A stretch of 64,000 bases of DNA from a virus (taxonomy: Duplodnaviria; Caudoviricetes). The DNA lies in the IMG/VR virus record IMGVR_UViG_3300014204_000120, positions 73,850-137,849 of that record; one strand, written 5' to 3'. Of the stretch, positions 1 through 64,000 are shown piece after piece. How positions within the stretch are numbered: position 1 is the stretch's first letter; each line of letters begins with the position of its first letter. Made by a program: the position numbers and the translations under genes. The notes under the pieces are model-generated. The model saw only the letters and a list, made by a program, of their open reading frames with translations, made no database searches and was not told the origin of the DNA.

Positions 1-367
1 TCCTATTTGTTGTGCATCTGGTTTAGCAGTATTAAATGAATTAGATAGAATAATCAAATCAAATAAATTTAGACAAAATATTAATTGTTTTGAAACATAT
101 ATTGAAAATATTAAATGTAGACATAATTTTTCATCGATTTTATTAGAAGTTAATTATTGTGGAATGGTAGCAGGGTTTGTATTTAAAAATAAAACAATTG
201 CTGATAATGTTTGTGATATTTGTGTTAAGAAAGGATTATTGCCGGTTCATACAGGAAGGGAATCAGTAAAGATAGGACCTCCGTTAACTATTACACAAGA
301 TCATTTAACTAAAGGTCTTATGATTTTTGATAATGCAATTGCTGATGTTTGGAGAAATAATATATGA
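1..367 (+). CDS. Class III aminotransferase, C-terminal part (truncated by the window edge)
   Basis: The frame of track ORF 164..367 is open back to nt 2 (PICCASGLAVLNEL...GMVAG...VKIGPPLTI), a typical class III PLP aminotransferase C-terminus. Confidence 0.7.
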   Translation, partial: PICCASGLAVLNELDRIIKSNKFRQNINCFETYIENIKCRHNFSSILLEVNYCGMVAGFVFKNKTIADNVCDICVKKGLLPVHTGRESVKIGPPLTITQDHLTKGLMIFDNAIADVWRNNI

Positions 368-1011
368 ATTATGTTGAAATAACTTATAAAAATCATGATT
401 ATACATCTTATCCATATAAGTTAATAGATTATTTATTTAAGAGATATCATTTAAAAGAAGGTCATAATTTATTAGATATAGGGTGCGGTAGAGGAGAATT
501 TTCAAAAGCTTTTCAAACAAAACAATTGAAAGTTACTTCTATTGATAGAATTTATAATGAAGATTATCATAAAGATTTAAATTTTTACAAATTTGATTTA
601 GAGAAGCCAATAAAGATAAAATCGACTTTTGATATTATATTTTGTAAATCTGTTTTAGAACATATAGTAAATCAAGAAATATTTATGAATTCAATTAAAA
701 ATTTAATGAGTAAAAATGGATTAATTATAATGTTAGTTCCTGATTGGGATAATCAAAAAAATATTTTTTATGATGATCCTACTCATATACATCCTTATAA
801 TCAAAAATCCATGAAGGATTTATTAGAAATATATGGATTTAAAAATGTTCAATCCGAAAAGTTTTATCAATTACCGTTAGTTTGGAAATATTATATGTTT
901 AAAATACTATGTAAGTCTATAGGATTAATTTTAAAACCAGAGCATTATTTAAAAAATAAAACCTTACATTGGGCAGTTGAAAATATGATACTAGCAACTG
1001 GGAGAAAGTAA
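364..1011 (+). CDS. Class I SAM-dependent methyltransferase
   Basis: LLDIGCGRG motif I; FDIIFCKSVLEH; DPTH. Confidence 0.85.
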   Translation: MNYVEITYKNHDYTSYPYKLIDYLFKRYHLKEGHNLLDIGCGRGEFSKAFQTKQLKVTSIDRIYNEDYHKDLNFYKFDLEKPIKIKSTFDIIFCKSVLEHIVNQEIFMNSIKNLMSKNGLIIMLVPDWDNQKNIFYDDPTHIHPYNQKSMKDLLEIYGFKNVQSEKFYQLPLVWKYYMFKILCKSIGLILKPEHYLKNKTLHWAVENMILATGRK

Positions 1012-1013
1012 GT

Positions 1014-1379
1014 ATGAATGTTAGACATTGTGGAATGTTTGTAAAAGATTTAATAAAATCAGTTAATTTTTATAAACAATTAGGATTTGTTGAATATTAT
1101 AATAATATTGAAAAATGGAATTATTTTGGAGAATTGAAAATATCGAAACTTAAATCAGAAAATGGATTTAATATTGAATTAATTGAATCTGATAAAGTAA
1201 ATGAATTAAACGATAAACATCATATTGCATTAGAAGTTGAAAATGTAGATGATATTTATAATAAATTAAAAGATAATTTTAATTTTATTATAACACCAAC
1301 AATCTCGCCAGATGGATCAGCAAAGGTTGCTTTTTTTAAAGGATATGAAAATTATATTGAATTGGTTGAAATATTATGA
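1014..1379 (+). CDS. VOC/glyoxalase family protein
   Basis: HCGMFVKDL..SVNFY..LGF, IELIE, HHIALEVENVD, YIELVE. Confidence 0.85.
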   Translation: MNVRHCGMFVKDLIKSVNFYKQLGFVEYYNNIEKWNYFGELKISKLKSENGFNIELIESDKVNELNDKHHIALEVENVDDIYNKLKDNFNFIITPTISPDGSAKVAFFKGYENYIELVEIL

Positions 1380-2770
1380 ATAATTTAAAAAAAAAGATTC
1401 TGCTAATAGTGTATGATAATGGATCGTATATACACAATTTTCCATTAGGTACGGCTTATATAGCTGAGTATTTAAAACAACATAAGCATCAAGTAACTAT
1501 TTATAATCAAGATGTATTTCATTGGGAAGAATCTCATTTAACTAATTATTTAGATAATAATAAATTTGATTATGTTGGATTAGGGTTTATAGCTGGTTAT
1601 TATCAATATAAAAAAATTCAATTAATCTCTAAAGCTATTAACGCATCAAAGAATAGATTAAATTTTAAGTTTATATTAGGGGGCCATGGTCCTTCACCAG
1701 AACCTAATTTTTTTTTAAAGAAGTTACAAGCGGATTATATTGTAGTTGGTGAAGGTGAAGTTCCATTTCTATTTTTAGTTGAAGGGCGAAACCCTAGTGA
1801 TATAGATAGTTTAGTTGGGTTGGATTTTAATAATAATGATAAACGTGATAATGTAATAAAAAATATTGATGATTTACGACCTAATTGGGATTTATTTCCT
1901 ATTGAGAATTATGTTTTAGTTAGAGAGTTTGGATTTAAAAAAACAGCTAGAGTTATGTCTATGGTTTCGGGTCGTGGATGTAATTTTAGATGTAATTTTT
2001 GCTATCGTCTTGATAAAGGATTAAGAATTAGATCAAATGAAAGTATTATAGATGAAATTAAATACTTAAAGAAAACTTATAATATAGATACTATTTCTTT
2101 CTTAGATGAACTATTAATGTCATCTGAGAAAAGAGTAATATTATTATGCGAAGAATTTTTAAAGAATAATTTAAATATACAATGGGAATGTAGCGGTAGA
2201 TTAAATTATGCTAAAAAAGAAGTATTAAAATTAATGAAAAGAGCCGGATGTGTATTTATTAACTATGGTATAGAATCTTTAGACGATAATGTTTTAAAAA
2301 ATATGAATAAGTGTTTAACTGTTGATCAAATTATAAAAGGTGTAGAAGCTACTAAGGAATTAGATATTAATCAAGGTCTAAATATAATTTTTGGAAATAT
2401 TGGAGAAACTAAAGAAATATTAATGAAAGGTGTAGAGTTTATTAAAAAATATGGAGATGGATGTCAATTAAGAACTATTAGACCTGTTACTCCTTATCCT
2501 GGATCTCCTTTGTATTATAAAGCTATTAATGAAGGATTGCTTAAAGACGTTGAAGACTTTTATGAGAATAAACATTTAAACTCAGATTTAATGTCAGTTA
2601 ACTTCACAAATTTATCTGATAATGATTTTTATGAAGCTTTAAAGGAAGCTAATATTGAATTGATTAAGTTTTATTATAGTAAAAATAATGACGAACAAAG
2701 TGTAATAGATCAATGTAAAAACTTGTATGATAACAAAGATGTTAGCTTTAGAGGATTTAGACAGATGTAA
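1376..2770 (+). CDS. B12-binding radical SAM enzyme (class B methyltransferase-like)
   Basis: N-terminal PLG.AYIA/GGHGPS/GEGE cobalamin-binding domain; GRGCNFRCNFC; GIES; TPYPGSPLY. Confidence 0.9.
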   Translation: MNNLKKKILLIVYDNGSYIHNFPLGTAYIAEYLKQHKHQVTIYNQDVFHWEESHLTNYLDNNKFDYVGLGFIAGYYQYKKIQLISKAINASKNRLNFKFILGGHGPSPEPNFFLKKLQADYIVVGEGEVPFLFLVEGRNPSDIDSLVGLDFNNNDKRDNVIKNIDDLRPNWDLFPIENYVLVREFGFKKTARVMSMVSGRGCNFRCNFCYRLDKGLRIRSNESIIDEIKYLKKTYNIDTISFLDELLMSSEKRVILLCEEFLKNNLNIQWECSGRLNYAKKEVLKLMKRAGCVFINYGIESLDDNVLKNMNKCLTVDQIIKGVEATKELDINQGLNIIFGNIGETKEILMKGVEFIKKYGDGCQLRTIRPVTPYPGSPLYYKAINEGLLKDVEDFYENKHLNSDLMSVNFTNLSDNDFYEALKEANIELIKFYYSKNNDEQSVIDQCKNLYDNKDVSFRGFRQM

Positions 2771-2784
2771 TAAGGAGTAATATA

Positions 2785-3576
2785 ATGATAGGTTTAACAA
2801 CAGTTAATATTGAACTAACAAGTAGATGTAATAAGAATTGTTGGATGTGCGGTAGAAGGAAAATTGATAGAGATTTTCCTGAGATTAGTATGAATTATGG
2901 TGATATGGATTTTGAATTATTAGAAAAAATAGCTTTGCAAATTCCAGACGGTATTATTGTTCAAGCTCATAATAACGGGGAGCCCTTAATGTATCCTCGT
3001 CTAGGTGATGCTTTGAAATTACTAAAAGGAAAAATAAGATGTTTAGATACTAATGGTAAGTTATTATTAGAGAAGTTTGATCAAATAGAAGGTAATTTAG
3101 AATCTATAACTATATCTACGTTTCAAGATGATACAGAATGGGAAGAACAGTATAACATATTAATTGATTATTTAAAGATAGTAAACCATAAACACTATGT
3201 TATTATTAGAGTACTTGGTGAAGTAGGTGAAAAAAGATTACAACTATATAAAGATACTGGATGTTTGATAGCTTATAGAACTCTTCATTCTCCTATGGGT
3301 AGTTTTAATTATAAAAAGAAAACAGTAATACCAGAACACGGTTTTTGTTTAGAGATGTTAAGTCATCCAGCTATTAATAGATTTGGGGAAGTTTCAACAT
3401 GTGTTAGATTCGATCCTTATAAAGAATTGGTTATAGGAAACTTAAATAATCAGACATTTGAGGAAATATGGTATGGTAAAAAAAGAATGGAATTAGTACA
3501 TAAACATATAAATTGTGAACGAAATAAAATTCCTTTTTGTTCTAAATGTGAGTTTTATGGAATTCCTAGAGGGTAA
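2785..3576 (+). CDS. Radical SAM/SPASM-domain protein
   Basis: ELTSRCNKNCWMC, GEPL, DTNG; C-terminal C...G.VSTC..D...IGNL...W...CSKC. Confidence 0.85.
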   Translation: MIGLTTVNIELTSRCNKNCWMCGRRKIDRDFPEISMNYGDMDFELLEKIALQIPDGIIVQAHNNGEPLMYPRLGDALKLLKGKIRCLDTNGKLLLEKFDQIEGNLESITISTFQDDTEWEEQYNILIDYLKIVNHKHYVIIRVLGEVGEKRLQLYKDTGCLIAYRTLHSPMGSFNYKKKTVIPEHGFCLEMLSHPAINRFGEVSTCVRFDPYKELVIGNLNNQTFEEIWYGKKRMELVHKHINCERNKIPFCSKCEFYGIPRG

Positions 3577-3583
3577 ATAATAA

Positions 3584-3922
3584 ATGAAATATGTTAAAAA
3601 GCTTTGGGGTGAAGAGCATTGGTTAGCTAACGATGATTTTTGTTGTAAAGAATTAATACTTAAAGAAGATTATAGATGTAGTTTGCATTATCATAAAAAT
3701 AAGGATGAATTGTTTTATGTTATTTCTGGAAAAGTATTAATTGAATTAAATGATATAAAAGAAATATTAATTGAAGGAGATTGGATTAGAGTTAAGCCAT
3801 ACGATAAACATAGATTTACTGGATTGGTAGATAGCGTTATATTAGAAAGTTCAACACATCATGAAGATGGAGACTCATATAGAATTGAACCAAGTGGTAA
3901 ATTTAATAATATGGAGGATTAA
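3584..3922 (+). CDS. Cupin (sugar isomerase-like)
   Basis: KLWGEE.W, CSLHYHKNKDELFYVISG, HRF. Confidence 0.8.
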   Translation: MKYVKKLWGEEHWLANDDFCCKELILKEDYRCSLHYHKNKDELFYVISGKVLIELNDIKEILIEGDWIRVKPYDKHRFTGLVDSVILESSTHHEDGDSYRIEPSGKFNNMED

Positions 3923-4783
3923 ATGAATACTATTTTAGTTTCAGAGATTGGAATTAACGCGAACGGTTCTCTTGAGATAGCAAAAAAGTTAATAGATTTA
4001 GCTGTGTTAGGCGATTGTAAGTTTGTTAAATTTCAAAAAAGAACAGTTGAAGCTGTATATACTAAGGCTGAATTAGATAAACCTAGAGAATCTCCATGGG
4101 GAACAACTAATAGAGAACAAAAGATGGGATTAGAGTTTGGTAAAAAAGAGTATGATGAAATAGATAGATATTGTAAGGAAAAGGGTATAGGATGGTTTGC
4201 TTCTCCTTGGGATATAGATTCTGTTGACTTTTTAATGCAATATAATCCTAAGTATATTAAAGTAGCTTCTGCAATGGTAACTAATGAACCTTTATTAAAG
4301 AAAATTAATGAAGCTATTAAAGGAACACAAACTAAAGTAATTATAGCTACCGGTATGACTACAGAAACTGAGTTGTTTGAAGCTTTATCGATTTTAGGGA
4401 ATAATAATATAGAGTATATATTAGCGTGTACTTCGAGTTATCCTACACCAGTAAAAGATATGAATATGGCTAAAATAGCAACATTACAAGCTAAGTTTTT
4501 AGGAACATCATATAAAATTGGTTTTTCTAATCACTATTCAGGTTTAAAGTTTATTTTTATGGCTGCTACGTTAGGAGCTAGAATGATTGAGTATCATATA
4601 ACTTTAGATAGAACAATGTATGGAAGTGATCAGGCTTCTTCTATTGAACCATCAGGAGTATTAGAAATACCTTGTCATATTGAAATGATTGAAAATGCTT
4701 GGGGAAATGGAAAATTAGAGTGTATGCCTAGTGAATTACCAATTAAGGAAAAATTAAGAAAGAAGTCAACTACCGGCGGATAA
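3923..4783 (+). CDS. neuB: N-acetylneuraminate synthase (NeuB) family, no C-terminal SAF domain
   Basis: SEIGINANG, VKFQKR, KVASA, CTSSYPTP, GFSNH, IEYHITLDRTMYGSDQASS. Confidence 0.85.
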   Translation: MNTILVSEIGINANGSLEIAKKLIDLAVLGDCKFVKFQKRTVEAVYTKAELDKPRESPWGTTNREQKMGLEFGKKEYDEIDRYCKEKGIGWFASPWDIDSVDFLMQYNPKYIKVASAMVTNEPLLKKINEAIKGTQTKVIIATGMTTETELFEALSILGNNNIEYILACTSSYPTPVKDMNMAKIATLQAKFLGTSYKIGFSNHYSGLKFIFMAATLGARMIEYHITLDRTMYGSDQASSIEPSGVLEIPCHIEMIENAWGNGKLECMPSELPIKEKLRKKSTTGG

Positions 4784-4848
4784 ATCTGTGGGCTTGAATC
4801 GTGAGGTTCAACGATTAAAATAGTTGGTTTCATTTCTATATAGAGATC

Positions 4849-5289
4849 ATGATAGAACAAAGTTTATATAATCAAATTGTAGAAAATATGCCAATTTGTT
4901 GTGTGGATGTTTGTATATTAAGAGAAAACGGCGTATTATTAGTTAAAAGAAATACAGAACCTTCCAAAAATGCGTATTGGTTGCCGGGCGGGCGTCTTTA
5001 TAAAAACGAGTTACTTAAAGATTGTGCTTATAGAAAAGCTAAAGAAGAAACAGGAATTGAATGTATAGTAGGTCCAATCGTTCATACAGACGAAACAGTA
5101 TTTGATACAGGTCCGTCTGGTATTCCTATTCATAGTATCAATGTTTGTTTTTTATTGATGCCTATAACATTAACTATTAAATTAGATCAATATAGTGATG
5201 ATTATAAGTGGGTTAAAACAATTCCATTAGATATTCACCCATACGTAGGTAAATGTCTAGAAAAATGTGGTCTTAATTATTATAAATAA
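4849..5289 (+). CDS. NUDIX hydrolase, GDP-mannose mannosyl hydrolase-like
   Basis: PICCVDV, LLVKR..EP....WLPGGRLYKNE....A.RKAKEETG, H.INV, LDQYS. Confidence 0.75.
   Translation: MIEQSLYNQIVENMPICCVDVCILRENGVLLVKRNTEPSKNAYWLPGGRLYKNELLKDCAYRKAKEETGIECIVGPIVHTDETVFDTGPSGIPIHSINVCFLLMPITLTIKLDQYSDDYKWVKTIPLDIHPYVGKCLEKCGLNYYK
5281..5288 (+). promoter_or_regulatory. T4-type late promoter TATAAATA
   Basis: Exact TATAAATA 33 nt upstream of the ATG at 5322; such matches can occur by chance in AT-rich DNA. Confidence 0.5.
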
Positions 5290-5321
5290 TTATAGATCTT
5301 AATAATTAAGGAGAAAATAAT

Positions 5322-5660
5322 ATGTCAGTTATTCAGTTTTTAAAAGAAGCAATTTCAAGAGAAGAAGCAGAAGATTTAGTTAAAACTGTAGCCATTATGA
5401 GTACTGATGGTGAAACAAAAGGAAGATATCTTAATTTAAATAGAGCTAAACGTGGTGAAGTTGAATGGGTTGGCGTTGGTAGTGCTGGGATTTTTTTAAT
5501 GAAAAATAAAATTATAAAAGATATACTACCGACTGTTGCTGATAAAATTGGTAACTATAAAATTGTTTATAAAGATGATATGCCTAGAGATTACGGAAAA
5601 TCTTCATTTAGAGACGAACCAGTAAGAACTTTTACACCTAAAGCTACAACTATTGATTAA
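5322..5660 (+). CDS. Hypothetical protein, putative virion-internal protein
   Basis: RBS aaggag; N-terminus MSVIQFLKE. Confidence 0.6.
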   Translation: MSVIQFLKEAISREEAEDLVKTVAIMSTDGETKGRYLNLNRAKRGEVEWVGVGSAGIFLMKNKIIKDILPTVADKIGNYKIVYKDDMPRDYGKSSFRDEPVRTFTPKATTID

Positions 5661-5678
5661 ATAATATAATTCATTTAA

Positions 5679-5686
5679 TATAAATA
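5679..5686 (+). promoter_or_regulatory. T4-type late promoter TATAAATA
   Basis: Exact TATAAATA in the intergenic gap before the ATG at 5722. Confidence 0.55.
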
Positions 5687-5721
5687 TAATTAGGTAATTA
5701 AACCTATTAAAGGTAGGTGTT

Positions 5722-6000
5722 ATGACTAATTTTATTTCGTATTATTTTGGTGAAGACTATAAAATGCAGTATGACATTGGTAGTTCTTTAAGAAATGAAT
5801 ATGCTAGATATCTAATTTCACAATGGTTTGAAGAAGCTAAACGTAAAAGAGACTTTGATTTGGACCCTAAAGACCTACAAAGAATGGTAGAATTGGTTCG
5901 TCAAAAACATAAATTAGGTGAAGAAGAAATTGAAAATATAGCAGATGAGTTAAAACTAATAGCTCAAGATATTATTAAATCAGCCGAACAGGTAGCTTAA
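5722..6000 (+). CDS. Hypothetical protein with CTS-like N-terminus
   Basis: MTNFISYYFGE. Confidence 0.6.
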   Translation: MTNFISYYFGEDYKMQYDIGSSLRNEYARYLISQWFEEAKRKRDFDLDPKDLQRMVELVRQKHKLGEEEIENIADELKLIAQDIIKSAEQVA

Positions 6001-6001
6001 A

Positions 6002-6862
6002 ATGAGTAAGTTTACTACTTTTTATGAGAAGTTTGCAAAAGGAGTAAAGTCACAATATGGCTATTCCGAACTCTATATTAATCCCAACATTGCTGACCGT
6101 GATGAAATGGTTGGTACTGATATATTTGCTTCTTTTCGTGGTATCATAGATCCTAAAGGAAACTTATATGTGTGGATTGATAAAGCAGCCTTACACGATG
6201 AAGTCTTAGAAGATTTAGGACTTTATAACAACTATAAAGCTATTCCAATTTATATTTATCCGGATGATAAGTATAATGTTATAATAAGTTATTGGTCTAG
6301 ACAAACTGCATCAAATGAAGATAAAAAGTCATATAAAGATAGAGTTTTAAATAATAAGTATCTTAAAGATTTTTTAAATAAACCTATTAGTATAAAAGAA
6401 ACTAATCCATTAAAATCAGATAAAGATATATTTACACCACTTTCAAAAGAGACCGTTCATGAAAGAATGGCATTTAAGAAAAAAATGCTTGGTGATAAAA
6501 ATGAAACTAAACTGTTTATAGACCCTACAGATAGAGAAATACAATATTTACTACAAATTGATAATAGAGGTATTAGAGGCGGTATAGATCAAAACGGTAT
6601 TGTTCATGTATGGAAACTTGATACCAATCCTAAGAAAATCCAACAAGAATTTAAACTTCACTTCATTGCTGATGTTATGTGGGATGCTAATAATAAAGAA
6701 GAAGCTAATATTAAATTATTGGATCCATCGTGGAAAGCCAATACTGTTAATGAAGATCTTTTAAAGAAAATAGATTATGGAATGGTTAATGCATTTTCAT
6801 TTTTAAAATCATACAATATTACTGATTATGCTGGTAAAAATATAATTACCCGTGAGGTCTAA
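6002..6862 (+). CDS. Hypothetical protein with CTS-like N-terminus and a duplicated [ND]P...RG.ID..G...VW domain
   Basis: MSKFTTFYE; two internal copies of the motif; related to 8012 and 15539. Confidence 0.6.
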   Translation: MSKFTTFYEKFAKGVKSQYGYSELYINPNIADRDEMVGTDIFASFRGIIDPKGNLYVWIDKAALHDEVLEDLGLYNNYKAIPIYIYPDDKYNVIISYWSRQTASNEDKKSYKDRVLNNKYLKDFLNKPISIKETNPLKSDKDIFTPLSKETVHERMAFKKKMLGDKNETKLFIDPTDREIQYLLQIDNRGIRGGIDQNGIVHVWKLDTNPKKIQQEFKLHFIADVMWDANNKEEANIKLLDPSWKANTVNEDLLKKIDYGMVNAFSFLKSYNITDYAGKNIITREV

Positions 6863-7374
6863 TGGATAAATTTAATAATTATTATTTCAAAGAAGCTGAA
6901 GAAAAATCTGAAAAAATAGATGAACTTAAAATATTTATTGATTTGGACGGAGTCTTAACAAATTTTACTAAAGCTTTGGATGATTTAAAGATTAAAGAAA
7001 AAGGAATGACCCAAGATGAATTTTGGGCTGCTATTAAAGATAAAGGTGGTATAAGTTTTTGGGAAGATATGGAATGGTTGCCTAATGCTAAAAAACTATG
7101 GAACCATGTTAAAAATCATAATCCAACAATATTAACTTCTCCTGCTAGGTCAACGTATAGTAAAGAAGGTAAAATGTTGTGGATTGCTAGAGAATTAGGT
7201 AAAGATGTTCCTTATGTATTTGATAGAGATAAGTTTAAATATGCTACACAAAACAGTATATTGATAGATAATGAAGATAAAAATATTAAAGACTGGGTTA
7301 AGTACGATGGTATTGGAATATTACATAAGTATCCTGAAAAAACTATAGAGGAACTAAAACGATATGGATTTTAA
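6862..7374 (+). CDS. HAD-superfamily 5'(3')-deoxyribonucleotidase-like protein
   Basis: IFIDLDGVLTNF motif I; ILTSP; GK..W; ILIDN...NI..W...GIGILH. Confidence 0.8.
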   Translation: MDKFNNYYFKEAEEKSEKIDELKIFIDLDGVLTNFTKALDDLKIKEKGMTQDEFWAAIKDKGGISFWEDMEWLPNAKKLWNHVKNHNPTILTSPARSTYSKEGKMLWIARELGKDVPYVFDRDKFKYATQNSILIDNEDKNIKDWVKYDGIGILHKYPEKTIEELKRYGF

Positions 7375-7759
7375 TTCATATTATTTTATTGAGGATTCTT
7401 GTTCTTATAAGTTAGGTAATTGTGAAGTTTTTGCTATTGCTTTATCAGAACTTTTAAATAAACCATTATATGTTGTAAGAGGTTTTTATTGGGATAATAA
7501 TATAAAAGAAAATGTGTATGAAGATTGTCATGTTGTTGTAAAAGTTAGTAATAATAATTATATGGATGTTGATGGAATAAAAAATGAAGAAGAAATTAAA
7601 TTAAGTTGTATGTTTTTGAACGATATTAAAAAAATTAAGTTAATAAAAATTACTAAAGAAGAAGCTAAATTTATATTTTCAACGGAAGGAATTTTAGAAA
7701 AAGATATTGAAAAAGCTAAACAAATAATTTTACAAAATAAGAGTAAATATGGATTTTAA
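7364..7759 (+). CDS. Hypothetical protein (G.C..FA.AL...HVVV...DVDG, papain-like Cys/His/Asp pattern)
   Basis: Motif pattern only; N-terminus MDFNSYYFIE. Confidence 0.45.
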   Translation: MDFNSYYFIEDSCSYKLGNCEVFAIALSELLNKPLYVVRGFYWDNNIKENVYEDCHVVVKVSNNNYMDVDGIKNEEEIKLSCMFLNDIKKIKLIKITKEEAKFIFSTEGILEKDIEKAKQIILQNKSKYGF

Positions 7760-8015
7760 GTTATTTTATTTTTCTAAGCTTATTACTGAAAATGATAGTG
7801 ATTTAGATAGTGATCTGAAATCACTTTTGTTGAAAGGTCAAGAAATAGCTAATAAGTTAAACTTAAAATTTCATGGTTGGCAAGAAGCATTTGAAACATT
7901 TACTGGTGCTTTTGTTTTTACTGATAAGAAAACTCGTAGTACTTTTTTTGCTAAAGATGAAACTGAAGCAGAACAAAACTTAAATAAAATGAGATTAAAA
8001 TTTAAAATATCATGA
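7749..8015 (+). CDS. Hypothetical protein with CTS-like N-terminus
   Basis: MDFKLFYFSKLITE. Confidence 0.55.
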   Translation: MDFKLFYFSKLITENDSDLDSDLKSLLLKGQEIANKLNLKFHGWQEAFETFTGAFVFTDKKTRSTFFAKDETEAEQNLNKMRLKFKIS

Positions 8016-8443
8016 ACAGATTTAATAATTTTTATTATACAGAATCATTTTATAAAGGAAATAACTTTAATACAGATTATTTCAAAGGATATGCTGAAAT
8101 ATATAAAAATCCAACTCATTCAGAATTAAAAGCTATATCTAAAGAATCATATGATAAAGGTATACGTTTTGGTATAGACGATAATAATGACGTATATGCT
8201 TGGATTGAAGATATATTACACGAAGATATTGAAAGATTTTTAAAAACAGAATGGAAACTTAGACTGGAATATACTTTAAATAGAGATACTTTATACTTAT
8301 CATCCGGAGAAACTGGTAAATATTGGAATGATTATGGTAAACCTAAGGTTAAATATTTTAAAGAAATTATGCCTTCAATAAATAAAATTGAAATGGTAAC
8401 TAAACCGTATACAATAGTTTATAATTATGAGGAAGTAAAATGA
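8012..8443 (+). CDS. Hypothetical protein, paralog of the 6002 domain
   Basis: MNRFNNFYYTE; YKNPT..E...IRFGID....YAW....LH. Confidence 0.6.
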   Translation: MNRFNNFYYTESFYKGNNFNTDYFKGYAEIYKNPTHSELKAISKESYDKGIRFGIDDNNDVYAWIEDILHEDIERFLKTEWKLRLEYTLNRDTLYLSSGETGKYWNDYGKPKVKYFKEIMPSINKIEMVTKPYTIVYNYEEVK

Positions 8444-9027
8444 AGTTTTTAGAATATTATTTGTTTCAAGAGGATCCAGAAGTTTCTAATACTTCTGATT
8501 GGCGTGAAAAATATGTTTATCATAGAACTCCAGTTACTAAACAATGGAAAAAAGTTAAGGTAAAAAGTTTACCTGCCGATCTTCAGTGGAAATATGCCCC
8601 TCCGGATGTTAAAATTCAAAGGAAGAAAGCAGGTCATTATGTTTCAGCACAGTCTGTAGGAAGCGGTCCTACATTAACAAATAAGCATGTATTTGATTTA
8701 TATTATTCTGGGAATAGAGAAGGTGGATATAATAATTTTGATAATGGAAAATTGGTAGTAGCAACAGATGATTCAGCTAAGGCTATTGAAATTGAGAAGT
8801 CTGGTCAAATAGTTGCTGTTGCTCATATGGTTCCTTTAGATGCTTTTAAGAAGTATTATTCATATGAAGATGAGGATTGGAAGGATTTTTCTAAGGATAT
8901 GAATGACGAACAAAAGTTTGAAATGATAGATTTTACAGACAATGATGTATATTTGGTTGATTTTGCAGCGTATAAAGATCAGATAGAATTTAGTTTATCT
9001 GAGGATCCTGATAATGAAGTTCAATGA
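8440..9027 (+). CDS. Hypothetical protein with CTS-like N-terminus
   Basis: MKFLEYYLFQE. Confidence 0.6.
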   Translation: MKFLEYYLFQEDPEVSNTSDWREKYVYHRTPVTKQWKKVKVKSLPADLQWKYAPPDVKIQRKKAGHYVSAQSVGSGPTLTNKHVFDLYYSGNREGGYNNFDNGKLVVATDDSAKAIEIEKSGQIVAVAHMVPLDAFKKYYSYEDEDWKDFSKDMNDEQKFEMIDFTDNDVYLVDFAAYKDQIEFSLSEDPDNEVQ

Positions 9028-9460
9028 TTATTATTTTAAAGAGATAGAAATATATGGTAATAAGAAACCTTTTATTACTAAAGATGAAAGTGGTCAGTTA
9101 GAACATTTAGTTGATGAAATAGATTCAGAAGATATTAGAGTTTTAATAGGTAAAGAAAAGTTAGTTAAGACTTTAGGGAATATTGATCAGACTAGTTCAG
9201 AATATGATGGGTGGAGATTTTTATATAGAGATAATGGTAAGATAGTAGGAGCTGTTCAAGGTGTTATTATGTCTGATGGAACTAATGTATTATCAAATAT
9301 ATATGTTAAAGATGAATATAGAAAACAAGGTATTGGAACTAAATTAGTTAATATAGCTAAAGAACATATGAAAAATCTTAAAGCTAGTAATGACTTTACA
9401 GAATTAGGTTATAAATTTTTTAACAAATTAGATAATAAGGATAAATATGTCAATCAATAA
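9014..9460 (+). CDS. GNAT acetyltransferase
   Basis: IYVKDEYRKQGIGTKL acetyl-CoA motif A; N-terminus MKFNDYYFKE. Confidence 0.8.
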   Translation: MKFNDYYFKEIEIYGNKKPFITKDESGQLEHLVDEIDSEDIRVLIGKEKLVKTLGNIDQTSSEYDGWRFLYRDNGKIVGAVQGVIMSDGTNVLSNIYVKDEYRKQGIGTKLVNIAKEHMKNLKASNDFTELGYKFFNKLDNKDKYVNQ

Positions 9461-10151
9461 TTTATTAAAAAATATGTTATATTTGAAAGAATCTGATGTT
9501 TCGTTTCATATTAGTCGTAAGGAAGTGCCATCTGAAATATTAATATGGGCTGATGAAATATTAGGTAAAAAGATTAATTCAAATATTTCTGTTATACAAT
9601 CAGGTGAAATAGAAGCTAAAATGCCTTGGCACGAAGCTGATAGAGAATATTATGCTATGTTTAAATTAATGAATGGTAAAGCTATTAAAACGGAATTTGA
9701 ATTTACAAGAAGTGGAATGGAAGGTGATGGTAATATTACTGGTAAAGAAATTAAAGGTACTACTAAAATACCAACAGGATATATCTTTGCTGTTGCTGGT
9801 ATATATCCACAAAGATTAAAAATATATACTTCAGAGGATGCTACTAAATTTTTACCTGATAAAACTGATAACGATATAACAGATACAGAATTATTAACAT
9901 TGTATTGGGCCAGAAGTCTTATGTCATTTGCTAGACCTAGATTTAAGGAATATGATAATATAGTTAGTTCATTAGTTTCAAAAGGGTTTATGAAAGTTAA
10001 CGGATCTATAACTAGTAATGGAAAAAATGCTCTTAATACTAATATTGATAAAATAAGAACTATATTTAAAGATAAAACGTATGCAGATCCTAAATTATAT
10101 TCTAAGAATTATAATGATTATATGTTTAGTAATTATCCAATAACGTATTAA
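9447..10151 (+). CDS. Hypothetical protein
   Basis: Long ORF overlapping the upstream gene. Confidence 0.55.
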   Translation: MSINNLLKNMLYLKESDVSFHISRKEVPSEILIWADEILGKKINSNISVIQSGEIEAKMPWHEADREYYAMFKLMNGKAIKTEFEFTRSGMEGDGNITGKEIKGTTKIPTGYIFAVAGIYPQRLKIYTSEDATKFLPDKTDNDITDTELLTLYWARSLMSFARPRFKEYDNIVSSLVSKGFMKVNGSITSNGKNALNTNIDKIRTIFKDKTYADPKLYSKNYNDYMFSNYPITY

Positions 10152-10160
10152 AGGTTATAT

Positions 10161-11048
10161 ATGAAATTCAGTGAATACTATATGATGAGTGAAGTTTCTG
10201 AAATAGCTTTAAATAAAGCTAAGGAAAAATTTATTCAACAAGGTGAAGATAATAATGAAGTTGAAACTATAGTTAATAAATTTAATGAATTAGAAAAGAA
10301 ACATTTAACTAAAGGTATTGATCTGTTTAAAATAAGATTTCAAGAATTAAAAGACTTTATTACTAATTCTCAAGAATCTAAAACGGTTAAAAAGAAAGAA
10401 GTTAAATCATCAGGAGCAGATAAAGTATACGAAGATTCACAATATATATTATATAAAATATTAACTAAAGAAGCAGCTTGTTTATATGGAAAAGGAACTA
10501 AGTGGTGTATATCTGCTAAAGAAAATAATATGTTTGATGAATATAAAAATATATATAGTTTTTATTTTTTAATAGATAAAACTAAAAATGAAAATGATCC
10601 TTTATATAAAATAGCATTTTCAGTTGGAAGACCTGATGTTATTGTATATAATGCCGAGGATATAGAATTAAATAATTATGTTATTCCTGAAAAAATCAGA
10701 CCTTTTTTAAAGAAAGATGAATATTATGTTTTAGAAATAAATAGCAAGGATAATAAAATAAAATACGTTATTGTATCTTTAAAAGGATTATTAGATATTA
10801 AACATTTAATATTTAAAAATTTAAATAAAATGGATTTGTATGTAACCACAAAAAACAGTTTATCTTTTACTCAAAATATTATTATCATTAAAAATTCATT
10901 AAATAATCATGCTAATTTAAAATCAAAAATATATAAAAAGAACGAAATGCAAACATATTTAGATGAATTAGCCAAAAAAGAAAAAGATATGAAAATTGTT
11001 TTTATATATGGTGATGGTGTAGATCCCAAAAAAATTAATACTTTATAA
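10161..11048 (+). CDS. YG.GT.WC-motif phage protein, paralog 1
   Basis: EAACLYGKGTKWCIS; N-terminus shared with 11059. Confidence 0.65.
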   Translation: MKFSEYYMMSEVSEIALNKAKEKFIQQGEDNNEVETIVNKFNELEKKHLTKGIDLFKIRFQELKDFITNSQESKTVKKKEVKSSGADKVYEDSQYILYKILTKEAACLYGKGTKWCISAKENNMFDEYKNIYSFYFLIDKTKNENDPLYKIAFSVGRPDVIVYNAEDIELNNYVIPEKIRPFLKKDEYYVLEINSKDNKIKYVIVSLKGLLDIKHLIFKNLNKMDLYVTTKNSLSFTQNIIIIKNSLNNHANLKSKIYKKNEMQTYLDELAKKEKDMKIVFIYGDGVDPKKINTL

Positions 11049-11058
11049 GAGATAACTT

Positions 11059-12399
11059 ATGAAATTCAGCGAATACTATGTTTTAAATGAACTAACTCAA
11101 GTAGCTTTAAATAAAGCTATTACTAAGTTTGTTAAATCCGGTATTGAACAAACAGACGCAGAACAAGCAGTTAAAACTTTTAATGATCTAACTAAAAAAA
11201 ATAAGATTAAAAAAGGCATTGATATATTCTCATTGTCTTTTGACGAACTACAACAACATATAACAGATGCAAGCGGTAAAGTCTCACGTAAAGAAAAATC
11301 ACAACGAATTAAAGATAAAGATACTGAATATGTATACGAAGACGATAAAATACTTATAGTTAGCCCTAAAACTCATGAATCATCTTGTAAGTATGGCTCT
11401 GGTACTCAATGGTGTATAACAATGACTAGTCCTTCTTATTGGAATCAATACTATCAAAAAGGTATAAAGATGTACTTTATTATACCTAAAAAACATACAA
11501 AAGCAAGTAAAGACGACGAAAAAGTAGCAGTTGCAGTTGATATTAATGACAATTTTGAAATTTTTAATGCTAACGATCAAACACTTTCTAGAACTTCTTT
11601 TGAAAATTGGTTAGAAGAAGATGCTGAATCAGATGTTGAAGAAGTATTACAATATTTACAACCATTAGATCGCGGTGAATATTTAGAAAGAACTCAAATA
11701 ACAGAATCAGAATATGAAGATTTAACTGAAAGATGGCTAGAAGCTTTAGGCATTAAAACAAAAGATCCATATTATGATACAGCTAAAAAAGATATATTAC
11801 AAACATTAAATGATCATTATAATATAGAATTAGCATCAGAGTTAGAAAATGTTTCTTTATATGATTATGCAAGAGACGATTTAGATAGATTATTTTATGA
11901 TGTTGATGCATCATTAGAAATGTTAGAAAATCAATATGGTATTGATTCAGAATCGGCAAAAAATAAAGTTATATTATTTCCATATGTTTTTTATGGCGAT
12001 TTACAATATGATGTTAAAAATGAAAATGAACCTTTTGATGATATCTATAGTGATAGATTTAATTGGGAATTTATAGACAATCTTTCTGTTGAGCAATTAT
12101 TAGATCGTTTAAAGATAAATTTACATGATAAAGACGGATTAGATGATGGTATTGTAAAGAATATTGAATTGTGGTTAACTCTAAAATATAAAAACAAACA
12201 TAATGAATTTATATCATTTTTTGACGATATAAAAGAATATGCTTTAGAAGATCCTAATCATGGTGGTAAAGTTTCTGATACAGTTTTAAATCAATTAAAA
12301 CAATTATATGATAAAGTCGAAAAGGTCGAATATGGTAAACAAGACCATCCTAAACTTGATTTACAAGGTATATCATTTAAAGACTATTTAAGAATATAG
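11059..12399 (+). CDS. YG.GT.WC-motif phage protein, paralog 2
   Basis: ESSCKYGSGTQWCIT; acidic C-terminal half shared with 12408. Confidence 0.65.
   Translation: MKFSEYYVLNELTQVALNKAITKFVKSGIEQTDAEQAVKTFNDLTKKNKIKKGIDIFSLSFDELQQHITDASGKVSRKEKSQRIKDKDTEYVYEDDKILIVSPKTHESSCKYGSGTQWCITMTSPSYWNQYYQKGIKMYFIIPKKHTKASKDDEKVAVAVDINDNFEIFNANDQTLSRTSFENWLEEDAESDVEEVLQYLQPLDRGEYLERTQITESEYEDLTERWLEALGIKTKDPYYDTAKKDILQTLNDHYNIELASELENVSLYDYARDDLDRLFYDVDASLEMLENQYGIDSESAKNKVILFPYVFYGDLQYDVKNENEPFDDIYSDRFNWEFIDNLSVEQLLDRLKINLHDKDGLDDGIVKNIELWLTLKYKNKHNEFISFFDDIKEYALEDPNHGGKVSDTVLNQLKQLYDKVEKVEYGKQDHPKLDLQGISFKDYLRI
12310..12393 (+). repeat. 84-bp imperfect direct repeat, second copy at 13743-13826
   Basis: Both copies encode DKVEKVEYGKxxHPxLDLQGISFKDYLR. 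Confidence 0.85.
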
Positions 12400-12407
12400 G
12401 AGATAAC

Positions 12408-14093
12408 ATGTCTTTTTTAGATTTTTATGAACTGAATGAAGTAACTGCAGATCAAAAATATGATCTTCAATATAAAAATAAGCTAGATCGTAATCAGTTT
12501 AATTTAGCAGTTGAATTGGATCCTACTTCTAAAGGTCAAGAAAAAGTTGGTAAATATGTAGATTGGATTATTAAAAACCAATTGTTTGATAAAAAACCAG
12601 AAGAAATAAAAGACTTACTATCTAAATATGAAAAGTTTAAAAGCAAACTAGAAATCAATCAACGTGATATTAATAAACTAAAATATGACGATGTTGTTGG
12701 AGCTATTGATACTTTAATTCAAAAAGGCGCTTTAGTTTCACAAACAGATAAAGATAAAGAAAGAAGAAAAAAAGCTGAAAGTGAAGCAGAAATAGCTTAT
12801 CAAGACGATGATGTAATTGTAATAATACCTAAAACAATGTTTGCATCTCAATACTTTGGTGCAGGATCTGATTGGTGTACTGCCAGACAAGACGATAAAT
12901 CATGTATGTTTGATTCATATGATAGAGATGGTACTTTATATATTATTAAGGATAAACACGATAATAAAAAATATCAGTTATTTGTTGATACTGAAAAAAA
13001 GCATTATGAATATAGAAACAGTCAAAATAAAAATATAGATCCTTTTCAAATATTTTCAGATTATAGTGATTTTATAGAATGGTTAGAAACTAAAGAATTT
13101 CCTAACCAAGGAAAATTAACAGAAGAACAAAGAGATTCAATAGCTCGTGGCATATTAAACGGCTTAGATATAGACGATTTAACAGATGAAGAAGAAAAAG
13201 ATGCACTTGACACAATTAAAACACAATTTTCAGCATATGAAGAAATGTATGAAGACGAAGGTAATGTAACAGATATGCACGAGGCAATTACAAATATAAC
13301 AGATGAATGGGATTATTATTTTGAAAAAGTATTAGATTTATTAGAAAGTAAATATGGAATAGATTCTTCAGCTAAAGAAAATAAACTAATATTGGTAAGT
13401 TATTTAGATAGTTTAAATGATTTATCGTATGATTTAGAAAAAAATAGAGAACATTATTCAATAGATAGTTTTGATCCTGAAAATATTCATGAGTTTCAAT
13501 GGAAGTATTTATCAGATATGGAATTAGACAAAATGATTGATAGTTTAGATATAAATTTTGAAGATAATGAAGGTTTAGATAAAGAAACATTAAGCATTAT
13601 AGAACAATGGCTAACTAGAAAATATAATACCGATCATGAAGCTTTTGTTAGTTTTATGGATGATTTAAATGATATAATTAATTCTGGTCCTTATAAAACA
13701 TTTTTATCTAAAGAAATAGAAAAACAATTAAAAGATTTAATAGATAAAGTTGAAAAGGTAGAATACGGTAAAGAAGGTCATCCCGAATTAGATCTACAAG
13801 GTATATCATTTAAAGATTATCTAAGATTAACAATAAATGAAACTAAAAAAGGAAGCTCTAAAGCTAAAGTAAGAACCAGACCTAATCCTGTATTTGATTC
13901 AACTCATTCTAAAGTAAACGATAATAAAGATCACTTTCCTTTAGGTAATGCTAATCAAGCCAGAAACGCATTAGCTAGAGTAGCACAATATACAAGTAAA
14001 CCTAAATGGTATAATGGAACTTTAGAAAGTTTAAAGAATGCTGTGAAACGCGCAGTTCATAAAGAATATCCTTTAATTGAGATAAGTGATTGA
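12408..14093 (+). CDS. YG.GT.WC-motif phage protein, paralog 3, with an extra basic C-terminal domain (HFPL...ARNALAR, DUF6582-like)
   Basis: ASQYFGAGSDWCTA; DPT...GKY..WI; C-terminal DHFPLGNANQARNALARVAQ. Confidence 0.6.
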   Translation: MSFLDFYELNEVTADQKYDLQYKNKLDRNQFNLAVELDPTSKGQEKVGKYVDWIIKNQLFDKKPEEIKDLLSKYEKFKSKLEINQRDINKLKYDDVVGAIDTLIQKGALVSQTDKDKERRKKAESEAEIAYQDDDVIVIIPKTMFASQYFGAGSDWCTARQDDKSCMFDSYDRDGTLYIIKDKHDNKKYQLFVDTEKKHYEYRNSQNKNIDPFQIFSDYSDFIEWLETKEFPNQGKLTEEQRDSIARGILNGLDIDDLTDEEEKDALDTIKTQFSAYEEMYEDEGNVTDMHEAITNITDEWDYYFEKVLDLLESKYGIDSSAKENKLILVSYLDSLNDLSYDLEKNREHYSIDSFDPENIHEFQWKYLSDMELDKMIDSLDINFEDNEGLDKETLSIIEQWLTRKYNTDHEAFVSFMDDLNDIINSGPYKTFLSKEIEKQLKDLIDKVEKVEYGKEGHPELDLQGISFKDYLRLTINETKKGSSKAKVRTRPNPVFDSTHSKVNDNKDHFPLGNANQARNALARVAQYTSKPKWYNGTLESLKNAVKRAVHKEYPLIEISD

Positions 14094-14096
14094 ATT

Positions 14097-15542
14097 ATGA
14101 AAAAATCATTTTCAAAATATTACTTTAAAGAAAACGTACTAGATAATTGGGATGAAATAAAACAAAAATATCCTAATATCCAAAACGCTATTGAATTAAT
14201 GGATAAAATAAACAAAGCAGGATTTGAAGCACTAATGGTTGGAGGAGTTGTTAGAGACTTAGTATTAGGTAATGAACCAAACGACGTAGATATTACAACT
14301 GACGCAATACCTGATCAAATTGAAAAAATATTTGGTAAAGTTATAGATATAGGTCAAAATAAAAAGATGGGTGTCTCCGTTGTACCATATAAAGGTGAAA
14401 ATTATGAAATTGCTACATATAGAAAAGATCAATTTAATGATTTAAGTAAAGGTAAAGGCGCTGATACTGTTGAACTAACTACTTCATTTAAAGACGATAC
14501 TAGTAGAAGAGACTTTAAGATCAACCAACTTGGAATTGATAAGGATGGTAATATAATAGATAATTGGGGTGGGTTAAAAGATATAAAAAATAAAGTAATA
14601 TCTACTGTTGGAGATCCAAATCTTAGATTTAAAGAGGACCAGATCAGAAGTCTAAGAGCCGTTCGATTTTCTTCTAGATTAGGATTTACTATTAGTCCTG
14701 AAACTATTGAAGCAATGAAACAAAATGCACCTGAAATAACTAAGGTAGCTCCAGAACGTATTACAAAAGAATTAATGAAGATGGCCGAACAAAGTGGACC
14801 TGCATTTGCTGAAGCTATTATAACAATGGATAAAGTAGGTTTGTTACAATATATATTACCTGAAATATTTAAAATGCATGAATTAGAACATAACAAAGAA
14901 TTTCATCCAGAAACAGACGATGAAGGTAAACATACAGTATTTGGGCATGTTATTCAAGCATTAAGATCACAACCATTAAAAGATAGTATTTTGAATTTAT
15001 CAGTTTTAATGCACGACGTAGGCAAAATAAATACTCAATCTATTGATGATCAAGGCTTCATACATTATTTAAGACACGCACAAGAAGCAGATAAACTAAT
15101 AGATCAAATAGCAGATAGACTTAAGTTTGATAATGAAACTCGCCGTAAAATACAATTTGCAGCTATTAATCATATGAAAGCGCACGAAATATTAGCAATG
15201 TCAAATAGTAAGATAGCAGAATTAATGAACAATGATGCTTTTGATATATTGATTAAGGTAGCAGAAGCTGATGCTAGAGCAAGAGGTAAACTGTTTGATG
15301 ATGTAGAATGGCAAAAGATATTATCCAAGATAAACGACATAGCTATTAAATTCAAGGATAAAAAGGCTAAAGATGCCGTAAAAAAGGTAGTTAATGGCAA
15401 TTGGGTTATGGGTTTAAAGGGTATAACAAAGCCAGGTCCTGAAGTTGGAAGAATTATAAATACTACAGTGGATTGGATTATAGATTCTGGTATTGATATG
15501 AATGATACTAAGGCAATAGAGGATTATATTAAAAGCATATGA
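14097..15542 (+). CDS. cca: Class II tRNA nucleotidyltransferase (CCA-adding enzyme) with HD domain
   Basis: VGGVVRD..LG..PNDVDITT, EIATYR, RRDFKIN, RFKEDQIRSLRAVRF (EDxxR), ERI..EL.K, MHDVGK; poly(A) polymerase or partial CC/A-adding activity is not excluded. Confidence 0.85.
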   Translation: MKKSFSKYYFKENVLDNWDEIKQKYPNIQNAIELMDKINKAGFEALMVGGVVRDLVLGNEPNDVDITTDAIPDQIEKIFGKVIDIGQNKKMGVSVVPYKGENYEIATYRKDQFNDLSKGKGADTVELTTSFKDDTSRRDFKINQLGIDKDGNIIDNWGGLKDIKNKVISTVGDPNLRFKEDQIRSLRAVRFSSRLGFTISPETIEAMKQNAPEITKVAPERITKELMKMAEQSGPAFAEAIITMDKVGLLQYILPEIFKMHELEHNKEFHPETDDEGKHTVFGHVIQALRSQPLKDSILNLSVLMHDVGKINTQSIDDQGFIHYLRHAQEADKLIDQIADRLKFDNETRRKIQFAAINHMKAHEILAMSNSKIAELMNNDAFDILIKVAEADARARGKLFDDVEWQKILSKINDIAIKFKDKKAKDAVKKVVNGNWVMGLKGITKPGPEVGRIINTTVDWIIDSGIDMNDTKAIEDYIKSI

Positions 15543-16024
15543 TAAACGAAAAGTATTATTCTACAATGGAAGTAATAACTGGAGCTATGGAAGTCTTTTT
15601 GAATCCTACTATAGATGAAATTAAGGAAATATCATTGGCTGGTGAAGATACTGATAATGAGTTTAGTTATAATAATCCACCGAGTCGAACACTTAGAGCT
15701 TTTATATTAGAAGATGGAAATGTAATAGCTTGGAATGAATATAAATCAGATCATAGAGAAATGATTAAAAAGTTAGATTTGGTTAATAAGAAAGTTATAC
15801 CAATATATATTTACATGAATAAAAATATGAAGTCAGCTGAGAATGTTGAGATATCCGTTTGGTCTGGTGCATTATTAGGTTATAACGTTGATGATCCTGA
15901 TGTTATGAATCAGTTAGAACGTAAAAAAGAAAGTAATCCTTATTTAGTTTCAATATTACAGGGTAAGGATTATTATGGTGAGTCATATCATAAATATATT
16001 GATTGTTATATTTTTAAAGGATAA
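15539..16024 (+). CDS. Hypothetical protein, paralog of the 6002/8012 domain
   Basis: VFLNPT..E...LRAFI..DGNVIAW...H; IPIYIY shared with 6002. Confidence 0.6.
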   Translation: MINEKYYSTMEVITGAMEVFLNPTIDEIKEISLAGEDTDNEFSYNNPPSRTLRAFILEDGNVIAWNEYKSDHREMIKKLDLVNKKVIPIYIYMNKNMKSAENVEISVWSGALLGYNVDDPDVMNQLERKKESNPYLVSILQGKDYYGESYHKYIDCYIFKG

Positions 16025-16046
16025 ATACAGTTAAAGGAGTTTTAAA

Positions 16047-16292
16047 ATGAAAAAAAGTGTAAATTCATTAGTTGAAGCTTATAAAAGTAAGGCTAATTAT
16101 TTATTGGAGACTGATGAAGAGTTAATGGAAAAGTTTGATGTGGCTCATATGAGATGCCCACATTGTAAATTAGATTTAGTTAAGCAATCTAATGCTATTG
16201 AAGTTCCGTCAGAAAAAGGTAAGACAAAAATAGGATTAGATGTAAGTTCGTGTCCTAAATGTGGATTTGTTGGTGATATAGACATTCAATAA
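16047..16292 (+). CDS. Zinc-ribbon protein
   Basis: CPHC...CPKCG; RBS aaggag. Confidence 0.6.
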   Translation: MKKSVNSLVEAYKSKANYLLETDEELMEKFDVAHMRCPHCKLDLVKQSNAIEVPSEKGKTKIGLDVSSCPKCGFVGDIDIQ

Positions 16293-16308
16293 AGGAGATT
16301 AATATAAT

Positions 16309-16644
16309 ATGAGTATTTTAACAGAACTGGGTTTATTAATTGAAGCACCAAAAGATGATGAAGTTGATACTGATGAAATTCTTGATGTACCTGAAGAGCC
16401 AGCTGAAGATATTGAAGTTCCTGAAGAAGAACCAGCTGATAAACATGAAGAAGAGGCTAATGTTGGTGAAGTTGGCGATTTATTAAAACATATAGAATCT
16501 TTACAGAACATTGTGCAAGATATAGATTCTAGAGTTGATATACAAAGTGAAGACGATCCTGCGTTTAGAGCGGAAATATCAATTCGTAAGGCTATTGGTG
16601 CATTACAGGATTTGTCAGATAAACTTTATAAGAAAACAAAGTAA
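16309..16644 (+). CDS. Acidic hypothetical protein
   Basis: RBS aaggag; E/D/P-rich. Confidence 0.6.
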   Translation: MSILTELGLLIEAPKDDEVDTDEILDVPEEPAEDIEVPEEEPADKHEEEANVGEVGDLLKHIESLQNIVQDIDSRVDIQSEDDPAFRAEISIRKAIGALQDLSDKLYKKTK

Positions 16645-16656
16645 GGAGATACAACC

Positions 16657-17478
16657 ATGTCTTTTCTGAATGTATTAAAAGAAAAACTTCAAGCTCAACA
16701 GATTTGGGATGAGTTAAAAGGCAAGTATGAAATGCATTTTAATGTGAATGGAGTTGATTATGCGTTTATAGCTACTTCTGTTGGTGGCGATGTTAATGAT
16801 GATACTATATGGTACTTAGAATTTGAAAACACACAAAGTCATAGATTAAGTAACGGTGATAATGATAAGAACGTTATTAAAGCTATGGTAGAAGCAGTTA
16901 AGACATGGGTAGAAGAAACAGGACCTTATTCATTCTTTACGCACGGTTCTACTATTGAATCTATGAAAGCTGTTATTGAAGGTATTAAAAAGGCTGTTAA
17001 AAAATATAATGTTACTGATGATACTGCTGATAAGAAAGACGAACAAGGTAATGTTATTGAAGGTAATCCAATAGGTAAAGTATCATGGAATAAAATGGCG
17101 GATGTTGAAGTAACACCATCAGAAGAAAAAGCAGATACTAAAAGTATTGAATTTGAAAAAACATTTGAAGAACCTAAAGATCTTAAAACAACTAAAGATT
17201 TTACAAAAGGAACTTCTAAAACTGATAAATTAGATAAAGGCGATAAATCTTATGAGCTAAAGACCGAATCTGTTGAAGTTGGTAAAACCGTTACAATACC
17301 TAAAGATCTTACAACGGATCCAATTAATAAACAAGGTAAGTCTGGTAAAGTTATTAAAGTTACTGATGATGTTGTAGAAGTTAAATTTGATGATAATAAA
17401 GTTGGTAAATATAAATCTGAAATATTTGAAAGTACTGGATCGTGGCAAGACTTTAAAAATAAAAGAATAAATTCATAA
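16657..17478 (+). CDS. Hypothetical protein with C-terminal KOW/SH3-like segment
   Basis: VEVGKTVTIP...GKSGKVIKV...VEVKFDD. Confidence 0.55.
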   Translation: MSFLNVLKEKLQAQQIWDELKGKYEMHFNVNGVDYAFIATSVGGDVNDDTIWYLEFENTQSHRLSNGDNDKNVIKAMVEAVKTWVEETGPYSFFTHGSTIESMKAVIEGIKKAVKKYNVTDDTADKKDEQGNVIEGNPIGKVSWNKMADVEVTPSEEKADTKSIEFEKTFEEPKDLKTTKDFTKGTSKTDKLDKGDKSYELKTESVEVGKTVTIPKDLTTDPINKQGKSGKVIKVTDDVVEVKFDDNKVGKYKSEIFESTGSWQDFKNKRINS

Positions 17479-17488
17479 GGAAACTAAC

Positions 17489-18772
17489 ATGTCTTATAAA
17501 CAATACTTAAAAAATTTAAAAGAAGCATCTGAACAAATTAATAATCCAGATTATAAGTTTTATGTAGTGGCAAATGGTGTAATACATTCTGGTTGGGAAT
17601 ATATTGAAGATGCTAAAGATGATATAAAAGAGTTAGAAGAAAATGGACTTAAGGCCAGAGTATATCAGCGATTTGGTTTAAAAAAGCTAGGATTAAGTCC
17701 TGATAATAATAGTGATTGGGGTAATGCTTATAAGACAAATAAAGTTGAACAAAATGAAGGTATATTTGATGATAATGATTTTAATGATAGAGAAGAACCA
17801 GAAAATGTTGAAACAATTAAATATGAAAAAATTGAACCTATTACAGACGAAGAGGGAAGTACAGTTCATTGGTTTCATGATGAAGAAGTAGAGTTTACTG
17901 ATAATATAGAACAAACAATTCAAAGTATTATTGATAATGGATACGAGGATTTTTTATATAGTGAATTAGGATCTGAAGAAGGAATAATGAGTCCTGATGA
18001 AAAGATAGTCTATTGGGGTAGTGATATTCAAGATTATTTAAGAAAACATAAAGTAAATGAGAATGAGAATGTAACGAAAATAGTAGATCCTGAAACTGTT
18101 AATCCTCAAGAAATTAATAAGTTAATAAAGGCACCTTATGTTAATGCTATGTTATCTACATTAGGTGGAAAGGATAGAGCTTCATTATTAATTAAGTTTT
18201 CATTAGATCCAAAAGAAAAATGGGCAAATAATATACTACAAAATTCTAGATGGGGTATGTTTCATTTAAATAATAATGGTAGTCTAGAACTATCTCACGG
18301 AAAAATTAAATTTAGAAAAACAAAAGTTACAAGTTTAGAAGATGCAATTAACAAAATTAATGCAGCTATAGAAAATCAATCTACAACGGAATCATGGCAA
18401 GAATTTAAAAATAAGAAACTAAATGAATGGGAAGACGATGAAATAGACGACGAATTAAATACTTTGTTAGGAAAAGTTTCAGACGAAGATATAGCTAATG
18501 CTCCTTCTGATGATAACGAACCTGAAGAAGTTGAAGAAGACAAAACAACTATTACTATTAATGAAATTCTAAATAAATTACAATTACTTGCTAGAAAGAA
18601 ACCAATTGAATATAATAACATGATGACTGATTGGAGAGATTCGGTTCCACATACCGGAAAAGAAGATGTTTTTCTTAAAAGTGATAAATTTCAAGGTTGG
18701 CTAAGAGATAGTGGCGAAGCTGATGCTTTTATGAAAGATTTGGCCAATAGATGCTCTGGTTTGAAGTTATAA
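17489..18772 (+). CDS. Acidic multi-segment hypothetical protein (possible processed head polyprotein)
   Basis: MSYKQYLKNLKE; internal IQDYLRKHKVNE and SWQEFKNKKLNE. Confidence 0.55.
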   Translation: MSYKQYLKNLKEASEQINNPDYKFYVVANGVIHSGWEYIEDAKDDIKELEENGLKARVYQRFGLKKLGLSPDNNSDWGNAYKTNKVEQNEGIFDDNDFNDREEPENVETIKYEKIEPITDEEGSTVHWFHDEEVEFTDNIEQTIQSIIDNGYEDFLYSELGSEEGIMSPDEKIVYWGSDIQDYLRKHKVNENENVTKIVDPETVNPQEINKLIKAPYVNAMLSTLGGKDRASLLIKFSLDPKEKWANNILQNSRWGMFHLNNNGSLELSHGKIKFRKTKVTSLEDAINKINAAIENQSTTESWQEFKNKKLNEWEDDEIDDELNTLLGKVSDEDIANAPSDDNEPEEVEEDKTTITINEILNKLQLLARKKPIEYNNMMTDWRDSVPHTGKEDVFLKSDKFQGWLRDSGEADAFMKDLANRCSGLKL

Positions 18773-18799
18773 CTAAAAAATCAATTACATACCAATATC

Positions 18800-18828
18800 T
18801 TGACAATTCTATGATTTGAATGTATATT
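18800..18828 (+). promoter_or_regulatory. Sigma70-type promoter
   Basis: TTGACA(18800)-N17-TATATT(18823), intergenic. Confidence 0.75.
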
Positions 18829-18847
18829 ATAGAAGAAAGGGATAATT

Positions 18848-19486
18848 ATGGTCAATTTTAAAGAATACATTAAAAAACTTGAAACAAATCAATTAGTTGA
18901 AACTAGTTTGTCTAGAGTATGGTCTTATATGGAAAAGTATGAGACTGGAATTATAACTGCTTTTAGATATGCTGAAGATTGTGGAAATGGAAAGAAATAT
19001 AGTAGACACGAAAACAAACAACGTAATAGATCTTTATTGGCTAAGTTAAGAAATATGGGTTATGGAGTAACAGCTGTTCAAGGAACATGGATAAACAATG
19101 CTGGGCTAAAAAGTGCTGAAACATCTTACTTTGTTGTAGATATAGAAAATATTGGAAAACTTAAAAATAATCTTATTGAGTTAGGTACAGAGTTTGATCA
19201 AGATGCAATTTTATGGATTCCTAAAGGTGGAAAGAATGCAGAAATGATTGCTACTAATCAATGTGAAAATGGATTTCCTGGACCTAATAAAGTTAAGATT
19301 TTTAGTGGAGTATACTTTGGAGATAAAGGAACCGTGTTTACTAGAGTTGGGGATAGACCATTTATATTTAAGGAAGATTTTATAGTTAAAGATATAACAA
19401 TTCCTCCTCATGGTTTTATGGGAGTATTAGGTTGTAATACTTTTTCAAAAATGAAATGGCAGAATATATCAGTAGATAAGGATTAA
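18848..19486 (+). CDS. ES.LSR-family paralog 1 (DUF3293-like)
   Basis: ETSLSR, GIITAFR, EN..RN..L...L, G.EFDQDAIL. Confidence 0.6.
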   Translation: MVNFKEYIKKLETNQLVETSLSRVWSYMEKYETGIITAFRYAEDCGNGKKYSRHENKQRNRSLLAKLRNMGYGVTAVQGTWINNAGLKSAETSYFVVDIENIGKLKNNLIELGTEFDQDAILWIPKGGKNAEMIATNQCENGFPGPNKVKIFSGVYFGDKGTVFTRVGDRPFIFKEDFIVKDITIPPHGFMGVLGCNTFSKMKWQNISVDKD

Positions 19487-19489
19487 TAT

Positions 19490-20137
19490 ATGAGTGAATT
19501 TAAAGAATATATTAAACAACATGAGTTAAATCCACTTGTTGAATCAGGATTATCACGAATATATGATATGATGAAACTGCATGATTGCGGTATTATTACA
19601 GCTTTTAGAAGTTATGCAGATTGTGGTAAAGGTGCAAAATATTCAATAGCAGATAATAGAAAAAGAAATAAGTCGTTGTTAGCTAAACTTCAGGATAAAA
19701 GATACGGAGTTACTAATGTTCAAGGTGCATGGATTGAGAATATGGGAACAGATTTTGAAAAGTCTGGTGCAGAAACATCTTTTTTTGTAGTTGATTTAAA
19801 TGATAATGGAACTTTAGAAAAGGATTTACAATCTTTAGGAGAAGAATTTGAACAAGAAGCTATCTTATGGATTCCTAAAGGTGGTGAGTCTGCAACTTTT
19901 ATTGGAACTAATCGTTGTCCTAATACAAGAATTAAATACGGTGAAAAACAAGTTGTAGGTAAAAGATTTTTAGGTAAGAAAAGTGAATTCTTTACATCTA
20001 TTTCTAATAGACCATTTGTATTTGAAAATATTAAAGATATACATGAACTTGTATTACCTGAAGGATTTTTTAGTCGTTGGGTCTGTAATTCATGTGCTAA
20101 AAAGAAATGGCAGGATATGAAAGTAGAGGAAAATTAA
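19490..20137 (+). CDS. ES.LSR-family paralog 2
   Basis: ESGLSR, GIITAFR, AILWIPKGG; closely similar to 18848. Confidence 0.6.
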   Translation: MSEFKEYIKQHELNPLVESGLSRIYDMMKLHDCGIITAFRSYADCGKGAKYSIADNRKRNKSLLAKLQDKRYGVTNVQGAWIENMGTDFEKSGAETSFFVVDLNDNGTLEKDLQSLGEEFEQEAILWIPKGGESATFIGTNRCPNTRIKYGEKQVVGKRFLGKKSEFFTSISNRPFVFENIKDIHELVLPEGFFSRWVCNSCAKKKWQDMKVEEN

Positions 20138-20139
20138 TT

Positions 20140-20850
20140 ATGGACTATAAAAATTTTATAGATTGTAAAAATTTATATCAATTAGATTATTATGGAGAAA
20201 CTATAAGAGTTTTTAAAGGGCTAAAGCTTTATGAACAAGGATGTCCAAATTTAAGTGTTATAAGTGAATCTTCATTAAGTCATATATTAGATTTAATGCA
20301 AAAACAGACATTTGCTATAATTTCCGCGCATTTAGCAATGTTTGATCGTAAAGAAAACATTTTAAGAAATAGAAAATTAAGAGCTATATTTAATAATGCT
20401 AAAATGGGAGTTCATTCATTAATAGGGCATTGGAGAGAATGTCAGTTAAAAGGTACAGATAACAATCCAATTAAATATCAAGATTGTCCTGAAAATAAAT
20501 TAGTTGATGTGATTGAAAGAAGTTATTTAGTTATTAAACCAAATAATATGATTTATGATGATTTTGAAAATCTTATTCGTGACGCTATGACTATCGACGG
20601 AGAAGTACAAAACGGAGTAATTATTAAAAATGCAAAAGGCGATTATGTTGTAATGGATAAACAAGGAGTTAAATTTAAAATTGGAAATAATATTAAACTT
20701 AATAAAATAGCTCAAGCATATTCACAACACATTAAAAAACAAAATGTTCCTTTTATGTTTGAAGGTTTAGAAGTACCAAATGGGTCTATAATGTCATATC
20801 AAATATGGAACAATAAAGAACAAAATTTTAGATATGATAAGGTGGATTAA
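20140..20850 (+). CDS. ES.LSR-family paralog 3
   Basis: ESSLSH, AIISA, ENILRNRKL; ATG 20140 has RBS gagga (track start 20107 lies inside the upstream gene). Confidence 0.55.
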   Translation: MDYKNFIDCKNLYQLDYYGETIRVFKGLKLYEQGCPNLSVISESSLSHILDLMQKQTFAIISAHLAMFDRKENILRNRKLRAIFNNAKMGVHSLIGHWRECQLKGTDNNPIKYQDCPENKLVDVIERSYLVIKPNNMIYDDFENLIRDAMTIDGEVQNGVIIKNAKGDYVVMDKQGVKFKIGNNIKLNKIAQAYSQHIKKQNVPFMFEGLEVPNGSIMSYQIWNNKEQNFRYDKVD

Positions 20851-20853
20851 ATT

Positions 20854-21555
20854 ATGAGTTTTAAACAATATATAAAGAATAAAAATGAGCAACTAATAAT
20901 AGAGTCTGGGTTTTCTAGATTGGCTCAAATTATTACCGGATTAGTACCAAGTGTTAAAACTTTTGCTTTTGTAACATGGGAAAATCCAATGAATCAAGAA
21001 TTAAACAAAAAAGAAAACGAAGATAGAAATAATCGGTTAAAAAGTCAATTAAGAAGTGGAGCATATGGTTTTATTCAAATACATGGTAAATATGATTATT
21101 TAGAAAATCCATATTTTATTTTAAATATAACTGAAAAAAATGCTATTGAATTAGGCAAAGAAGGAAAACAAGAATCTGTTATCTTTGGCTTTGGAGAAGT
21201 TAAAGATAAATTTAATATTACTTTTAAAATGATATATTGTTTTACCGATCAAATACTTGTTAGGAGAGTGCGGCGAACTCGTGAAGAAAACAATTATTAT
21301 TCAGAATATAAAGGTGGAAAATTTCAAATACCATTTTTTGATGATCACTTTAAAACAGCTAAGTTTGATAAAGGTAAAATAGTTAAAGATTCATATAATA
21401 TATTTTATCAAAAAGACTTTCCAGAAGAAATTATTAATGAAGTAGAAAAGCGTGTATCAGATAGATATGATGAAAAATTGATTGGAAAACATCACTGGCT
21501 TATGCGCGGTATATCTTTTGAAATGCTTAAAGAATATCTACAAAACAAATCTTGA
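20854..21555 (+). CDS. ES.LSR-family paralog 4
   Basis: ESGFSR, FVTWENP, ENEDRN.RL, G.QESVIF. Confidence 0.6.
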   Translation: MSFKQYIKNKNEQLIIESGFSRLAQIITGLVPSVKTFAFVTWENPMNQELNKKENEDRNNRLKSQLRSGAYGFIQIHGKYDYLENPYFILNITEKNAIELGKEGKQESVIFGFGEVKDKFNITFKMIYCFTDQILVRRVRRTREENNYYSEYKGGKFQIPFFDDHFKTAKFDKGKIVKDSYNIFYQKDFPEEIINEVEKRVSDRYDEKLIGKHHWLMRGISFEMLKEYLQNKS

Positions 21556-21580
21556 CAATATTTTTGGAAGATATTATATT
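21552..21580 (+). promoter_or_regulatory. Sigma70-type promoter
   Basis: TTGACA(21552)-N17-TATATT(21575). Confidence 0.7.
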
Positions 21581-21612
21581 TGTAATACACATCATACAGA
21601 AAGGATGTTTAA

Positions 21613-21879
21613 ATGTATTCAGTCTATTCACTTAGAAAGAATGGTTATCGTGTATGGGTTCAGCACATTCGACCTGTTATAACAATTCAAGATGATAATA
21701 ATAATTTTCGGGATGAAGTACTTTCTCGTGGTGGAGAAACTAAGGTTGAAGTTAGAGTTAGGGATACAGACGCTTTGATTGGTGTAGGTACAGCTCGTTG
21801 TAGTTTAAAAGATAATTATAATAAGAAATTGGGCGTTCAAATTGCTTTAGGTAGAGCATTATGTGGTAAACTAAGTTAA
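21613..21879 (+). CDS. Conserved phage hypothetical protein
   Basis: GG.T...ARCS.KD.YNKK.G..IALGRA. Confidence 0.6.
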   Translation: MYSVYSLRKNGYRVWVQHIRPVITIQDDNNNFRDEVLSRGGETKVEVRVRDTDALIGVGTARCSLKDNYNKKLGVQIALGRALCGKLS

Positions 21880-21890
21880 AAAGGAGTTAT

Positions 21891-23003
21891 TTGATGTCTT
21901 TATCATATGATGAAATGAAGTTGAAGTTAATTCAGGCGTGTGATTCTTATTATAATAAATCATTTTCTTTTATAACAGATAAAGAATTTGATGACCTTAA
22001 AGATGCGTTTAAAGAACAATATCCAGATGATCCGTTTTTAAAAACCATTGGTGCTCCTGTTCCTGAAGCTTCTGATTGGTCTAAAGTAAAACATAGTATT
22101 CCTATGTGTTCGTGTAATAAGGTTAAAACTGTTGATGAATTTATAGATTGGTGTGCTTCTAATCGTTTTGATGCAGATACAGCTTTAATTACATCAGAAA
22201 AGTTAGATGGAATGTCTTTATCAATAGATTATATTAATGGTAAATTAGTTAATGGTATTACTCGTGGAGATGGTTTTATTGGTGAAGCAATTACACAAAA
22301 TGTAATTAAAATGCAAAATGTTAAAGTTAATCTTGATAATAAGTATACTGGGAGTCTGCGTGGTGAAGTTCTATTAAATAAAAATGATTTTAAGGCTGTT
22401 AATTTAATATGTGAAGCTCGTGGTGAAAAAGGATTTCAGAACATACGTAATGGAGCTTCTGGTATAGCTAAAAGATATGACTCTAAGTATTCAGAATATC
22501 TATATGTAAGATATTATTATGCTTCTGGTGATTTTAAAACCAAATCAGAAATGTATCAATTTATTGAATCATTAGGTTTAAAAACATGTAAACATTTTTC
22601 TGGAAACTTTGAAACATCTAAAATAGTTTATAATGAATACGAACAATCTATTAGAGCAGGATTGGATCATGCCATTGATGGATTAGTTATAGAACCAGAT
22701 AATATTGAAACGCTTAATGATTTAGGTATGCTTAATGAGAATTTGAGAGGTCAAATTGCTTGGAAGTTTACTAGTGAAACAGCAATGACTAAGATTAAGG
22801 ATATTGTCTGGCAGTTGGGTAACAGTTCGCGTATCACTCCTGTTGCAATTTTAGAGACAGTAGAATTAAATGGAGTTAATATTAGTCGTGCAACAATGCA
22901 TAATTTAGATATATTTGAAAAGTTAAAGCCGTATAAAGGGGCTACTTGTTTAATATCAAGACGTGGTGATGTAATTCCTTTTATTGAAAAAGTTTATCCT
23001 TAA
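21891..23003 (+). CDS. ligA: NAD-dependent DNA ligase, N-terminal half (domain Ia, adenylation, OB fold)
   Basis: YY...ITDKEFD, H.IPM.S, SEKLDG (KxDG), TRGDG..GE.IT, RGE, DGLV, AWKF, RATMHN, RRGDVIP, then stop. Confidence 0.9.
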   Translation: MMSLSYDEMKLKLIQACDSYYNKSFSFITDKEFDDLKDAFKEQYPDDPFLKTIGAPVPEASDWSKVKHSIPMCSCNKVKTVDEFIDWCASNRFDADTALITSEKLDGMSLSIDYINGKLVNGITRGDGFIGEAITQNVIKMQNVKVNLDNKYTGSLRGEVLLNKNDFKAVNLICEARGEKGFQNIRNGASGIAKRYDSKYSEYLYVRYYYASGDFKTKSEMYQFIESLGLKTCKHFSGNFETSKIVYNEYEQSIRAGLDHAIDGLVIEPDNIETLNDLGMLNENLRGQIAWKFTSETAMTKIKDIVWQLGNSSRITPVAILETVELNGVNISRATMHNLDIFEKLKPYKGATCLISRRGDVIPFIEKVYP

Positions 23004-23020
23004 CATTTTAATAAGGAGTT

Positions 23021-23476
23021 TTGATGCATTATAGAACTGTTAAAAGTATAGTTGAGAATGAGATAGATATGGCTTCTGAGTTTACATTATGTGGTATTAT
23101 TATAGATGAGGATAGTTTTGAGGGGTTTTTAGAAAATGTTAAAGCTGAAATATTAGAAGAAATTCATGAGAAGTATGCATTTATTTCAACTAATAATATT
23201 TTATGTCATCCAGATGGTTTTGTATTGTTTGGTAGATTTATAAATGATTTGGATGAAAATAAAACTATTGCGCAGTCTAAGTCTGAAATGATGGATGATT
23301 TTTTAAAGTACGGATTATTTAATAACAACTTACAAGTTGTGAGTAAAGGAGTTGTTTTTTTATCAGGTATATTAGTGGATAATGATGATATTGAAGATGC
23401 AGAAGTAACTGAACAAAATGAATCACAAGTTAAAGGTATTGAAGAAGCAATTAAAAAAGAAAGAAGTGAATTATGA
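23021..23476 (+). CDS. Acidic hypothetical protein
   Basis: RBS aaggag; stop overlaps the next start. Confidence 0.6.
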   Translation: MMHYRTVKSIVENEIDMASEFTLCGIIIDEDSFEGFLENVKAEILEEIHEKYAFISTNNILCHPDGFVLFGRFINDLDENKTIAQSKSEMMDDFLKYGLFNNNLQVVSKGVVFLSGILVDNDDIEDAEVTEQNESQVKGIEEAIKKERSEL

Positions 23477-24024
23477 AGATTAGAAATGGATTTGTAAGTA
23501 ACAGTTCTTCAAGTTCATTTATTGTTTATTTTGAAAAGCTTCCTGAAAATGTAGATGAACTTAAAAAAATGTTGTTTGGCGATAGAAAAGAATATCATTC
23601 ACCATATAGCGAAGGTTTTTGGTCAACAGATCAAATAGCTGAAATTGTATGGAATGATATGCAAGAAAATAAAAATGCTACTGTTAAAGAAATTGTAGAA
23701 GATATTAAATCAGGTCATCCAGTAAATGATCCTATAGTTGAATCTATTATAGGTCAATATAATAAAATGCCGGATTACTTTAGTTATAAAAAACCAGGAA
23801 CAGATGAAAAGACACCTTGGAATGAAAGATATGATAATGATACTTATGAAAAAGCATTAGATGAATATTTAAAACCTTATATAAACATGATTGATAAAGC
23901 TGCAGTTAAAGAAAAAAGAGCATTTAGATTTGAATATAGTGATAATGATGGCGAATTATATTCTGCAATGGAACACGGTAATTTGTTTGATAAAGTTAAA
24001 CATCAAAAAATTTCACATCATTGA
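23473..24024 (+). CDS. GFVSNSSSSS-motif protein 1
   Basis: MKIRNGFVSNSSSSSFIV. Confidence 0.8.
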   Translation: MKIRNGFVSNSSSSSFIVYFEKLPENVDELKKMLFGDRKEYHSPYSEGFWSTDQIAEIVWNDMQENKNATVKEIVEDIKSGHPVNDPIVESIIGQYNKMPDYFSYKKPGTDEKTPWNERYDNDTYEKALDEYLKPYINMIDKAAVKEKRAFRFEYSDNDGELYSAMEHGNLFDKVKHQKISHH

Positions 24025-24036
24025 AAGAAAAAAGTA

Positions 24037-25098
24037 ATGATTAAAAAGTATCGCTCACCAGAATATAACTATAACTTTAATACGGAAACAGGCTTCTTTG
24101 TTAGATGGGGTAAAACATTAGAAGAAGATCCTCGTTTTTCCCCGTTCGGTCCTGAAATATTAGATCTAGAAATTAGTATTAATGGGTGTCCAAACAAATG
24201 CCCAATGTGTTATAAAGATAATACTAATAAACTTCCTACTAATATGTCATTTGAAACATTTAAATTAATATTAGATAAAATGCCTGATACATTAACTCAA
24301 ATAGCTTTTGGAATTACTGGTATTCAAACAAATCCAGATTTTATTAAAATGTTAAAATATACTAAAGAAAAAGGAATTATACCTAATTTTACATTGTCAG
24401 GAATCGATTTAACAGATGAAATAGCTAAAGAAGTAGTTAATTATATTGGAGCTTGTGCTGTGTCAGCTTATGAAAGTAATAAAAATATATGTTATAATAC
24501 AGTTAAGAAATTTACGGATTTGGGTATTAAACAAACAAACATTCATTTATTCACATCAAAAGAATCTAAAGATTTTGTATACGAAGTATTAAATGATACA
24601 TTAATAGATGAAAGATTAAAAAATCTTAATGCTGTTGTTTTGTTAAAATGTAAACCTAAGGGTAGAGCTGCTAATAATTTTCATGTATTAACTACAAATG
24701 AATATAATGATTTGGTTAATTTTTGTTTGAAAAATAATATTAGATATGGATTTGATTCTTGCTCAACCCCAGATTTTGAAAATGCTATTGCGATTAATAA
24801 AGAGATGTCATTAAAACAGAAGTCTGATTTATTAATGATGTCAGAAAGTTGTGAGAGTTTTGGGTTGTTTTCATCGTATATAGATGTTTATGGAAATTAT
24901 TATCCGTGTAGTTTTGCTACAGGTGAAGGTGAATGGATAGAAGGATTGTCTGTTATAAATTGTAATAACTTTTTAAAAGATATATGGTTTAATGAAAAAG
25001 TTAATAAATATAGAAATATATCATTAAATACTTGTTATAAAAGCGGTTGTAGAAAATGTTTAATATTTGATATTAATCCTAAAGATTATGAAATTTAA
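24037..25098 (+). CDS. Radical SAM enzyme with C-terminal SPASM/twitch-like cysteines
   Basis: PEILDLEIS..CPNKCPMCY; TQIAFG; CES..FSSYIDVYG.YYPCSF; C....CRKC. Confidence 0.9.
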   Translation: MIKKYRSPEYNYNFNTETGFFVRWGKTLEEDPRFSPFGPEILDLEISINGCPNKCPMCYKDNTNKLPTNMSFETFKLILDKMPDTLTQIAFGITGIQTNPDFIKMLKYTKEKGIIPNFTLSGIDLTDEIAKEVVNYIGACAVSAYESNKNICYNTVKKFTDLGIKQTNIHLFTSKESKDFVYEVLNDTLIDERLKNLNAVVLLKCKPKGRAANNFHVLTTNEYNDLVNFCLKNNIRYGFDSCSTPDFENAIAINKEMSLKQKSDLLMMSESCESFGLFSSYIDVYGNYYPCSFATGEGEWIEGLSVINCNNFLKDIWFNEKVNKYRNISLNTCYKSGCRKCLIFDINPKDYEI

Positions 25099-25106
25099 GG
25101 AACAAT

Positions 25107-25319
25107 ATGAAATCGTCTGAGTTATTTGATAAAGCTTCAAAGATTATTCAAATGAAGATAGATTCAATTACTCTTAGTAATCAGGCTATAGTTGATGCTC
25201 AAACATTAAAACAAGAAGTTGAAAGTAATAAAAATTATTATTTAGAATTCATGGAAGCTAAAGATCTTAATGAAGTTTTAACTGGGCTTAATCACGTTAT
25301 ACCAAAGGGGTCATTATGA
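25107..25319 (+). CDS. Small helical hypothetical protein
   Basis: RBS aagga; coupled to the next gene. Confidence 0.55.
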   Translation: MKSSELFDKASKIIQMKIDSITLSNQAIVDAQTLKQEVESNKNYYLEFMEAKDLNEVLTGLNHVIPKGSL

Positions 25320-25621
25320 AGATTAGAAAAGGATTTGTAAGTAATAGTTCTAGTTCCAGTTTTATTATAATGCAGAAAAGAATGGATTTATCACAAACTG
25401 AATTAGATAAACGTAATAAAAAAATATTATTGGATTATGGTATAGATAAAAGTGATATTAAAGATACTTTAAAAGAATATGAAAAAAATCAACTTATACT
25501 AATTTATACTTCAGTAGATCAAAATGCTTTTTCAGGTGAAGGAGAGTCTCCTGATTCAATTATATATAAGTTAATGGAAAAATTAAACATTAAGGATATT
25601 ACAATAAAAATAGAAGATTAG
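25316..25621 (+). CDS. GFVSNSSSSS-motif protein 2
   Basis: MKIRKGFVSNSSSSSFII. Confidence 0.8.
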   Translation: MKIRKGFVSNSSSSSFIIMQKRMDLSQTELDKRNKKILLDYGIDKSDIKDTLKEYEKNQLILIYTSVDQNAFSGEGESPDSIIYKLMEKLNIKDITIKIED

Positions 25622-25629
25622 GAGAAAAT

Positions 25630-26139
25630 ATGAAAATTAGAAAAGGATTTGTTAGTAATTCAAGTAGTTCATCTTATATTATTACATTAGATAAGAATAA
25701 AGCAGATTTTTTAGCAGATATGGTTACAGCTTATGAATATGGAGCATTTAATGTAAACTATATTGTTGAAAATATAAAAAAGACAATTAAGGAATGCGAA
25801 GAACCAGATCAAGTAAGTATTTCTTTTATGGCAGAACATATGCAAAATCGTATTAATGATTTAAAGTTATTGTTAGAAAAAATATACGATTTAACTAAAA
25901 TTGAAGACGAAGATAAGAATAGTAGATATTATGTGTGTAATACTTCGGTTATAGAATTGTTATTAAACGAATATTATAATGTGAAAATTGAAGAATTAAC
26001 TAAGATTATTAATGTTTCTGGTTGGACCCCTATGCATAATAGTTATAATGATATGCCAGAAATATTGAAGGATATTATTATTTGGTATACATTTGAAGAT
26101 CCTAAGGTTATTTTAAAAACTAAACAAATAGAAGAATAA
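25630..26139 (+). CDS. GFVSNSSSSS-motif protein 3
   Basis: MKIRKGFVSNSSSSSYII. Confidence 0.8.
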   Translation: MKIRKGFVSNSSSSSYIITLDKNKADFLADMVTAYEYGAFNVNYIVENIKKTIKECEEPDQVSISFMAEHMQNRINDLKLLLEKIYDLTKIEDEDKNSRYYVCNTSVIELLLNEYYNVKIEELTKIINVSGWTPMHNSYNDMPEILKDIIIWYTFEDPKVILKTKQIEE

Positions 26140-26148
26140 GGAGAAAAT

Positions 26149-26496
26149 ATGAAAATTAGAAATGGGTTTGTAAGTAATAGTAGTTCTAGTTCTTTTATTG
26201 TTGCTGTAAAAAAGAATACTAAAGTAAAATTTACTGGTGAAATTGATTTAAAATCGTTAGCAGACTATGTTTGTGAAGATGAAGACGATTTAATAAAAGC
26301 ACTTGCAGAGATAGATAATGATGATAAAAAGTTGTTTACTAAATGTTTGAAATTGATTGAAGAAGGTAATACAATTTTATTTGGTTCATTTGATGATCAA
26401 TCCGGTGATACTATAGAAGGAGCTATATGTGAGTGTGGTATAGATAGAAAAAATAATCCACATGTAACAGTTATTGAAAACGAAGCAGGATACTAA
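26149..26496 (+). CDS. GFVSNSSSSS-motif protein 4
   Basis: MKIRNGFVSNSSSSSFIV. Confidence 0.8.
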   Translation: MKIRNGFVSNSSSSSFIVAVKKNTKVKFTGEIDLKSLADYVCEDEDDLIKALAEIDNDDKKLFTKCLKLIEEGNTILFGSFDDQSGDTIEGAICECGIDRKNNPHVTVIENEAGY

Positions 26497-26505
26497 GGAG
26501 GAAGT

Positions 26506-26904
26506 ATGAAAGTTCGTTTAGGATTTGTAAGTAATAGCAGCTCCAGTTCGTTTGTATTAGTTGCAGATAAAAAGGATTTTGATGAAGCAATAGTAAAATT
26601 ACATCCATCAATACAACATGTAATTGGTAGAACTAAAACTGTAAATTTTAATGGTAAAGATATTATATGCATTTTAGATCATGAATCAACAGAAGATGTT
26701 TGTTTTCAGGATATTTTTGAAGATTATGAAAGTCATAAATTTATAAATCATGAAGGAAAAGAAGTTGTATTAACTGAAGAAGAAATGGACGATTGGGATA
26801 CTATTGAAGGTATAGTATATATGCGTGAAAGCGCTTTGAGAATTTTAAGTGATAAAATTAAAAAAATGAAAAAAGATTGTGTTTTTGAAAGTCTTTCTTG
26901 TTAA
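26506..26904 (+). CDS. GFVSNSSSSS-motif protein 5
   Basis: MKVRLGFVSNSSSSSFVL. Confidence 0.8.
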   Translation: MKVRLGFVSNSSSSSFVLVADKKDFDEAIVKLHPSIQHVIGRTKTVNFNGKDIICILDHESTEDVCFQDIFEDYESHKFINHEGKEVVLTEEEMDDWDTIEGIVYMRESALRILSDKIKKMKKDCVFESLSC

Positions 26905-26915
26905 TTGAGAATATT

Positions 26916-27359
26916 ATGAAGATCAGAAAAGGATTTGTAAGTAATAGTTCAACTAGTTCATTTTTAATATATGGAATTGCAATTGATAGTGAAGATAGAG
27001 ATGTTATACTTATAAATGAAATTAAAAAACTGAAAACAATTGAAGAATTTAAATCAGTTTATAAGTATACAGATGAAGAAATATACAATATAATTCACCA
27101 AGAAAATCAAACTGTTGATCAAATTATTGAAAAACTTACTGAAGAATATGAAGATGATTGGGAAGATCTAAAATCTGATAGTAGTGATTTATTTTTTGGT
27201 ACTTCTGATGTAGGTTATTATATTGGAAAATCACCACAGAGTGCGCCAAATGATATAACTTTTGCTGATTGGAAAAAACAAATTGAAGAAGAAACCAGTG
27301 AACTTTTAGGTAAAAAAGTTAAATGTAGTTGGATTGAAGAGGCATGGTCTGATGGATAA
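26916..27359 (+). CDS. GFVSNSSSSS-motif protein 6
   Basis: MKIRKGFVSNSSTSSFLI from ATG 26916 (track start 26898 adds 6 residues). Confidence 0.8.
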   Translation: MKIRKGFVSNSSTSSFLIYGIAIDSEDRDVILINEIKKLKTIEEFKSVYKYTDEEIYNIIHQENQTVDQIIEKLTEEYEDDWEDLKSDSSDLFFGTSDVGYYIGKSPQSAPNDITFADWKKQIEEETSELLGKKVKCSWIEEAWSDG

Positions 27360-27582
27360 TAAAAAAATCAAACAAGTATTAGTTGATGGTAGAGGTTTTA
27401 TTTATGCTGAAGGTGATATATCTTCTGGTATATCTCCTTGTAAGTTAGAGTGGTTTGAAGTTAATGGCGAAATGGCTATTGTTAAATGGATAAAAGCTAC
27501 TTATCCTGATGGAACTGTAAAAGAATTTAATGGAAAATATATAATTGAAGTTGAATACTATCCATTGAAAGCGAAGGAGTAA
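27352..27582 (+). CDS. Hypothetical protein
   Basis: ATG 27352 within track ORF 27334; GEMA.V.W. Confidence 0.5.
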   Translation: MDNKKIKQVLVDGRGFIYAEGDISSGISPCKLEWFEVNGEMAIVKWIKATYPDGTVKEFNGKYIIEVEYYPLKAKE

Positions 27583-27585
27583 TAG

Positions 27586-28386
27586 ATGAATAAGGAATAT
27601 TTCACTCCACCATTGAATTGCCCTGTATGTAATTGTGAAACTAAACGAGATGGAGTTTATTTAATTTGTCCTAATCCTGAATGTTCTGGTGGAAAAATCG
27701 GGGATTTGATTAAATGGATTAAAAAGCTTGATTTAAAAGGCGTTGCAGAAGCTACCTTAGAAAAACTATATAACGCTGAATTAGTGGCAACCCCAGCAGA
27801 CCTTTATAAATTAAAACCAGAATTAATTGAAAACTTAGAAGGTTTTGGTTCCAGTTCAGCTAATAAGATTGTTGAAACATTAAATGAAAAGAAAGATATA
27901 TCGTTTGGTGAGTTTATAGGTGGATTGAATATACCTAATGTTAGTCAAAAAACAGCCGAATTGTTAGAACGTAATGGATATGATACCATAAATAAACTAT
28001 TAGAATCAAAGTCTATTGATTTATCTAATATTAAAGGTATTGGTGAAACTACGGCAAATGATATAATTAATGGCATTTCAAAGAAGAAAGATGTTATATT
28101 ACAATTATTGAATGTTGGTATTAAGATAAAGGAGAAAGTTAAAATGACAAAGTCACATCCATTGACAGGGAAAAAGGTAGTTTTTACTGGTGCTTTGAAT
28201 ATTAAAAGAAACGAAGCACAGAAAATGGTAATGGAAGTTGGTGGAGAGTGCCCGTCGTCTTTAAGTAAGGATACTGATTTTCTTGTTATGGCAGATCCAA
28301 ATTCTGGTTCTTCTAAGGCTGTTAAGGCACAATCATATGGAACAAAAGTTCTTAGTGAAGATCAATTTATGGAATTGTTTGAATGA
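27586..28386 (+). CDS. ligA: NAD-dependent DNA ligase, C-terminal half (Zn finger, HhH, BRCT)
   Basis: FTPPLNCPVC...LICPNPEC; LDLKGVAE; ADLYKL; LEGFG; IKGIGE; GKKVVFTG...R.EA...GG...SLSKDTDFLV...SSK..KA; own RBS aaggag. Confidence 0.9.
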   Translation: MNKEYFTPPLNCPVCNCETKRDGVYLICPNPECSGGKIGDLIKWIKKLDLKGVAEATLEKLYNAELVATPADLYKLKPELIENLEGFGSSSANKIVETLNEKKDISFGEFIGGLNIPNVSQKTAELLERNGYDTINKLLESKSIDLSNIKGIGETTANDIINGISKKKDVILQLLNVGIKIKEKVKMTKSHPLTGKKVVFTGALNIKRNEAQKMVMEVGGECPSSLSKDTDFLVMADPNSGSSKAVKAQSYGTKVLSEDQFMELFE

Positions 28387-28688
28387 ATAGATTAGAATCC
28401 GTAGATCAAATACCAAATTTAGGTATTGTTGTTATCTTAGTACAAGTTGAGTCTAGAACTCCTTGTAAAAAATTTTTAAATGAAATGAACGCTTGTATTA
28501 GTGAATTATTAAAAGATGTTAATGCGACTTATTATACTTTAGAATTAACTAATGTCATAAAAGAATCATTAGGAGTACATTATATACCAACAGTTATAGT
28601 TTATAAGGATGGAAAAGAAACTAAAAGGTTTAATGGTCATTATTGGAGTAAATTTCAAATTGCTGGATATATTCGGGAAGGATTATGA
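28383..28688 (+). CDS. Thioredoxin-fold protein lacking the first Cys of CxxC
   Basis: RTPCK; GV..IPTVIVYKDGKE..RF.G. Confidence 0.6.
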   Translation: MNRLESVDQIPNLGIVVILVQVESRTPCKKFLNEMNACISELLKDVNATYYTLELTNVIKESLGVHYIPTVIVYKDGKETKRFNGHYWSKFQIAGYIREGL

Positions 28689-29257
28689 AAAAAAAGAAGG
28701 ATATAAAGAAAGATATAGAAAAGGATATAGATAGTTCTGAAATATTTTCAACTGTTAAAGAAATGTTTAGTTCTATAACAGAAAGATTAAAAAATAGACC
28801 TTGGTATCAAAAGATCTGGGATTATATTTATTATAGAATTATTGTTAAGATATGGGATATAATTAATCCTGTATATAATTGGCGTAGGTTAAGATTTTTA
28901 TGGCAAAGAATTACAAGAGGATTTGATGATTCTGATACTTGGAGTTTAGATGATACTATAGCTAAGTTTATTTTACCTAGACTTAAAAGATTTCGTGAAC
29001 TTGAATTAAAAGGATTTCCTGGTAATATATCTAAATTAACATGGGAAGAAGAAAGTAAGTTAAGTAAAGAAGCATCTGAAGCACATTGGGAACAAATGGA
29101 GAAGGATTGGAACGAAATAATAGATAAAATGATTTTAGCATTTGAAACTATAGTAAAAGATGATTGGAAAGATATTAATGATATGCAGAACCAAGAAAAA
29201 ATTATAAATGAAGGATTGAGTTTATTTGCTCAATACCTTAGAGGATTATGGTGGTAA
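28685..29257 (+). CDS. Conserved phage hypothetical protein
   Basis: DTWSLD.TIA.FILPRL..F ... W..I.DKMI.AF ... EGL.LF..Y...LW. Confidence 0.65.
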   Translation: MKKKKDIKKDIEKDIDSSEIFSTVKEMFSSITERLKNRPWYQKIWDYIYYRIIVKIWDIINPVYNWRRLRFLWQRITRGFDDSDTWSLDDTIAKFILPRLKRFRELELKGFPGNISKLTWEEESKLSKEASEAHWEQMEKDWNEIIDKMILAFETIVKDDWKDINDMQNQEKIINEGLSLFAQYLRGLWW

Positions 29258-29258
29258 A

Positions 29259-29762
29259 ATGGATAGTAAATTAAATAATAGAATATACGAAGCTTTTCCT
29301 GAATTTTTTAAACATAAAGATAATATTCAAGTTAGTTTAATGGGTTGGGGTTGTGAATGTTCTGACGGCTGGTTTGATATTATATGGGAATTATTAACTA
29401 GTATTTATTTAACTATAGATGATAAAGACGAGTTTGAACTATTACAGATTAAAGAAAAATATGGGACCTTAAGAGTGTATTTTGATTTTGAATCTAATGA
29501 AATAAAATATAATTTACCTTATAAATTTAATCAAATAACAAAGTATAAGGTGCAAAGAGTATTTGATTATGTTAGACATTTATTAGGAATATATACAAAA
29601 TATGAAATAATTAATCATAATGTAGATACTGCTGAAATATTAAGCGCACATACATGTGAAGTATGTGGTGATGATGGTGAAACAAGATGGGATTTAGGTT
29701 GGATAAAGACTTTATGTGACACGCATTATAAAGAAGAGTTAGCCCGAACAGGTCGGGGATAG
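29259..29762 (+). CDS. Conserved phage hypothetical protein (Zn-binding)
   Basis: EC.DGW, QIKEKYG.LR.Y, TCEVCG..G, GWI.TLC..H; probable ATG at 29259. Confidence 0.65.
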   Translation: MDSKLNNRIYEAFPEFFKHKDNIQVSLMGWGCECSDGWFDIIWELLTSIYLTIDDKDEFELLQIKEKYGTLRVYFDFESNEIKYNLPYKFNQITKYKVQRVFDYVRHLLGIYTKYEIINHNVDTAEILSAHTCEVCGDDGETRWDLGWIKTLCDTHYKEELARTGRG

Positions 29763-29790
29763 TTGTAATCTTTAACAAGAGGAGGTCATA

Positions 29791-29937
29791 ATGACCCGGA
29801 AGTTGACGCCTAAGCAACAGGCAAAGAGAGATGTACGTATTCGTAAGATGTATAGCACTGGTCATTTCAGTGTTCGTTCACTTGCGAATAGGATTGGTCT
29901 TTCAAAGACTCGGATCCATGAAATCGTTGCTTATTGA
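29791..29937 (+). CDS. 48-aa helix-turn-helix protein (below the track cutoff)
   Basis: RBS gaggagg; MTRKLTPKQQAKRDVRIRKMYSTGHFSVRSLANRIGLSKTRIHEIVAY; followed by a terminator. Confidence 0.75.
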   Translation: MTRKLTPKQQAKRDVRIRKMYSTGHFSVRSLANRIGLSKTRIHEIVAY

Positions 29938-29955
29938 TTAATGGATTTATGACTG

Positions 29956-29987
29956 AAAGTAGGGCCCTGAAAAGGGTCCTACTTTTT
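29956..29987 (+). terminator. Rho-independent terminator
   Basis: aaagtagggccct-gaaa-agggtcctacttttt. Confidence 0.85.
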
Positions 29988-30003
29988 AGAAAGGATTAAT
30001 ATT

Positions 30004-30738
30004 GTGAGCTTAAAAAAGATTAAACAAGAAGTATCATTATCAGTTAGAGAAATTGCTGATGCTTTAGGCGCAAACAAAATTGTTCCTAATGTTATTAAAC
30101 ACAAATCCAAAAGTAAATTAAATTTTTATCCTTTTAATCATAAAGATTGTATACTGATAAAAGACAATAAAGCAATTTTATCGTGTGATAGTCATTTATG
30201 CGGTTATGTAGCATTACCAGTTGATCAAGTTCCTGTTGAATGGTATGGTGAGTATAATGCAGATGCTTTACAATATTTAAATATTCATGGTGGAATAACT
30301 TTCTGTGAAGTCTATAGTAATGATATTGGTTATAAATATTTTGAAAGTAAAGCTGTTGAAGAAATTAATGGAATTCAAGAAACTGATTTTATGAAACGAA
30401 TGGATTTAAGAAAAGAAATTATTCAAAAATATAATAAAGAAATTGTTAAGTTAAATGATTCATATATAGTTTTTGGATTTGACTGTAATCATTATAGAGA
30501 TGAAAATAATGCGGAATTAAAAGATATTAATTATGTTATGCTATTAACGCAAGATATGGAAGATCAATTACTTACTTATTCTAAATCAATTGATATATGG
30601 CGACAAGCTAATAAAGAAGAAAAAATAAAATTAATGGATGTTATTAGAGAAAGATCTATTGTTAAAGAAGAACTTGGTTTTGGTGCAATGATTGGAATAT
30701 TAGGCGGCGCTAAGGAATTTAAAAACGAAAATGAATAA
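30004..30738 (+). CDS. Conserved phage hypothetical protein
   Basis: HLCGYVALP...IHGGITF...FGFDCNH. Confidence 0.65.
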   Translation: MSLKKIKQEVSLSVREIADALGANKIVPNVIKHKSKSKLNFYPFNHKDCILIKDNKAILSCDSHLCGYVALPVDQVPVEWYGEYNADALQYLNIHGGITFCEVYSNDIGYKYFESKAVEEINGIQETDFMKRMDLRKEIIQKYNKEIVKLNDSYIVFGFDCNHYRDENNAELKDINYVMLLTQDMEDQLLTYSKSIDIWRQANKEEKIKLMDVIRERSIVKEELGFGAMIGILGGAKEFKNENE

Positions 30739-31003
30739 AAAAGAAACTAAAGAAGAATTTATTAAAATACTGTTTAAACCTTTAGTCGAACTAACCCAAA
30801 TTCCAAATAAAAAATTGGCTTATAAGATCAATTATATTATTAGAAAATTAATTGACGGAACTCTTGATTTTGTTAATGCAATGAATTATATTGATAATAA
30901 TATGAAAAGTGCCAAAGAAAAGCCAGATGTAGTTATTTGGGGTAAAGTCGCGCAAATAGTTAAAAATTACTTTAATACTATTAATGCAAGGAAGGTTAAA
31001 TGA
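30731..31003 (+). CDS. Hypothetical protein
   Basis: Overlaps both neighbours. Confidence 0.5.
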   Translation: MNKKETKEEFIKILFKPLVELTQIPNKKLAYKINYIIRKLIDGTLDFVNAMNYIDNNMKSAKEKPDVVIWGKVAQIVKNYFNTINARKVK

Positions 31004-31569
31004 ATAACGTATTTGTAGACGTTGATACTTTAGTTGATTTTTTTGAAGGTGGAGCATTACCTGTACCAAATGCAAATTCAATTAAACCGGCTTTAGCAAA
31101 GATAACTAAACTTGCTAAAGACGATAAAATTCAAGTAATAAAGTTTAATGATGAACACGATGGCAGTGAACCGGAAATGAATTGTAATGGTGGTACTTTT
31201 CCATTACATTGTATTAAAGATTCTAGTGGCGCAGCTGGTATCATTGAAACAGCTAATAAAAGAGCAATTATATTTCCTAAGCAGACATATGATGTATTTG
31301 ATTCAAAATTAGGTAATAAAAAAGTCGCTTCTTGGTTAATGGAAAATCGCGTAACTGATGCTTATGTTTATGGTATAGTTGGAAATATTTGTGTAGAATC
31401 AGCTGTTATGGGGCTTATTAAGTTAGGTATAAATGTTAATGTGTTTGAAAATGCTGTTGTTTGGATGGATTTAGAAAACGGAATTTTATGTAAAGGAATA
31501 GATAATCAATATGAATCTATGAAACGTATGAAAAAAGCAGGAGCCCATTTTGCTATAGCTAGACTTTAA
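31000..31569 (+). CDS. pncA: Nicotinamidase
   Basis: VDVD..VDF..GGALPVP.A, DEH, FPLHC, K..Y..F, G...NICV (Asp/Lys/Cys triad and metal ligands). Confidence 0.85.
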   Translation: MNNVFVDVDTLVDFFEGGALPVPNANSIKPALAKITKLAKDDKIQVIKFNDEHDGSEPEMNCNGGTFPLHCIKDSSGAAGIIETANKRAIIFPKQTYDVFDSKLGNKKVASWLMENRVTDAYVYGIVGNICVESAVMGLIKLGINVNVFENAVVWMDLENGILCKGIDNQYESMKRMKKAGAHFAIARL

Positions 31570-31581
31570 AAAGGAATATAA

Positions 31582-32475
31582 ATGAAAAATTGTGAATTGG
31601 TTATAGAAACTATTCAGAATGAGTTAAAGTCTTATATTCAAAGTCATGATTTAAAGAGTTTAGTTTTAGGGGTGTCTGGTGGTATTGATTCTACATTATG
31701 TGCTGCTTTAGCTAGACCAGTATGTGATAGTTTAAATATTCCTCTTATCGGTCGAAGTATTCCTATTATTTCAAATAAACAGAACGAAATTGATAGAGCT
31801 AAGGCTATTGGTAATTTATATTGTCATAATTTTAAAGAAGTAAGTTTTAATGCAACATTTACAGGATTACAAAATTATATATTAGAGGTTGAAGGCATAC
31901 ATGATAAAATATCTGATGGCAATATTAAAGCTAGACTTCGTATGATATATCTTTATAACATTGCAGGATTAAATAAAGGTATGGTTCTTAGTACAGATAA
32001 TTATACAGAATATATGCTTGGTTATTGGACCATATGCGGCGATGTTGGGGATTATGAACTGATTAAGGCTTTATGGAAAACTGATGTATATGATTTAGCA
32101 AGACATATAATGAATAATTCATTAATACAAACTAAAGATTCGTGGAAATCAGAAGCTTTAAATGCTTGTATTCATGCTACACCAACAGCAGGATTAGGAG
32201 TTACTAATAGTGATTTAGATGAACTTGGTGCTGATTCATATGAAGAAGTAGATAAGATATTGAAAACTTGGCTAACAACAGATGCAGATTGTTTTTGTTG
32301 GGATGATTATTTATATTGGGATGGTAGACCTGAAAAATATGAAGATTTTGTAACTTATCGTCAAACATTTAAAGATCATCCTGTTGTTCAAAGGTATATT
32401 AAATCAATGTTTAAAAGAGAAATTCCTATAAGTAATTCTAGAGCTATATCTCGTTTAAGTAACATTTGGGTATAA
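31582..32475 (+). CDS. nadE: NH3-dependent NAD+ synthetase
   Basis: LGVSGGIDS, GNIKARLRM, STDNYTE...GYWT..GD, KTDVY.LA, PTAGL; no glutaminase domain. Confidence 0.92.
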   Translation: MKNCELVIETIQNELKSYIQSHDLKSLVLGVSGGIDSTLCAALARPVCDSLNIPLIGRSIPIISNKQNEIDRAKAIGNLYCHNFKEVSFNATFTGLQNYILEVEGIHDKISDGNIKARLRMIYLYNIAGLNKGMVLSTDNYTEYMLGYWTICGDVGDYELIKALWKTDVYDLARHIMNNSLIQTKDSWKSEALNACIHATPTAGLGVTNSDLDELGADSYEEVDKILKTWLTTDADCFCWDDYLYWDGRPEKYEDFVTYRQTFKDHPVVQRYIKSMFKREIPISNSRAISRLSNIWV

Positions 32476-32506
32476 AACGACTCATACATTAAAAATATGG
32501 CCAGAA

Positions 32507-32737
32507 ATGTTTAAAGATGTAGTTTCTGGTATTAAAACATTTGAATATCGTAAGAATGATAGAGATTATAAAGTTAATGATATATTAGAATTGTGTGAAT
32601 GGGATCCTGCAACTAATGATTTTACTGATGATAGATTTTATGTTGTTGTTACTTATATTATTAAAGGTGGAAGTTTTGGTATTCCAGAAGATTATTGTAT
32701 TATGAGTATTGTACCTGAAGATGAGGATTTGGAATAA
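32507..32737 (+). CDS. ASCH/DUF3850-like protein
   Basis: G.KTFEYRKNDRDYKVND.L.L.EW; conserved HTLKIWPE is in frame upstream but has no start codon. Confidence 0.75.
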   Translation: MFKDVVSGIKTFEYRKNDRDYKVNDILELCEWDPATNDFTDDRFYVVVTYIIKGGSFGIPEDYCIMSIVPEDEDLE

Positions 32738-32740
32738 TAA

Positions 32741-33376
32741 ATGAGAATAGGTGTATTTGGTGGGTCTTTTGATCCGCCGCATAAAACTCACTTAAATATT
32801 GTACAAGATGTATTACTTCAAGATTTAGTAGATCAAGTTATCGTTATACCTTCATATATTAGAGAAGATAAAACTAATGTTATAGGACCGGAACATAGAT
32901 TAAATATGTGTAAGTTATGTTTTGGTCATATTAAAAATGTAATAGTTTCGTCTTTAGAAATTGATAACAAGTTAAATGGTAAATCACTTTCAACTTTTGA
33001 GTTTATATTAAAAGATGAAAGAATTAATAGTTTTGTTGAAAGCCGGGATAAAAACCAGTATTATAATATTGTTGGTGCAGATTGTATAAAGAACATTAAG
33101 ACTTGGTGGAATTGGGAAAAGTTAATTGAAACTATTCCTTTTATAGTTTATCAAAGACCAACTTATTCTTTTTTAAATGAAGAAGAAATTGAAATAGCTA
33201 ATATGTTTAAAACTTCACATCATCAAACGGTTCAAAGTAATATTATATATGATCATATAAGTTCAACAACTATTAGGTATAATATAATTCATAAACCAGA
33301 ATATGCTAAAAATATGGTAATAGATAATGTGTGGAACTATATTATTAAACATCAACTTTATGGAGCTAAGTTGTGA
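32741..33376 (+). CDS. nadD: Nicotinate-nucleotide adenylyltransferase
   Basis: GGSFDPPHKTH, HRLNM, IVGAD....I.TWWNWEKL, ISSTTIR. Confidence 0.9.
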   Translation: MRIGVFGGSFDPPHKTHLNIVQDVLLQDLVDQVIVIPSYIREDKTNVIGPEHRLNMCKLCFGHIKNVIVSSLEIDNKLNGKSLSTFEFILKDERINSFVESRDKNQYYNIVGADCIKNIKTWWNWEKLIETIPFIVYQRPTYSFLNEEEIEIANMFKTSHHQTVQSNIIYDHISSTTIRYNIIHKPEYAKNMVIDNVWNYIIKHQLYGAKL

Positions 33377-33720
33377 ACATTTTTGTATTAGAAGATGATG
33401 AGCAAAGGAAAACGGCTTTTAAAAGAAAGTTTATTGGTCATAATATTACTATAATTGATAATATTAAAGAAGCTATTAATATATTATCAACTAATATAGC
33501 ATTTGATATGATATTTTTAGATCATGATTTAGGCGGTGAAGTATATGTTAATTCAGAAAATGAAAATACAGGTTATCAGTTAGCTAAGTGGATAAGTCAA
33601 CAGAAAAAAATATTAAAAGAATCTATAATAATAGTTCATTCTTTAAATCAAGTAGGTGCGCAAAATATTAAAGCTGTATTACCTAATGCTTGGTTACAGC
33701 CGTTTGCTTGGAAAGAATAA
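33373..33720 (+). CDS. Cyclic-phosphate-processing receiver domain protein
   Basis: LEDD..R, IFLDHDLG, TGY....W, IVHS.N..GA. Confidence 0.75.
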   Translation: MNIFVLEDDEQRKTAFKRKFIGHNITIIDNIKEAINILSTNIAFDMIFLDHDLGGEVYVNSENENTGYQLAKWISQQKKILKESIIIVHSLNQVGAQNIKAVLPNAWLQPFAWKE

Positions 33721-33734
33721 AGAAAGGATAAGCA

Positions 33735-34973
33735 ATGATTTGGTGGGCTTTAATAATTCCTCTTGTAGCCGTAATATCTCTTTTAACAAGTAAAAAAATA
33801 GTCTTATGGGAATATTTAATACTATTTGGTATACCTAGTGTTGCTATAGTTATAACCTATTTTATATCATTAAGTGCTAGACAAATTGATACGGAATATT
33901 GGAACGGTTATGTAAACTCTGCTATTTATTATCAATCATGGCAAACATGGGATCGGGAAACTTGTTATAAGAATGTTAATTGTCATGAAGTTTGTACTGG
34001 GTCTGATGAAAATAAGATATGTTCTGAACATTGTGATAGAGTTGCATATGATTGCTCTCATTGTGATAATTATCCTGAAGAATGGGAAGCTTCAGATAAT
34101 TTAGGTAATGAATGGAGAATTACGTCAGCTACATACGAAACTTGGGCTAATATGTGGCATAATAAGGTTTTTGTAGAATTAAATAGACATATTGAGTTTA
34201 ATACTGGCCTTTTTGGTGGTTGTGGTAAAGATGGTGATGCATATCGTGTAACTTATAATAATGATACTAATAAAATTATACCTGTTGTTATAGGTAAGCA
34301 TTATATTAATAAAGTTCAAACAACATATAAAGAATTAGATACATCTATTATAAATGAATATGAATTGTTTAATTATCCAATATATGATAGATTTAATTAT
34401 AATCCTGTATTAGGTATTAATGATTTTAAGGTTTCAAAAAGATTGGCTAATTGGAACGCTATACTTGGTAAAAGCAAACAAGTTCATATGTTGCTTTTAG
34501 TATTTCATAATAAGACTATTGAGGCTGCTGAATATCAAGAAAAGTATTGGAGGGGTGGAAATAAGAATGAATTTATATTAACTGTAGGTGTTAATAAAGT
34601 ATGCGAATGGGATTCTACTCTGCCAGGAATAAGTTGCGGTGATATTATACAATGGGCCAAAGTTATATCATTTACAGATCAACGTGGGCTTAAAAGTAAA
34701 ATTGAAAGTATTGTTTCTAATATGAAAAACAATATTGATTATAAAGCTATAGTTGATACAATGGCTATTAATGTGTCTAAAAGCTTTATACGTAAGGATT
34801 GGGATTATTATGATAGTATAAGTGTTCAGCCTTCTAAAACAGCCATTATTATAACTTATATCATTACATTTATATTTACTGGTGGAATTGTTTTGTTTGT
34901 TTTATTTAATGATATAAACAGAACTGATTTTAAAGAGGAAGAAGAATGGAAATACAAACAACTGAAACTTTAA
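33735..34973 (+). CDS. Membrane protein with large Cys-rich extracytoplasmic domain
   Basis: Two N-terminal and one C-terminal hydrophobic segments; DTEYW.G; W.GGNKNE. Confidence 0.65.
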   Translation: MIWWALIIPLVAVISLLTSKKIVLWEYLILFGIPSVAIVITYFISLSARQIDTEYWNGYVNSAIYYQSWQTWDRETCYKNVNCHEVCTGSDENKICSEHCDRVAYDCSHCDNYPEEWEASDNLGNEWRITSATYETWANMWHNKVFVELNRHIEFNTGLFGGCGKDGDAYRVTYNNDTNKIIPVVIGKHYINKVQTTYKELDTSIINEYELFNYPIYDRFNYNPVLGINDFKVSKRLANWNAILGKSKQVHMLLLVFHNKTIEAAEYQEKYWRGGNKNEFILTVGVNKVCEWDSTLPGISCGDIIQWAKVISFTDQRGLKSKIESIVSNMKNNIDYKAIVDTMAINVSKSFIRKDWDYYDSISVQPSKTAIIITYIITFIFTGGIVLFVLFNDINRTDFKEEEEWKYKQLKL

Positions 34974-35509
34974 TTAAAACTAAGTGGTTGCATTTAAAAG
35001 CAACGGAATTTTTAGATAAAGAAGGTAAATCTAACTTTTGGGTATGGGTTCAAAGGCCTAATAAACAAAAAGCTATCATGATCATACCTAAGATTGTTGA
35101 TAAGGTATTAGGTGATAAGTTAGTTTTAATTAAAGAAAAACGAATTCCAATAGGCTTTTATGATAGAAATTATTATGAATGGGGTTTCCCGGCTGGCTTA
35201 GTTAATGATAAAGAAGATATAATTGATGCTGCTAAACGTGAACTTAAAGAAGAAGTTGGATTAACCTTAAATAAAGTAATTAAAATTAGCCCGTTTGTGT
35301 ATAATTCAGCCGGTTTGACAGATGAATCAATATCTATGGTATTTTGCGAAGCTATTGGTGAAATAACTAATAAAAACAATGAATCTACAGAAGATATTGA
35401 ACCAGTGATATTATCTAAGCCTGAAATCAGTAAATTATTAAATGATTCAACACAAAAATTTGCAGCTAAGGCTTGGATAATATTAAATAACTTTGTAGAA
35501 ACTATTTAA
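34946..35509 (+). CDS. NUDIX hydrolase, ADP-ribose pyrophosphatase-like
   Basis: E.R.P, FPAGL......AAKRELKEEVG, SAGLTDE, E.TEDIE. Confidence 0.8.
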   Translation: MEIQTTETLIKTKWLHLKATEFLDKEGKSNFWVWVQRPNKQKAIMIIPKIVDKVLGDKLVLIKEKRIPIGFYDRNYYEWGFPAGLVNDKEDIIDAAKRELKEEVGLTLNKVIKISPFVYNSAGLTDESISMVFCEAIGEITNKNNESTEDIEPVILSKPEISKLLNDSTQKFAAKAWIILNNFVETI

Positions 35510-35525
35510 ACGAAAGGAAATAGAT

Positions 35526-36416
35526 ATGGATAATAAGTATAGTTATGGATCCGTTGAATATAAACTAAACGAAGCTAAAGAAAATATAGACAAGATATTA
35601 CAAGATATAGTTGAAACTAAGGCTAAATTAGCTGCTGATATTGGTCCGGCTAAACCAATTACCCCCAGTAATTGTATGGGTCTATTAAAAAGTTCATTAG
35701 AATATTATTATCCTTCTTCTTCATATTGGGGTTTTAATAAAGATAATGAAGATCATATTAATACTTGTTGTAATAAAGCTGTTCAACATGCTAATGAGTT
35801 ATTATGTCAATCAAAAACAAAACACGAGGAAAATCTTCAAAACTTAGAGTATAATCTTAAAATAAAAACAAATTTAGTTAATATTATGAAATTAGCAGGC
35901 ATATCAGAAAGATATACTACATACGAATATAAAAGTAATAGATCTAGAAGTAAAGCTGAGGTAGGTCATATTGCAGGCTATATATCTGATTTAAATAGAA
36001 CGTTTGTTACTTCAGATGATTACGATGGAGTTGTTAATAGTTATAATAATTTTATTAAAAGATTAGACGAATGGAAAAATACGTTGTTGAAAAATATTGA
36101 ATTTAAAAAACAAGAAACTGAAAAACAAGACCTATATATCCGTAAAATTGCTAAAGCACAAACATTAGCTGAAAAATATAATATAACTGAATATAAAACT
36201 AATGAGGAATTAATAAGTCAAGTTAATGAAGTAATGAAAAAAGAATATATTAAAGAAAATTATCCTGATGGAACATCCTTAGACATTAAATGCTGTGATA
36301 GTTGTAGTACTTGGGTTGTTGGTGAGCATAGATGTTCTTGCGGTAATAGAAGAATAGATTTGAGTACAGAAGGTGATTTCTTTGAGGGATTTAATGCTTA
36401 TCCAGAAGCATATTAG
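35526..36416 (+). CDS. Phage hypothetical protein with C-terminal Zn motif
   Basis: CDSC..W....RCSCGNRR. Confidence 0.6.
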   Translation: MDNKYSYGSVEYKLNEAKENIDKILQDIVETKAKLAADIGPAKPITPSNCMGLLKSSLEYYYPSSSYWGFNKDNEDHINTCCNKAVQHANELLCQSKTKHEENLQNLEYNLKIKTNLVNIMKLAGISERYTTYEYKSNRSRSKAEVGHIAGYISDLNRTFVTSDDYDGVVNSYNNFIKRLDEWKNTLLKNIEFKKQETEKQDLYIRKIAKAQTLAEKYNITEYKTNEELISQVNEVMKKEYIKENYPDGTSLDIKCCDSCSTWVVGEHRCSCGNRRIDLSTEGDFFEGFNAYPEAY

Positions 36417-36422
36417 ACTCTA

Positions 36423-36452
36423 TTGACATTTTAATGAACAATGATGTATATT
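36423..36452 (+). promoter_or_regulatory. Sigma70-type promoter with TGATG before the -10
   Basis: TTGACA(36423)-N18-TATATT(36447). Confidence 0.65.
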
Positions 36453-36474
36453 ATATCTAATGGAGTTCAATGTA

Positions 36475-37305
36475 ATGAAGTTGGTTGATTTTAAAAACAA
36501 AGATAGATTGCATGTTTATGATAGATCAATAAATTATCAACTTCAAGATAAAACAATGATATTTATGACTTTTATGATAGATTCTTTTAATACACCACCA
36601 GAACTTTCAAATTATGTTTGGAAAGTTCGAAATATATTTATGCAGATTATTTGGAAATTAAAGGATCAATTAAATGAAACTATTTCATATAAATCATAGA
36701 GATTTATTAAGTGTTCAAATTTATAAAACAATTCAACCAGAAAAAATTGCACAATTAAATCATATTATTAAAGAACTTAGTTTTTCCTATTATGTTGATA
36801 ATATTAGTGCAGCACAATCTATGTGGAATTTAAATAGAATTCATAATAAAGATTTGATGTATGATGAAATAATGAGTAAATTAAATGAAAAAATTAGTTG
36901 ATATAAAAGTATATGATTTTAAAAATATGTTTGATAATTATTGTGATGATATTGATCTAAAAATTGATATACATTGTAATTCATTTGTTAATCATGGTGT
37001 ATATTCTGATTTGTGGTATTTAGTTAGAAGACCTGTTCGATTTTGTATTAAAACGCATACTAGAAATTTAATTCTTTCTGAGTTGAGTGGAATATTTAAT
37101 GGAATTAAATAATATAAAAAGCGAAATAGATATGGAAATAGGACTTCTTTCTGCAAATAAAGTAGATAAAATGATGTACTCTACAATAAGTCATGAAAAT
37201 TATTCAATGGCTTTTAGACTATTATTTAAAATAAATATTTTAACTCAATTACATTTTGACCTAACAGAACAAATAAATGAACAAACAGAAAAAAATATCG
37301 TTTGA
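36475..37305 (+). repeat. Satellite cluster of four small overlapping MKL-family ORFs (36475-36699, 36674-36901, 36885-37112, 37099-37305)
   Basis: Starts MKLVDF, MKLFHI, MKKLVDI, MELNNI; ends [LI]NE...; same junctions as the 57874-64000 array. Confidence 0.65.
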
Positions 37306-37540
37306 TTATACTGATAATAATAAAAATTGTTATAAAACATCTCATTGGCGAGGGTGTTGTTGTGAGTGTATTAATCATGGATTAGTACATAAGCATTGTT
37401 TTCATTCACAGAGAAAGAAAAAAGAAGGTTGTGTATGTGATAAATCTTTAAATTTTTATGTATGTACTACGTTTGGACCGAGATTTAATTTATCAGGTAA
37501 GCATGGTTATTGTGAAATGTTTCAAAGAAGGAAAAAATAA
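37277..37540 (+). CDS. Cys/His-rich hypothetical protein
   Basis: GCCCEC.NH...HC.H...C.C...C...HGYCEMF. Confidence 0.55.
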   Translation: MNKQKKISFDYTDNNKNCYKTSHWRGCCCECINHGLVHKHCFHSQRKKKEGCVCDKSLNFYVCTTFGPRFNLSGKHGYCEMFQRRKK

Positions 37541-37545
37541 TAAAC

Positions 37546-38718
37546 ATGATAATTAATAGCCTGCTATCTCAAGACGTTTATAAACTAACAATGCTTCAAT
37601 TTTTTTATTATAAATTTCGTTATACTAGTGCTAAATATCGTTTTAAATGTAGAAATAAAGGTATTAATTTATTAGATTATAAAGACGAAATATATAAAGA
37701 AATAGAATATCTTTGCACTTTAAATTATACAGATGAAGAATTAACTTATCTAGAATCTTTAGGATACTTTAAACCAGAGTTTTTAAACTATCTTAAAACA
37801 TATCAATTAAGCACTGTTGATATTAATTTGGCGGAAAAAGATAAGAACTTAGATATAATGATGTATGGATTGTTAGTTGATACTTCTCCATTTGAAATAT
37901 TTGTACTAAAGATTGTACACGAAATCTATACTAGAAAAGTTAATCTTTCACTGAGTGGATTAGAATTAGACGAAGGTAGAAAAAGACTTAATAAAAAAAT
38001 AAATGATTTTAAAGAATTTACTAAAAATGAAGGATATAAGCCTAATGTGATTGATTTCGGTGGTAGAAGAGCTTTTACAACCAAGTATCATGAGTTTGTT
38101 GTTAAAACTTTAAAAGATAATGATATAATAACAGGAACAAGTGATATAGATTTAGCTAGACGATATAATTTAATGCCTGTTGGAACTATGGCTCATGAAT
38201 TTATACAAACATATCAATCTGTTGTAGATCCTTTACAAAGTCAGTCTAAAGCTTTATATGAATGGATTAACTTTTATGATGGTAAGTTGGGAATTGCTTT
38301 AAGTGATACTTTAGGCGATAAAAAGTTTTTAATGGATTTTAATTATGAGTTGGCTAATAGATATAGTGGAGTTCGACATGATTCAGGTGATCCAATTGTG
38401 TGGGGTGATATGATGTTAAAGCATTATTATAGTTTTGGTATTGATCCTAAAGAAAAGACTTTGGTATTTAGTGATGGATTAGACTTCCCAACAATGTTTA
38501 AATTAGCTAAATACTTTAAAGATAAAGTTAAGATTTCGTTTGGTATAGGAACAAATTTAACTAATGATTTAGGTGTACCAGCACTACAAAATGTTATTAA
38601 GCAGATTGAATGTAATTGGAAACCTACAGCAAAGCTTAGTAATAACCCTGATAAAACTATGTGTGAAGATTTTGACTATTTAGAATGTTTGAAGAAGAAA
38701 TTAAATGATGAAGTTTAA
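37546..38718 (+). CDS. pncB: Nicotinate phosphoribosyltransferase
   Basis: DVYKLTM.Q, DFGGRR.F, GTMAHE, LSDT, GVRHDSGDP, KTLVFSDGLD, FGIGTNLTND, AKLS.NP.K.MC (E. coli PncB-type). Confidence 0.92.
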   Translation: MIINSLLSQDVYKLTMLQFFYYKFRYTSAKYRFKCRNKGINLLDYKDEIYKEIEYLCTLNYTDEELTYLESLGYFKPEFLNYLKTYQLSTVDINLAEKDKNLDIMMYGLLVDTSPFEIFVLKIVHEIYTRKVNLSLSGLELDEGRKRLNKKINDFKEFTKNEGYKPNVIDFGGRRAFTTKYHEFVVKTLKDNDIITGTSDIDLARRYNLMPVGTMAHEFIQTYQSVVDPLQSQSKALYEWINFYDGKLGIALSDTLGDKKFLMDFNYELANRYSGVRHDSGDPIVWGDMMLKHYYSFGIDPKEKTLVFSDGLDFPTMFKLAKYFKDKVKISFGIGTNLTNDLGVPALQNVIKQIECNWKPTAKLSNNPDKTMCEDFDYLECLKKKLNDEV

Positions 38719-39643
38719 TTTTAATACAAACCATTATATTAAGGTAGTATCTGCGCGTAAAGAAGCAGGATTACCAGTTGAGAACCGTAATATTATGGTT
38801 GAAAGTAATCTAATTGGTAAAAAGGTAATATCTACTTTAAGCAATGAGACTTTTACTGTTCAAGCCGTGCATAGGTTATGGAAAAACGGTTGGTATGAAA
38901 TGTTGTTGTTAGTTAATAAAGTCGGAAGTCATTCGATGGCTGTATGGAAGATTTTTAATTGTAATGATCAATGTATAGAAAACTTATGTAAAAAAAGTCA
39001 TACTAATTGGAAAATACTAAGTCATGAACCAATGGAAAGATAATAGAAATAAAATAAAACATATTAAAATAATTCATTACTGTTGCTGCTGTTATAAACG
39101 TATTGAAACCTATTGGGATGAACAAGGATTACTTCAAGGTAAATGGAAAACGTTTGAAGCGATACCAAGTGAGTTATTAAATTGTTATGTTGCAGATCCA
39201 AAACTTATATTATGTAATCAATGCTACGGAACAGGTGAATGGAAAAAGAAAGGAAAAGGAAAATGTGCTTAGACTCATTTAAAACACGTAATAATACTTG
39301 TGATGTTGGTTATGGGTGGAAGATTTTTAACGAACGTAAAAATAGACAAATAAGATTTAGATATAGAAAACACGAGGGGAATTTTATAGTACCTATTAAT
39401 AAATGGTTGAAGATTAAATCTAAATCATATATTGATTCGTGGGGCGGAAAGTATCATACTGGTTTTCATATTTATACAGATTATAATGAAGCTAAAAAGA
39501 TATTTTCATTTATTTCGTTTGACAAAAATTGTATTATAAGGAAGGTTGCATTTAAAGGAGTCTATGCTATAGGTAGAGATTCTGGTGTGAAAGTTATAGT
39601 AGCCAGAGAAATGTTTGTATTACCTAAGAAGGAAAATGAATGA
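38705..39643 (+). other. Three coupled hypothetical ORFs (38705-39043, 39024-39272, ~39263-39643)
   Basis: Overlapping + strand ORFs with no recognisable family. Confidence 0.45.
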
Positions 39644-40569
39644 TATATACAGAATTGTTTGCTAAAGAACGCTTTGAAGCTCATGAACAATGGATTAAGG
39701 ATAACTTAATCTATGAATGTATTATGGGCTCACAAGCATATGGATTGGCTACAGCAGAATCAGATATTGATATAGTTGCTATAGTTATGCCTCAAGAAAT
39801 CCATTTATGGCCACAAAAGTATGGTTATATCTTAGGATTTGATTCGTTACCTAACTTTGAATCTAAAGATATTAAAGGCGAAAAGAAACGTATTCCATAT
39901 GAAGGTACTGATATAGAAGGAGAATGGACTTCACTAATACGTTTCTTTTATCTTGCAGGATTAAAAGGTTCACCCAATCTAATTGAAACTTTATTTGTTA
40001 GAAGAAACTTAGTTACTTTTGGTACTGATATTGCATGGAAGTTAAGAGATAATGCACAATTGTTTTTAAGTATGCGTTCATTTCATGCTTTTAAAGGTTA
40101 TGCTTTTGCACAATTACATAGAATTCGTTCAGATATTAAACGAGGTAAAACAGATAATCCTAAAAGACAACATTACTTAAATGAATTCGGTTTTGACATT
40201 AAAATGGCCTCACAAATTTTAAGACTATTAGATCAGTTAAATCAGATTCTTGATACTGGTACTTTAGATTTAATGCATAATAAAGAAGAAGCGAAATCTA
40301 TGCGTGCTGGTACTTGGGGTTCTTGGGATAGGTTTGAAAAGCATGTATTAGAACAATTAGACTTATTAGAAAAGAAAGCTTTAGTTCAAAATTCTATTTC
40401 AAATAAACCAAGATTAGGCGAACTTAAAAATCTATTAACTGAAATTCTTGAAGATTATTATGGTTCAGAACTTAATATGCAAAAACAAAGCAATGAATAT
40501 ATTTCAGTTAAAGATATTTGGAATAGATTTGATAGACTAGAAGAAAAAATAAATGAAAGGATTAAGTAA
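39640..40569 (+). CDS. Pol-beta superfamily nucleotidyltransferase (RlaP-like)
   Basis: GSQAYGLATAESDIDI, G.PN.IE.LF, F.GYA..Q, D.K.A....RL. Confidence 0.8.
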   Translation: MIYTELFAKERFEAHEQWIKDNLIYECIMGSQAYGLATAESDIDIVAIVMPQEIHLWPQKYGYILGFDSLPNFESKDIKGEKKRIPYEGTDIEGEWTSLIRFFYLAGLKGSPNLIETLFVRRNLVTFGTDIAWKLRDNAQLFLSMRSFHAFKGYAFAQLHRIRSDIKRGKTDNPKRQHYLNEFGFDIKMASQILRLLDQLNQILDTGTLDLMHNKEEAKSMRAGTWGSWDRFEKHVLEQLDLLEKKALVQNSISNKPRLGELKNLLTEILEDYYGSELNMQKQSNEYISVKDIWNRFDRLEEKINERIK

Positions 40570-40865
40570 TGGATCCTATTTTAACTAAACTGTTTATATT
40601 AGATATAATTATGATAGTAATGTTATGGTTTACATTATTTGTAAAAAACCTACATATTTCTTATAAAGTTTTAACTGTTTATATATTAATATGGATAGAA
40701 ATTTTAAAAATGATAAGTAATATTGGAAATTATCTTACTATAATATCCTTAATATGTTGGATTGGATTATTAATAACTTATATTTTAGATTATATTATAG
40801 ATTATTCAAGGAGAACTAAAAACGGATGGAAAAAATCTACTTCGTATCAGGACACAGAGACTTAA
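40569..40865 (+). CDS. Small membrane protein
   Basis: Three hydrophobic segments. Confidence 0.5.
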   Translation: MDPILTKLFILDIIMIVMLWFTLFVKNLHISYKVLTVYILIWIEILKMISNIGNYLTIISLICWIGLLITYILDYIIDYSRRTKNGWKKSTSYQDTET

Positions 40866-41188
40866 CGGAAGAAGAATTTAGTAAACATTATGAACAGAAG
40901 TTATTTGAAGCAGTTAATGAAGAATCTTCGTTTGTAGTTGGCGATAATAATGGTGCAGATACTTTAGCTCAAAAGTATCTTAAAGCCTTAATGGCTGATG
41001 TAACGGTTTATCATCGGTCAGATTATCTAAATTATTGTGCTTTTAATAAAACAGTTGGGAATTTTTATAGCCAAAAAGAATGTGATGAGGCTATGACTGC
41101 TAATTCTTCAGCAGATATAGCATGGGTAAGACCAGGTAATGAAAAATCAACTACTTATATAAATTTACAACGGCGAAAGAGAAAATAA
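40826..41188 (+). CDS. SLOG-like (YspA/LOG fold) protein
   Basis: FVSGHRD, FVVGD..GAD.LAQ.YL, D.AMT..S..DIAW. Confidence 0.55.
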   Translation: MEKIYFVSGHRDLTEEEFSKHYEQKLFEAVNEESSFVVGDNNGADTLAQKYLKALMADVTVYHRSDYLNYCAFNKTVGNFYSQKECDEAMTANSSADIAWVRPGNEKSTTYINLQRRKRK

Positions 41189-42651
41189 TGATACCTGTTG
41201 AAGTTGAAAACAAATCAAATGATAAAAGTTTAGTAGGTAAAGTAATAGAAGATCTTGGTGGGGTTGTTTTTGCAATTCAATCAAGTGAATTAGTATTGCA
41301 TTTGTGTTCTTCTTTATTTAAAAACAATAAGTTTTATCAAGAAACAATTAAAGGATTAAAGAAAACATTACCAGCAGCTATAACAGGATATAAGGTTTAT
41401 AATTCTGTTAAAAATTATTATAATGATAAAGGTTTAAAGTATACTAGTCAACGAAAAATTCATCACATTGCTACATTAATGCGTTGTTATAATCCTGAAG
41501 AAATTTGTACTTATAAGTTTCATTTAGGTAAGGAAATAGTACATTGGTTTTTAACAAAGCCTGCGACTAATAAATTTAAAATAATAGATTTTTATAATAA
41601 TGATTTTGAAAAGGTAACAAAAATTACTGAGTCTGGCTGCTATTATATTTTAATGGAATATGGTATTAAAAAGTTAAATTTAATAGAAATTGAAATTGGA
41701 CTTAATAATAATATACTTTTATTAACTAATTGTGAAAATAATACAATAGGGTATAAAGACAATGATTTAATAAGAAGTTATATTTTTAAAGAATTTATTG
41801 ATAGATTAGATATTAAAAATAATGTTATTGAATATAGACCTTATAGTGGAATGTATAGTAGACCTCGTAAAAACATTAATTTCAATATTGATCAATTTAA
41901 TATGAATGCTTTTTCAGATGAAATTTTAAAATCTATTGAAAAAAAGAAAAGAAGAGGCTATGTTTTTGTGGGACCTGCAGGAGTTGGTAAATCTACAATA
42001 GTTTTAAAATTAGAAAATCTAATAAAGGATATTCCAATTGTTTATATACAAGCTAATGGAGAAGGAACAGCATCAGACGATATACAAAATATATTTAGAT
42101 TTTTAAGATCTATTACTCCATGTATAGCTATATTTGAAGATTTAGATGCATATGAACTAACTAATAAACAAGATAGAGTATTTAGTGAATTTTTAGAACA
42201 ACTAGACGGTGTAAAATATAATGATTGTATTATAATTATAAGTACTATGAACGAACCTGAAAACATACATGGTTCTTTATTAAATCGTCGCGGAAGAATT
42301 GATAGAGTATTTTTTATTGATTATCCTAAAACCGAAAAAGAAATCTATGAAATATTAAAGAATAAATATAATCAAGAAACTAATCAACTTATACCAATTA
42401 AAAATATAACTAAAGTGTTTAAAAAGAAAGTACTTAGTTATAAGTTAACTCACTCAGATCTATGTGAAATAATAGAATATTTATTTATCAACGACTTACA
42501 AATAAATCAATCTAATTTAATGAAAAGTTTAAATGTATTAATTGAGACGAAGAATGCTATTATAAAATGTATAGATTTAAATCAAAATGATATTAAAGAA
42601 GTTGTAGATATTAAAGGAAATCAGCCAACTGCAATTTTACATTCAGAATAA
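41188..42651 (+). CDS. AAA+ ATPase
   Basis: Walker A GPAGVGKS, Walker B IFEDLD, TMN, RRGRID. Confidence 0.88.
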   Translation: MIPVEVENKSNDKSLVGKVIEDLGGVVFAIQSSELVLHLCSSLFKNNKFYQETIKGLKKTLPAAITGYKVYNSVKNYYNDKGLKYTSQRKIHHIATLMRCYNPEEICTYKFHLGKEIVHWFLTKPATNKFKIIDFYNNDFEKVTKITESGCYYILMEYGIKKLNLIEIEIGLNNNILLLTNCENNTIGYKDNDLIRSYIFKEFIDRLDIKNNVIEYRPYSGMYSRPRKNINFNIDQFNMNAFSDEILKSIEKKKRRGYVFVGPAGVGKSTIVLKLENLIKDIPIVYIQANGEGTASDDIQNIFRFLRSITPCIAIFEDLDAYELTNKQDRVFSEFLEQLDGVKYNDCIIIISTMNEPENIHGSLLNRRGRIDRVFFIDYPKTEKEIYEILKNKYNQETNQLIPIKNITKVFKKKVLSYKLTHSDLCEIIEYLFINDLQINQSNLMKSLNVLIETKNAIIKCIDLNQNDIKEVVDIKGNQPTAILHSE

Positions 42652-42664
42652 AAAGGAGAGAATT

Positions 42665-42817
42665 ATGAGTGAACCTTGGTTGTATCCAGACACAGAATTA
42701 CGTTCAGATTGTTGTGATGCTGTTGCTGATGGAGAAGTAATTGATGGTATTGGAATATGTTCTAAATGTAAAGAACATGCTTCATTTACTAACGAAAACG
42801 AAGACGATAATCAATAA
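42665..42817 (+). CDS. 50-aa Zn-finger protein (below the track cutoff)
   Basis: RBS aaggag; SDCCDA...ICSKCKEH. Confidence 0.65.
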   Translation: MSEPWLYPDTELRSDCCDAVADGEVIDGIGICSKCKEHASFTNENEDDNQ

Positions 42818-42818
42818 C

Positions 42819-43025
42819 ATGCAATTAAAACAAATAACTAATTTATCTCAAATAATCGATCAAGTTAATTTTCATATAAGTTTACTTTTATTACAGATTA
42901 ATTCTTTAGAAGAAATACGCTATACCATGAAATCGGGATATCAAATAAATAATATAGTTGAGACTCAAGTTATTTATCAAGTCGAGTCAAAAATTAAAGA
43001 TCAAATAAAGGAATTTTATGTTTAA
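42819..43025 (+). CDS. Isolated MKL-family small protein
   Basis: MQLKQI...TQVIYQVESKIKDQIKE. Confidence 0.55.
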   Translation: MQLKQITNLSQIIDQVNFHISLLLLQINSLEEIRYTMKSGYQINNIVETQVIYQVESKIKDQIKEFYV

Positions 43026-44346
43026 ATATAAAAAGATATATGTAGTATTAGGATTACTTTTATCATTAAATTGTTGTTATATTAAACCGTTAAGTTATCC
43101 TAAACCAGAAAATAAAAATAATTATTATTTGAGAGATACGTTGGATAGAATAACTATATATCATGGTGTTAATGTTTCAAACTATTCTAAACATTCAGAA
43201 GGTAATTTACCGTGGCAATCAAATGAAGATTTTTATAAAATGAAAGATTGGGGATTTAATATTGTTAGGTACTTAGTCTTTTGGAGTGCAATTGAACCAA
43301 CTAAAGGTAATTATGATACAGTTTATATTAATAATGTTTTAAATCAAATTAAGTTTTTAGATAACATAGGAATTACTACTATTATAGATATTCATCAAGA
43401 TTTATATGCAGATACGTTTGGTGGTAATGGTTTTCCGGATTGGACTATAGATGATGATAGTATTCCTTTTGGCGGATTAAAAGAACCTTGGAGTTTAACT
43501 TATTTGGATCCTGCAGTTATTGCCTCATATAATAATTTTTGGAATAATAAAGAATTAAAAACTAAGTATATTAAAATGATAGACCTTCTAGTTAATACAT
43601 TTGATACTATACCTGGAGTTTTAGGTATAGATGTAATGAATGAGCCTATTCCAAATAAATCACCTAATAGATTTGAAAGAACAACATTAACTAAGTTTTA
43701 TTATAATATAGAAAAGGTTTTTGTTGGGTCTAAGTTAAAAATGTTTTTTGAACCTTGGATGTCAACTAGTTCTATGCTACCTTCTTGTTTGAATTTTAAA
43801 CCTAAAGTTTCATCTGTATATTACCCTCATTATTATGATGTATATGTAGATGCACAAAAGCCTTATGAAGATCTTAGTAAGAATATAATGAATAATATGT
43901 TTCCTTTAAAGATATCTGAAGCTCAAAAGTATGGTGTTCCTATAATGATTGGAGAGTTTGGAGTCTCTTTAAATTATAATAACTTTCTTAAAGATTTATT
44001 GAATATCTATGATAAATATAATGTAGGATGGTGTTATTACGCTTATGATAAACTTTCATATAGTTATTATGGTATATTAGATGATAATGGTAATTTAAGA
44101 CCTCAAATGAAGTACTTAGTTAGAGCATATCCACAAAAGATAGCCGGTAATAATCCAAAATGGCAAACAACAGAACACGAATTTACTTTACAATATGAAA
44201 AGCATGGTAATGGTCAAACAGAAATTTATATACCTAGAACTGATAGTATTACAATTATAACATATGGTTCTTGGCTTTTGGACGGAAAAATGTTATATTA
44301 TACAAATACAGATAGTTTATTACAACAAATTAGGATAACTTATTAA
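43018..44346 (+). CDS. Glycoside hydrolase family 5, endoglycoceramidase-like, secreted or lipoprotein
   Basis: Signal-like N-terminus with Cys; HGVN, GFN.VRY..W..IEP, DIHQD, NEP (acid/base), PHYY, GEFG (nucleophile), RAYP..IAG. Confidence 0.85.
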   Translation: MFKYKKIYVVLGLLLSLNCCYIKPLSYPKPENKNNYYLRDTLDRITIYHGVNVSNYSKHSEGNLPWQSNEDFYKMKDWGFNIVRYLVFWSAIEPTKGNYDTVYINNVLNQIKFLDNIGITTIIDIHQDLYADTFGGNGFPDWTIDDDSIPFGGLKEPWSLTYLDPAVIASYNNFWNNKELKTKYIKMIDLLVNTFDTIPGVLGIDVMNEPIPNKSPNRFERTTLTKFYYNIEKVFVGSKLKMFFEPWMSTSSMLPSCLNFKPKVSSVYYPHYYDVYVDAQKPYEDLSKNIMNNMFPLKISEAQKYGVPIMIGEFGVSLNYNNFLKDLLNIYDKYNVGWCYYAYDKLSYSYYGILDDNGNLRPQMKYLVRAYPQKIAGNNPKWQTTEHEFTLQYEKHGNGQTEIYIPRTDSITIITYGSWLLDGKMLYYTNTDSLLQQIRITY

Positions 44347-44354
44347 GGTTAAAT

Positions 44355-45240
44355 ATGATAGATCAATTAATACCAGTTGCAAATAATGATGATTCTAAGT
44401 TTATAGTACTTTTAAAATTGATAATAGGTGTATCAACATCAATTATTATAGGAATATTATCAATAAGTAGTGCTATTAGAGTTTTAAATCTTAAACATAA
44501 GAAGATTGGATTTAGAAATGACGCATGAACAAAAAATCATTGACGGTTGTTATAAAGTAGGCCAAAATACAGGCGATTGTGTTTTTGGTGGTACATATAG
44601 GCTATGTCGCCGAACTGTTATAATAATAACTACTCTTTTATTTGGATTGATATTTTTTATATATGGACTAATACATTTTAAACAAAAGCATTTAAACAAT
44701 TAACAGAAAAGGATACTAAGGAAGGTTTCAGATGAGTAAAACGTTTTCAGATGAGTACTATGATACTTTTGGAAAAAAGAAGGATAAAGGTAAGCATAAA
44801 CAGAAAAGAAAAGATGTTAAAGCATTTTTAAGAAATCTTAAAATCGATGATATTGATAACGATGAAGCTAGTGACTGGGAAGATAAATTAACAGATGAAT
44901 AACTAAAGAAAGGAATATAAATAAGAGCACAGCTGAAGTATTAAACAAAAGCTGTAAGTGGGAAGGAATGGATAAGAAACAGGCGTATTTGTTTTGTAAA
45001 TTCCTTGAAACTGAAATGAAGAAGATTGATCTTGATAAATGGTACGAAGGTGAAAAAATCAATAAAGATCCGGGTCAATCTTATATTGTAGAATGGATTA
45101 AGTTAAATGCTGCTAATTGGCGTAAAGAATGGGAAGAGTCTTTATGTCAACATTGTAATAATTGGAAAACTTGTGGTTATTTATTAACTAAAGAATGTAA
45201 AATATTTGAATTTGATAAGCACGAAGACAATATTAAATAA
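44355..45240 (+). other. Four small hypothetical ORFs (44355-44528 membrane, 44518-44703 membrane, 44732-44902, 44968-45240)
   Basis: Read manually and from the track; tightly packed. Confidence 0.45.
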
Positions 45241-45256
45241 TTGAAAGGAACATTAA

Positions 45257-46348
45257 ATGTGGCGAGAACTATCTGATGATTTTCCTAGGTTTAGTAATTC
45301 AATAGATGTTCATGTTCATTTATTTAATTACAAAAGTGTGCCGGATAAGTTTTTAGGTTTTAGAATACCTTTTCGTCAAAAAACATTTATCTTTTTACGC
45401 AATATAACTAAAGCATTAGGATTCATTAGTCAAAATGCAAGTATAACAGGAGCAGCATATTTTTTAGATTTATTTAGAAAAACTGATATAGATATTTTAC
45501 AAAAGGTTTTAAGTTGTTATCCAGCTGATACTATATTATGTCCGTTGCTTATGGATATGGAACATAGTATTGGCGGTAAAGAAAAAATAACTTATCAGCA
45601 ACAAATTGATGATATGTATGATTTATGTGAGTTATATCCTGGTAAATTGTTACCTTTCTTATGTTTAAATCCTCTTAATCCGCATATGTATGAATTATTT
45701 AACGAACACTTATTAAATAGAACTGTTTTTTGGGGAGTTAAAATATATCCTTCGTTAGGTTATTTACCTTCTGATAAAAGATTATTACCTGTTTATAAAA
45801 AATGTGAAGAGTTAGGTATACCAATAATAGCTCATTCTACTATTGGGCCGGTTCATATAACGGATCATCATTTAAAAAATATTAATGGAATTAAAATAGT
45901 TGATAATGTTCCTGTTGAGTTTACTGATGATAAATGGTTTTGGACTAAGAACGATTATGCAGAGTATTTTAATCATCCGCGAAATTGGGAATCTGTAATG
46001 TTTATGTTTCCAAACTTGATTTTAAATTTAGCTCATTTTGGTGGATTTGATATAACAACTAAAAAAGGTACTTGGACCAGTCGTATTATTAATTTAATGA
46101 CACGATATAGTAAGGTATATTCAGATATTTCATTTGTTTTATCTGATAAAAAAATAATTAAACCTTTAAGAGAGTTAATTGAAAATAATCCTATAGTTGC
46201 TGATAAAGTTCTATATGGAACAGATTATTATATGATTGAAATAGAAGGTCATTTTAGAGACAGCATAACAAGGTTTAGCGCTGCTATGGGTCAAAAGAAT
46301 ATGGATAAGTTATATAGCAACAATAAACAATTTTTATTTCATTCATAA
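45257..46348 (+). CDS. Amidohydrolase_2 family metallohydrolase
   Basis: IDVHVH, GVKIYPSLGY, AH, LAHFGG, YSDIS, LYGTDY. Confidence 0.85.
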   Translation: MWRELSDDFPRFSNSIDVHVHLFNYKSVPDKFLGFRIPFRQKTFIFLRNITKALGFISQNASITGAAYFLDLFRKTDIDILQKVLSCYPADTILCPLLMDMEHSIGGKEKITYQQQIDDMYDLCELYPGKLLPFLCLNPLNPHMYELFNEHLLNRTVFWGVKIYPSLGYLPSDKRLLPVYKKCEELGIPIIAHSTIGPVHITDHHLKNINGIKIVDNVPVEFTDDKWFWTKNDYAEYFNHPRNWESVMFMFPNLILNLAHFGGFDITTKKGTWTSRIINLMTRYSKVYSDISFVLSDKKIIKPLRELIENNPIVADKVLYGTDYYMIEIEGHFRDSITRFSAAMGQKNMDKLYSNNKQFLFHS

Positions 46349-46353
46349 ACTCA

Positions 46354-46382
46354 TTGATATTTATAAACGCATATATTATATT
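46354..46382 (+). promoter_or_regulatory. Sigma70-type promoter variant
   Basis: TTGATA(46354)-N17-TATATT(46377), intergenic. Confidence 0.55.
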
Positions 46383-46399
46383 ACAATAATTGGAACGTC

Positions 46400-47881
46400 A
46401 TGAAAATACCAAAAGATAAGTCTAAGCGTAAACGTAATGAGATATTAAAAACTAAAAAATGTAGTTTTCCTGGATGTGAAGTAACTTTTGAAGGAACTGG
46501 TAAATCAAAGTATTGTTTAGAACACTGTCTTAAAAAATACCGTAAAATAATTGATGAAGATAAAAATAATAAAGAAAAATTAAAATTATTAAGTTCTAAT
46601 CAATTAATAGAACATGATTATATTACTCCAGTTGTATTAGATTTAAAATGCGCTTTAGAAGATTGCAATAATCATTTTGAGATTATTTTGTTACCGAGAG
46701 TTAATGTATATCCACAATACTGCGAGGCGCACAGAAATGTCTACAAACGAACGTTCTTTGTCCAAAACAGAAATAAAGTGCGAACAGAAATGCAAACTGA
46801 AGTATTGCCTAAACAATGAAAATGAATTGTGTTCTTTAATTAAACCATTTGCAAAACTGATTAAACCTGATAGTATTCACTGCGAATTTTTTGAAGATGA
46901 TTTTGAAAAGTCTTGGAAAAATTATAAAGAACGAGGAGGTACTATCGGAGCCTTAATTAGATTAAAAAAGAAATTACCATTTGATGCAGATATAAGTAGT
47001 AAATCTAAAACAAACAAAAAGAATAATAAAAAGAATAAATCGGAACCAGAAACTAATAACTTAGATGAAATAATTTAACCAAAGGATGCTATATGTACTT
47101 TGTAAAAACATATAAATCGGGTGGTGAAGATTACGATCCAAGACAGAGAACCTGGGCTCTTTTTAAATGCGGTTTGTGTAATAAAGACAATGTAATTGAT
47201 ATAACACGTATCAAGGATACTTTTGACTTTTCTTGTGAACGTAGATGTGAAAAATGTGGTATGATAAATTCTGAAGACAAGATACTAAATATGAAAGCTC
47301 AATTGAATAAATTAACTGTTGAAAAGTCTAGAATACAAATTCAAATAGAACAAATTGAAAGAGAATTAAACGAAGCTACATCAATGAAAGGATTAGTTAA
47401 TGAAAAACAAATCTAATGAATATAATGTTGTAATATATTCAGGAGAACATAAAATATTTACTAGTTTATCATTTAATGAATCTTTTTTAGAAACTAAAAG
47501 AAAAGAAATTGAAGAATTACTTACAGATTTAAAAAATAATCAATTATCACATATGGAATGTAGAGACGAAAATAATAACATAACTTTTATACCTTATACT
47601 GTATTATCAAGTTCACGCATAATATTAAATAGAATAGAAAATGAAAAAAAGGAATAATAATGATTACTTCCTGCCAAAATAAATTTTGTATTAATAATGA
47701 AAAAGGTTTGTACTTTTGTAATTGTAAAAGATGTGATAGTACTAAATCAGCAAGTTATTTGGGTGTTTGTAAAAAATTAAAAATGTATAATGATTCAATG
47801 AATAAAAATGAAAACGATTATCAAACTCTTTATGAAGAATATGTTTATTTAAGAAGAGGAGAAGAAATTCGTGGAATATAA
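46400..47881 (+). other. Five small hypothetical ORFs, mostly Cys-rich (46400, ~46737, 47093, 47400, 47660)
   Basis: CxxxxC...YC..H repeated in 46400; CxxC pairs in 47093. Confidence 0.5.
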
Positions 47882-48581
47882 ATTTTCAATGGATTTTTGG
47901 AATAAAGATCATATTAGAAACTTCAATAGAATTAGAAATTATTTCTTTTATGAAGACGAACATTTATATATACCCGGATTTTTAAGTTTTTTAGAAATTG
48001 GTGTTTTTGAAGGTAGAACTTCAACTTGGTTGTTAGATAATATATTATTAAATGATGAAGATGGTAGTAGCGATTGTTTAACACTAATAGATCCAGATGT
48101 TGGTCCAAACTTTAATTATAATATGCAAAAATGGTTAATTGAAGGTGAATTAACTGAAGAAGGTAAAAAACGTATTAACTTTATTAAAGATTATTCATAT
48201 AACGCATTACCAAAACTTAAAACCGAAAACAAGTTATTTGATTTAATTTATATTGATGGTGATCATAATGCTTGTGGTGTATTAGAAGATGCTGTCATGG
48301 CATGGAAATTATTAAAAGAAAATGGTATTTTATTGTTTGATGATTATCTTATGGAAGTGAAGGATTCATGGTTTTATATATCTCATAAAGAATTCAATCA
48401 GCATCATAGCTTAGTCTGGCAACATCCAAGAAATGCTATAGATTGCTTTCTTAATATATATAAAGGGCAATACGAAATCATAATAGATAATTATCAAATT
48501 GGAATAAGAAAAGTCTGTGATTTAGGGGCAAAGAACCTTAATCATGGTGATAATACCCAAAAAGCTATTTACGAGGTATAA
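47871..48581 (+). CDS. Class I SAM methyltransferase (Methyltransf_24-like)
   Basis: LEIGVFEGRT, FDLIYIDGDH...V..D...W.LLK..G...FDDY. Confidence 0.85.
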   Translation: MEYKFSMDFWNKDHIRNFNRIRNYFFYEDEHLYIPGFLSFLEIGVFEGRTSTWLLDNILLNDEDGSSDCLTLIDPDVGPNFNYNMQKWLIEGELTEEGKKRINFIKDYSYNALPKLKTENKLFDLIYIDGDHNACGVLEDAVMAWKLLKENGILLFDDYLMEVKDSWFYISHKEFNQHHSLVWQHPRNAIDCFLNIYKGQYEIIIDNYQIGIRKVCDLGAKNLNHGDNTQKAIYEV

Positions 48582-48582
48582 A

Positions 48583-48978
48583 ATGGATCGTTTATATGAA
48601 TTAGCAGAAAAACAAGCTGTACTAACCGAAGAATTACAAACATTAGAAAACAAAGTCAATTATACGGAAAGAGAAATTAAATCAACAGAAGAATCAATTA
48701 AAGAACTTAAACTTCAAAGAGATACAGCAGCTTTTAAATTTGTTCGTTCTAAAATGGCTGATATTCTTTTAAAAATTGCACCTAAACATAAAATCCCAAT
48801 GGATAGAGAAATATCAGTTCCTATATCAAACGATTCAAATATGACAGTTAAAGTGCCTTATACTAAAGATAAAGAATGTTCAGACGAAGATCCTTTTAAT
48901 GTATCTATATGTCCAAGATGTGCTTTATTACATTTTAGTTCTATAATGGATAGAACTATTGCTGAGTATTATTCATGA
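48583..48978 (+). CDS. Coiled-coil hypothetical protein
   Basis: P.H...CSD.DP...CPRC; probable ATG 48583 after gaggt. Confidence 0.5.
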   Translation: MDRLYELAEKQAVLTEELQTLENKVNYTEREIKSTEESIKELKLQRDTAAFKFVRSKMADILLKIAPKHKIPMDREISVPISNDSNMTVKVPYTKDKECSDEDPFNVSICPRCALLHFSSIMDRTIAEYYS

Positions 48979-49643
48979 AAAAAACTAAACGTAGAAGAAA
49001 TAAAATTGTTGTTAAAGTTGATATGCCTATACTTGAAACAACTCTTGCAATTAAACTCATTAAAAAAATTGCAACGATTAATAATTTATGTTTTGATTTA
49101 ACTGTTGCTTATAATTATAACTTAAAAGATTGTGGTGAATATAGACCTTACGAAAAAACTTCATTAAATTGTATATATGTAAATCCTTTAGTATGTGGTA
49201 GAAGATATGAAGAAACACCAGAACCATTTTGCCCAGGTTATGTTTCAGATATGACTTTATTTGGAGTAACAATACACGAATTTTGTCATTATATGCATTT
49301 TAGAATTTTTCCTAACATGTTAAACGATTATAAAGATCAATTCCCAACTGAAAGATTCTATTTAAATTGTTATAGTAATAACGAACTAATGGATGAATTA
49401 GCTGAAACAATGACTCTTTATATCACTAATCCATATCTATTAAGACTTATATCTAAAAAACATTGGTATTTCTTTAAACAATACTTTATATCTCCTGTTG
49501 CTTGTACATTTAGTAGATGTAAATATATATTCAGTAAATTTCCTATTGATGTTAAAGAACACTGTAAGAAAAAATTTGGTATAGTTTATAATATTTCTGA
49601 TGATACTTTTGATAAAATTGATAATAAAATAGAAACAAAATGA
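48975..49643 (+). CDS. Zincin-like HExxH protein
   Basis: IHEFCH...E.AE. Confidence 0.6.
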   Translation: MKKTKRRRNKIVVKVDMPILETTLAIKLIKKIATINNLCFDLTVAYNYNLKDCGEYRPYEKTSLNCIYVNPLVCGRRYEETPEPFCPGYVSDMTLFGVTIHEFCHYMHFRIFPNMLNDYKDQFPTERFYLNCYSNNELMDELAETMTLYITNPYLLRLISKKHWYFFKQYFISPVACTFSRCKYIFSKFPIDVKEHCKKKFGIVYNISDDTFDKIDNKIETK

Positions 49644-52409
49644 ATAATGATAACGAAGAAGTAAGTTATGTATCACGAAAGGATTGGATAAGAATAACTG
49701 TATTACCTTATTCAGATTATTTTCCAATTGTTCAAAAAATATTAAGAATAATTGCACCTAAACAAAAAGAAATAACGATTAAAGTATTAAATAAACGTAA
49801 AAGCCAAGCTAAACGTAAAGAAGTTAAAGATTTGTTTAAACTAGTTTTTGATGATGAAGAACAATGTGGATTTGAATTTTTTATGAAAGAAGGTGAATAA
49901 TGGAAATAGGTGATAAAGTTACTTATAAGTCATTTAATAAAATAGAGCATGGTATTGTTAAAAGGTTATCAGATGAAAATCATGCTTTTGTAGTCTATCA
50001 TTGTGCTGGTAATTGGGACCGATACTTTGATTACACTGCAGCTAGAACTGATATACGTGATTTAGTTCCAGGATGGATTAAAGAAGAAAATAATGGAGAA
50101 TAAATTATGAAGTTAAAAAAACAACTAGATATTAAAGATCTTATTAAGAAGAAAAAATATTGTGATTATAGAAAATTACATGAAGTACATTTAACTGATA
50201 GTTATGGTATATGTGATATAATAGGTGGAATTAATGAAATTATTCGTTTTATAAATGGCGAGATAATTCCTTCATTGCAAAATAAAGAAGAAACATTTGA
50301 AACAATTATATTATTAAATAAATTATGTTCTCTTACTGATGGAATAAATAACAAGAATAATCAATTAGAAGCAAAAAATGTTATTAAAGAATTAAAAGAA
50401 ATTATAATGAAAGGATAATTTATGAAACAGATTTTTGTTGCTATTGTAATGTTATTTACTTCTATGCACGTATGGGCTGAAGATACTGTATGTGACTCAT
50501 GTATACCATATATGTACTTAGAAAAACAAAGTGATGTTGGTAAAGGTATTGCTACTGGCGGAATTTTATTCGTGCTTTTAGGACCGATAGGAATATTAGG
50601 AGTTCTTAATAATACTAAATGGGTATCAAATTCAGTATGTATAAACGAAAAGCGTAAGGATTGGTTTGCTGCTTATGATGCAAATACTAATTCAGGAGTT
50701 TATAAATATGCATCAATAGCTGATAGTCTTGTGTATAATCAATTTAAAACCAAAAATGCATTATGTGTAAAGAAACCATGAAAGTCCAAACCATATAAAG
50801 TGAGGAGCCATCATGGCAGGAGATGAGTGGTACTTCGGCCCAAGTGTGGAGTGTAGGATGCCCTTTGCATTGCAGTTGGTATTGTTCGTGGTGGTCGTAT
50901 CAAGCATCACTTGGATGGTTTGGTTTGCCTATAAAGGATAATTTATGAAACTTTTAGATGATTATTTAAAATTAAAAGAAGAAATATTTGATTACTTTGG
51001 TTATAAAGAAGACTGGAAGGTTATACCAATTGATGATGCACGTGAATATTATTGGAGTTTAACAGGTGAAGGTTATGGTGATGAAGTAAAATTTGCTAAA
51101 GATAAAGATAATGTTTTTGAAGGAACTGAAGATGATGGATATTCAAATGAAATATATACAGAAAGATTTCATCGTAAGTGGGTCCATCGAGGTAAAGATT
51201 ATACAATGATTTGTGTTGATACTCATACTGATGGTAATCAGTTCTTACAAATATTTGATAATACAAAAGAAATTAAAGAATAATAAATTACTATGAAAAC
51301 TAAAAAGCATTGGTATTTTATTACAATTCGTAAATGTTGTTTATGTGGTAAAACATATGAATATCGTGAAAGAAGATATACTAAAAAACCAAAAGATAGA
51401 AGTAAATGTATTGATTATAGTAATCAAACAGCTTGTTCAAGTCATTTTATATGATGAATTTAATTAAAAGGAGTTCTAATGAAATGGAAGAATGTGTTAA
51501 TTGATACCATTATTATATTTGTATTAGTATGGGTGAGTTATATTATTTTTACATTACTTAAATTAGAATGGAATAGTAATATATGGTTTACGGGTTATAT
51601 GTGTTCGTGTGTTCATGATATAATAAAATTAATAATTAAAGAAGTTAAAGTACACCATAATAAAGGAGGATATAATGTCAAGTAGCAGTTCAAGTTCATC
51701 AGGTGGTATTGGATTTCTTGGATTACTTACTATTGTTTTTTATTGTGCTTAAATTATTAGGTAAAATCACATGGTCTTGGTTATGGGTTTTAGCGCCAAT
51801 GTGGATACCTATAAGTTTAGCTATAGTAATTTTTATCATTCTTGGTATTTGCTACGTTTGTTTTAAACGATAATATACAACAACTTATAGATCGTGTATG
51901 TTTTTAAATGAATATGAAAGGATAATTTATGAAAACTTTCTATATTATATGTTTACTTGGTTTGTTTGTTCTAATTGGTGAAGTTATGTCTGTGGTTAAA
52001 TGTATTCATTCAGATTGGCTTCCTCCTTATAAACGTGAAATAATCTATGGAGCAGCTGCACTTACTGGATTAGGCGGAATTGTAGGATATTTTAATATTC
52101 AAGATAATAAACCTAATAACATTCAATAATATAAATATTATAATGAACAACAAAATACCAGCTTTGTTAGACGGCGAAGGCGAATTTGATTATACTAATG
52201 TTCGTGTCTGCCCTAAATGTGGTAATATAAATCTATCTATTGATATTACTACAAATAAAACTATATGTACTAAATGCAATGAACAAAGTAACGAAATTAA
52301 AACTGCAAACTTCCAAAAAATTAACGAAGATCTAATAGAAAAAGATAATAAAGAAATAGAACAAGCAATTAAGCAAGGCACTAAAATTTCTATTGAAGGA
52401 TTTAAATGA
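49640..52409 (+). other. Run of small hypothetical ORFs (49640, 49900, 50107, 50422, 50813-50941, 50945, 51293, 51479, 51929, 52143)
   Basis: Track ORFs plus two manually read ones; several are membrane-type. Confidence 0.45.
51675..51873 (+). pseudogene. Frameshifted small phage membrane protein (SSSSGGIGF.GLLTIVFIVLKL...WSW.WVLAP.W type)
   Basis: RBS aggagg; the T6 run at 51736-51741 has one extra T, and removing it restores the full protein. Confidence 0.75.
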
Positions 52410-53023
52410 CAGATAACGATAAATTATTTATTGGTAATGCAATAAGCCACTTAAATAATAAACATATAGAAGTTATATTCTCTAAACAAAATAACGTATA
52501 CCAAGAACACGAAAAAATTAAATGTACTGGTTACTTCGATTGTAAAAATAAAAGTCTAGTCGTTGCAACTGGTTTACCGCAAAAAAACTGGCTACCAGTA
52601 TTTTTACACGAATATTCTCATTTTATACAATGGCTTAATAAAGATAAACTATTTTATAAACTAATTGAAAATAAAAATCTACAAAACTATTTTTGGTATT
52701 GGTTACAAGGTCAAGAAATCAGACCTAAATCTAAAGTTATTGAATCAGCAAGAGCTATTCAAACTATGGAATATGAATGCGAAAAAATTGTATTTAATTT
52801 ACTACAAAAAAATAAACTAAGCATATTATATCAAGATTATGTTAAATATGCTAACATTGATGTATTATTTTATAACGTAGTTTTAAAATATCGTAGATGG
52901 TACGATATACCTCCGCATACAATACAATCTATATTAGATATAATTCCAATTGAACCAATAGATGATATAACTAAGGTAATACCTTTATTTAATGAACTAG
53001 TTCTTAAAAATTGTTTTAAATAA
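52406..53023 (+). CDS. HExxH metallopeptidase-like phage protein
   Basis: GYFD...LVVA...LHEYSHF.QW...E.ECE. Confidence 0.6.
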   Translation: MTDNDKLFIGNAISHLNNKHIEVIFSKQNNVYQEHEKIKCTGYFDCKNKSLVVATGLPQKNWLPVFLHEYSHFIQWLNKDKLFYKLIENKNLQNYFWYWLQGQEIRPKSKVIESARAIQTMEYECEKIVFNLLQKNKLSILYQDYVKYANIDVLFYNVVLKYRRWYDIPPHTIQSILDIIPIEPIDDITKVIPLFNELVLKNCFK

Positions 53024-53026
53024 CTC

Positions 53027-53055
53027 TTGACAAATTAATGGCGTTGATGTATATT
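53027..53055 (+). promoter_or_regulatory. Early sigma70 promoter
   Basis: TTGACA(53027)-N17 ending TGATG-TATATT(53050). Confidence 0.85.
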
Positions 53056-53097
53056 GTTTGAGATGAAACAAAAATCACTCAAACAGAAAGGTTTTAT

Positions 53098-54156
53098 ATG
53101 TCAGCCAATTTGAGTTATAACAAAGATGGAAAAGCGGAAATGTTCAGTGGTTCCGGAATTATACCTTGGCATAAAGAAGGTACGGTAATTTCCGGTCGTG
53201 CAACAGCCAGCGAAGCTTTGAAATTGGCTTCATTGAATTGGACTGTTGAAGGCTTCCCGGTCTTCTACAATAGTAATAATGACAAGTTGTTCAGTCCGGT
53301 TCAAATCCCAAATCAGTTTGTTAATCGCCGCACAGATAAAGACGGGACCGATTCTATTCTTGGGATTGTTGGAAAGAATTATCAGGTCGTGCAGAATGTT
53401 GATTGCTTTGACTTCTTCGATTCAATCATTGAGGCTAATCAGGCAATTTATGAATCTGCCGGTGCTTTGGATAACGGCAGAAAAGTTTGGATCCTCGCGA
53501 AACTCCCTTCACAGATTAAACTTCGTGGTGATGATATTGTTGATAAGTTCGTACTGCTTGCCACTTCACATGATGGTTCAACTAATCTGATGGCAAAAAT
53601 GACTGGTGTTCGTGTTGTGTGTCAGAATACTCTTCGTGCCGCAATGTCTGATAAGAGTGAAACTGTGCGTATCAGGCATAGTACCAATGCAAAGGATAAG
53701 ATTGCTGAGGCTGCTCGTGTTCTTGGATTGGTTAATACTGAGTGGGAGAAGGCAAAAGACCGGTATGAACACCTTACGGAAGTTAAGGTTGATACGATGA
53801 TGGTTGATTATTTCTTGGCTTATGTGCTTCCTTCAGTCGGTGTTAATCCTACACGTGCAACAAATATGCGTCAGGTTATTCAGGAATTGTTTGAAAGCAA
53901 AGGTAAAGGTTGTACGTTTGACAGCAGCAAAGGTACGGCTTGGGGTTTGTATAATGCTGTTACGGAATATATCACCCACGTTAAGACTTATAAAGAAAAT
54001 ACCAGTAAACTTGATGCAATTTGGTTTGGATCCGGAGATTCATTGTCTGGTAAGGCTTTTGAGTGTGCTATGAGCCTTGATAATACCAGCCGCGCAAAAA
54101 TGGAAGACTTGGTTAATACTGAAAAGAAAAAGACGAAGGAATGGGAAAGTCGGTAA
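53098..54156 (+). CDS. DUF932 / TIGR03299-type phage-plasmid protein
   Basis: PWH..G, LNW.V, LG.VG..Y..VQN...F.F, ESAGAL..GRKVW, SHDGS, RVVCQNTL, RH, GTAWGLYNAVTEY..H. Confidence 0.9.
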   Translation: MSANLSYNKDGKAEMFSGSGIIPWHKEGTVISGRATASEALKLASLNWTVEGFPVFYNSNNDKLFSPVQIPNQFVNRRTDKDGTDSILGIVGKNYQVVQNVDCFDFFDSIIEANQAIYESAGALDNGRKVWILAKLPSQIKLRGDDIVDKFVLLATSHDGSTNLMAKMTGVRVVCQNTLRAAMSDKSETVRIRHSTNAKDKIAEAARVLGLVNTEWEKAKDRYEHLTEVKVDTMMVDYFLAYVLPSVGVNPTRATNMRQVIQELFESKGKGCTFDSSKGTAWGLYNAVTEYITHVKTYKENTSKLDAIWFGSGDSLSGKAFECAMSLDNTSRAKMEDLVNTEKKKTKEWESR

Positions 54157-54202
54157 TCCAAAACAACAATAAGAAAGACTAAAAAATAATTTAAAATAAG
54201 CC

Positions 54203-54231
54203 TTGACATATTTAATCCCATGATGTATATT
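54203..54231 (+). promoter_or_regulatory. Early sigma70 promoter
   Basis: TTGACA(54203)-N17 ending TGATG-TATATT(54226). Confidence 0.85.
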
Positions 54232-54252
54232 GTTGTTGTAAGAGGATTAACT

Positions 54253-54387
54253 ATGAAAAAGGTACACTTCAAAGTCATTAAAGGAATATACATACCAAAA
54301 TTTCATGGTGGTAGACCTTCTGTTAAGTTCAAGAATAAGAAGAAATATAATAGGAAGACTAAACATACTAAAGAGGATGAAATATGA
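54253..54387 (+). CDS. 44-aa basic protein with KKKYNRKTKH motif (below the track cutoff)
   Basis: RBS gagga; first ORF after the promoter at 54203. Confidence 0.65.
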   Translation: MKKVHFKVIKGIYIPKFHGGRPSVKFKNKKKYNRKTKHTKEDEI

Positions 54388-54544
54388 CAATACTTTTTTA
54401 TCTGTTTTTAGGTTTAGTCGGCTTGATTGTTGCTTTTAAGTTGATTGGATTGGTATGGGCTTTAATACAAGATTGTGCAGGATTGGTATTCTCATTTATT
54501 GTTATGGGATTGTTTGTATTACTGATTACTTATATCTTTTAGTT

Positions 54545-54772
54545 ATGAAAATTGAAAACAATGATTTATTAAGAGTTGATTATAAAGGTTATATGGAGCC
54601 AATACTTTTGACTGCATGTAAACATCAGGCTACAAAAAGTAATGCTAAAACAAGAAGCAAATATATTAGATGGGCTGTTATTCGGGCTTTAATACAAGAT
54701 GGATATCCGTTAAATAAAATAACAAATAAATTTAATATGTTTTATAAATCAATGGGTTATACAGGGGAATGA
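54545..54772 (+). CDS. Small hypothetical protein, ribbon-helix-helix-like
   Basis: LRVDY...RSKYIRWAVIRAL; probable ATG 54545. Confidence 0.4.
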   Translation: MKIENNDLLRVDYKGYMEPILLTACKHQATKSNAKTRSKYIRWAVIRALIQDGYPLNKITNKFNMFYKSMGYTGE

Positions 54773-54815
54773 CATCATAGGTATAGTTGTGCGACATTTT
54801 CGGGAGCTTTTGATT

Positions 54816-55052
54816 ATGAAATATTGTACTAAGATGGGCTTGTGTGCGTGGCGTAGCCTTCTCAATGGTCGAGCGTCTTGTGTGTCAATGGAGCCGTGTG
54901 AACTGGCGGTGGCTCCCGAAAACGACGCACAACAACTACAAGCCAAAATTGCCGCTCTTGCTAACGAGATTGAGTGCCGCACGCGAGATCAGGTGTCCAT
55001 CAGTCCGTCAATGGTTGTCGAGCGGTTGCGGCAACTATCGGCTGTGCAGTAA
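54816..55052 (+). CDS. Cassette 1 ORF, runs through the attC-like hairpin
   Basis: RBS gggag; ends RLRQLSAVQ. Confidence 0.55.
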   Translation: MKYCTKMGLCAWRSLLNGRASCVSMEPCELAVAPENDAQQLQAKIAALANEIECRTRDQVSISPSMVVERLRQLSAVQ

Positions 55053-55090
55053 ACGTTGTAGTCAATTGATTTTTTGAAAGGAATTTATAT

Positions 55091-55303
55091 ATGCAGATTG
55101 TTTGTCAAACACATGGCGTTGGTGAAGGTGAGGTTCTTTGTTCCGAGTGTGTTAAACTTGTGGAACAAAAAATCAACAGCCTACAACAGCTAAAGGCTGA
55201 AATTGCCTTATTGCTAAATACGTGGGATAACACTACTAAGCAACAGTTTCTTGATACGTGGGTTTTGCGCATTAAGCGACTACGGCAACTGTCAGCCGTT
55301 TAG
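55091..55303 (+). CDS. Cassette 2 ORF, runs through the attC-like hairpin
   Basis: RBS aagga; C..H...C..C; ends RLRQLSAV. Confidence 0.55.
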   Translation: MQIVCQTHGVGEGEVLCSECVKLVEQKINSLQQLKAEIALLLNTWDNTTKQQFLDTWVLRIKRLRQLSAV

Positions 55304-55346
55304 CGGGACGTTGTAGTCAATAACGCCACACGAAAGGCAGTTTAAT

Positions 55347-55586
55347 ATGCGCCGCCGAGACGTTGACAAAGAGTTAGCAGATATACAGCGTACATTAAAT
55401 TTCCGTGGCGATCAGCAGGTAATGGCTGCAACAAATAGTGGTATGAATGAGTTAAAAATGTTGGCATTTAGGATTGGTTGCTGTAGGGTGGCGCTGGACA
55501 CTAAGGAAAGTGTGGCGTTACAGCCTACAACAGCGCCATGCTGCGAGGGCGAAGCGCCACATGCCGAAACCGGCACGTCAGCATAG
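55347..55586 (+). CDS. Cassette 3 ORF, runs through the attC-like hairpin
   Basis: RBS aaagg; stop 8 nt before the GTT core. Confidence 0.5.
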   Translation: MRRRDVDKELADIQRTLNFRGDQQVMAATNSGMNELKMLAFRIGCCRVALDTKESVALQPTTAPCCEGEAPHAETGTSA

Positions 55587-55920
55587 CGCGAACCGTTGGT
55601 GTCAAGCGGCTGCGGCCGAGATTGGGGGTTTCAAGTGAGGATATACCTGAACCGTGGTGAAAAGTTGGCGAAACTAATACTGATGATAAAAGGTTTAAAA
55701 ATCTTGAAGCAACTATAGAACTTGTTAATAAACTTTTATTTGATATATGTCTAGTCTCAAGCAATTCACTATGTCAAGAATTTTCTAAAGTGCGCGCAGG
55801 TAAAGCAGCTAAGCAATTTTTGGAAGATATTAAAGGAATTAATTAATTGGCCATACAGAAACAACATATATTCCTAAAGTTCCTAAATGATGTCTGTTAA
55901 AAATAAAATGGATATACCTC

Positions 55921-55949
55921 TTGACAAATTAATGGACCTGATGTATATT
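55921..55949 (+). promoter_or_regulatory. Early sigma70 promoter
   Basis: TTGACA(55921)-N17 ending TGATG-TATATT(55944); nearly identical to the 53027 copy. Confidence 0.85.
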
Positions 55950-55973
55950 TGATTTATCAAAGGAGAAGTTAAT

Positions 55974-56258
55974 ATGTCAAATGTTCTTGCCATTATTAAA
56001 CAATCAGCAGTTGAAACTTTTCCAAATACACCAAGGTATAAGGCAAGATTCTTGGTAAGGTCTTCAAGTTCAAATAAGAATTATATGGTATCTTATGATG
56101 CTGCTCCTGGTGCCGGTTATTGGACTTGTTCATGTAGAGGTAATATTGCACACGGACAATGTAAACACCTTTCAATTATAGGACTTAAAGGTAGAAAGTA
56201 TGGACATAATCTGCTTTCTAAACAAGAAGTCGAACAACTAAATCAACTTGGTCAATAA
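55974..56258 (+). CDS. SWIM zinc-finger protein
   Basis: V.SSS...Y.V...WTCSC.......CKH. Confidence 0.8.
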   Translation: MSNVLAIIKQSAVETFPNTPRYKARFLVRSSSSNKNYMVSYDAAPGAGYWTCSCRGNIAHGQCKHLSIIGLKGRKYGHNLLSKQEVEQLNQLGQ

Positions 56259-56566
56259 TGAAAACTAAACGTAAATCTATTTGGGATGATAATTATTCGC
56301 CTTATGGAACTTATAAAGGTCCAAAAGGCAATCCTAAACAATGGAAGGATGCATTTGAATTTGTAATGAATGGTACGCAAGCTGCTGAAATTATCCAAAA
56401 TGATTCACCTTGGTCTATTCTAGGCCTTAAGATTGGAGCGACTATAGAAGATATTAAAAATGCCTTTAGAAGGCTTGCTCTAATAAATCATCCGGATAAA
56501 GGTGGAAATTCAAACATTTTTATGAAAATTCGCGCGGCATATGTTATATTAACCAATAACCATTAA
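56258..56566 (+). CDS. J-domain (DnaJ-like) protein
   Basis: PWSILGL...A...DIK.AFRRLA..NHPDKGG....F..I..AY..L. Confidence 0.9.
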   Translation: MKTKRKSIWDDNYSPYGTYKGPKGNPKQWKDAFEFVMNGTQAAEIIQNDSPWSILGLKIGATIEDIKNAFRRLALINHPDKGGNSNIFMKIRAAYVILTNNH

Positions 56567-56582
56567 TGAAAGGGTGTGTTGT

Positions 56583-57431
56583 ATGATTGATTCCTTGAAT
56601 GAGGAACAAGTCAAGATGATGGATGTTTACTGTAAGAAGTTCATTGATATTGGATATTCCACTGAGCCATTTACGCTCGAGGAAGCAATCAATATCATGA
56701 ATCCTTTTTATGAAACTATTCTGAAGCAGGCCAAGCCTGAGCAGGTGTTGGTGTTTCCTTCACCTCTTGCTGTTTGGAGTTATATTCAGAAACAGATTGG
56801 ATCCAATATTGGTTTTGTGTGGCCGTATTTGTCAGGCTCTTTTGATGCAAACATTTTCGCGCTGTATGATTACTGTATTGAGGTTTTGCATATCAATATC
56901 AGTGATGATTTGCTTGAGAAGTATAACATATGGAAACGCACACTGAAACTTGGTTTGATATTTGCTTTTGATGATGTTTGTATTATCAGTGAAAAACCTG
57001 TGGAATATCACAGGAAGAACGGTGTGTTGCATTGTGAAACAGGTCCGGCTATTCGCTTCAAAGATGATTTTTCTTTGTGGATCCTGAATGGTGTTCGTAT
57101 GAAAAAAGAGCATGTAGAAACACCGTGGGATAAAATTGATATCTATAGTGTTATTAAAGAAACCAATCTTGAGGTCCGCAGAGAACTTGTAAGAAAAGTC
57201 GGCATGGAAAGATTGATTACGGAACTCGGTGCAACGACAATCGATCAAGAAGGTGACTACGAACTGCTTGAACTGAATATTGGTGATGGCAATCGTAGGC
57301 CTTATCTTAAAATGAAAAATCCCAGTATTGGAGTGTGGCATGTGGAAGGAGTGCCGCCTAATACTAAGACTGTGAAGGAAGCATTGGTTTTCCGTAATGG
57401 TACTGATGAAGAGCCCGATTTTTTGAGCTAA
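56583..57431 (+). CDS. DUF6745-like protein
   Basis: ISEKP......G.LH...GPAIRF.D.F.L....GV; N.EVRR.....G.ER; PS.....EGVPP...TV.EA; probable ATG 56583. Confidence 0.7.
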   Translation: MIDSLNEEQVKMMDVYCKKFIDIGYSTEPFTLEEAINIMNPFYETILKQAKPEQVLVFPSPLAVWSYIQKQIGSNIGFVWPYLSGSFDANIFALYDYCIEVLHINISDDLLEKYNIWKRTLKLGLIFAFDDVCIISEKPVEYHRKNGVLHCETGPAIRFKDDFSLWILNGVRMKKEHVETPWDKIDIYSVIKETNLEVRRELVRKVGMERLITELGATTIDQEGDYELLELNIGDGNRRPYLKMKNPSIGVWHVEGVPPNTKTVKEALVFRNGTDEEPDFLS

Positions 57432-57482
57432 GCAATATAAATAACAATAAACTGAGGTTTTCACTTTATTCAAGGAGGTTGT

Positions 57483-57794
57483 ATGTTGATTCAGCAGGGT
57501 GATGTGTTGCTTCGTGCCGTTAAGAGTATGCCAAAGGGTAAGAAAGTTGAACGTAAGGCACGCGGCTATGTGCTGGCAGAAGGTGAAGTAACAGGCCATG
57601 CGCATGTGATTGAGGATGAAATTGACCTGATTCTTGATGAGGCTTCCGGTAAGATGTTCATGACAAATGCCGAAGAAGTCACAGTCAAGCATGAGGAACA
57701 TCATCATGTCAATGTTCCTGCTGGTATTTGGGAAGTTGGCATTGTGAAGGAATACGACCACTTCGCAGAGGAAGCCAAGAACGTTGCAGACTAA
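57483..57794 (+). CDS. Conserved His-rich partner of DUF6745-like proteins
   Basis: QQGDVL, LAEGEVTGHAH, HEEH, G.W.V....EYD; RBS aaggagg. Confidence 0.75.
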   Translation: MLIQQGDVLLRAVKSMPKGKKVERKARGYVLAEGEVTGHAHVIEDEIDLILDEASGKMFMTNAEEVTVKHEEHHHVNVPAGIWEVGIVKEYDHFAEEAKNVAD

Positions 57795-57822
57795 GTAACA
57801 AAGCATTATTTTTGGTTGTATG

Positions 57823-57862
57823 ATATGCAGTGTTTTCTAATCCAAAACACTGCATATTTTTT
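57823..57862 (+). terminator. Rho-independent terminator
   Basis: atatgcagtgtttt-ctaatcc-aaaacactgcatat-ttttt. Confidence 0.85.
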
Positions 57863-59122
57863 AAGAAAACAATATGAAACTAATTGATTTAAGAAACAAA
57901 TCAATGAAACTAAGTAAATTAAAAAAAGAGTTAGAACTTAAGTTTCAAATAACTGATAGAGTCAGGTTTAAAGTAGAGTCTTTAAGGTATCCATTCAGCA
58001 CTCAATTTATTTTACAAGTTTGGTTTTATTTTAATTTACGAGTTTGGTCTCATGTTATGTTTCAGATACATCATAAAATTCAGGACCAAGTAAATGAAAC
58101 TAAGTGAATTAAAATATATAAAAAATAAGTCGTTTCAAGTAGAACAACAAATTAATATTGACATAAGTTCTAAAGTTATAAATGGTATTACTTGCCGTTT
58201 TTATAATGTACATTTTTATAAAGAATGGCAACAATTTGAATTTCGTGTTGGTGATGAAGTACTGAGTCAACTCATAGAGATTTTTTACTTGGAACCAATC
58301 AAATGAAATTAATCGAACTAAAAGACATTGCAAAAAATTATTTTGATTTTATCTATATATCATTACCATCTAAATATGCAAATATAGATTTCCAATTATG
58401 GAACAATCTTAACTCTCAATTCTATTCTGATTTATGTTTAAGCAAAATTCATACTCAGATTTCTGGTATTATATATTCACAAGTCATGTTACAAATGAAA
58501 AGAAATATAAGAATAGAATCATGAAACTAACTAAAATAAAAAATAGGTATCAAGTCAATTTCTCAAGTCTATTTTATTCTCAATTAGATTCTCAAGTTAA
58601 ATCTCAAGTCAGTTCTAATGTTATAGTTCAAGTTATGTCTTATGTCGTGGATCAAGTCGATTCTCAAGTCGTCTGGTCTCAATTTCGGGATCAAATCAAT
58701 GAAACTAAATGAAATAGAAACAAGATGTAATATTGATTATCAAGTTAATTCATATAAATTTTCTAATGTTATGGTTGAAATGCACGATAGCATCCATTCT
58801 AAAATTCATTATTATGTTCTATATTTAGTAAATGAAATTAATGATAGAAATGGGATCAAATAAATGAAACTAAGTAAAATAAACAATGATCAAGTTTGGT
58901 CTCAAGTCAAATCTCAAGTCTTTTATCATAAATTTTCAACATTATCTTTTAATATTGAAACATTTAATATTAGAACAGATATAAATTATAAAATTAACAT
59001 GCTTCTTAATAAATGGATATTATATAATGCAAAACAATTCTTACTATATAGACATAGTACTAATTTAAATAAAGAAATACTTTGTGAAGGAATACACAAT
59101 ACTTTAACTAATAAGGGATAAT

Positions 59123-59338
59123 ATGGAACATCTAAAATCCTTCTCAATGGGTATGATTTATCTAATCTCAATTATAATTATGTTTATTATATTTAAACCT
59201 ACAGTAAAACATACATCTATAATAACAACCCATAATATCCATACAATAACTTATCAAGATACCTTATGGGTTTTAATACCTTTAGATGCTTCAGCTATGG
59301 TTAAACATCCAAAATACAAACCATTCTATTTTAAATAA
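59123..59338 (+). CDS. Small membrane protein
   Basis: One hydrophobic segment. Confidence 0.5.
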   Translation: MEHLKSFSMGMIYLISIIIMFIIFKPTVKHTSIITTHNIHTITYQDTLWVLIPLDASAMVKHPKYKPFYFK

Positions 59339-59342
59339 GACC

Positions 59343-59371
59343 TTGACATTTTTATTGCCATGATGTATATT
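59343..59371 (+). promoter_or_regulatory. Early sigma70 promoter
   Basis: TTGACA(59343)-N17 ending TGATG-TATATT(59366). Confidence 0.85.
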
Positions 59372-59399
59372 CTTTATAACCTTAACAAAGAAGGTCTTT

Positions 59400-59684
59400 A
59401 TGGCAAGAGTAGACCAAATTGGTACAACTAGCACGTCAATTATAACTGATAAAAAGTATACCAAAATAATCTATCATACCACTCCTGTTGTTAAATTCAG
59501 TGAAAAATTCATTATTCTTAACAACGGTGGATATCAAACAAATACCACCAAACACCGTATGAATCAAACAAGTAATGAATTTGGGCTCAATTTCTTCGTT
59601 TACACGTTTGCCCACAAATGGTATGTACAGTGCCCAAATAAGAAGATCATATTATTTAAAAACAATATGAGAATTAAAAGGTAA
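59400..59684 (+). CDS. Conserved phage early hypothetical protein
   Basis: YH.T.VV...LN.GGY.T.TTK.RMNQ. Confidence 0.65.
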   Translation: MARVDQIGTTSTSIITDKKYTKIIYHTTPVVKFSEKFIILNNGGYQTNTTKHRMNQTSNEFGLNFFVYTFAHKWYVQCPNKKIILFKNNMRIKR

Positions 59685-59950
59685 TTATGCATAGATAAAT
59701 ATGAAACTTAAAGATTATATTAAACCGTCTAATCATTCTGATGATACTATATGCTGTTTAGTTCATCATAATATCCTGGTTAAAGTTAATAATGATATTA
59801 TTTTTAAAATTGAAAACATAAGAGACATAGGCCCTCCAAATAATTTTTCAAGCCAATATACTGTTAATTTTTATATCAATAATTTTGTTGCTTCTAAAGT
59901 TTATGTTCCAGTTCATTCATGTGTAATATCTGAAATGGTGGATATATTAA

Positions 59951-60172
59951 ATGAAACTAAGTAACATTAAAAATAAAAGTAATGCCAATTTTCAAATAGC
60001 AGTTAAAATTCAGTGACGTGTAGAAAATAAAATCGAATCATATATTAACTATGCTCTTACTTTTAATTATGGATTATATCTGAATGCACAACGTGTTTTT
60101 GATTTTGAAAATATAACAAATACTTGTTTTTATATTGATGATCAAATTAAAGAAACTAAGAAAATTAAATAA
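59951..60172 (+). pseudogene. MKL-family ORF with an in-frame TGA at 60014-60016
   Basis: MKLSNIKNK...KIQ*RVENKI...DDQIKETKKIK; the frame stays open for 51 codons after the stop and ends with the family tail. Confidence 0.65.
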
Positions 60173-60247
60173 TTGTCATAGTCAAACTGGTACTTTTAGA
60201 GGTAGAAATAAAAAGAATTGTTAGTAAGCTTTATGCTCTTTGAAATT

Positions 60248-60532
60248 GCCGCTGTGGTGGAATGGCAGACACTGGGGACTCAAAATGGGTCGCTTATCTT
60301 GAAAAGGATAAGTAGTAAGGTGTAAATTCGATGAACGGCTCTCTGAAATGGAAACCCAACGTCGAGCGAAGCCCGAAAGGGAACGTGTAGAGACTATAAT
60401 CACCCACCTAAAGCTGAAGCTATGGCGAAGGCATAGTCCAGACCACAAACATTTATATGGTAGCGAAAGCTATAGTGGTAAGTAAAATCCCCTGGCCGTA
60501 AGGCCGTCCCGGTTCAAGTCCGGGCAGCGGCA
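60248..60532 (+). tRNA. trnL: tRNA-Leu(UAA), intron-containing; exons 60248-60280 and 60483-60532; no encoded CCA
   Basis: Acceptor GCCGCTG/CAGCGGC plus A73; D-arm GTGGAATGGCAGACAC; spliced anticodon arm GGGGA-CT^TAA-AA-TCCCC; variable arm GGCC-GTAA-GGCC; T-arm CCCGG-TTCAAGT-CCGGG. Confidence 0.92.
60281..60482 (+). ncRNA. Group I self-splicing intron (202 nt, compact IC3-like, no ORF)
   Basis: P1 GACUC/GGGUC with U60280-G60288 wobble; P2 cttatctt-gaaa-aggataag; P4 ttcgatg/cgtcgag; P7 gacta(60392)/tagtc(60434) within R gtagagacta and S gaaggcatagtcc; P9 tagc-gaaa-gcta; terminal G60482. Confidence 0.9.
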
Positions 60533-63500
60533 TTTAATTATTATAATCAATTATGAAACTAAAACATATAACAAAATTAGATCAAATCCAAGCAACGGTT
60601 TGGCATGATATTAGATCTTATAACCCTTATAGCTCAATCAGTTCTAATGTCATGCTTCAATTCTATCATAATATTCAGGAACAAGTTAATGAAACTAAAT
60701 AAAACTAAACAAAATATTTTAAACTATCAGACAGCGGGTCCTAAATTTGTTAATTTTTATTCTGTACTATGGGATGATTGCCATAAATCTAATCCTCAAT
60801 TATTCATGTTATGGCAGGAATTTCGTACAAAAATTCCTAATCCTAGACAATTAAATATTGGAAACCCATAAATGAAACTAAAGAATTATACTTATAAAGA
60901 TAATACTGATTTTGGTACTATGACGTCAAAGTTGAATGAATTTTATCTAATTTGGTGGAAAACTTTAGGTGTATTCGCTTATGCGTTACAGTTAAAATAT
61001 AAGAACTTAGATTTAGATATATTAGTTAATCTTAAAAGGAGTATAGATGAAACTAAGGGATGTAACAAGTAAATTATGCGTTTTTGATTATTCTTATAAT
61101 ATACATGCAAAAATGAATGATATTTTATATGATAATTTATCTGTTGAAGCAAGGTTTCATATAATATTATTAGGTATACTGAATAATGATTGGATGTTTA
61201 TAAAGGATGCTATAGATGAAGTTAAAAGATATAGTTAATTTAATTAGTGTAAAAACAACTATAGGAGTAATTGAATATGTTATTTGTTCAAATAATATGG
61301 ATAATATAATGTTTAGAAATCTTATAATGCAGTTAGAACAAAATAAATTAATGACAATAGATATTAAGTTTAGGTATATATTTTTACGTGATGTGTTAGG
61401 ATTTATGGGAAACGAAATAGATAGATTAACTAAGGTTATATGAAACTAAATCAATTCATTAATCCAAATAAACTCATTAAGTCTATACTCAAAACTAATA
61501 ATACTATATCGACTAATACTGATAGGTTATTGATTCAAATGTGCATAGAACAAATAGAATGGGATACTTTTGAAAATATAGATGATAAATTTTTAGGTAT
61601 ATTAGATAGATCTGACTATTGGACCTTACTTGATGGGTTAGTATATGAAATTAATAAAAATTAAAGATATTGGATATTTAGCTTGGCCTATAACCGATAA
61701 TATAGTGTGTGAGATGTGGGATATATTTAATGATGAACTTTATTATTTAGATTGGGATTTTAAGGGTAGGTTTTTAACTTTGTTATTTAGTGAAATTAAT
61801 TTATTGAAGGAGAATCTTAGTGAATTTAAAGAAGATAAATGAAAAGTTATGTGATGATTTATATAATGAATTAATGAAGCTTGTATATAAGCAGGTGGCA
61901 GATGATAATTTAAAGCCTCATCATTTTAATAAGCTTTTAACTTTAAACAATAAGGATAATATAAATTGGCATATGATAATAGATTGTATAAATGAGAATA
62001 TTATAAATGCGGTAGTAAAATGAAGTTAATAGAACTAAAAAATCGTAATTTAGTATATATGTCTAGTATTAAGTTTATATCTGATTGGATAATTGGTATG
62101 AGAAAGGAAGTTCATATATCTATGTTATTACAGAATAGTAAATGGACTTGTATGGATGTTCCTGTATATATAAATGATGCTGTAGATAAGGAGTTATATG
62201 AAGTTAAAAGAGGTTGGTAATAAATATATGAGTTATCCTATAGCAATAAATCATTTATTTAATAGGACTTATGATATTATTGTTGGTGGCCTGACATATA
62301 ATTTGGATGAGTTATTTATTAGATTAGATGTATTGGATGTTAATTTACTTATGATTATGATAGACGATATAATAGATGAGGAGTTAATCAAATGAGGTTA
62401 GGAGATTATATAGGCGTAGATATAATGGATGATATGTACTGGGAGTTAATAATGATTAATAAGAACATAAATGTTTTTAGTGATATTAAAAGAAATATAA
62501 GTTGGTTATTACCTAAATGTATATATCAAACGAAAATAGATTTAAATAGATATGATAGTTTAAAGACTTTAATAGAATTAGAAATATATGATACTTATGG
62601 ACTTAGGTGACTAAATGAAGTTAAAAGAACTATTACATAAACCTTATACATGTGGTTCGTGTATGGGAGATATTAGTATAAAGATATGTGGATTAATTGT
62701 TTTATCTATTAATATAAATTTACTTAATTGGAAGAGCAGTTTAAATGAATTACTTATACTGAGGATAATAAGTGAAGGTATAAATGAAAATAAAAGAATT
62801 AAAGTATAATTTAGTTTATAGTGATGTGATATGTGATTCTTTGAATTATATTAGATTTTTGGAATTGAGATTAGATATGGATAATTCAATATCTTATAAG
62901 GTACTTATGAATTTATGGATACCTGCTTCACATACGAATGGAAGGAATATAATAGATAATGAGTTAAAGGAGATATATGAAGTTAAGTGAGATTAGAAGT
63001 AGTTTAGATATTTTGCCTGATTTATTAAGGAATATTTTTTATAATAGTATTGAGCTTAAGATATATGAAGCAGGGTTATGGCGTAAGTTAATAAATTTAC
63101 ATCATAATAATATTAGAATAGAGTATAATGTACATTCAAGGGTTATAGATTTAATTTATCCTATTCTTATTAGAGGTCTTAATGAAACTAAAAGAGATTA
63201 ATAATTGTTTAGAGATGGATATGCAGATATTCGATAGTATATTTTTGAGAGGAGTTGAGATAAGTATTAAAAACATTAATTATAGAATTAAAATTGGTAT
63301 AAATTTAAAAATGAACTTAGGATTATGGCATCAAGCATATTTTAATATAAAGAATGAATTAAATGAAACTAAATGAAATAAAAAACTATTCACAAATGCG
63401 TATACAAGTATCAGTTAAGGTATATAAAGAACTTAAATCTTTATTAAATTTAGTACCTTATATACCTCAAATAGATACATGTATAAGGCAAAATATACCT

Positions 63501-64000
63501 TATGTATGGAGGCTGGTTTATTATAGAATAAAAGATGAAATTAATGAAACATTTAAATATACATTGATAGATAACGGTAGCTAATTTTGTTGAAAGAAAA
63601 ATATATGGAACTAAATAGCCACAGATTTATAGAAAATAAGAAATACCAATTTATGTCTCGAATTAATCAAATAGTTAAGGATCAAATTAGTTTTCATGAT
63701 TGGGACAATGTTCTAAATCAGGTTAGTTTTAAAGTAGATTCTAGGGTATGGTCTTATCTATACTTTGAAGTTAGAGGTAAAATAAATGAAACTAATAGAT
63801 CTTAAAATATCAGAAACCAACCATAATAATATCAGATCTATTTTAGGCACTATAGAAAATCACATATACGAACAAACTTGGCAAAACGGATATAAAACTG
63901 TTATGGATATTAATGTTAGAAAACATATTCAAATTAAACTAAGACAATGTTATCATCAAATTTTAAATCAAGTAATATATGAAACTAAATAACTTTAAAA

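Follow-up and report, generated by a model that had tools for sequence, protein, structure and literature searches.

Organization of the cassette

The DNA examined here, referred to as the window, is a 64 kb stretch of IMGVR_UViG_3300014204_000120, a virus record of 137.8 kb from a large uncultured phage. The gene for NAD-dependent DNA ligase (ligA) is split in the window, and its two halves form the borders of a cassette (Table 1), the left one encoding the adenylation and OB domains and the right one the Zn finger, HhH and BRCT domains. Between these borders, six ORFs whose products carry a common N-terminal tag surround one radical SAM gene in an operon-like run; this arrangement had been originally described, and all of its members are present on the + strand. 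Neighbouring genes overlap by up to 26 bases or lie up to 18 bases apart, no terminator-like site was found between cassette genes, and the stops of the 151 aa and 70 aa untagged ORFs overlap the starts of tagged genes 1 and 2, respectively. The automated ORF call for the sixth tagged gene starts at TTG 26898, and the tag itself at ATG 26916, in agreement with the original description. The 151 aa ORF has no Pfam or PHROGs family above cut-off and no relative among 85 related loci; the 70 aa ORF likewise has no family match in Pfam or PHROGs and no relative in the related loci, and the 82 aa ORF has no family match in Pfam or PHROGs.

Table 1. Genes of the cassette and its ligA borders (window coordinates)
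Feature	Position	Strand	Basis
NAD-dependent DNA ligase, N-terminal half	21891..23003	+	Pfam DNA_ligase_aden E 8e-42, DNA_ligase_OB E 2e-19
Untagged acidic ORF, 151 aa	23021..23476	+	ORF list
Tagged protein 1, 183 aa, 'His-ended' type	23473..24024	+	PHROG 7397 E 1.6e-16
Radical SAM enzyme, 353 aa	24037..25098	+	PHROG 7293 E 1.8e-79
Untagged ORF, 70 aa	25107..25319	+	ORF list
Tagged protein 2, 101 aa	25316..25621	+	ORF list, PHROG 7397 via tag
Tagged protein 3, 169 aa, tag ends in Tyr	25630..26139	+	ORF list, PHROG 7397 via tag
Tagged protein 4, 115 aa, ends G-Y	26149..26496	+	Body cluster 13
Tagged protein 5, 132 aa, ends in Cys	26506..26904	+	ORF list, PHROG 7397 via tag
Tagged protein 6, 147 aa, ends A-W-S-D-G	26916..27359	+	Body family in 13 loci
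Untagged ORF, 82 aa	27334..27582	+	ORF list
NAD-dependent DNA ligase, C-terminal half	27586..28386	+	Pfam HHH_5 E 8e-14, BRCT E 9e-14

The N-terminal tag

All six tagged proteins open with the same 16-residue pattern, M-K-[IV]-R-x-G-F-V-S-N-S-S-[ST]-S-S-[FY]. A degenerate DNA pattern for the core G-F-V-S-N-S-S-S-S-S has six matches in the window (0.01 expected from shuffles), which are the six ORFs, and no further match was found anywhere in the virus record. Identity among the tags is 89% for protein compared to 74% for DNA, and 43% of same-residue codon pairs use different codons; the tag is thus conserved at the protein and not the DNA level, as had been proposed. Across 82 diverse tags the only invariant residues besides Met1 are Asn10, Ser11 and Ser12, and a profile of the tag matched 29,439 protein clusters. 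PHROG 7397, which tagged protein 1 matches over its full length, is matched by the five other tagged proteins via the tag (E 1.3e-5 to 1.6e-3). In the same phage, another N-terminal motif is common to many genes at 5.3-21.5 kb.

Bodies and C-termini of the tagged proteins

The six bodies are acidic (pI 4.2-5.1; total lengths 101-183 aa), in keeping with their first description as mostly acidic, and have no match in Pfam, NCBIfam or PADLOC that would back the original suggestion of anti-defence effectors. Tagged protein 1 has 326 homologues and represents the tagged type paired most constantly with the enzyme; its C-terminal module has the invariant residues D157, E167 and H168, and the last residue is His in 120 of the 121 proteins of this type tallied. 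Its AF2 model (pLDDT 90.7), which has no fold match in the PDB, contains a strand at residues 13-19, while residues 1-6 are disordered and would therefore be free to dock. The bodies of tagged proteins 2, 3 and 5 are singletons among 277 tagged proteins. Tagged protein 6 has only viral hypothetical proteins as neighbours above TM 0.5 in the ESM Atlas; weak neighbours of its Atlas model include FAD Rossmann proteins (TM 0.35-0.41), and it has a weak PqqD match (E 0.0018) under the cut-off.

The original view that the bodies diverge after the tag holds for most families, between which no relation is detected without the tag, but not for that of tagged protein 4. Its body cluster (cluster 13) aligns by hhalign with another phage body family, cluster 7 (92%, E 5.6e-7, 46 columns), the two having a C-terminal module in common, and together they align with the tagged family of a bacterial STAND operon described below (96.8%, E 2.3e-10, 106 columns); at the level of sequence profiles, tagged protein 4 is thus homologous to the bacterial tagged protein. 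A similar C-terminal strand-loop-helix-strand module is seen in the types of tagged proteins 1 and 4, cluster 7 and the bacterial type. Unusual C-termini also occur in the other tagged proteins, where Gly plus His, Tyr or Trp in the last five residues is found in 27% versus 6% of neighbouring ORFs, and a terminal Cys in 6% versus 1%, the counts being phylogenetically non-independent; roughly half of the body families lack any special tail at the C-terminus.

The radical SAM enzyme

The enzyme opens with a three-stranded sheet, continues as a partial TIM barrel and ends in a Cys-containing domain. Its CxxxCxxC motif, C51-x3-C55-x2-C58, is kept in 43-44 of 45 homologues. Pfam Radical_SAM (PF04055) reaches E 2.3e-6 and 28.3 bits against a curated cut-off of 29.5; the motif, the partial TIM barrel and the fold matches agree, however, that the enzyme belongs to the radical SAM superfamily. 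The enzyme model (pLDDT 93.2) has its best Foldseek matches in SkfB, SuiB, CteB and anSMEcpe (E 3.5e-10 to 4e-8) and is also near PqqE and SuiB with SuiA, with the small-molecule enzymes viperin and BtrN ranking lower.

Members of the SPASM subfamily have seven or eight conserved C-terminal Cys that bind two auxiliary [4Fe-4S] clusters. In the window enzyme the C-x13-G-x4-C part of the SPASM motif is present (C272 to C291), and the SPASM models score below their cut-offs (Pfam SPASM, E 0.0019 and 18.9 bits against 21.5; TIGR04085, 19.2 bits against 27). Only C242, C272, C291 and C341 are invariant in the C-terminal domain, its remaining Cys being conserved in at most 24% of the 45 homologues. 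A full two-cluster SPASM identity was rejected on this count; four invariant Cys are enough for one auxiliary cluster, and a one-cluster, twitch-like or cut-down SPASM domain appears to fit better. A Pfam search found no PqqD-like recognition domain in the enzyme.

Co-occurrence in phages and bacteria

Co-occurrence of the tag with this enzyme clade was predicted and is borne out in several data sets. When the enzyme was used to find IMG/VR loci, five of six had 1-4 tagged genes immediately downstream, and 54 of 79 loci found through the family of tagged protein 1 have an enzyme homologue within 10 kb; large phages have arrays of 1 to 13 tagged genes beside one enzyme. A second phage clade has the tag variant K4/D6/T9, with F-V-T or F-I-T instead of F7-V8-S9, and an enzyme of its own (about 30% identity) encoded directly upstream. 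On bacterial contigs of up to 1.47 Mb, the gene immediately after a tagged gene encodes an enzyme of about 29% identity, and on the chromosomes this pair comes after an Avs2-like STAND NTPase; the last residue of the bacterial tagged protein is Trp in 8 of 9 copies. The bacterial operons that hold this sister form are defence-like. Judged from these sequences, the association of enzyme and tag extends across three deep lineages.

Occurrence of the motif apart from the enzyme, which would speak against the original prediction, is seen in part. Most loci are linked, and for 5 of 10 records that lack the enzyme close by it is found at another place in the record, but in RB43-like and Slopekvirus phages the enzyme lies about 20 kb from the two tagged genes, and a gene of the tagged protein 1 type occurs in one complete phage genome (225 kb, terminal repeats) that shows no Radical_SAM match at all. 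This copy of the gene has no Met before the tag, and Asn replaces the otherwise invariant H168.

Predicted enzyme-tag complex

The enzyme was co-folded with two 4Fe-4S clusters, SAM and tag residues 1-40, giving an ipSAE of 0.85 compared to 0.01 for the best of 3 controls; this score expresses the confidence of the model itself and may in part come from resemblance to maturase-peptide complexes of known structure. In a benchmark, 58 of 80 solved complexes and 2 of 110 mismatched pairs scored this high, counts which are only a rough guide for this co-fold with its custom alignments and small molecules. The runs have at least 84% contact agreement and a partner pLDDT of at least 57. Of the 40 residues supplied, only residues 1-19 touch the enzyme, so that the co-fold proposed in the original prediction passes its controls with an interface that is exactly the tag. 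On the enzyme side the interface comprises residues 88, 90, 115-119, 137-141, 166-170, 198-203, 236-242, 272-274, 278-279 and 291-293, overlapping the invariant or near-invariant columns Q88, P116, N117, T119, G138, N168, H170, A199, L203, D240, S241, C242, C272, E273, S279, C291, S292 and F293.

The best-defined tag contacts are those of residues 2-8, with Phe7 as a buried anchor, and so precede the S-N-S-S-S stretch originally put forward as the modified segment. As the best-defined contacts of Phe7 sit at the starts of barrel strands, it may be an anchor only and not the reacting residue. The top-ranked contact joins enzyme residue 21 to tag residue 4. Tags with R4/G6/S9 pair with the enzyme hairpin G-F-F-A-R (the first phage clade, A, and the bacterial form), and tags with K4/D6/T9 with G-L-E-x-L-[KR]; in the model, this clade-wise covariation falls at the predicted contact of hairpin and tag. 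Linkage and predicted binding thus agree with the earlier idea of one maturase recognising many proteins through a common N-terminus. The monomer model places tag residues 13-19 in a core strand, yet the co-fold has them bound to the enzyme, and the two states are mutually exclusive.

Proposed mechanism and alternative explanations

Taken together, the cassette is probably a radical-SAM protein-modification system of one enzyme and six substrate proteins, and the best reading of the predicted complex is that the enzyme would modify the tag. Each substrate would present its first ~19 residues, of which residues 2-7 would join the N-terminal three-stranded sheet of the enzyme as an extra strand, Phe7 would fill a pocket of invariant barrel residues, and the Ser run would lie along the C-terminal domain with its single auxiliary [4Fe-4S] cluster. 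The 5'-deoxyadenosyl radical would then take a hydrogen from the F-V-S-N-S-S-S-S-S stretch and the auxiliary cluster would accept an electron, yielding a two-electron oxidative product. The preferred candidate is a three-residue cyclophane joining the Phe7 ring to the C-beta of Ser9, as in FxsB, with conversion of Ser to formylglycine, as in anSME, as the second choice. The enzyme probably acts before the body folds, because the tag leaves the ribosome first and residues 13-19 become a core strand. That binding leads to chemistry on the tag is inferred, as are the reacting residue, the product and the role of the modified proteins.

It is unlikely, though worth weighing, that the tag serves only for docking, as a leader or handle, and that the chemistry occurs elsewhere, such as on the C-terminal tail or a third molecule recruited by the bodies. 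RiPP maturases, to which the closest folds belong, as a rule recognise their substrates through a leader, and the nearly constant terminal His of the tagged protein 1 type, the Trp-ended bacterial form and the tail enrichments elsewhere would suit such an arrangement; however, about half of the body families lack such a tail, the enrichment counts are not phylogenetically independent, and in the co-fold tag residues 7-19 traverse the barrel and the auxiliary-cluster domain, touching invariant residues. Somewhat less probable still is a ligand-binding or structural motif, P-loop-like, of one very divergent superfamily, the enzyme making a small molecule for these proteins to bind or use and leaving the proteins themselves unmodified. 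The common C-terminal module hints at one ancestral fold, and the weak likeness of tagged protein 6 to FAD Rossmann proteins, the separation of the genes in RB43-like phages and the complete genome with a tagged protein but no radical SAM gene could all be read in this way. Set against this are the disorder of residues 1-6 in tagged protein 1, whose model shows no ligand loop formed by the tag inside the fold, the gap between the co-fold score and that of its best control, the unrelatedness of most body families once the tag is removed, and the nearest folds being peptide or protein maturases, with viperin and BtrN lower in rank.

The invariance of Asn10, Ser11 and Ser12 and the other shared N-terminal motif in this phage would also be in keeping with a self-processing site (cleavage or rearrangement at Asn10-Ser11 or a Ser-Ser bond, as in pyruvoyl enzymes) or a targeting signal, the proximity of the enzyme then being incidental; as this leaves the linkage in three deep lineages, the co-fold and the hairpin covariation unexplained, it is considered very improbable.

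If the tag is indeed modified by the enzyme, the modified proteins probably act in phage-host conflict, by analogy with the sister system behind a STAND NTPase in bacteria. The system is probably very widespread among phages and undescribed; a literature search found no paper describing this tag and enzyme. A broader but doubtful proposal is a general tagging of dozens of otherwise different phage and bacterial proteins, in which a dedicated radical SAM enzyme would covalently modify the tag (such as by a Phe-Ser cyclophane or formylglycine), the bacterial form would be an arm of a STAND-NTPase defence and the phage arrays would be modification-dependent effectors or counter-measures. If true, general tagging would probably occur as proteins emerge from the ribosome, and the phage arrays would include a homologue of the bacterial tagged protein, namely tagged protein 4 of the window.

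Comparison with known systems

FxsB is reported to form cyclophanes (PMC10114670, PMC11499958), and triceptide synthases join an aromatic ring to the C-beta two positions on, with a change of -2 Da (PMC11499958). Like the window enzyme, they are radical SAM enzymes whose iron-sulfur domain is of the SPASM type, and FxsB substrates are aromatic-x-Ser, comparable to the aromatic-X-X motif F7-V8-S9 of the tag (F-V-T in the second clade), whose Phe7 the co-fold buries within the enzyme. NTPase conflict systems can contain FxSxx peptides together with a radical SAM-SPASM enzyme (PMC7159879); the bacterial sister form lies behind an Avs2-like STAND NTPase. The FxSxx motif, however, is at the C-terminus of a short peptide, whereas the tag is at the extreme N-terminus of proteins of 100-230 aa; in further contrast to FxsB, the window enzyme has only four invariant auxiliary Cys, and a single phage enzyme would serve as many as 13 different proteins in an array. 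Assignment to the FxsB model was rejected, as NCBIfam gives no FxsB match of this enzyme at E up to 1.

The anSMEs (AtsB, anSMEcpe) work on full-size proteins that have yet to fold, at a Ser within a short conserved motif close to the N-terminus, as is proposed here, and carry out a two-electron oxidation using auxiliary clusters, as is proposed for the window enzyme. The likeness is structural only (4k39, E 4e-8, TM 0.58), and curated anSME membership was rejected, there being no NCBIfam anSME match at E up to 1. The anSME substrate motif is C/S-x-P/A-x-R, which is absent from the tag, where no Ser is followed by Pro/Ala-x-Arg. Two auxiliary clusters are present in anSME whereas the window enzyme has Cys for one, and anSME serves one enzyme family whereas the bodies here span dozens of families.

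The best structural matches, SuiB-SuiA, CteB-CteA and SkfB-SkfA, follow the same logic of one enzyme and several substrates with a conserved N-terminus and a variable remainder. RiPP systems have short precursor peptides whose leader is cut off and a PqqD-like recognition element within or next to the maturase, the role of this element being taken in the model by the 45-residue N-terminal sheet; unlike RiPP leaders, the conserved segment itself is placed inside the barrel by the co-fold, and unlike short RiPP peptides, the substrates are predicted to be folded (one with pLDDT 90.7). With substrates of 101-183 aa and no PqqD match in the enzyme, membership among RiPP precursor-maturase systems was rejected. 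PHROG 7397 and PHROG 7293 are matched by tagged protein 1 and the enzyme, respectively; both are listed as 'unknown function', with neither the pairing nor the tag annotated.

Organization of the cassette

The window forms the final 64 kb of a 137,849-base IMG/VR record with a completeness rating of 53%; its G+C content is approximately 27% and nearly all genes are carried on the + strand. Six ORFs between 23473 and 27359 have nearly identical first 16 residues (M-K-[IV]-R-x-G-F-V-S-N-S-S-[ST]-S-S-[FY], referred to here as the tag), and a degenerate DNA pattern for the tag core gave 6 matches, exactly these ORFs and none elsewhere in the record, against a chance expectation of 0.01. Identity among the tags is 89% at the protein level and 74% at the DNA level, with 43% of same-residue codon pairs differing, and the peptide is therefore under selection. 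The remainder of each protein, its body, is acidic (pI 4.2-5.1). A 353-aa radical SAM gene is placed between tagged genes 1 and 2, genes are tightly packed across the cassette (26-base overlap to 18-base gap), and the cassette is flanked by two halves of an NAD-dependent ligase, adenylation/OB on one side and HhH/BRCT on the other. The original prediction is thus borne out in its shared N-terminus of 16 residues conserved at the protein level, its mostly acidic bodies and its radical SAM gene amid an operon-like run in a split ligA. Promoter and terminator sites in the scan were no more numerous than in shuffles, no match to the cassette turned up when 50,697 phage records were searched by megablast, and relatives of the untagged small ORFs at 23021, 25107 and 27334 are absent from the related loci.

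Just 3 of the 85 related loci have ligA close to the cassette, so a functional link to it is unlikely. Taken with the occupant of the split ligase in locus L080 and the intact ligase in locus L072, this makes the cassette look like an insertion at a recurrent split site, and its placement within ligA looks incidental. The radical SAM-like ORF in the glycan gene cluster of the window is unrelated to the cassette enzyme, since a search of the record with that enzyme returns only itself.

Coordinates of features in the window and in related loci
Locus	Positions	Feature
Window	2785-3576	Further radical SAM-like ORF, inside glycan gene cluster; C-x3-C-x2-C near start
Window	5322-21555	Long gene run with N-termini M-x-F-x-x-Y-Y-F/L-x-E; second, unrelated shared motif in the same phage
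Window	24037-25098 (+)	Radical SAM enzyme of the cassette
Window	26149-26496	Tagged protein 4 (ORF4)
Window	28383-28688	Thioredoxin-like gene (Pfam E 3.7e-5) directly after C-terminal ligase half; stop/start overlap
Window	57874-63992	Third paralogous array: about 20 small genes in tandem, 63-94 aa each, most with an M-K-L-K/I-E/D start
L034	9974-10672	Sole tagged gene, ORF1-type; Thr at start-Met position, Asn for invariant His168
L072	11143-13125	Ligase intact: one 660-aa gene within tagged-gene array
L080	11938-14694	Ligase split at the window's junction; 263-aa ORF with TnsA-like endonuclease domain between halves
L103	4736-9502	Bacterial four-gene operon: SMEK-NACHT STAND NTPase (Avs2-like), small ORF (128-145 aa), tagged protein ending in Trp, radical SAM enzyme
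L125	4754-9493	Bacterial four-gene operon, as in L103

Linkage of the tag to the enzyme

Searching from the enzyme, 1-4 tagged genes were found just downstream in 5 of 6 IMG/VR loci; searching from the family of tagged protein 1 (ORF1) located the enzyme within 10 kb in 54 of 79 loci, next to tagged-gene arrays of as many as 13 members. A separate myovirus lineage carries a variant tag (K4, D6, T9) on a single ORF1-type gene, with its own enzyme, only about 30% identical, directly upstream. The enzyme is also present in the E. coli phages RB16 and RB43 and in many Klebsiella phages, an ORF1-type tagged protein is present in RB43 and Klebsiella phages, with none from RB16 among the tagged proteins listed, and PMBT1 has two tagged proteins. 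The ten records that have no enzyme within 10 kb consist of five with the enzyme elsewhere, four small fragments and one complete 225 kb genome (L034). This last genome, of 224,826 bases with terminal repeats, gave no Radical_SAM match at all, and its tagged gene may be a decaying or enzyme-independent copy. The co-occurrence expected in the original prediction was thus recovered, the pairing being seen in phage loci, the variant lineage and bacterial contigs. Linkage in most loci speaks against a tag that occurs independently of the enzyme, and speaking for it are RB43-like and Slopekvirus phages, in which both families are present approximately 20 kb apart, and L034.

The bacterial form of the pair is found on 12 MAG and genome contigs of up to 1.47 Mb from Acidobacteriota, Verrucomicrobiota and Oscillochloris, each with one tagged gene (134-137 aa where intact) and the enzyme (about 29% identical) immediately after it. 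Upstream of the pair in two annotated operons (L103 and L125) are the small ORF, which bears no likeness to window 23021-23476, and a protein of approximately 950 aa with SMEK/NACHT domains that matches Avs2 models. In L103, an ArdC-N domain gene follows the operon. The position of this operon's pair behind a STAND NTPase of the Avs2-like kind, and the homology of its tagged protein to a phage body family, point to a role in phage-host conflict.

The tagged protein family

A tag profile of 36 positions, built from 82 diverse tags, matched 29,439 cluster representatives (50% identity clusters) at E <=0.001 among 1.84 billion, and among the matches listed the tag begins at residue 1 in nearly all. 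The tag is the mark of one of the larger unannotated phage protein families, tied to a single enzyme clade. The PHROGs entries for the tagged family and for the enzyme family both read "unknown function", and the tagged proteins had no match passing the cut-offs of Pfam, NCBIfam or PADLOC.

With the tag removed, 277 tagged proteins from the related loci fall into 83 BLAST clusters, 52 of which are singletons; profile comparison connects few of these, and ten cluster representatives had no Pfam match. The divergence of bodies first described therefore holds for most of the family, but not throughout: ORF4 (cluster 13) and cluster 7 have a C-terminal module in common (92%, E 5.6e-7), and the bacterial tagged protein is homologous to both clusters (106 columns, 96.8%, E 2.3e-10). 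A short tail rich in Gly plus an aromatic residue is found in 27% of tagged proteins outside the ORF1 type versus 6% of neighbouring ORFs. Many tagged proteins (loci L007-L091) end in shared short tails (such as G-G-x-Y, A-W-x-D-G, G-G-Y-D-G, G-T-R-x-C, S-N-D-N-Y), suggesting that both termini matter and not the N-terminus alone. Some database proteins (P0123, P0125, P0126 and P0129) have two tags each, the second being internal and directly after a typical C-terminal tail; these look like adjacent tagged genes read as one, which stop-codon recoding or a genuine fusion could explain.

A collection of 5.8 billion proteins contains 326 homologues of tagged protein 1, none with a Pfam domain and all with uninformative source names. 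They combine the invariant N-terminus with an invariant C-terminal module (D157, E167, H168), and the last residue is His in 120 of 121 ORF1-type proteins. The AlphaFold model of ORF1 (pLDDT 90.7) has residues 1-6 disordered, with a strand at 13-19 that joins two C-terminal strands. Foldseek returned no PDB match to the model at E <=0.001, the best VIA-align match (Z 3.6) covers a helical hairpin only, and the ESM Atlas neighbours above TM 0.5 are viral hypothetical proteins only, which does not establish a novel fold. Comparison of the ORF1-type body with ORF4-type and cluster 7 bodies in hhalign aligned S-D-x-D-G stretches, at a non-significant probability of 2-23%.

The enzyme and its predicted contact with the tag

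The CxxxCxxC motif and extra C-terminal cysteines first noted in the enzyme are confirmed by 45 homologues, which keep C51, C55 and C58 along with exactly four more invariant Cys (C242, C272, C291 and C341), a number sufficient for one auxiliary cluster. Among curated families the enzyme has only weak sequence matches (tungsten-cofactor maturase, StsB, NirJ2, MftC, PqqE), and a sequence search of solved structures gave no match. The enzyme model (pLDDT 93.2) has a three-stranded N-terminal sheet preceding the barrel; the structures closest to it are SkfB, SuiB with SuiA, CteB, anSMEcpe, PqqE and BtrN.

A co-fold combined the enzyme and residues 1-40 from tagged protein 1 with SAM and two 4Fe-4S clusters, using a separate alignment per protein. 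In this co-fold, a check suggested in the original prediction, contact with the motif is predicted, with an ipSAE of 0.85 versus 0.01 for the best of 3 controls; of 80 solved complexes 58 reach this mark, as do 2 of 110 mismatched pairs, and these counts apply here only roughly, since the co-fold used custom alignments and included ligands. The runs have at least 84% of their contacts in common, with partner pLDDT of at least 57, and only partner residues 1-19 touch the enzyme. In the predicted complex, residues 2-7 of the tag are paired with 18-23 of the enzyme, Phe7 lies amid residues 88, 115, 117, 138, 139 and 166, and the remaining tag follows 198-203, 236-242, 265-274, 278-279 and 291-293; most of this interface falls on columns that are invariant in the enzyme. 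Tags with R4/G6/S9 (phage clade A and the bacterial form) accompany an enzyme hairpin G-F-F-A-R, and tags with K4/D6/T9 accompany G-L-E-x-L-[KR], a covariation that is only consistent with direct contact and not proof of it, because it reflects few independent events.

Proposed modification of the tag

Overall, the tag is most economically explained as a substrate of the enzyme. That it serves as a leader only seems unlikely, and that it is the motif of a divergent superfamily which the enzyme serves through a small-molecule product is quite improbable; a self-processing site has very little probability. Two further candidates were rejected, a phosphate-binding loop like those of low-molecular-weight phosphatases or PTS IIB proteins, as it had no fold-search support, and a glycyl-radical motif at R-x-G-F, as Gly6 is Asp in the second clade. 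The glycyl-radical consensus is R-V-x-G-[FWY], with spacing unlike that of the tag.

If the tag is the substrate, a cyclophane is a candidate product, as the tag contains F-x-S, and a simple alternative would be conversion of Ser to formylglycine, as made by anSME. Both lose 2 Da, so mass alone cannot separate them. Since folding buries residues 13-19, the enzyme would probably act earlier, in keeping with the tag's place at the extreme N-terminus. Such activity would represent a new post-translational modification of whole proteins and a new mode of substrate recognition for radical SAM maturases, and would open a way into what thousands of "hypothetical" early phage genes do. The system is accessible to direct testing in RB16, RB43 and many Klebsiella phages, all of which encode the enzyme.

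Literature searches for the tag or its pairing with the enzyme found no paper. Cyclophane formation is reported for FxsB, the enzyme that goes with FxSxx-COOH peptides (PMC10114670), triceptide synthases join an aromatic ring to the C-beta of the second residue after it (PMC11499958), and FxSxx systems have been described in NTPase conflict operons (PMC7159879). Radical SAM maturation of peptides and proteins is known; what is unusual here is the full-size putative substrates, the N-terminal tag, the size of the arrays and the number of families.

Follow-up and report, generated by a model that had tools for sequence, protein, structure and literature searches.

A hairpin-bounded gene array in the early region of a large phage suggests an integron-like system of module shuffling

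The window (the whole 64,000-nucleotide stretch of phage DNA analysed here, whose numbering is used throughout) contains at 54786-55606 three GC-rich units (47% GC in a phage of 28% GC), each with a bulged hairpin that resembles attC and has invariant CAAC/GTTG cores at its base (Table 1). All of the cores named in the initial annotation, and the hairpin it quoted, were recovered in place and with exact sequence: GTTGTGCG at 54786 and its complement CGCACAAC at 54926-54933, GTTGTAG at 55055 and 55310, CTACAAC at 55181 and 55525, GTTGGTG at 55595, and the hairpin CTACAAC-A-GCTAAAGGCTGA-AA-TTGCC...GGCAA-CTG-TCAGCC-G-TTTAGC-GGGAC-GTTGTAG. The left junction of the array is constant (TATA/GTTG at 54786, the slash marking the junction), and the last core, which had been described as lacking a partner, is present but appears to be followed by the remnant of a decayed site (55605-55674), with a 3'-arm-like copy at 55605-55629 and, as read from the sequence, GTTGGCGAAAC at 55664-55674. 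The proposal that the 54203 promoter is followed by a cassette array, co-oriented and with folded, attC-like sites, is supported. A promoter/terminator check of the array region found only this promoter and its twin at 55921-55949, with none at unit boundaries, and no terminator-like sites. With three co-oriented sites in 0.7 kb and no integrase nearby, the array corresponds to a CALIN (at least two co-oriented sites in a few kb, integrase absent nearby), a label that applies only if the sites count as attC-type.

The array forms an island of ~0.47-0.53 GC in surroundings of 0.28-0.30, and the other array carriers have 35-51% GC, compared with 28% for this phage; judged by its composition, the array appears to be foreign DNA, recently imported into a T4-like phage. 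The record of this phage (G000) spans 138 kb and is 53% complete, and the T4 Gp23 capsid gene is found in it only, not in the other four carrier genomes considered below (G001-G004). A blastn search of the region against 50,697 phage records gave no match, no relatives of the neighbouring DUF932 gene were found, and tRNA and Rfam scans returned nothing in the arrays and only a tmRNA elsewhere.

Table 1. Features of the array region (positions within the window)
Feature	Position	Strand	Evidence or remark
Early-type sigma-70-like promoter, TTGACA-17-TATATT	54203..54231	+	11/12 matches; its transcription unit contains the array
Array start: first GTTG core and arm A of unit 1 (GTTGTGCGACATTTTCGGGAGC, includes Shine-Dalgarno GGGAG)	54786..54807	+	
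Segment variable among close relatives in other metagenomes	54790..55898	.	loose contig ends after 54790 and 54794, before 55898
ORF1, 78 aa	54816..55052	+	C-terminal half QQLQAKIAAL...RLRQLSAVQ encoded by hairpin 1
Arm A' of unit 1, core CGCACAAC at its end	54912..54933	+	91% complementary to 54786-54807
Hairpin site 1, NNNCAAC ... GTTGNNN, attC-like	54927..55061	+	model R1 112.5 bits, E 3e-26; fold
GTTG core and arm A, unit 2	55055..55076	+	start/own-core pairing
ORF2, 70 aa	55091..55303	+	N-terminal module MQIVCQTHG... and C-terminal hairpin module, each recombined with many partners
Arm A' of unit 2, CTACAAC at end; breakpoint hot spot 55182-55184	55166..55187	+	start/own-core pairing; loose contig ends
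Hairpin site 2: R box, 12-bp L box with bulged G, 7-bp inner stem, variable loop	55181..55316	+	R1 122.1 bits; covariation
GTTG core and arm A, unit 3	55310..55331	+	start/own-core pairing
ORF3, 79 aa	55347..55586	+	stop inside hairpin 3
Arm A' of unit 3, CTACAAC at end	55510..55531	+	start/own-core pairing
Hairpin site 3, short variant	55525..55601	+	R1 25.5 bits, E 5e-4 in genome search; fold
Terminal core GTTGGTGTCAAG, then putative decayed fourth site	55595..55674	+	68% copy

As initially proposed, the open reading frames, which have ribosome-binding sites, pass through the hairpins, each stopping 5-11 nt upstream of the next GTTG. The shared peptide ascribed to every ORF (QQL.A.IA...RLRQLSAV) is common, as QQL..IA...RLRQLSAV, to ORF1 and ORF2 but not to ORF3, whose hairpin is a shorter, different one. 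Pfam and PHROGs searches with ORF1-3 gave nothing above threshold, and AlphaFold predicts ORF2 to be one long helix, which does not inform its function. The array products resemble small helical early proteins, a cargo that looks early and is probably host-directed. The shared C-terminal module is carried by 318 protein clusters, in which N- and C-terminal parts are paired in a mosaic fashion, with hundreds of combinations. A metagenome search with ORF2 found a single short locus (L158), and this too is mosaic, in agreement with independent assortment of modules.

Two kinds of module can be told apart. Hairpin modules read CAAC-A-(12-bp L box carrying a single bulged base)-(inner stem)-variable loop-...-RRAC-GTTG, while inter-hairpin modules consist of NNN-SAAT-stem arm, ribosome-binding site, ATG, N-terminal coding part and stem arm-ACAGC-NNN, their ends pairing over ~20 nt. 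The hairpin fold is borne out by covariation: a MAFFT alignment of 10 sites contains eight pairs with changes on both sides, a number reached by 0 of 500 shuffles, and 40 model-aligned sites contain 190 double-changed cells (55.6 when shuffled), with a covariation score of 0.489 as compared with 0.03-0.09 for slid partners. The L box and inner stem covary, with 93-95% of cells paired, and CAAC and GTTG are nearly invariant across sites. Compensatory stem changes, from TTGCC/GGCAA to TTTCC/GGAAA or TTTTAGCA/TGCTAAAA, alter the encoded residues, indicating that it is the nucleic acid that is conserved and not the peptide.

Each unit also begins with a sequence complementary to the one that ends in its own CAAC core. 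This complementarity had been noted over 7-8 nt; it is real, and its extent is in fact 22 nt, with 86-91% identity to the complement in all three units, the arms themselves differing between units. Three pairs with a complementarity of at least 19/22 were observed, compared with none in 100 shuffles. Own-start pairing reaches 13-16 of 20 positions beyond the core in well-called units. Its mean over all 40 units is 9.8, whereas pairing with the downstream arm averages 6.1 and that of random pairs 5.8.

The two strands of the sites are not equivalent, and the indicators of strand conflict. G:T wobbles are more frequent in the antisense hairpin than in the sense hairpin (2.0 and 0.73 per site; p 6e-6), and in 46 of 57 sites it is also the antisense hairpin that has the greater stability (mean 1.64 kcal/mol). 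In attC, the bottom strand is likewise more stable and richer in G:T than the top (PMC5027507). This skew mirrors that between the attC bottom and top strands and is opposite to what would be expected for a selected mRNA fold, pointing to DNA rather than mRNA. On the coding strand, on the other hand, extra bases are commoner in the 3' arm (2.31 versus 0.98 per site; p 1.5e-4), so that the coding strand has bottom-strand geometry as defined for attC (PMC5027507). Thus, the extra bases opposite AAC equate the sense strand with the attC bottom strand, whereas the G:T skew and stability equate the antisense strand with it.

Cassette order at the locus is not fixed in relatives, a check that the initial annotation had suggested. 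Landfill and groundwater contigs from other samples (assembled metagenome contigs at 88% likeness) carry other cassettes at the same locus, with breakpoints exactly at the cores. The left flank is common to these contigs up to 54790 or 54794 and then runs into two other cassettes (GTTGT/ACGCAAT... and GTTGTGCGA/AAT...). Hairpin 2 is joined to other sequence at 55182-55184 in at least eight contigs, loose ends fall before the same positions in runs X3, X5 and X8, and one downstream module (GTTGTA/AGAAATTCGCCCG...) occurs after both hairpin 1 and hairpin 2, where only ACGTTGTA is shared. Mean word depth is 3.6-12.7 for array contigs and 30-130 for flank contigs; neither a circle junction nor an empty site was found among the metagenome contigs examined. 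Either half of the R box can be a breakpoint, a pattern that canonical one-strand integron recombination does not produce. Both 'whole gene = cassette', the unit of one gene plus hairpin in the annotation, and 'hairpin + next N-terminus' were rejected as the sole unit of exchange, a hairpin being linked to neither of its neighbours: hairpin modules and N-terminal modules assort independently.

Beyond this phage, a covariance model finds co-oriented arrays of 3 to ~25 sites in unrelated large phages. Genome searches gave 15 matches at E<=0.1 in G001 (~25 at E<=1 in its first 16 kb), 14 in G002, seven in G003 and six in G004; within an array the matches are all on one strand, except that some of the strongest sites give a weak echo on the opposite strand. 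The array loci share no flanking DNA between phages, and few modules were common to different arrays in an all-against-all comparison. A 14-mer junction scan of viral contigs yielded real arrays in L015, L025, L052 and L054 among mostly chance matches, while exact scans of viral contigs for the hairpin 2 loop and ORF2 start found none. Among bacteria, searches of 151 sampled genomes each gave sites in 4 genomes of Bacteroidota and in 0 of Pseudomonadota, a small enrichment; one Bacteroidota genome (G086) has two sites at a distance of 0.6-1.7 kb from recombinase homologues. When 185,579 species genomes were scanned with 20-mers, the three matches obtained were chance ones in ordinary QQLKAEI-encoding genes, and model R1 found nothing in the genomes concerned.

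Some related arrays directly adjoin a gene for a small, XerA/IntI-like tyrosine recombinase. At L117, where the array includes the site type of the window itself, a gene at 4149-4946 matches PF00589 at 1e-26 and ends in a stop codon 7 nt ahead of the first array core. Seven of 80 viral loci with recombinase homologues, mostly the best-ranked, have arrays within 6 kb (L165, L167, L170, L173, L178, L181, L206), and the adjacency occurs in two orientations. The array-linked recombinases are XerA-like proteins of 266-289 aa that lack the IntI-specific segment: their best family is XerA_Arch (130-208 bits, cut-off 220), their best solved structure is 4A8E (XerA), followed by 2A3V (IntI4), and they match TIGR02249 at 101-157 bits (cut-off 265) in two stretches, with profile positions ~178-237 skipped. 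Consistent with the absence of an integrase from the window noted earlier, neither a PF00589 match nor a homologue of the linked recombinases was found in this 138-kb record. Tyrosine recombinases and linked-type homologues were likewise not found in G001-G004, of which G001 and G002 are complete genomes; no recombinase was found among the array neighbours in G001, nor among the tested ORFs of at least 140 aa next to the G002, G003 and L122 arrays, nor in the one ORF of this size tested at the G004 locus. The five carrier genomes contain no serine recombinase or Y1 transposase (PF01797), and a reverse transcriptase is present in one copy in G004 and in none of the other four. The earlier integron-style reading is therefore retained in part: related arrays do abut a recombinase of the Xer/IntI superfamily, but the sites are not canonical attC and the recombinase is XerA-like. 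A small Xer-type recombinase serving a widespread, integron-like, module-shuffling system is a likely account of such arrays, with catalysis by the linked enzyme as the step that we infer.

For the region studied here, we think it probable that it represents a recombinase-less, CALIN-like array of an integron-like system of phages and Bacteroidota. Two kinds of module would alternate along the array, joined at invariant 4-nt cores, and a small XerA/IntI-like tyrosine recombinase would recognise the folded, single-stranded hairpin and carry out strand exchange within the CAAC/GTTG core, in the manner of IntI at attC. Here the enzyme would act in trans or be encoded in the missing half of this genome; trans action is assumed because no tyrosine recombinase was found in this record or in G001-G004. 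The activity of the enzyme would insert, delete and reshuffle modules and, since the reading frames of the small early genes span the sites, every exchange would create a new combination of N-terminal module and hairpin-encoded C-terminal module. No such integron-like system was found in the literature searched. More tentatively, and with the balance tilting against it, the arrays may belong to an undescribed integron analogue, common to large phages and possibly to Bacteroidota that could be their hosts, that is run by small XerA-like recombinases. In its 'read-through' form, represented here, the sites would be coding, exchange would use both core halves, and recombination would continuously shuffle protein modules, joining variable N-terminal 'heads' to hairpin-encoded C-terminal helices or zinc-ribbon-like tails of small early proteins.

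Other explanations bear on the same observations. It is possible, though unlikely, that no dedicated recombinase is involved, the conserved arms acting as short homologies at which very active homologous or microhomology recombination by the phage itself swaps modules, as proposed for PeSL, and the hairpins serving transcription, mRNA stability or translation control. This phage is T4-like, and for phages of this kind module shuffling through PeSL has been documented (PMC4122927, PMC2839356); breakpoints at both ends of every module, a variable segment whose right edge (55898) falls immediately ahead of the next early promoter, an arm A that overlaps or abuts the ribosome-binding site, and complete carriers without a recombinase (G001 and G002) would also fit. 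However, some junctions share only 8 nt, exchange by homology would not require conserved bulges, asymmetric spacers or an invariant AAC/GTT, the G:T skew favours the antisense strand and not an mRNA, and the same sites occur in non-T4 phages and also beside Xer-like recombinase genes.

We consider it very improbable that the array is a genuine integron array, with canonical attC sites made and kept by a host IntI. RYYYAAC fits only 3 of 61 sites and GTTRRRY 4 of 59, although recombinase-linked arrays with the opposite gene orientation come nearer to the consensus (TAAC/GTTA). Cross-tests against authentic Vibrio attC failed in both directions, with models that are both narrow: a home-made model of 12 Vibrio-type attC sites found 0 of ~55 phage sites, and our R2 model matched only 2 of 15 authentic Vibrio attC sites, at E 0.6-1.6 and through the R box alone. 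A coding strand with bottom-strand geometry, linked recombinases that lack the IntI-specific segment and score below the TIGR02249 cut-off, and the absence of sites from the sampled Pseudomonadota genomes also speak against host IntI, despite R and L boxes, an unpaired spacer, extra bases, a variable loop, a site size of 45-175 nt and co-oriented promoterless cassettes, all as an integron would have them, and despite the precedent of CALINs in virulent phages, where IntI1 recombines five of six tested sites (PMC9892861).

A static, tandem-duplicated family of small genes, in which the shared hairpins are only an mRNA or protein feature and nothing is currently mobile, would account for three ORFs that are paralogous in their C-terminal parts and for contigs without a circle junction, but it is very improbable: the other cassettes at the same junction in sister populations largely refute it, and the foreign GC, the modules common to unrelated phages and the hundreds of N-/C-terminal combinations also speak against it. 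Least probable of all are non-autonomous single-strand transposons of the IS200/IS605 type (PATE-like), in which a Y1 HUH transposase would read subterminal hairpins and cut at GTTG, each copy being the next target: in principle such a mechanism could fit the bulged hairpins, the asymmetry of the strands, the fixed, cleavage-like core of 4 nt and the growth in tandem, given the hairpins and tetranucleotide cut of the IS608 mechanism, but the five carrier genomes lack a Y1 transposase, the arrays adjoin tyrosine recombinase genes, and the cores form an inverted pair CAAC...GTTG, as in attC, and not left- and right-end sites.

In the prevailing view, integrons are a bacterial invention operated by IntI. 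In unrelated large phages, the same logic appears to be followed with another, smaller recombinase and with sites of a distinct design. If true, this would explain the gain of orphan genes in the hyperplastic early regions of large phages, show recombination sites doubling as coding sequence, provide a second, independent example of structure-specific single-strand recombination sites, and imply gene flow between phages and possibly Bacteroidota chromosomes that standard integron surveys are expected to miss, since neither sites nor recombinase conform to the canonical definitions.

The array shares with integrons and CALINs its co-oriented promoterless cassettes behind a promoter (PMC9892861). 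Also shared are imperfect hairpins with an R box (AAC/GTT), L box, unpaired spacer, extra bases and variable loop, first bases complementary to the unit's own far core, the skew in G:T and stability between strands and, in some carriers, a tyrosine recombinase of the same superfamily at the array end. Unlike in integrons, the cores are NNNCAAC/GTTGNNN and not RYYYAAC/GTTRRRY, the spacer is 1 x 4-5 nt, own-start pairing extends over ~20 nt and not 7-9 nt, both R-box halves are breakpoints, and the recombinase, of 266-289 aa, has no IntI insert. The bulged G lies 18-19 nt from the site end, compared with 16 in attC, a position that we take from the G16 label (PMC5027507) as matched to an aadA attC sequence. 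Translation passes through the site, and the coding strand is the bottom-like one, the reverse of integrons, in which genes on the strand with bottom-strand geometry are reported as never observed (PMC5027507). Arrays reach ~25 units in large phages, whereas published phage CALINs have ~2-4 sites where described, only a minimum of two sites being stated (PMC9892861).

The PeSL of T4-type phages are similarly short, conserved stem-loop motifs; they flank small early ORFs whose function is unknown, belong to hyperplastic regions and mark the points at which modules are exchanged (PMC2839356, PMC4122927). They differ in being intergenic, in combining a promoter with a terminator and in being thought to act via homology, whereas here there is no promoter per unit and the sites are coding, covarying, closed by AAC/GTT and, in relatives, linked to a recombinase gene. 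Compared by eye, the sites do not resemble the 28-bp dif type: no XerC arm, 6-bp spacer and XerD arm could be aligned, no TTATGTTAAAT-like arm was visible, and the three core-adjacent bases are free to vary. A partial resemblance of some cores to the XerC arm of dif (GCGCAYAAY) was considered and dropped, because only one core type shows it. Among Xer-dependent elements, CTX-phage-type integration uses a folded single-stranded dif-like hairpin as the Xer substrate, and the pdif modules of Acinetobacter plasmids are bounded by alternately inverted Xer sites. The arrays described here have in common with these elements a recombinase of the Xer family, while their sites are long bulged hairpins in arrays.

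All of the elements named in the initial annotation were found where it had placed them. The array forms a GC island in the window (54786-55606; ~0.47-0.53 GC vs 0.28-0.30 in the flanks and 0.291 in the whole 138-kb record) inside an early transcription unit whose promoter lies at 54203, and the island stops short of a twin promoter at 55921. Each of its tandem units runs from a GTTG core through a 22-nt arm (A), a ribosome-binding site and ATG, and an N-terminal coding stretch to a second arm (A'), which terminates in NNNCAAC and is followed by an imperfect hairpin closing on the GTTG of the next unit. The arm sequences are unit-specific, with A/A' complementarity of 86-91% in units 1-3, and three such pairs occur in the window vs none in 100 shuffles. 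That the reading frames cross the hairpins, as had been proposed, was borne out, with stops 5-11 nt upstream of the next core. Repeat comparison and direct sequence reading reveal the decayed remains of another site 3' of the last core (55595).

Units and reading frames of the window array
Feature	Position in window	Remark
Unit 1	54786-55054	tandem with units 2 and 3
Unit 2	55055-55309	tandem with units 1 and 3
Unit 3	55310-55594	tandem with units 1 and 2
ORF1	54816-55052	reads through hairpin
ORF2	55091-55303	reads through hairpin
ORF3	55347-55586	reads through hairpin

Immediately 3' of the decayed site, an AT-rich open frame without a start codon (KVGETNTDDKRFKNLEATIELVNKLL...KGIN*; 55660-55850) falls within a population-variable segment and may be a native gene cut off by cassette insertion. 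Upstream of the array, an exact 17-nt direct repeat, GGGCTTTAATACAAGAT (54457-54473 and 54684-54700), has its copies in two adjacent small AT-rich ORFs.

An exact 20-mer probe from the hairpin 5' arm retrieved seven large viral contigs, each with the same anatomy, including a unit-specific A/A' helix. When ten sites were aligned with MAFFT, 95% of cells in the L box and inner stem proved to be paired, and eight pairs have changed on both sides, a number reached by 0 of 500 shuffles; across 40 sites, in an alignment fitted to the model itself, the covariation signal is very strong, with 190 double-change cells vs 55.6 shuffled. Some compensatory stem changes alter the peptide, e.g. A to S or Q to K, so it is the nucleic-acid fold, rather than the encoded protein, that is conserved. 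The gene-strand consensus reads ACAGC-NNN-CAAC-A-[6 bp]-[6 bp]-AA-[7 bp]...loop...[7 bp]-CTA-[6]-G-[6, holding the stop codon]-RRAC-GTTG-NNN-SAAT. Three bases 3' of GTTG pair with three 5' of the next CAAC, and this own-start helix extends further, with 13-16 of the next 20 positions paired in well-called units (mean 9.8 of 20 over all 40 units vs about 6 for downstream or random arms).

Other module types were also seen. Very stable rod modules with no convincing ORF between hairpins (L153:5127-5311 and L153:8908-9030, in array-carrying genome G001, and L156:1027-1187, in carrier G003) have an A/A' helix of ~35 bp (dG -41 kcal/mol, z-score -8.2), with identical 24-nt arms around interiors that differ from array to array. 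A second hairpin type, on viral contigs L153, L154, L157, L121 and L122, encodes zinc-ribbon-like Cys-rich tails (..NCQSAPCxxC...CxxC..), and each arm of its palindromic DNA carries CxxC motifs; a third type encodes NTGSPKL...QLRAGA.

G:T wobbles are 2.7 times commoner on the antisense than on the sense strand (p 6e-6), and in 46 of 57 sites the antisense strand folds more stably than the sense strand (by 1.64 kcal/mol). As this skew is opposite to the expected outcome of selection on mRNA, function at the DNA level is favoured. Extra bases (a bulged G, longer spacers) lie opposite AAC on the coding strand, and extra bases on that side are the recombinogenic geometry by a published criterion (PMC5027507), with which arrays of the opposite gene orientation agree. 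The two strand indicators conflict in read-through arrays; in view of this and of the breakpoints at both core halves, both strands may be used. The substrate strand, like the functions of the encoded proteins, is inferred.

R1, a covariance model built from phage hairpin sites, matched one complete 213-kb genome 15 times at E<=0.1 (~25 times in the first 16 kb at E<=1). A 467-kb genome yielded 14 sites, two further contigs 7 and 6, and this phage's record the three window sites only. Within an array, the matches share one strand, except for a few weak ones that echo the strongest sites on the opposite strand. The carriers are unrelated phages; a T4-type capsid gene is found in this phage alone, and the carrier loci have only cassette pieces in common. 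Array GC matches genome GC in the other carriers, whereas the window array stands 19 points above its genome and was therefore imported. In G001, both sub-arrays start with an identical, terminator-like AT-rich mini-hairpin closed by CAAC/GTTG cores (ATACAAC...AAAGGTTGCC-ATTAAAAC-GGCAACCTTT-TGTTTA-GTTG; L153:3790-3854 and L153:10419-10483), which may be an array entry site. G003 encodes a tmRNA of its own (Rfam RF00023, 160 bits; L156:11565-11925); the gene adjoins one for an RNA ligase and lies 2 kb away from a solitary cassette.

Assembled contigs from four other landfill/groundwater runs were mapped onto window 53000-57500. By contig depth, a rough measure, flank contigs average 30-130 and array contigs 3.6-12.7, consistent with the window's array version being a minority variant in those runs. 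Flank contigs match to 54790 or 54794 and then enter other cassettes, each of which opens in the typical way, with a core, a stem and a ribosome-binding site; the variable segment ends on the right at 55898. At least eight contigs fuse other sequence to hairpin 2 precisely at 55182-55184, many carry the arms of hairpin 2 without its loop, and one downstream module occurs 3' of hairpin 1 as well as of hairpin 2, although the two hairpins have only ACGTTGTA in common at that point. Among proteins, the ORF2 N-terminus is paired with at least eight distinct C-termini, and its C-terminal module, which lies at the extreme end of 318 clusters (50% identity), with at least nine N-termini; viral locus L158 places the N-terminal module behind another hairpin. 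Together, these junctions and mosaics show that hairpin modules and the modules between them assort independently of each other and that crossovers fall within the 4-nt cores. On the evidence of the contigs, proteins and L158, neither a gene plus its hairpin nor a hairpin plus the next N-terminus is the sole unit. A second variable spot (54156-54182), flanked by the DUF932 gene and the early promoter, holds 395 other bases in a well-covered contig of metagenome run X3 (depth 30.9).

Consistent with the earlier observation that the window lacks an integrase, no tyrosine recombinase, serine recombinase or Y1 transposase was found in five carrier genomes (two complete; this phage's record 53% complete), only one of which encodes a reverse transcriptase (G004:C1:96779-97483, PF00078, 9e-23). 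A screen of array neighbours identified, on the 47.6-kb viral contig L117, a gene for a 266-aa tyrosine recombinase (PF00589, 1e-26) whose stop codon lies 7 nt upstream of the first core of an array that includes the window's own site type (L117 6156-6300, 122 bits). The protein is XerA/IntI-like, scoring under every curated cut-off, and among solved structures it comes closest to XerA (4A8E), followed by IntI4 (2A3V). When 80 viral loci with recombinase homologues were scanned with R2, a second phage-site model, seven, mostly the best-ranked, had arrays <=6 kb from the homologue, and their recombinases are all of the same XerA-like kind. In two of these, the array begins 7 and 43 nt past the stop codon and small genes read through the sites, as in the window; several others have normal-sized genes on the opposite strand, with a TAAC/GTTA-core site after every gene. 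In a small sample, R2 matched 4 of 151 Bacteroidota genomes vs 0 of 151 Pseudomonadota genomes, and one Bacteroidota genome has two sites 0.6 and 1.7 kb from recombinase homologues, an adjacency unlikely to arise by chance. We infer that the array-linked recombinase catalyses exchange at the hairpin sites. Our literature search found no paper that describes an XerA-like-recombinase phage array system.

Among phages, module exchange has its closest parallel in the PeSL motifs of T4-type phages (PMC2839356, PMC4122927), which are promoter/terminator homologies, none of which occurs at the window's unit boundaries. CALINs, clusters of attC sites without an integrase, are already known from a few virulent phages (PMC9892861). 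The proposal of an integron-style array holds only in part: the phage sites depart from the attC core consensus, gene orientation relative to the site differs in read-through arrays, and the array-linked recombinases lack the IntI-specific segment (profile positions about 178-237 of the integron-integrase model are skipped in the L117 protein). A comparison with an attC covariance model had also been suggested; with our own models, both narrow, no clear cross-recognition was seen in either direction. In an authentic integron (Vibrio phage MK672802, 28.3-41.4 kb), cassette start and own inverse core are complementary over ~9 nt (GTTATGCAA/TTGCATAAC), a baseline for the 20-nt pairing of the phage-site family. 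The antisense-strand skew of the phage sites, however, equals the bottom/top skew of attC in size and direction (PMC5027507), the opposite-strand TAAC/GTTA arrays near recombinases have the classical gene-then-site layout, and phage arrays share their logic and much of their site anatomy with integrons and CALINs.

Follow-up and report, generated by a model that had tools for sequence, protein, structure and literature searches.

A phage mini-gene array with recognisable DUF6745-type repeats

To our knowledge, small early phage genes of obscure origin and function number in the hundreds, and a row of them at the end of a 64,000-nucleotide stretch of DNA (the window) from an uncultured, T4-like phage raises the question of where such a block comes from, how it changes and what it might do. 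We find that this block has a traceable origin in the repeat segment of DUF6745, a protein family that is widespread but uncharacterised, and that its mechanism of turnover, recombination at a 10–14-nt dual-coded junction, is directly visible when sister phages are compared and also in public assemblies. New here are the neighbourhood of DUF6745 and a partner gene, the repeat identity of one group of units and the recurrence of the arrangement in other phage contigs. The link to the adjacent DUF6745 gene and to the four-residue repeat inside proteins of that family, missed by the initial annotation, is the best clue to the identity of the array.

Array layout, junction and turnover

Reading of the open frames between 57874 and 64000 gives 25 intact plus-strand ORFs of 49–87 aa; of three further units, one is interrupted by a nonsense codon, one has collapsed and one is truncated where the contig ends. 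The tandem array of about 27 mini-genes that had been proposed here is real. All 25 intact units start with M-[KNRE]-[LI], 21 of them with MKL, and neighbouring ORFs either abut or overlap by 4, 14, 20, 23 or 26 nt. Frames of about 65 codons follow one another 25 times on one strand within DNA of 25% GC, and in three sister contigs (L219–L221) the orthologues and the novel units are all open: the reading frames of the units are being maintained. A central tryptophan had also been noted; at least one Trp occurs in 21/25 units at a median relative position of 0.58, an enrichment of merely 1.4-fold.

The array begins with the collapsed unit (57874–57903, plus strand), in which direct reading finds the head MKLIDLRNKS and, in another frame, the tail FKKQINETK followed by a stop; sister forms carry other fillings or a duplicated head at this site (P0004, P0005; L220, L221). 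Units u01–u06 follow (57904–59121), assigned to group A by their ORFs, overlaps and foreign-array HMM scores, and further along lies u09 (59701–59964), an 87-aa ORF that ends in LNETK and is only 40% identical to its sister orthologue. The pseudogenised unit of the initial annotation lies at 59951–60172 with a single in-frame TGA (60014–60016), a codon that is Arg in the intact 85-aa orthologues of L219–L221; the unit is either a pseudogene or read through. Beyond it come the group A unit u10 (60553–60702, 49 aa), the group B units u11–u24 (60689–63376) and the group A units u25–u27 (63363–63992), the last placed by ORFs, HMM and a leave-one-out profile, all on the plus strand. The start of one more unit (63979–64000) is severed where the contig ends without closing, and the array is therefore incomplete.

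Consecutive units are joined by a short motif, ATGAAACTAA, which occurs 18 times in the window (16 of them within the array) against 0.80 expected from shuffles, whose maximum was 3; the variants ATGAAGTTAA (five copies) and ATGAAATTAA (two copies) also encode MKL. As the initial annotation had recognised, and as direct reading bears out, one stretch serves two frames: AAT GAA ACT AAR encodes the tail N-E-T-K, and ATG AAA CTA A in the next frame encodes the head M-K-L. The AAA/AAG and CTA/TTA variants are silent in the head and change T to V or I in the tail, so the head is under more constraint than the tail. Runs resembling AGGAG, GGAG or AGGA stand 5–13 nt ahead of most unit starts, inside the preceding tail, and this combination of stop/start overlap or abutment with a ribosome-site-like run inside the upstream ORF is the architecture of a coupled operon. 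Translational coupling of the units is plausible on this basis. Each unit would be translated from its own start, and the tail peptide is probably common to the units because it houses the Shine–Dalgarno-like run, the spacer and the ATG-AAA of the next one. None of the RNA runs that we searched contained the array stretch. We also considered an integron or CALIN cassette array and rejected it, because most consecutive units overlap or abut and leave no room for an attC site.

The array changes by whole units, with breakpoints in its junctions. Between the sister contigs L219–L221 the flanks are unchanged and the unit content differs, and public assemblies contain three further forms: one that lacks exactly u04 (58521–58698), with a 10-nt junction common to both sides; one with a different 183-nt unit in place of u01, between junctions; and one in which u22–u23 are lost and the body of u21 is fused to the tail of u23, directly followed by u24. 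Units are therefore gained, lost, replaced and made chimeric among sister phages through the 10–14-nt junction, and these forms support the earlier suggestion that recombination there drives the expansion and shuffling of the array. The units also evolve about threefold faster than their neighbours at non-synonymous sites, with a pooled dN/dS of 0.73 (0.51–1.07) compared with 0.23 (0.14–0.39) for the partner gene, a membrane ORF and a gp96-like gene; individual units are nevertheless constrained (u20, 0.19; u02, 0.20; u05, 0.10).

DUF6745 repeats within and beyond the window

Upstream of the array, on the same strand, lie a PF20530 gene and a partner with a GE-x-TGH-x-H motif. The former (56574–57431, E 4e-14) encodes a 285-aa DUF6745 protein, the conserved core of the module considered below, which carries no repeat (period-4 run count 0); alignment with fused relatives places their repeat as an insertion after residue 66 (a 265-column gap). 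AlphaFold2 predicts its structure with a pLDDT of 89; the PDB holds no fold match for this prediction, and our literature search found no paper naming DUF6745 or these repeats. The partner (57483–57794; about 100 aa; QQGDV...GEVTGHAH...HEEH) belongs to phrog_27831, a family without an assigned function, and is 96–97% identical at the amino acid level in the sister contigs, with a dN/dS of 0.10–0.13. Its homologues adjoin DUF6745 in many viral loci, and those at L136, L138, L139, L140, L225 and L226 are homologous to the window's copy. The array starts 443 nt past the DUF6745 gene and 80 nt past the partner gene, and GC content is 37% in the two-gene block versus 24–28% in the array; the histories of the two in this phage may therefore differ. 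In the fused relatives the repeat block sits mid-protein, between an N-terminal helical domain and a C-terminal domain, so a simple gene break would not yield a downstream array.

Degenerate four-residue repeats of the form xQVx, the kind found inside most DUF6745 proteins, are present in eleven units (group A). HMMs built from the arrays of three other loci (L134, L140 and L141) score u04 at 30.4 bits, u01 at 24.5, u26 at 22.8, u03 at 17.7, u10 at 15.5, u06 at 13.4 and u02 at 13.0, against a noise maximum of 12.5 bits in 1000 shuffles; u05 stays below that maximum (6.3 bits with the L134 HMM, 8.9 with that of L141). Searching 1.84 billion proteins with u04 returned 13 matches at E <= 1e-3, all of 351–719 aa; all ten that we tested for PF20530 were positive, nine above the cut-off and P0024 below it (22.6 bits), and the aligned region in these DUF6745 proteins is the internal repeat block. 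Judged by their sequences, these eleven units are recognisably DUF6745-type repeats in free-standing form.

The other 14 units (group B) have in common only their head and their tail, the latter encoding the next ribosome site and start. With all three foreign-array HMMs u11–u24 score at noise level, and a leave-one-out profile with the last 14 aa removed recovers 0/14 of them at significance. The expectation of a profile shared beyond the junction thus holds for the middles of group A and fails for those of group B once the tail is removed; group B may consist either of extremely diverged repeats or of unrelated small ORFs captured between junctions. The description of the units as small helical proteins fares similarly: AlphaFold2 models u04 as a single long helix at moderate confidence (pLDDT 76), yet the hydrophobic residues recur with a period of 4 or 2 and not 3.6.

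An array HMM run against 285 small ORFs also bears on five extra copies reported elsewhere in the window. Four of the five are recovered at E 6e-5 to 6e-3, and one (36674–36901) reaches just E 0.035; they form a satellite mini-array of four related units (36475–37305, plus strand, E 6e-5 to 0.035) and a solitary unit with QV repeats (42819–43025, plus strand, E 3e-3). These satellites are not beside DUF6745, which counts against a joint role with it.

The arrangement recurs well outside this phage. At L134, L140, L141, L191, L225 and L226, DUF6745 adjoins a row of overlapping mini-ORFs that have a head in common, a different one in each lineage. As read from the contig sequences, DUF6745 with an adjacent mini-gene array is therefore present in six or more phage lineages besides this one, at least seven with the window. 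The partner gene is also found at L140, L225 and L226 (with the window, four of seven lineages), and four of the six other array loci have a repeat-less DUF6745. Starting the search from a unit instead led to two new loci (L225 and L226), both with DUF6745 next to the units. Arrays go with repeat-less DUF6745 (4/8 versus 1/30, Fisher p 0.004), in a comparison whose loci were found through DUF6745 and whose categories were chosen post hoc. On the DUF6745 tree the array state is scattered, with starred branches that force at least four changes. The seven lineages range from 25% to 54% GC, and across them the peptide repeat is kept while its codons move from CAA to CAG. This recurrence makes DUF6745 a concrete experimental target.

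Competing explanations for the array

We give about an even chance to a three-part phage module that consists of DUF6745, the roughly 100-aa His-motif partner and repeat arms encoded in trans by a fast-evolving family of mini-genes. The four-residue [x][Q/S/A]V[x] repeat would be the arm, built into DUF6745 in most relatives but split off into a series of mini-genes in this phage and at least six other lineages. Mini-proteins and DUF6745 core would act jointly, the former as interchangeable, diversified arms and probably as the part that touches a variable host target. Several findings weigh against this module: the GC difference between the two-gene block and the array, the 14 of 25 units with neither a repeat nor a common middle, the mid-protein position of the repeat in fused relatives, the satellites away from DUF6745 and the lack of a fold match for DUF6745 itself. 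A more ambitious form of this module, in which the arm library shuffles itself, renews specificities and lets repeats decay into new small genes, strikes us as unlikely. There the junction would combine tail, ribosome site and head in one, the phage would gain a combinatorial, quickly renewed repertoire of specificities towards a variable host target, and pure repeats would decay into unique small proteins, with the array as a source of new genes. If the arms do act with the core, they would represent a new viral way of varying a recognition surface; otherwise the locus is a clean natural case of repeats decaying into new small genes.

In a second explanation, possible though on the unlikely side, the array is a by-product or gene nursery: recombination-prone small ORFs duplicate, diverge and drop out near-neutrally, as in T4-type hyperplastic regions, because 12-bp repeat DNA and a short common junction recombine readily. 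Proximity to DUF6745 would then reflect the origin of a founder unit and not joint function, and single units would be dispensable ORFans, a few of which may have acquired functions of their own. The interval on the pooled dN/dS of the units, which extends to 1, fits this account, as do the pseudogene and collapsed units, the free variation in unit content among sisters and the group B middles without detectable common features; a different head in each lineage is what separate founder duplications would produce, and the DUF6745 tree shows many origins of the array state. However, neutral DNA at 25% GC would not permit frames of about 65 codons to stay open in all units and their sister versions, constraint on u20, u02 and u05 is clear, and the architecture returns beside DUF6745 in seven lineages of widely different GC with its peptide repeat intact. 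Improbable in our judgement is the explanation offered by the initial annotation, that every unit is a small protein in its own right and works without DUF6745, as a decoy for or inhibitor of its own particular host sensor or defence. Their small size, their early-region position amid accessory genes and their fast unit-wise turnover with raised dN/dS, as expected of an arms race, are in keeping with it, but no unit matches a family in PADLOC, Pfam, PHROG or NCBIfam, and a repeat type that is otherwise a built-in DUF6745 segment argues for a role tied to DUF6745 and not to many unrelated targets. That function resides in the repeat as DNA or RNA, as binding sites or decoy nucleic acid with incidental ORFs, seems far-fetched. 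In its favour, pure-repeat arrays such as that of L134 are open in several frames and on both strands, as 12-nt repeats allow; against it, the window units are open at full length in one frame only (opposite-strand ORFs are short), they resemble genes in their heads, tails and start-stop overlaps, the peptide motif is retained even as codon choice tracks GC, and a nucleotide repeat is entirely absent from group B.

Known systems resemble the array in part. The fused DUF6745 proteins share the period-4 repeat of group A in their internal [x]SQV-type block, but here the repeat lies outside the DUF6745 polypeptide, in an array of about 27 mini-genes that each have a head and a tail, and the majority of array units have lost it. 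Viral multigene families and genomic accordions, such as the MGF families of ASFV and the amplified K3L of poxviruses, are tandem paralogues with strain-variable copy number and fast evolution; these genes belong to viruses of eukaryotes, have a normal size and are known to serve immune evasion, unlike the 50–87-aa phage ORFs of the array, which derive from a peptide repeat. In PeSL shuffling, as outlined for T4-type hyperplastic regions, small non-essential ORFs are inserted, deleted and replaced at a short flanking motif (Arbiol et al. 2010, PMC2839356; Comeau et al. 2014, PMC4122927), an intergenic cassette of promoter and stem-loop that separates unrelated ORFs. The T4-like genome and the indels and replacements among close relatives, bounded by a conserved motif, are alike in that outline; the motif here is instead 10–14 nt of overlapping coding sequence that covers tail, ribosome site and head, intergenic space is absent, and many units are paralogues. 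Polymorphic toxin genes, as sketched by Zhang et al. (2012, PMC3482391), similarly precede a variable row of recombination-diversified cassettes that resemble a single segment of the main protein. Such cassettes are as a rule 3' fragments without a promoter, which enter the main gene by recombination, whereas each array unit is equipped with a start and a ribosome site, and DUF6745, here the main gene, lacks the segment altogether.

Other elements in and beside the array

No promoter and stem-loop cassettes of the PeSL type stand between array units; the one hairpin lies at the left border, in the gap between partner gene and array (57822–57858, plus strand). RNA folding gives a terminator-like 15-bp stem with a U run behind it, at -18.1 kcal/mol (z -5.6 relative to 200 shuffles), that a consensus scan did not call, and together with a promoter-like site (57795–57858) it may be PeSL-like.

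Two ORFs between array units were rejected as family members. One (59123–59338, plus strand) is a membrane-like ORF of 71 aa with a hydrophobic N-terminal segment, 100% and 79% identical at the amino acid level in the sisters (dN/dS 0.22), and the other (59400–59684, plus strand) is a Kyano_Gp96 homologue (PF23790, E 4e-11; phrog_554). A promoter and a tRNA gene had been placed within the array. The former corresponds to a single strong sigma-70-like site, TTGACA-17-TATATT (59343–59371, plus strand), identified by consensus match only, with 11/12 positions and the best score in a region where such sites are not enriched (45 versus 54.9 in shuffles). The latter is a tRNA-Leu(UAA) gene enclosed by the array (60247–60533, plus strand), missed by ARAGORN and by Rfam at the gathering threshold because a 202-nt group I intron splits it (60281–60482; RF00028, 33.8 bits, E 6e-7). 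After intron removal ARAGORN calls tRNA-Leu(taa), and contigs exist that skip precisely 60281–60482.

Dual-coding junctions in the mini-gene array

The tandem mini-gene array recognized in the initial annotation comprises 25 intact plus-strand ORFs of 49–87 aa within 57874-63992, of which 21 start with MKL and neighbors of which overlap by 4, 14, 20, 23 or 26 nt, or abut. It includes a collapsed unit (57874-57903), in which the head is followed directly by the tail, and a pseudogenised unit (59951-60172) that carries one in-frame TGA at 60014-60016, where the intact 85-aa orthologue of sister phages has Arg. Five extra copies also exist outside the array (36475-37305 and 42819-43025); among 285 small ORFs, an array HMM finds four of the five with E-values of 6e-5 to 6e-3, and the copy at 36674-36901 reaches only E 0.035.

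Of the 18 copies of the junction ATGAAACTAA in the window (0.8 expected), 16 lie in the array, and variant junctions add five copies of ATGAAGTTAA and two of ATGAAATTAA. Read as AAT-GAA-ACT-AAR, it encodes the tail NETK of one unit and, in the next frame (ATG-AAA-CTA-A), the head MKL of the following unit, so the proposed dual coding is real. Among the fourteen units that we call group B, reading the junctions shows that the ribosome site, spacer and start of the following unit are also written in the DNA of the ~10-residue tail; for example, AAG-GAG-TTA-TAT-GAA-GTT-AAA is KELYEVK when read as tail and AAGGAG-N4-ATG for the unit that follows. The junction variants AAA/AAG and CTA/TTA are silent in the head and change the tail residue from T to V or I, which makes the head together with the initiation region the constrained layer. 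The tail peptide is, at least in part, a shadow of the two. Searching IMG/VR for the pattern ATGAAACTAA-N(160-190)-ATGAAACTAA returned only chance or short-tandem-repeat matches, indicating that the exact junction is private to this lineage.

Programmed frameshifting that would fuse the units was considered and rejected, because the next unit lies in the +1 or -1 frame with no common slippery site and the units each carry a start and a ribosome site of their own. Separately, two sister-phage units (P0005 and L220:1237-1476) have duplicated heads (MKLSKLKK twice; MKLSKVIGPLKLSNVIGP), a pattern suggestive of slippage inside the junction that encodes the head.

Recombination at the junction

A metagenome scan yielded three sister contigs (L219–L221) that share flanks with the window, with 96–97% protein identity in the partner, a ~100-aa gene (QQGDV...GEVTGHAH...HEEH) beside the DUF6745 (PF20530) gene, and 95–97% nucleotide identity in the tRNA region. 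Their unit content differs and includes units without counterpart in the window; u04 is absent from L220, and u06, u11–u18 and u22–u23 are absent from L221. These contigs also hold a chimeric unit with a new front and the back of u19, and one place where the body of u21 is joined to the tail of u23 and then directly to u24. When we compared contigs of four other public runs with the stretch, one form skipped exactly 58521-58698 (u04), leaving a joint at which 10 letters fit either side and are the junction itself, and another form carried a different 183-nt unit in place of u01, between two junctions. Together, the skipped, replaced and differing units bear out the suggestion that the array shuffles by recombination at its junction.

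The closest described turnover mechanism is the shuffling of T4-type hyperplastic regions mediated by promoter and stem-loop (PeSL) cassettes (PMC2839356, PMC4122927). In those regions, recombination takes place at an intergenic promoter–terminator cassette, whereas in the array it takes place in overlapping coding sequence.

Descent of the array from the DUF6745 repeat

Pairwise BLASTP of the unit middles reached at least 20 bits for 6 pairs compared with ~0.8 in shuffles, a signal barely above shuffles, and profiles divide the array into two groups. Group A contains eleven units of degenerate xQVx repeats (u01–u06, u09, u10 and u25–u27, at 57904-59121, 59701-59964, 60553-60702 and 63363-63992), and group B contains the remaining fourteen (u11–u24, 60689-63376). 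In a leave-one-out profile test on units trimmed by 8 residues at the start and 6 at the end, seven of the eleven group A units were found at a level reached by at most 1/100 shuffles, and u10 and u27 were borderline (7/100 shuffles). Three of 14 group B units passed when trimmed by 6 residues at the end and 0/14 when trimmed by 14, such that this group has in common its MKLxE[IL]K head and ~10-residue tail. A shared profile beyond the junction therefore holds for the middles of group A but not for those of group B.

Several results tie group A to the DUF6745 repeat. With HMMs of three foreign arrays, the scores of group A units reached 30 bits (shuffle maximum 12.5, 1000 shuffles). Searched alone against 1.84 billion representative proteins, u04 had 13 matches at E <= 1e-3, all of them 351–719 aa long; PF20530 is present in all ten that were tested (nine above the cut-off and P0024 below it at 22.6 bits), and u04 aligns to the internal [x]SQV repeat block of these DUF6745 proteins. 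Clean repeat proteins also occur among the sister-phage units with an MKL...NETN head and tail (for example, L219:3335-3565).

The same association recurs in other phages. In the window, the array lies downstream of the DUF6745 gene (56574-57431, E 4e-14) and the partner (57483-57794). With an orthologue of u01 as query, we reached L134 (IMGVR_UViG_3300025162_000016), a jumbo-phage contig of 368,758 bp in which positions 3963-16794 hold ~45 consecutive overlapping mini-ORFs of almost pure xQVx four-residue repeats, with common heads (MNNKLINDQ or MNDIIKYQI), a common tail (SQLESHE) and a DUF6745 gene amid the array (PF20530, E 2e-13). The closest DUF6745 relative of L134 is L176, a 568-aa form from the same sample with the repeat fused inside the protein. 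An alignment of all DUF6745 proteins was too divergent for a locus scan. With the C-terminal domain as handle, we retrieved 80 viral loci. Their usual state is a 340–570-aa protein with an internal repeat block, often with the partner adjacent. Besides L134 (heads MNN/MND), arrays lie beside DUF6745 in L140 (head MTPL, 54% GC), L141 (head MKSV, repeat xSAV, tail FERWIE) and L191 (head MNRF, one unit with ATYE repeats), and also in L225 and L226 (head MKLKSV in L226), which were found in reverse, from a unit; heads are common within a lineage and lineage-specific. The L191 unit (L191:7407-7664) is made of a different four-residue repeat, ATYE/ATYW, suggesting that what is conserved may be the period of 4 and not the QV sequence itself.

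Where the array is present, the core protein tends to lack the repeat. DUF6745 is a repeat-less protein of ~285–320 aa in the window and in four of the six other array loci (L140, L141, L225 and L226), and that of L191 is likewise repeat-less and longer (372 aa). For the loci that were retrieved by way of DUF6745, an array is present beside four of eight repeat-less and one of 30 fused proteins (Fisher p 0.004, with categories chosen post hoc). Loci with arrays are scattered over a C-terminal-domain tree, whose well-supported branches require four or more changes of state, so fused and split forms have interconverted repeatedly. In alignments, fused relatives carry the repeat as extra sequence inserted behind residue 66 of the window protein, near the only low-confidence internal loop (residues 78–83) of an otherwise confident DUF6745 model (pLDDT 89).

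The best-supported reading is that the array is a self-shuffling multigene family descended from the arm of repeats in the DUF6745 module, and the evolutionary side of this reading is shown. Because of adjacency, recurrence in seven lineages and complementary repeat loss from the core protein in six of the seven, the array probably still works with this module. The main rival sees the arrays as a nursery of small ORFans, arising almost neutrally as by-products of repeats that are prone to recombine. Pooled over ten orthologous unit pairs, dN/dS is 0.73 (bootstrap 0.51–1.07), with single units ranging from 0.10 to ~2, and that of the partner, the membrane ORF (59123-59338) and the gp96-like gene is 0.23 (0.14–0.39). 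The units may instead be decoys, as initially annotated, a reading to which the tests in this analysis lend no support. In Pfam, PHROGs, PADLOC and NCBIfam, neither DUF6745 nor the partner nor any unit has a named function, and no unit has a family, the only matches being low-complexity ones far below cut-offs. ESM Atlas describes the DUF6745 core only as 'DUF6745, mostly viral' and returns nothing for u20, and neither DUF6745 (by sequence, Foldseek with best E 0.19 or VIA-align with best Z 4.6) nor the partner (by sequence) has a match in the PDB. In the text library searched, no paper mentions DUF6745 or the repeat strings, and none of the sequencing runs listed holds RNA data covering the stretch.

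The description of the units as small helical proteins is only partly upheld. An AlphaFold2 model of u04, with 48 related units as alignment, is one helix (residues 3–62, pLDDT 76, pTM 0.35), but hydrophobic residues recur in the units with a period of 4 or 2 and not 3.6, leaving a helical or coiled-coil structure and an extended beta structure as candidate folds.

Genomic setting and enclosed genes

The contig (137,849 bp, 29% GC), of which the window is the final 64 kb, begins with T4-type portal, prohead protease, scaffold and major capsid genes, and a further unit begins at its very end (63979). An IMG/VR contig (L012) matches its first 1052 bases, the portal start, at 99.8% identity and has upstream of the portal 3.3 kb of structural-looking genes (L012:1-3341) that are absent from our contig. 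The contig is therefore not closed at the array, which runs off an assembly break, and part of the genome is missing between array and portal. None of 23 loci retrieved with the portal gene has an array upstream of the portal. Viral contigs searched with u27 for the right end of the array gave no match, and a nucleotide search found no array relatives among 50,697 phage records, with only ~100-nt matches to nearby DNA. The 52-58 kb block has 33–38% GC compared with 24–30% in the rest of the window, and directly upstream of the DUF6745 gene lies a 102-aa protein with a C-terminal DnaJ domain (56258-56566; PF00226, E 1e-10).

The gap that separates the partner gene from the first unit holds, at 57795-57858, a strong hairpin of 15 bp with a U run, its 5' side overlapped by a promoter-like site (GTAACA-18-TATGAT); this composite may be PeSL-like. 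The tRNA gene reported within the array is tRNA-Leu(UAA) (60247-60533), split between tRNA positions 33 and 34 by a 202-nt group I intron (60281-60482; RF00028, 33.8 bits, E 6e-7 in a local search) and missed by ARAGORN and by Rfam at the gathering threshold. Some metagenome contigs skip exactly this intron; their shorter side is only 30 nt, so they may be tRNA genes of other organisms. The array also encloses two non-family ORFs. One, a Kyano_Gp96 homologue (PF23790, E 4e-11), lies behind the only strong promoter-like site (59343-59371). The other, a hydrophobic ORF of 71 aa (59123-59338), is 100% identical in L219 and L220, where adjacent units differ, and is thus conserved cargo inside a variable array.

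What the first reader, a model, noticed from the sequence alone, without database searches (positions are those of the whole stretch)
60248..60532. Phage tRNA-Leu(UAA) with a group I intron at position 33/34 whose first bases mimic a CAA anticodon
Seen: the P1 U-G wobble and terminal G place the 202-nt intron between U33 and U34. Unspliced, the 5' part reads GGGGA-CT-CAA-AA, resembling Leu(CAA); spliced, it reads CT-TAA-AA. There is no homing endonuclease ORF. Known: the classic cyanobacterial and plastid tRNA-Leu(UAA) intron lies one base later (U^AA), and phage group I introns are mostly in protein genes. Inference: an independent insertion. It could shield the gene or precursor from anticodon nucleases or tRNA-targeting integrases, or delay tRNA availability.
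Basis: partly seen in the sequence, partly recalled or inferred. Interest (0 to 1): 0.7.

Follow-up and report, generated by a model that had tools for sequence, protein, structure and literature searches.

The report
Self-splicing intron in phage tRNA-Leu
The only tRNA gene on this large AT-rich phage contig, a leucine tRNA for the phage's commonest leucine codon, is split one base before its anticodon by a small, intact-looking self-splicing (group I) intron; the case is real but belongs to an intron class already catalogued in bacteria, and its resemblance to a CAA anticodon looks like a by-product of the intron's own fold.

Summary
Window 60248-60532 is a tRNA-Leu gene: exons 60248-60280 and 60483-60532, split by a 202-nt subgroup IC3 group I intron (60281-60482) between U33 and U34.

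- **Junction:** of the eight possible loop junctions, only this one has a U before the 5' splice site and a G ending the intron. The joined exons give an 83-nt tRNA-Leu(UAA).
- **Empty site:** a related, syntenic metagenome contig carries the same gene without the intron. It matches the predicted junction 58/58 and reads CT-TAA-AA.
- **Homology:** a profile built from 36 other tRNA-Leu introns hits this one over its full length (E=1e-34). Helices P2-P9 covary. Rfam's group I model and default ARAGORN find nothing.

- **Site:** the 33/34 site is the 'Leu.2Ug' class of Williams (2020 preprint, bacteria). It occurs in at least 22 viral contigs and 45 bacterial species' genomes.
- **Origin:** the viral members form one clade nested among classical 34/35 tRNA-Leu introns. 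It is therefore a close relative of the classical intron, not an unrelated insertion.
- **CAA look-alike:** it is not conserved (6 of 14 viral members, 0 of 18 bacterial). Intron base +1 C pairs with the guide G, and the loop that follows is A-rich. It does make ARAGORN -i miscall the anticodon as CAA.

This scan has already reported the same class in other phages. Verdict: new member of a known kind.

The parts
60248..60280 (+). 5' exon of tRNA-Leu(UAA): acceptor strand, D arm, 5' strand of the anticodon stem, C32, U33
   Evidence: Sequence. ARAGORN cloverleaf of the joined exons. Identical 33/33 in the intron-less contig L284.
60281..60482 (+). Group I intron, subgroup IC3-like, 202 nt, no ORF
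   Evidence: nhmmer profile of 36 other tRNA-Leu introns: E=1.3e-34, full length. Alignment A1. Covariation.
60483..60532 (+). 3' exon: U34 A35 A36 A37 A38, 3' strand of the anticodon stem, long variable arm, T arm, acceptor strand, discriminator A. No CCA is encoded (TTT follows).
   Evidence: The first 10 nt directly follow U33 in the intron-less allele L284.
60277..60291 (+). P1: GACU^C / GGGUC with loop AAAAU. U60280.G60288 is the 5' splice-site wobble pair, and C60281-G60287 extends the helix into the intron.
   Evidence: Pairs verified. Opposite U33 the guide has G in 6/6 33/34-site introns and A in 31/31 34/35-site introns. The GGGTC guide was required when selecting the 33/34 set, so its constancy there is by construction.
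60293..60312 (+). P2: 8-bp hairpin closed by a GAAA tetraloop
   Evidence: Compensatory changes in relatives. L290 has C-G changed to U-A.
60319..60322 (+). P3 5' strand (GGUG), pairs with 60401-60404
   Evidence: ours GGTG/CACC, L016 GATG/CATC, L006 TTCCGT/ACGGAA. RNAalifold recovers P3.
60328..60365 (+). P4 (60328-60333 with 60360-60365) enclosing P5 (60337-60338 with 60355-60356 and an inner hairpin)
   Evidence: 99-100% of cells paired, with compensatory changes. Recovered by RNAalifold.
60366..60386 (+). P6 (GCG/CGU) and P6a (CCC GAAA GGG)
60390..60396 (+). P7 5' strand, G(A)GACUA with a bulged A; guanosine-binding helix; pairs with 60434-60439
   Evidence: Nearly invariant GUAGAGACUA and UAGUCC. 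99% paired, with 3 covarying pairs.
60401..60404 (+). P3 3' strand (CACC)
60407..60425 (+). P8 hairpin, CCUAAAGC UGAA GCUAUGG. It resembles the 11-nt GAAA-tetraloop receptor, the likely dock for the P2 loop.
   Evidence: The receptor reading comes from my knowledge of the motif CCUAAG/UAUGG and is an inference.
60434..60439 (+). P7 3' strand (UAGUCC)
60443..60478 (+). P9 (CCAC/GUGG), small P9a hairpin, and P9b (GUAGC GAAA GCUAU)
   Evidence: P9b has 5 of 5 pairs with compensatory changes and 99.5% of cells paired. Recovered by RNAalifold.
60482..60482 (+). Omega G, the last intron base, before the 3' splice site
   Evidence: GUGGUAAG is shared by all aligned introns, but this tail was part of the search pattern used to collect them, so its constancy in the set is by construction. 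Independent support: the -1/omega test and the empty-site allele.
14097..15542 (+). Context only: phage-encoded tRNA nucleotidyltransferase (CCA-adding enzyme). The tRNA gene encodes no CCA.
   Evidence: PHROG 2244, E=1e-67. Pfam PolyA_pol and PolyA_pol_RNAbd.

Best explanation
A compact, ORF-less group I intron of the bacterial tRNA type (IC3-like) sits between U33 and U34 of a phage-encoded tRNA-Leu(UAA) gene.

**Inferred mechanism (standard group I chemistry)**
1. The guide sequence GGGUC pairs with exon bases GACU plus intron base C+1 to form P1.
2. A free guanosine bound in P7 attacks the bond after U33, the U of the U.G wobble pair.
3. The terminal G60482 then enters the same pocket.
4. 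The freed 3'-OH of U33 attacks the bond after that G, joining the exons to give the loop CU-UAA-AA.

After end trimming and CCA addition (the phage encodes a CCA-adding enzyme), the 83-nt class II tRNA reads UUA, and probably UUG. UUA is the phage's dominant leucine codon.

**Role of the intron**
The intron is best seen as an optional selfish passenger, since a syntenic relative has the same gene uninterrupted. It is a member of the 'Leu.2Ug' class. Its phage lineage is nested inside the classical tRNA-Leu(UAA) 34/35 intron family.

**The CAA look-alike**
It arises because +1 C pairs with the 5'-most guide G and the P1 loop is A-rich. One possibility is that this C-G pair leaves U33.G as the only wobble pair and so fixes the cleavage site.

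**Shown versus inferred**
- Shown: anatomy, homology, covariation, the empty-site allele and codon usage.
- Inferred: actual self-splicing, tRNA function and the reason for +1 C.
For: - **Junction rule:** only the 33/34 junction has U(-1) and omega G, and the joined exons fold as tRNA-Leu(taa).
- **Empty site:** L284 is syntenic with the phage contig. It is 58/58 identical to leader + 5' exon + first 10 nt of the 3' exon, with no intron. An intron-bearing relative, L244, comes from the same metagenome.
- **Homology:** nhmmer E=1.3e-34 over the full length, with a profile that excludes this sequence. blastn hits go to introns in Atu_ph07 tRNA-Leu, a Microcoleus phage tRNA-Arg and a Kolpuevirus helicase gene.
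- **Structure:** 85% of pair cells are standard pairs, against 75% in shuffles and 34-42% when the partners are slid by 1-3 columns. 35 pairs show double changes, with 0/500 shuffles reaching this. RNAalifold independently recovers P2-P6, P8 and P9. P2 and P3 compensations are visible by eye.
- **P1 and site:** the guide base opposite U33 is G in the 33/34 class and A in the 34/35 class.
- **Class known:** Williams 2020 includes the seed Eba21.Leu.2Ug with P1 GGACUC/GGGUCC.
- **Need for the tRNA:** TTA is 64% of Leu codons, 50 per 1000 codons, in a 29% GC genome. This is the contig's only tRNA.
Against: - No experiment shows splicing.
- Rfam's Intron_gpI gives no hit, even at E<=10. Williams 2020 notes that the model has no bacterial seeds.
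- My own covariance model could not be calibrated.
- P1 is short (5 bp) and I see no convincing P10.
- The '+1 C fixes the splice site' idea is weakened because 15 of 18 bacterial members have U at +1.
- The intron-less contig ends 10 nt past the junction, so the rest of that allele is unseen.
- The contig is about 53% complete by CheckV, so other tRNA genes may exist.
Confidence: 0.88

Rival explanations
1. The intron is kept by the phage for a purpose. It might delay or gate supply of the phage's only tRNA, for instance through dependence on GTP or Mg2+. Alternatively it might hide the gene or precursor from host anticodon nucleases or tRNA-directed enzymes, with the CAA-like start acting as a decoy.
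For: - The viral 33/34 introns form a clade of 14 distinct sequences, all without endonuclease ORFs. This fits long retention.
- The tRNA serves about 5% of all codons.
- CAA starts are somewhat more frequent than column frequencies predict, 6 against 3.1 of 14. They persist in the two closest relatives, L244 and L290.
- Phage tRNAs have been proposed as counters to tRNA-cleaving defences (PMC10264068, seen but not read here).
Against: - A syntenic relative from the same sample has the gene without the intron, so the intron is dispensable.
- CAA is absent from 8 of 14 viral and 18 of 18 bacterial members.
- In the precursor those bases are in P1 and its 5-nt loop, not in a 7-nt anticodon loop.
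- The spliced tRNA has an ordinary loop and is as exposed to nucleases as any other.
- Retention of ORF-less introns is expected anyway, because only a precise deletion is tolerated.
Confidence: 0.07
2. The gene is a tRNA-Leu(CAA) whose intervening sequence lies after position 37/38, as ARAGORN's intron mode reports, and is removed by proteins. Any other junction that keeps CAA would fall under the same rival.
For: ARAGORN -i calls tRNA-Leu(caa) i(39,202). The repeat [C/T]AAAAU on both sides of the intron makes six of the eight possible junctions read CAA.
Against: - None of those junctions has U(-1) with omega G.
- The insert is a complete group I core.
- The intron-less allele reads TAA.
- Bacteria and phages are not known to have the archaeal/eukaryal tRNA splicing endonuclease (general knowledge).
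Confidence: 0.02
3. The intron is a decayed relic that no longer splices, so the tRNA gene is a pseudogene.
For: There is no endonuclease ORF and no Rfam hit. P3 is only 4 bp with flanking mismatches. P1 is short.
Against: - All 53 columns that are invariant across the 37-sequence alignment are kept in this copy, including GUAGAGACUA, UAGUCC and the GAAA loops.
- Every helix is intact.
- Close relatives L244 and L290 differ by compensatory changes, not disruptive ones.
- The exons are 100% conserved with the intron-less allele.
Confidence: 0.04

Closest known systems
'Leu.2Ug' tRNA group I introns (K. P. Williams, bioRxiv 2020, 10.1101/2020.01.27.920355; seed Eba21.Leu.2Ug)
   Same: Same host gene type (tRNA-Leu) and same site after the second loop base (U33). 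U at -1 and G at omega. Same P1 design (GGACUC / GGGUCC there, GACUC / GGGUC here). Same core motifs and the same P9 three-way junction ending ..GUGG..AG.
   Different: That class was described from bacterial genomes. This copy is on a phage contig, is much shorter than the seed (202 nt, no peripheral insertions) and belongs to a phage-only clade.
[quoted passage not shown] Agrobacterium phage Atu_ph07, L003; uncultured phage LR756511, L004)
   Same: Same tRNA species and anticodon. Homologous along the whole intron. The same GAAA loops, receptor-like P8, P7 and P9 tail. The viral 33/34 clade is nested among these introns in the tree.
   Different: The classical site is one base later (CUU^AAAA against CU^UAAAA). 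Its guide has A, not G, opposite U33 and wobbles with U34.
Cyanobacterial tRNA-fMet intron ('fMet.2Ug') and Azoarcus tRNA-Ile / Agrobacterium tRNA-Arg introns ('Ile2.5Ug', 'Arg.5Ug')
   Same: [quoted passage not shown] The size is close to the roughly 205-nt Azoarcus ribozyme (size from memory).
   Different: Different tRNA hosts. Azoarcus and Agrobacterium introns lie after position 36.
Group I introns of phage protein genes (e.g. the Kolpuevirus helicase-gene intron, L002, next to a GIY-YIG endonuclease gene)
   Same: The P7-P9 3' domain is about 85% identical over 56 nt.
   Different: The host gene is protein-coding and an endonuclease gene is associated. Here the host is a tRNA gene with no endonuclease nearby.

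Membership tests
Group I intron | P1 helix in which the last exon base is a U in a U.G wobble pair with the internal guide sequence | tested here: met
   U60280.G60288 within GACUC/GGGUC. The G opposite U33 is specific to the 33/34 class: 6/6, against A in 31/31 of the 34/35 class.
Group I intron | Terminal guanosine (omega G) at the 3' end of the intron | tested here: met
   G60482. It is the only junction with U(-1) and G(omega), and the empty-site allele agrees.
Group I intron | Conserved core P3-P9, with the P7 pseudoknot helix carrying a bulged A (guanosine-binding site) | tested here: met
   All helices are present. Covariation is far above the shuffled and slid controls. RNAalifold recovers P2-P6, P8 and P9.
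Group I intron | Match to the curated covariance model (Rfam RF00028 Intron_gpI) | tested here: not met
   No hit at the gathering score or at E<=10. Williams 2020 states that none of the model's seeds is bacterial. A profile of tRNA-Leu introns built here gives E=1.3e-34.
Group I intron | Self-splicing with guanosine cofactor | not testable with these tools
   Needs in vitro transcription and splicing, or RNA data.
Leu.2Ug class (Williams 2020) | tRNA-Leu gene interrupted after anticodon-loop position 2 (U33), with U(-1) and G(omega) | tested here: met
   The seed row was compared.
Classical tRNA-Leu(UAA) intron (Leu.3Ug) | Insertion between U34 and A35 | tested here: not met
   The site is one base upstream. 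The intron is homologous in sequence.
Subgroup IC3 | Compact periphery: GAAA loops on P2 and P9 docking into 11-nt-type receptors in P8 and P5 | tested here: inconclusive
   L2 and L9b are GAAA, and P8 carries CCUAAA..UAUGG. The P5 receptor is atypical in this copy. No 3D test was possible. The subgroup label comes from the literature on its relatives.
Protein-spliced (bulge-helix-bulge) tRNA intron at 37/38 | Bulge-helix-bulge motif at the exon-intron boundaries | not tested
   No formal motif search was run. This reading is contradicted by the group I core and by the TAA empty site.

The most novel reading that the evidence does not exclude
The ORF-less intron is moving now between co-circulating phages. 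Intron-plus and intron-minus alleles of an identical tRNA gene occur in one metagenome. Movement could be by guide-directed reverse splicing into GACU^ sites or through a trans-acting endonuclease. The 33/34 class may have arisen from the 34/35 class by a one-base slide (guide A to G, plus one U after omega G), which would be a rare traceable case of group I intron sliding. Alternatively, the phage clade keeps the ribozyme as a gate on its only tRNA.
Probability: 0.1. Interest if true: 0.55.

Novelty: new member of a known kind. Interest (0 to 1): 0.3.

Why it matters
- **Annotation:** standard tools miss this gene. Default ARAGORN and Rfam find nothing, and ARAGORN's intron mode assigns the wrong anticodon (CAA instead of UAA). 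Phage tRNA inventories and codon-supply analyses will therefore be wrong for such genomes. Here the missed gene is the contig's only tRNA and serves its most used leucine codon.
- **Biology:** it adds to evidence that group I introns are common in phage tRNA genes, contrary to a 2014 review (PMC3984707) stating that all phage introns then known lie in protein-coding genes.
- **Mobility:** it gives a clean intron-plus / intron-minus pair for studying how ORF-less tRNA introns move or are lost.
- **Limit:** it does not reveal a new mechanism.

Tried and rejected
- **Detectors:** default ARAGORN found no tRNA. Rfam at gathering score and at E<=10 found no group I or tRNA hit.
- **Folding:** the single-sequence MFE fold mispairs P3, P4 and P7, so I did not use it for the anatomy.
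- **Covariance model:** I used an nhmmer profile and pair counts instead.
- **Search for relatives:**
  - Megablast of 12 kb against GenBank phages: no relative.
  - Exact exon patterns in viral contigs: none.
  - The search for related loci with the DUF932 protein: none.
- **Multiple origins of the 33/34 site:** the free tree needs 3-4 changes, but a single clade of all 33/34 introns is not rejected (AU p=0.34). The number of origins stays open.
- **CAA as a conserved decoy:** rejected on frequency.
- **Endonuclease:** none in or near the intron. The only HNH match is about 123 kb away, and there is no GIY-YIG match. The longer viral relatives (380-590 nt) also lack ORFs, but one bacterial member, L066, carries an HNH ORF.

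Full report
**1. What is there**

The window is the last 64 kb of a 137,849-bp IMG/VR virus contig (CheckV completeness 53%, GC 29%). Nearly all long ORFs are on one strand. Their products hit phage families and typical large-phage auxiliary genes:
- a CCA-adding enzyme
- an NAD-dependent DNA ligase
- NAPRTase and NAD synthase
- radical SAM enzymes
- DUF932

At 60248-60532 the sequence reads as a class II tRNA cut in two:
- 5' exon 60248-60280: GCCGCUG..GGGGACU, ending at U33.
- A 202-nt insert, 60281-60482.
- 3' exon 60483-60532: UAAAAUCCCC, then a long variable arm, the T arm, the acceptor strand and discriminator A. TTT follows, so no CCA is encoded.

**2. Where the junction lies**

I generated all eight possible junctions in the anticodon loop. 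Only the one between U33 and U34 has a U before the 5' splice site and a G as the last intron base. Six of the other seven would read CAA. The exons joined at that point are called tRNA-Leu(taa), 83 nt, by ARAGORN.

Independent support comes from a metagenome scan with a 22-mer of the 5' exon. It recovered three relevant contigs:
- **L244 and L290** carry the intron and are about 94-95% identical to the window over the tRNA region and adjoining flank.
- **L284** is collinear with the phage region upstream of the tRNA (92% identity over 275 bp). Its last 58 bases are identical, 58/58, to the window's 15-nt leader plus the 5' exon joined directly to the first 10 bases of the 3' exon.

L284 is therefore an intron-less allele reading CT-TAA-AA. 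It comes from the same metagenome as the intron-bearing L244. An assembler mis-join is unlikely, because the two flanks share only AAAAT. The contig ends there, as expected at an assembly branch point, so the rest of that allele is unseen.

**3. Is the insert a group I intron?**

Rfam's Intron_gpI gives no hit at the gathering score or even at E<=10. Williams 2020 notes that this model has no bacterial seeds.

Homology is nevertheless clear:
- blastn against GenBank phages finds the P7-P9 domain in four places: the intron of Agrobacterium phage Atu_ph07 tRNA-Leu, an HNH-bearing tRNA-Leu intron of a 595-kb uncultured phage, a Microcoleus phage gene annotated as a 286-nt tRNA-Arg, and a Kolpuevirus helicase-gene intron.
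- A profile HMM built from 36 other tRNA-Leu introns, without this one, matches it over model positions 2-209 at E=1.3e-34. It is the only hit in the contig.

I assigned P1-P9 by eye and checked every pair. On a 37-sequence MAFFT alignment:
- 85% of pair cells are standard pairs, against 75% in column shuffles and 34-42% when partners are slid by 1-3 columns.
- 35 of 54 pairs show changes on both sides.
- No shuffle out of 500 reaches any of the observed measures.

RNAalifold, given no structure, recovers P2, P3, P4, P5, P6, P6a, P8, P9 and P9b. P2 and P3 score poorly in MAFFT columns. Read directly, they show clean compensation, for example P3 as GGTG/CACC here, GATG/CATC in L016 and TTCCGT/ACGGAA in L006.

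The core motifs GUAGAGACUA and UAGUCC (P7, with a bulged A), the GAAA loops on P2 and P9b, and the receptor-like CCUAAA..UAUGG in P8 are all intact. I see no sign of decay.

**4. P1 and the one-base difference from the classical site**

An exact search for the 3' junction AGTGGTAAG|TAAAATCC found 22 viral contigs and 45 bacterial species' genomes. The bacterial hits are mostly Armatimonadota, plus Bacteroidota, Proteobacteria and others. Not every hit was verified to be a split tRNA-Leu: 14 distinct viral and 18 distinct bacterial introns passed the full exon and P1 checks. The classical junction AGTGGTAAG|AAAATCC gave at least 119 viral contigs, and 90 of those loci parsed as complete split tRNA-Leu genes.

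| Class | 5' exon end | Guide sequence | Pairing |
|---|---|---|---|
| Classical (34/35) | GGACUU | ..GAGU.. | U34.G, U33-A |
| This class (33/34) | GGACU | GGGUC | U33.G; intron base +1 pairs with the next G |

In the alignment, the base opposite U33 is A in 31/31 classical introns and G in 6/6 of this class.

Intron base +1 is C in 11 of 14 viral members of this class and U in 15 of 18 bacterial members.

**5. Relationship to the classical intron**

I built an ML tree from 179 core columns. P1 and the pattern-fixed tail were excluded, and a tRNA-Arg intron served as outgroup.
- All 14 distinct viral 33/34 introns fall in one clade (UFboot 97, SH-aLRT 92). The window sits in a 9-member subclade (100/99).
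- That clade is nested among viral 34/35 introns.
- The bacterial 33/34 introns fall elsewhere in the best tree, but a single clade of all 33/34 introns is not rejected (AU p=0.34).

The intron is thus a close relative of the classical tRNA-Leu intron that uses the neighbouring phosphodiester. How often the shift happened, and in which direction, remains open. Two caveats apply: the sample was selected for one 3' tail, and the alignment is short.

**6. The CAA look-alike**

Unspliced, the text reads CT-CAA-AA, and ARAGORN's intron mode indeed reports tRNA-Leu(caa) with the intron at position 39. Three points count against mimicry as a device:
- In the precursor, C+1 pairs with guide G60287 and the following AAAAU is the 5-nt P1 loop.
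- That loop is 57% A across the viral members.
- CAA starts 6 of 14 distinct viral introns, against 3.1 expected from column frequencies, and 0 of 18 bacterial ones.

The two nearest relatives keep it (CAAAAU and CAAAAAU), which shared descent explains. I read it as a by-product of P1 and loop composition. One possible reason for C at +1 is that it leaves U33.G as the only wobble pair. That is an inference, and the bacterial members with U at +1 weaken it.

**7. Function and context**

- TTA makes up 64% of leucine codons in ORFs of at least 150 aa, 50 per 1000 codons. It is the fifth most used codon.
- This is the only tRNA ARAGORN finds on the contig, even with intron mode.
- There is no endonuclease gene in or beside the intron. 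The contig's single HNH match is about 123 kb away.
- None of the viral relatives with longer introns carries an ORF. One bacterial member has an HNH ORF.
- In relatives, the split gene usually lies inside tRNA arrays. It sometimes sits beside an intact tRNA-Leu(CAA) or a second intact tRNA-Leu(UAA).

**8. Comparison with what is known**

Williams (bioRxiv 2020) lists the four classical bacterial tRNA intron types (Leu.3Ug, Arg.5Ug, fMet.2Ug, Ile2.5Ug) plus 17 new ones. His seed alignment contains Eba21.Leu.2Ug, with P1 GGACUC/GGGUCC. That is the same site and design as here.

A 2014 review stated that all phage introns then known lie in protein-coding genes. I found no paper describing phage tRNA group I introns, although GenBank already annotates one.

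Earlier reports of this scan have described the same class in other phages. My tests agree with them.

**9. Verdict**

This is a real, well-formed group I intron at U33/U34 of a phage tRNA-Leu(UAA) gene. It is a new member of a known kind.
- The proposed decoy, shield or timing roles are unsupported.
- The intron is optional among close relatives.
- Its practical importance is for annotation.
- The intron-plus / intron-minus pair is a modest lead for work on intron mobility.

Noticed in passing
window 57874-64000: The tRNA gene sits inside a long run of same-strand mini-ORFs of about 60-90 aa. Another first-stage note on this window describes them as a hypervariable tandem array. L290 and L284 show that the array is collinear but only 75-94% identical in relatives.
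   Followed up: partly
window 14097-15542 and 39640-40569: The phage encodes a CCA-adding tRNA nucleotidyltransferase (PHROG 2244, E=1e-67; Pfam PolyA_pol) and an RlaP-family nucleotidyltransferase of the 'RNA repair pathway'. Its single tRNA gene lacks an encoded CCA.
   Followed up: partly
window 31582-32475, 37546-38718, 21891-23003: NAD synthase, nicotinate phosphoribosyltransferase and an NAD-dependent DNA ligase. Together they form an NAD+ supply-and-use set like that reported for gut jumbo phages (title seen; paper not read).
   Followed up: no
window 1376-2770, 3923-4783, 24037-25098, 43018-44346: B12-binding radical SAM enzyme, NeuB-family sialic-acid-type synthase, a second radical SAM protein and a GH5 glycoside hydrolase: unusual auxiliary genes for a phage.
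   Followed up: no
L013:6686-6767 and L012:7284-7370: In two viral relatives the intron-split tRNA-Leu(UAA) lies next to an intact tRNA-Leu(CAA) (L013), or the locus also holds a second, intact tRNA-Leu(UAA) (L012).
   Followed up: no
L002 (Kolpuevirus sp. 'frurule', OQ198718.1 about 76450-76700): A group I intron with the same P7-P9 tail lies between an annotated GIY endonuclease gene and the replicative helicase CDS of a crAss-like phage. No intron is annotated there.
   Followed up: no
L066 (Armatimonadales MAG), intron of 767 nt: This bacterial member of the 33/34 class carries a 156-aa ORF with an HNH motif inside the intron. L038 and L042 (788 and 789 nt) have inserts of similar size and may carry the same ORF, but I did not scan them.
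   Followed up: no
alignment A1, columns 2-6 with 270-274: RNAalifold pairs the exon bases GGACU with the P7 3' strand AGUCC in all 37 sequences, with no covariation. This could be an alternative pairing that competes with P1 and P7 in the precursor, or it could be chance, because exon GACU resembles the P7 5' strand GACUA.
   Followed up: no
L026:1643-1720: ARAGORN reports a tRNA-Tyr with the odd anticodon ATA in a viral tRNA array.
   Followed up: no
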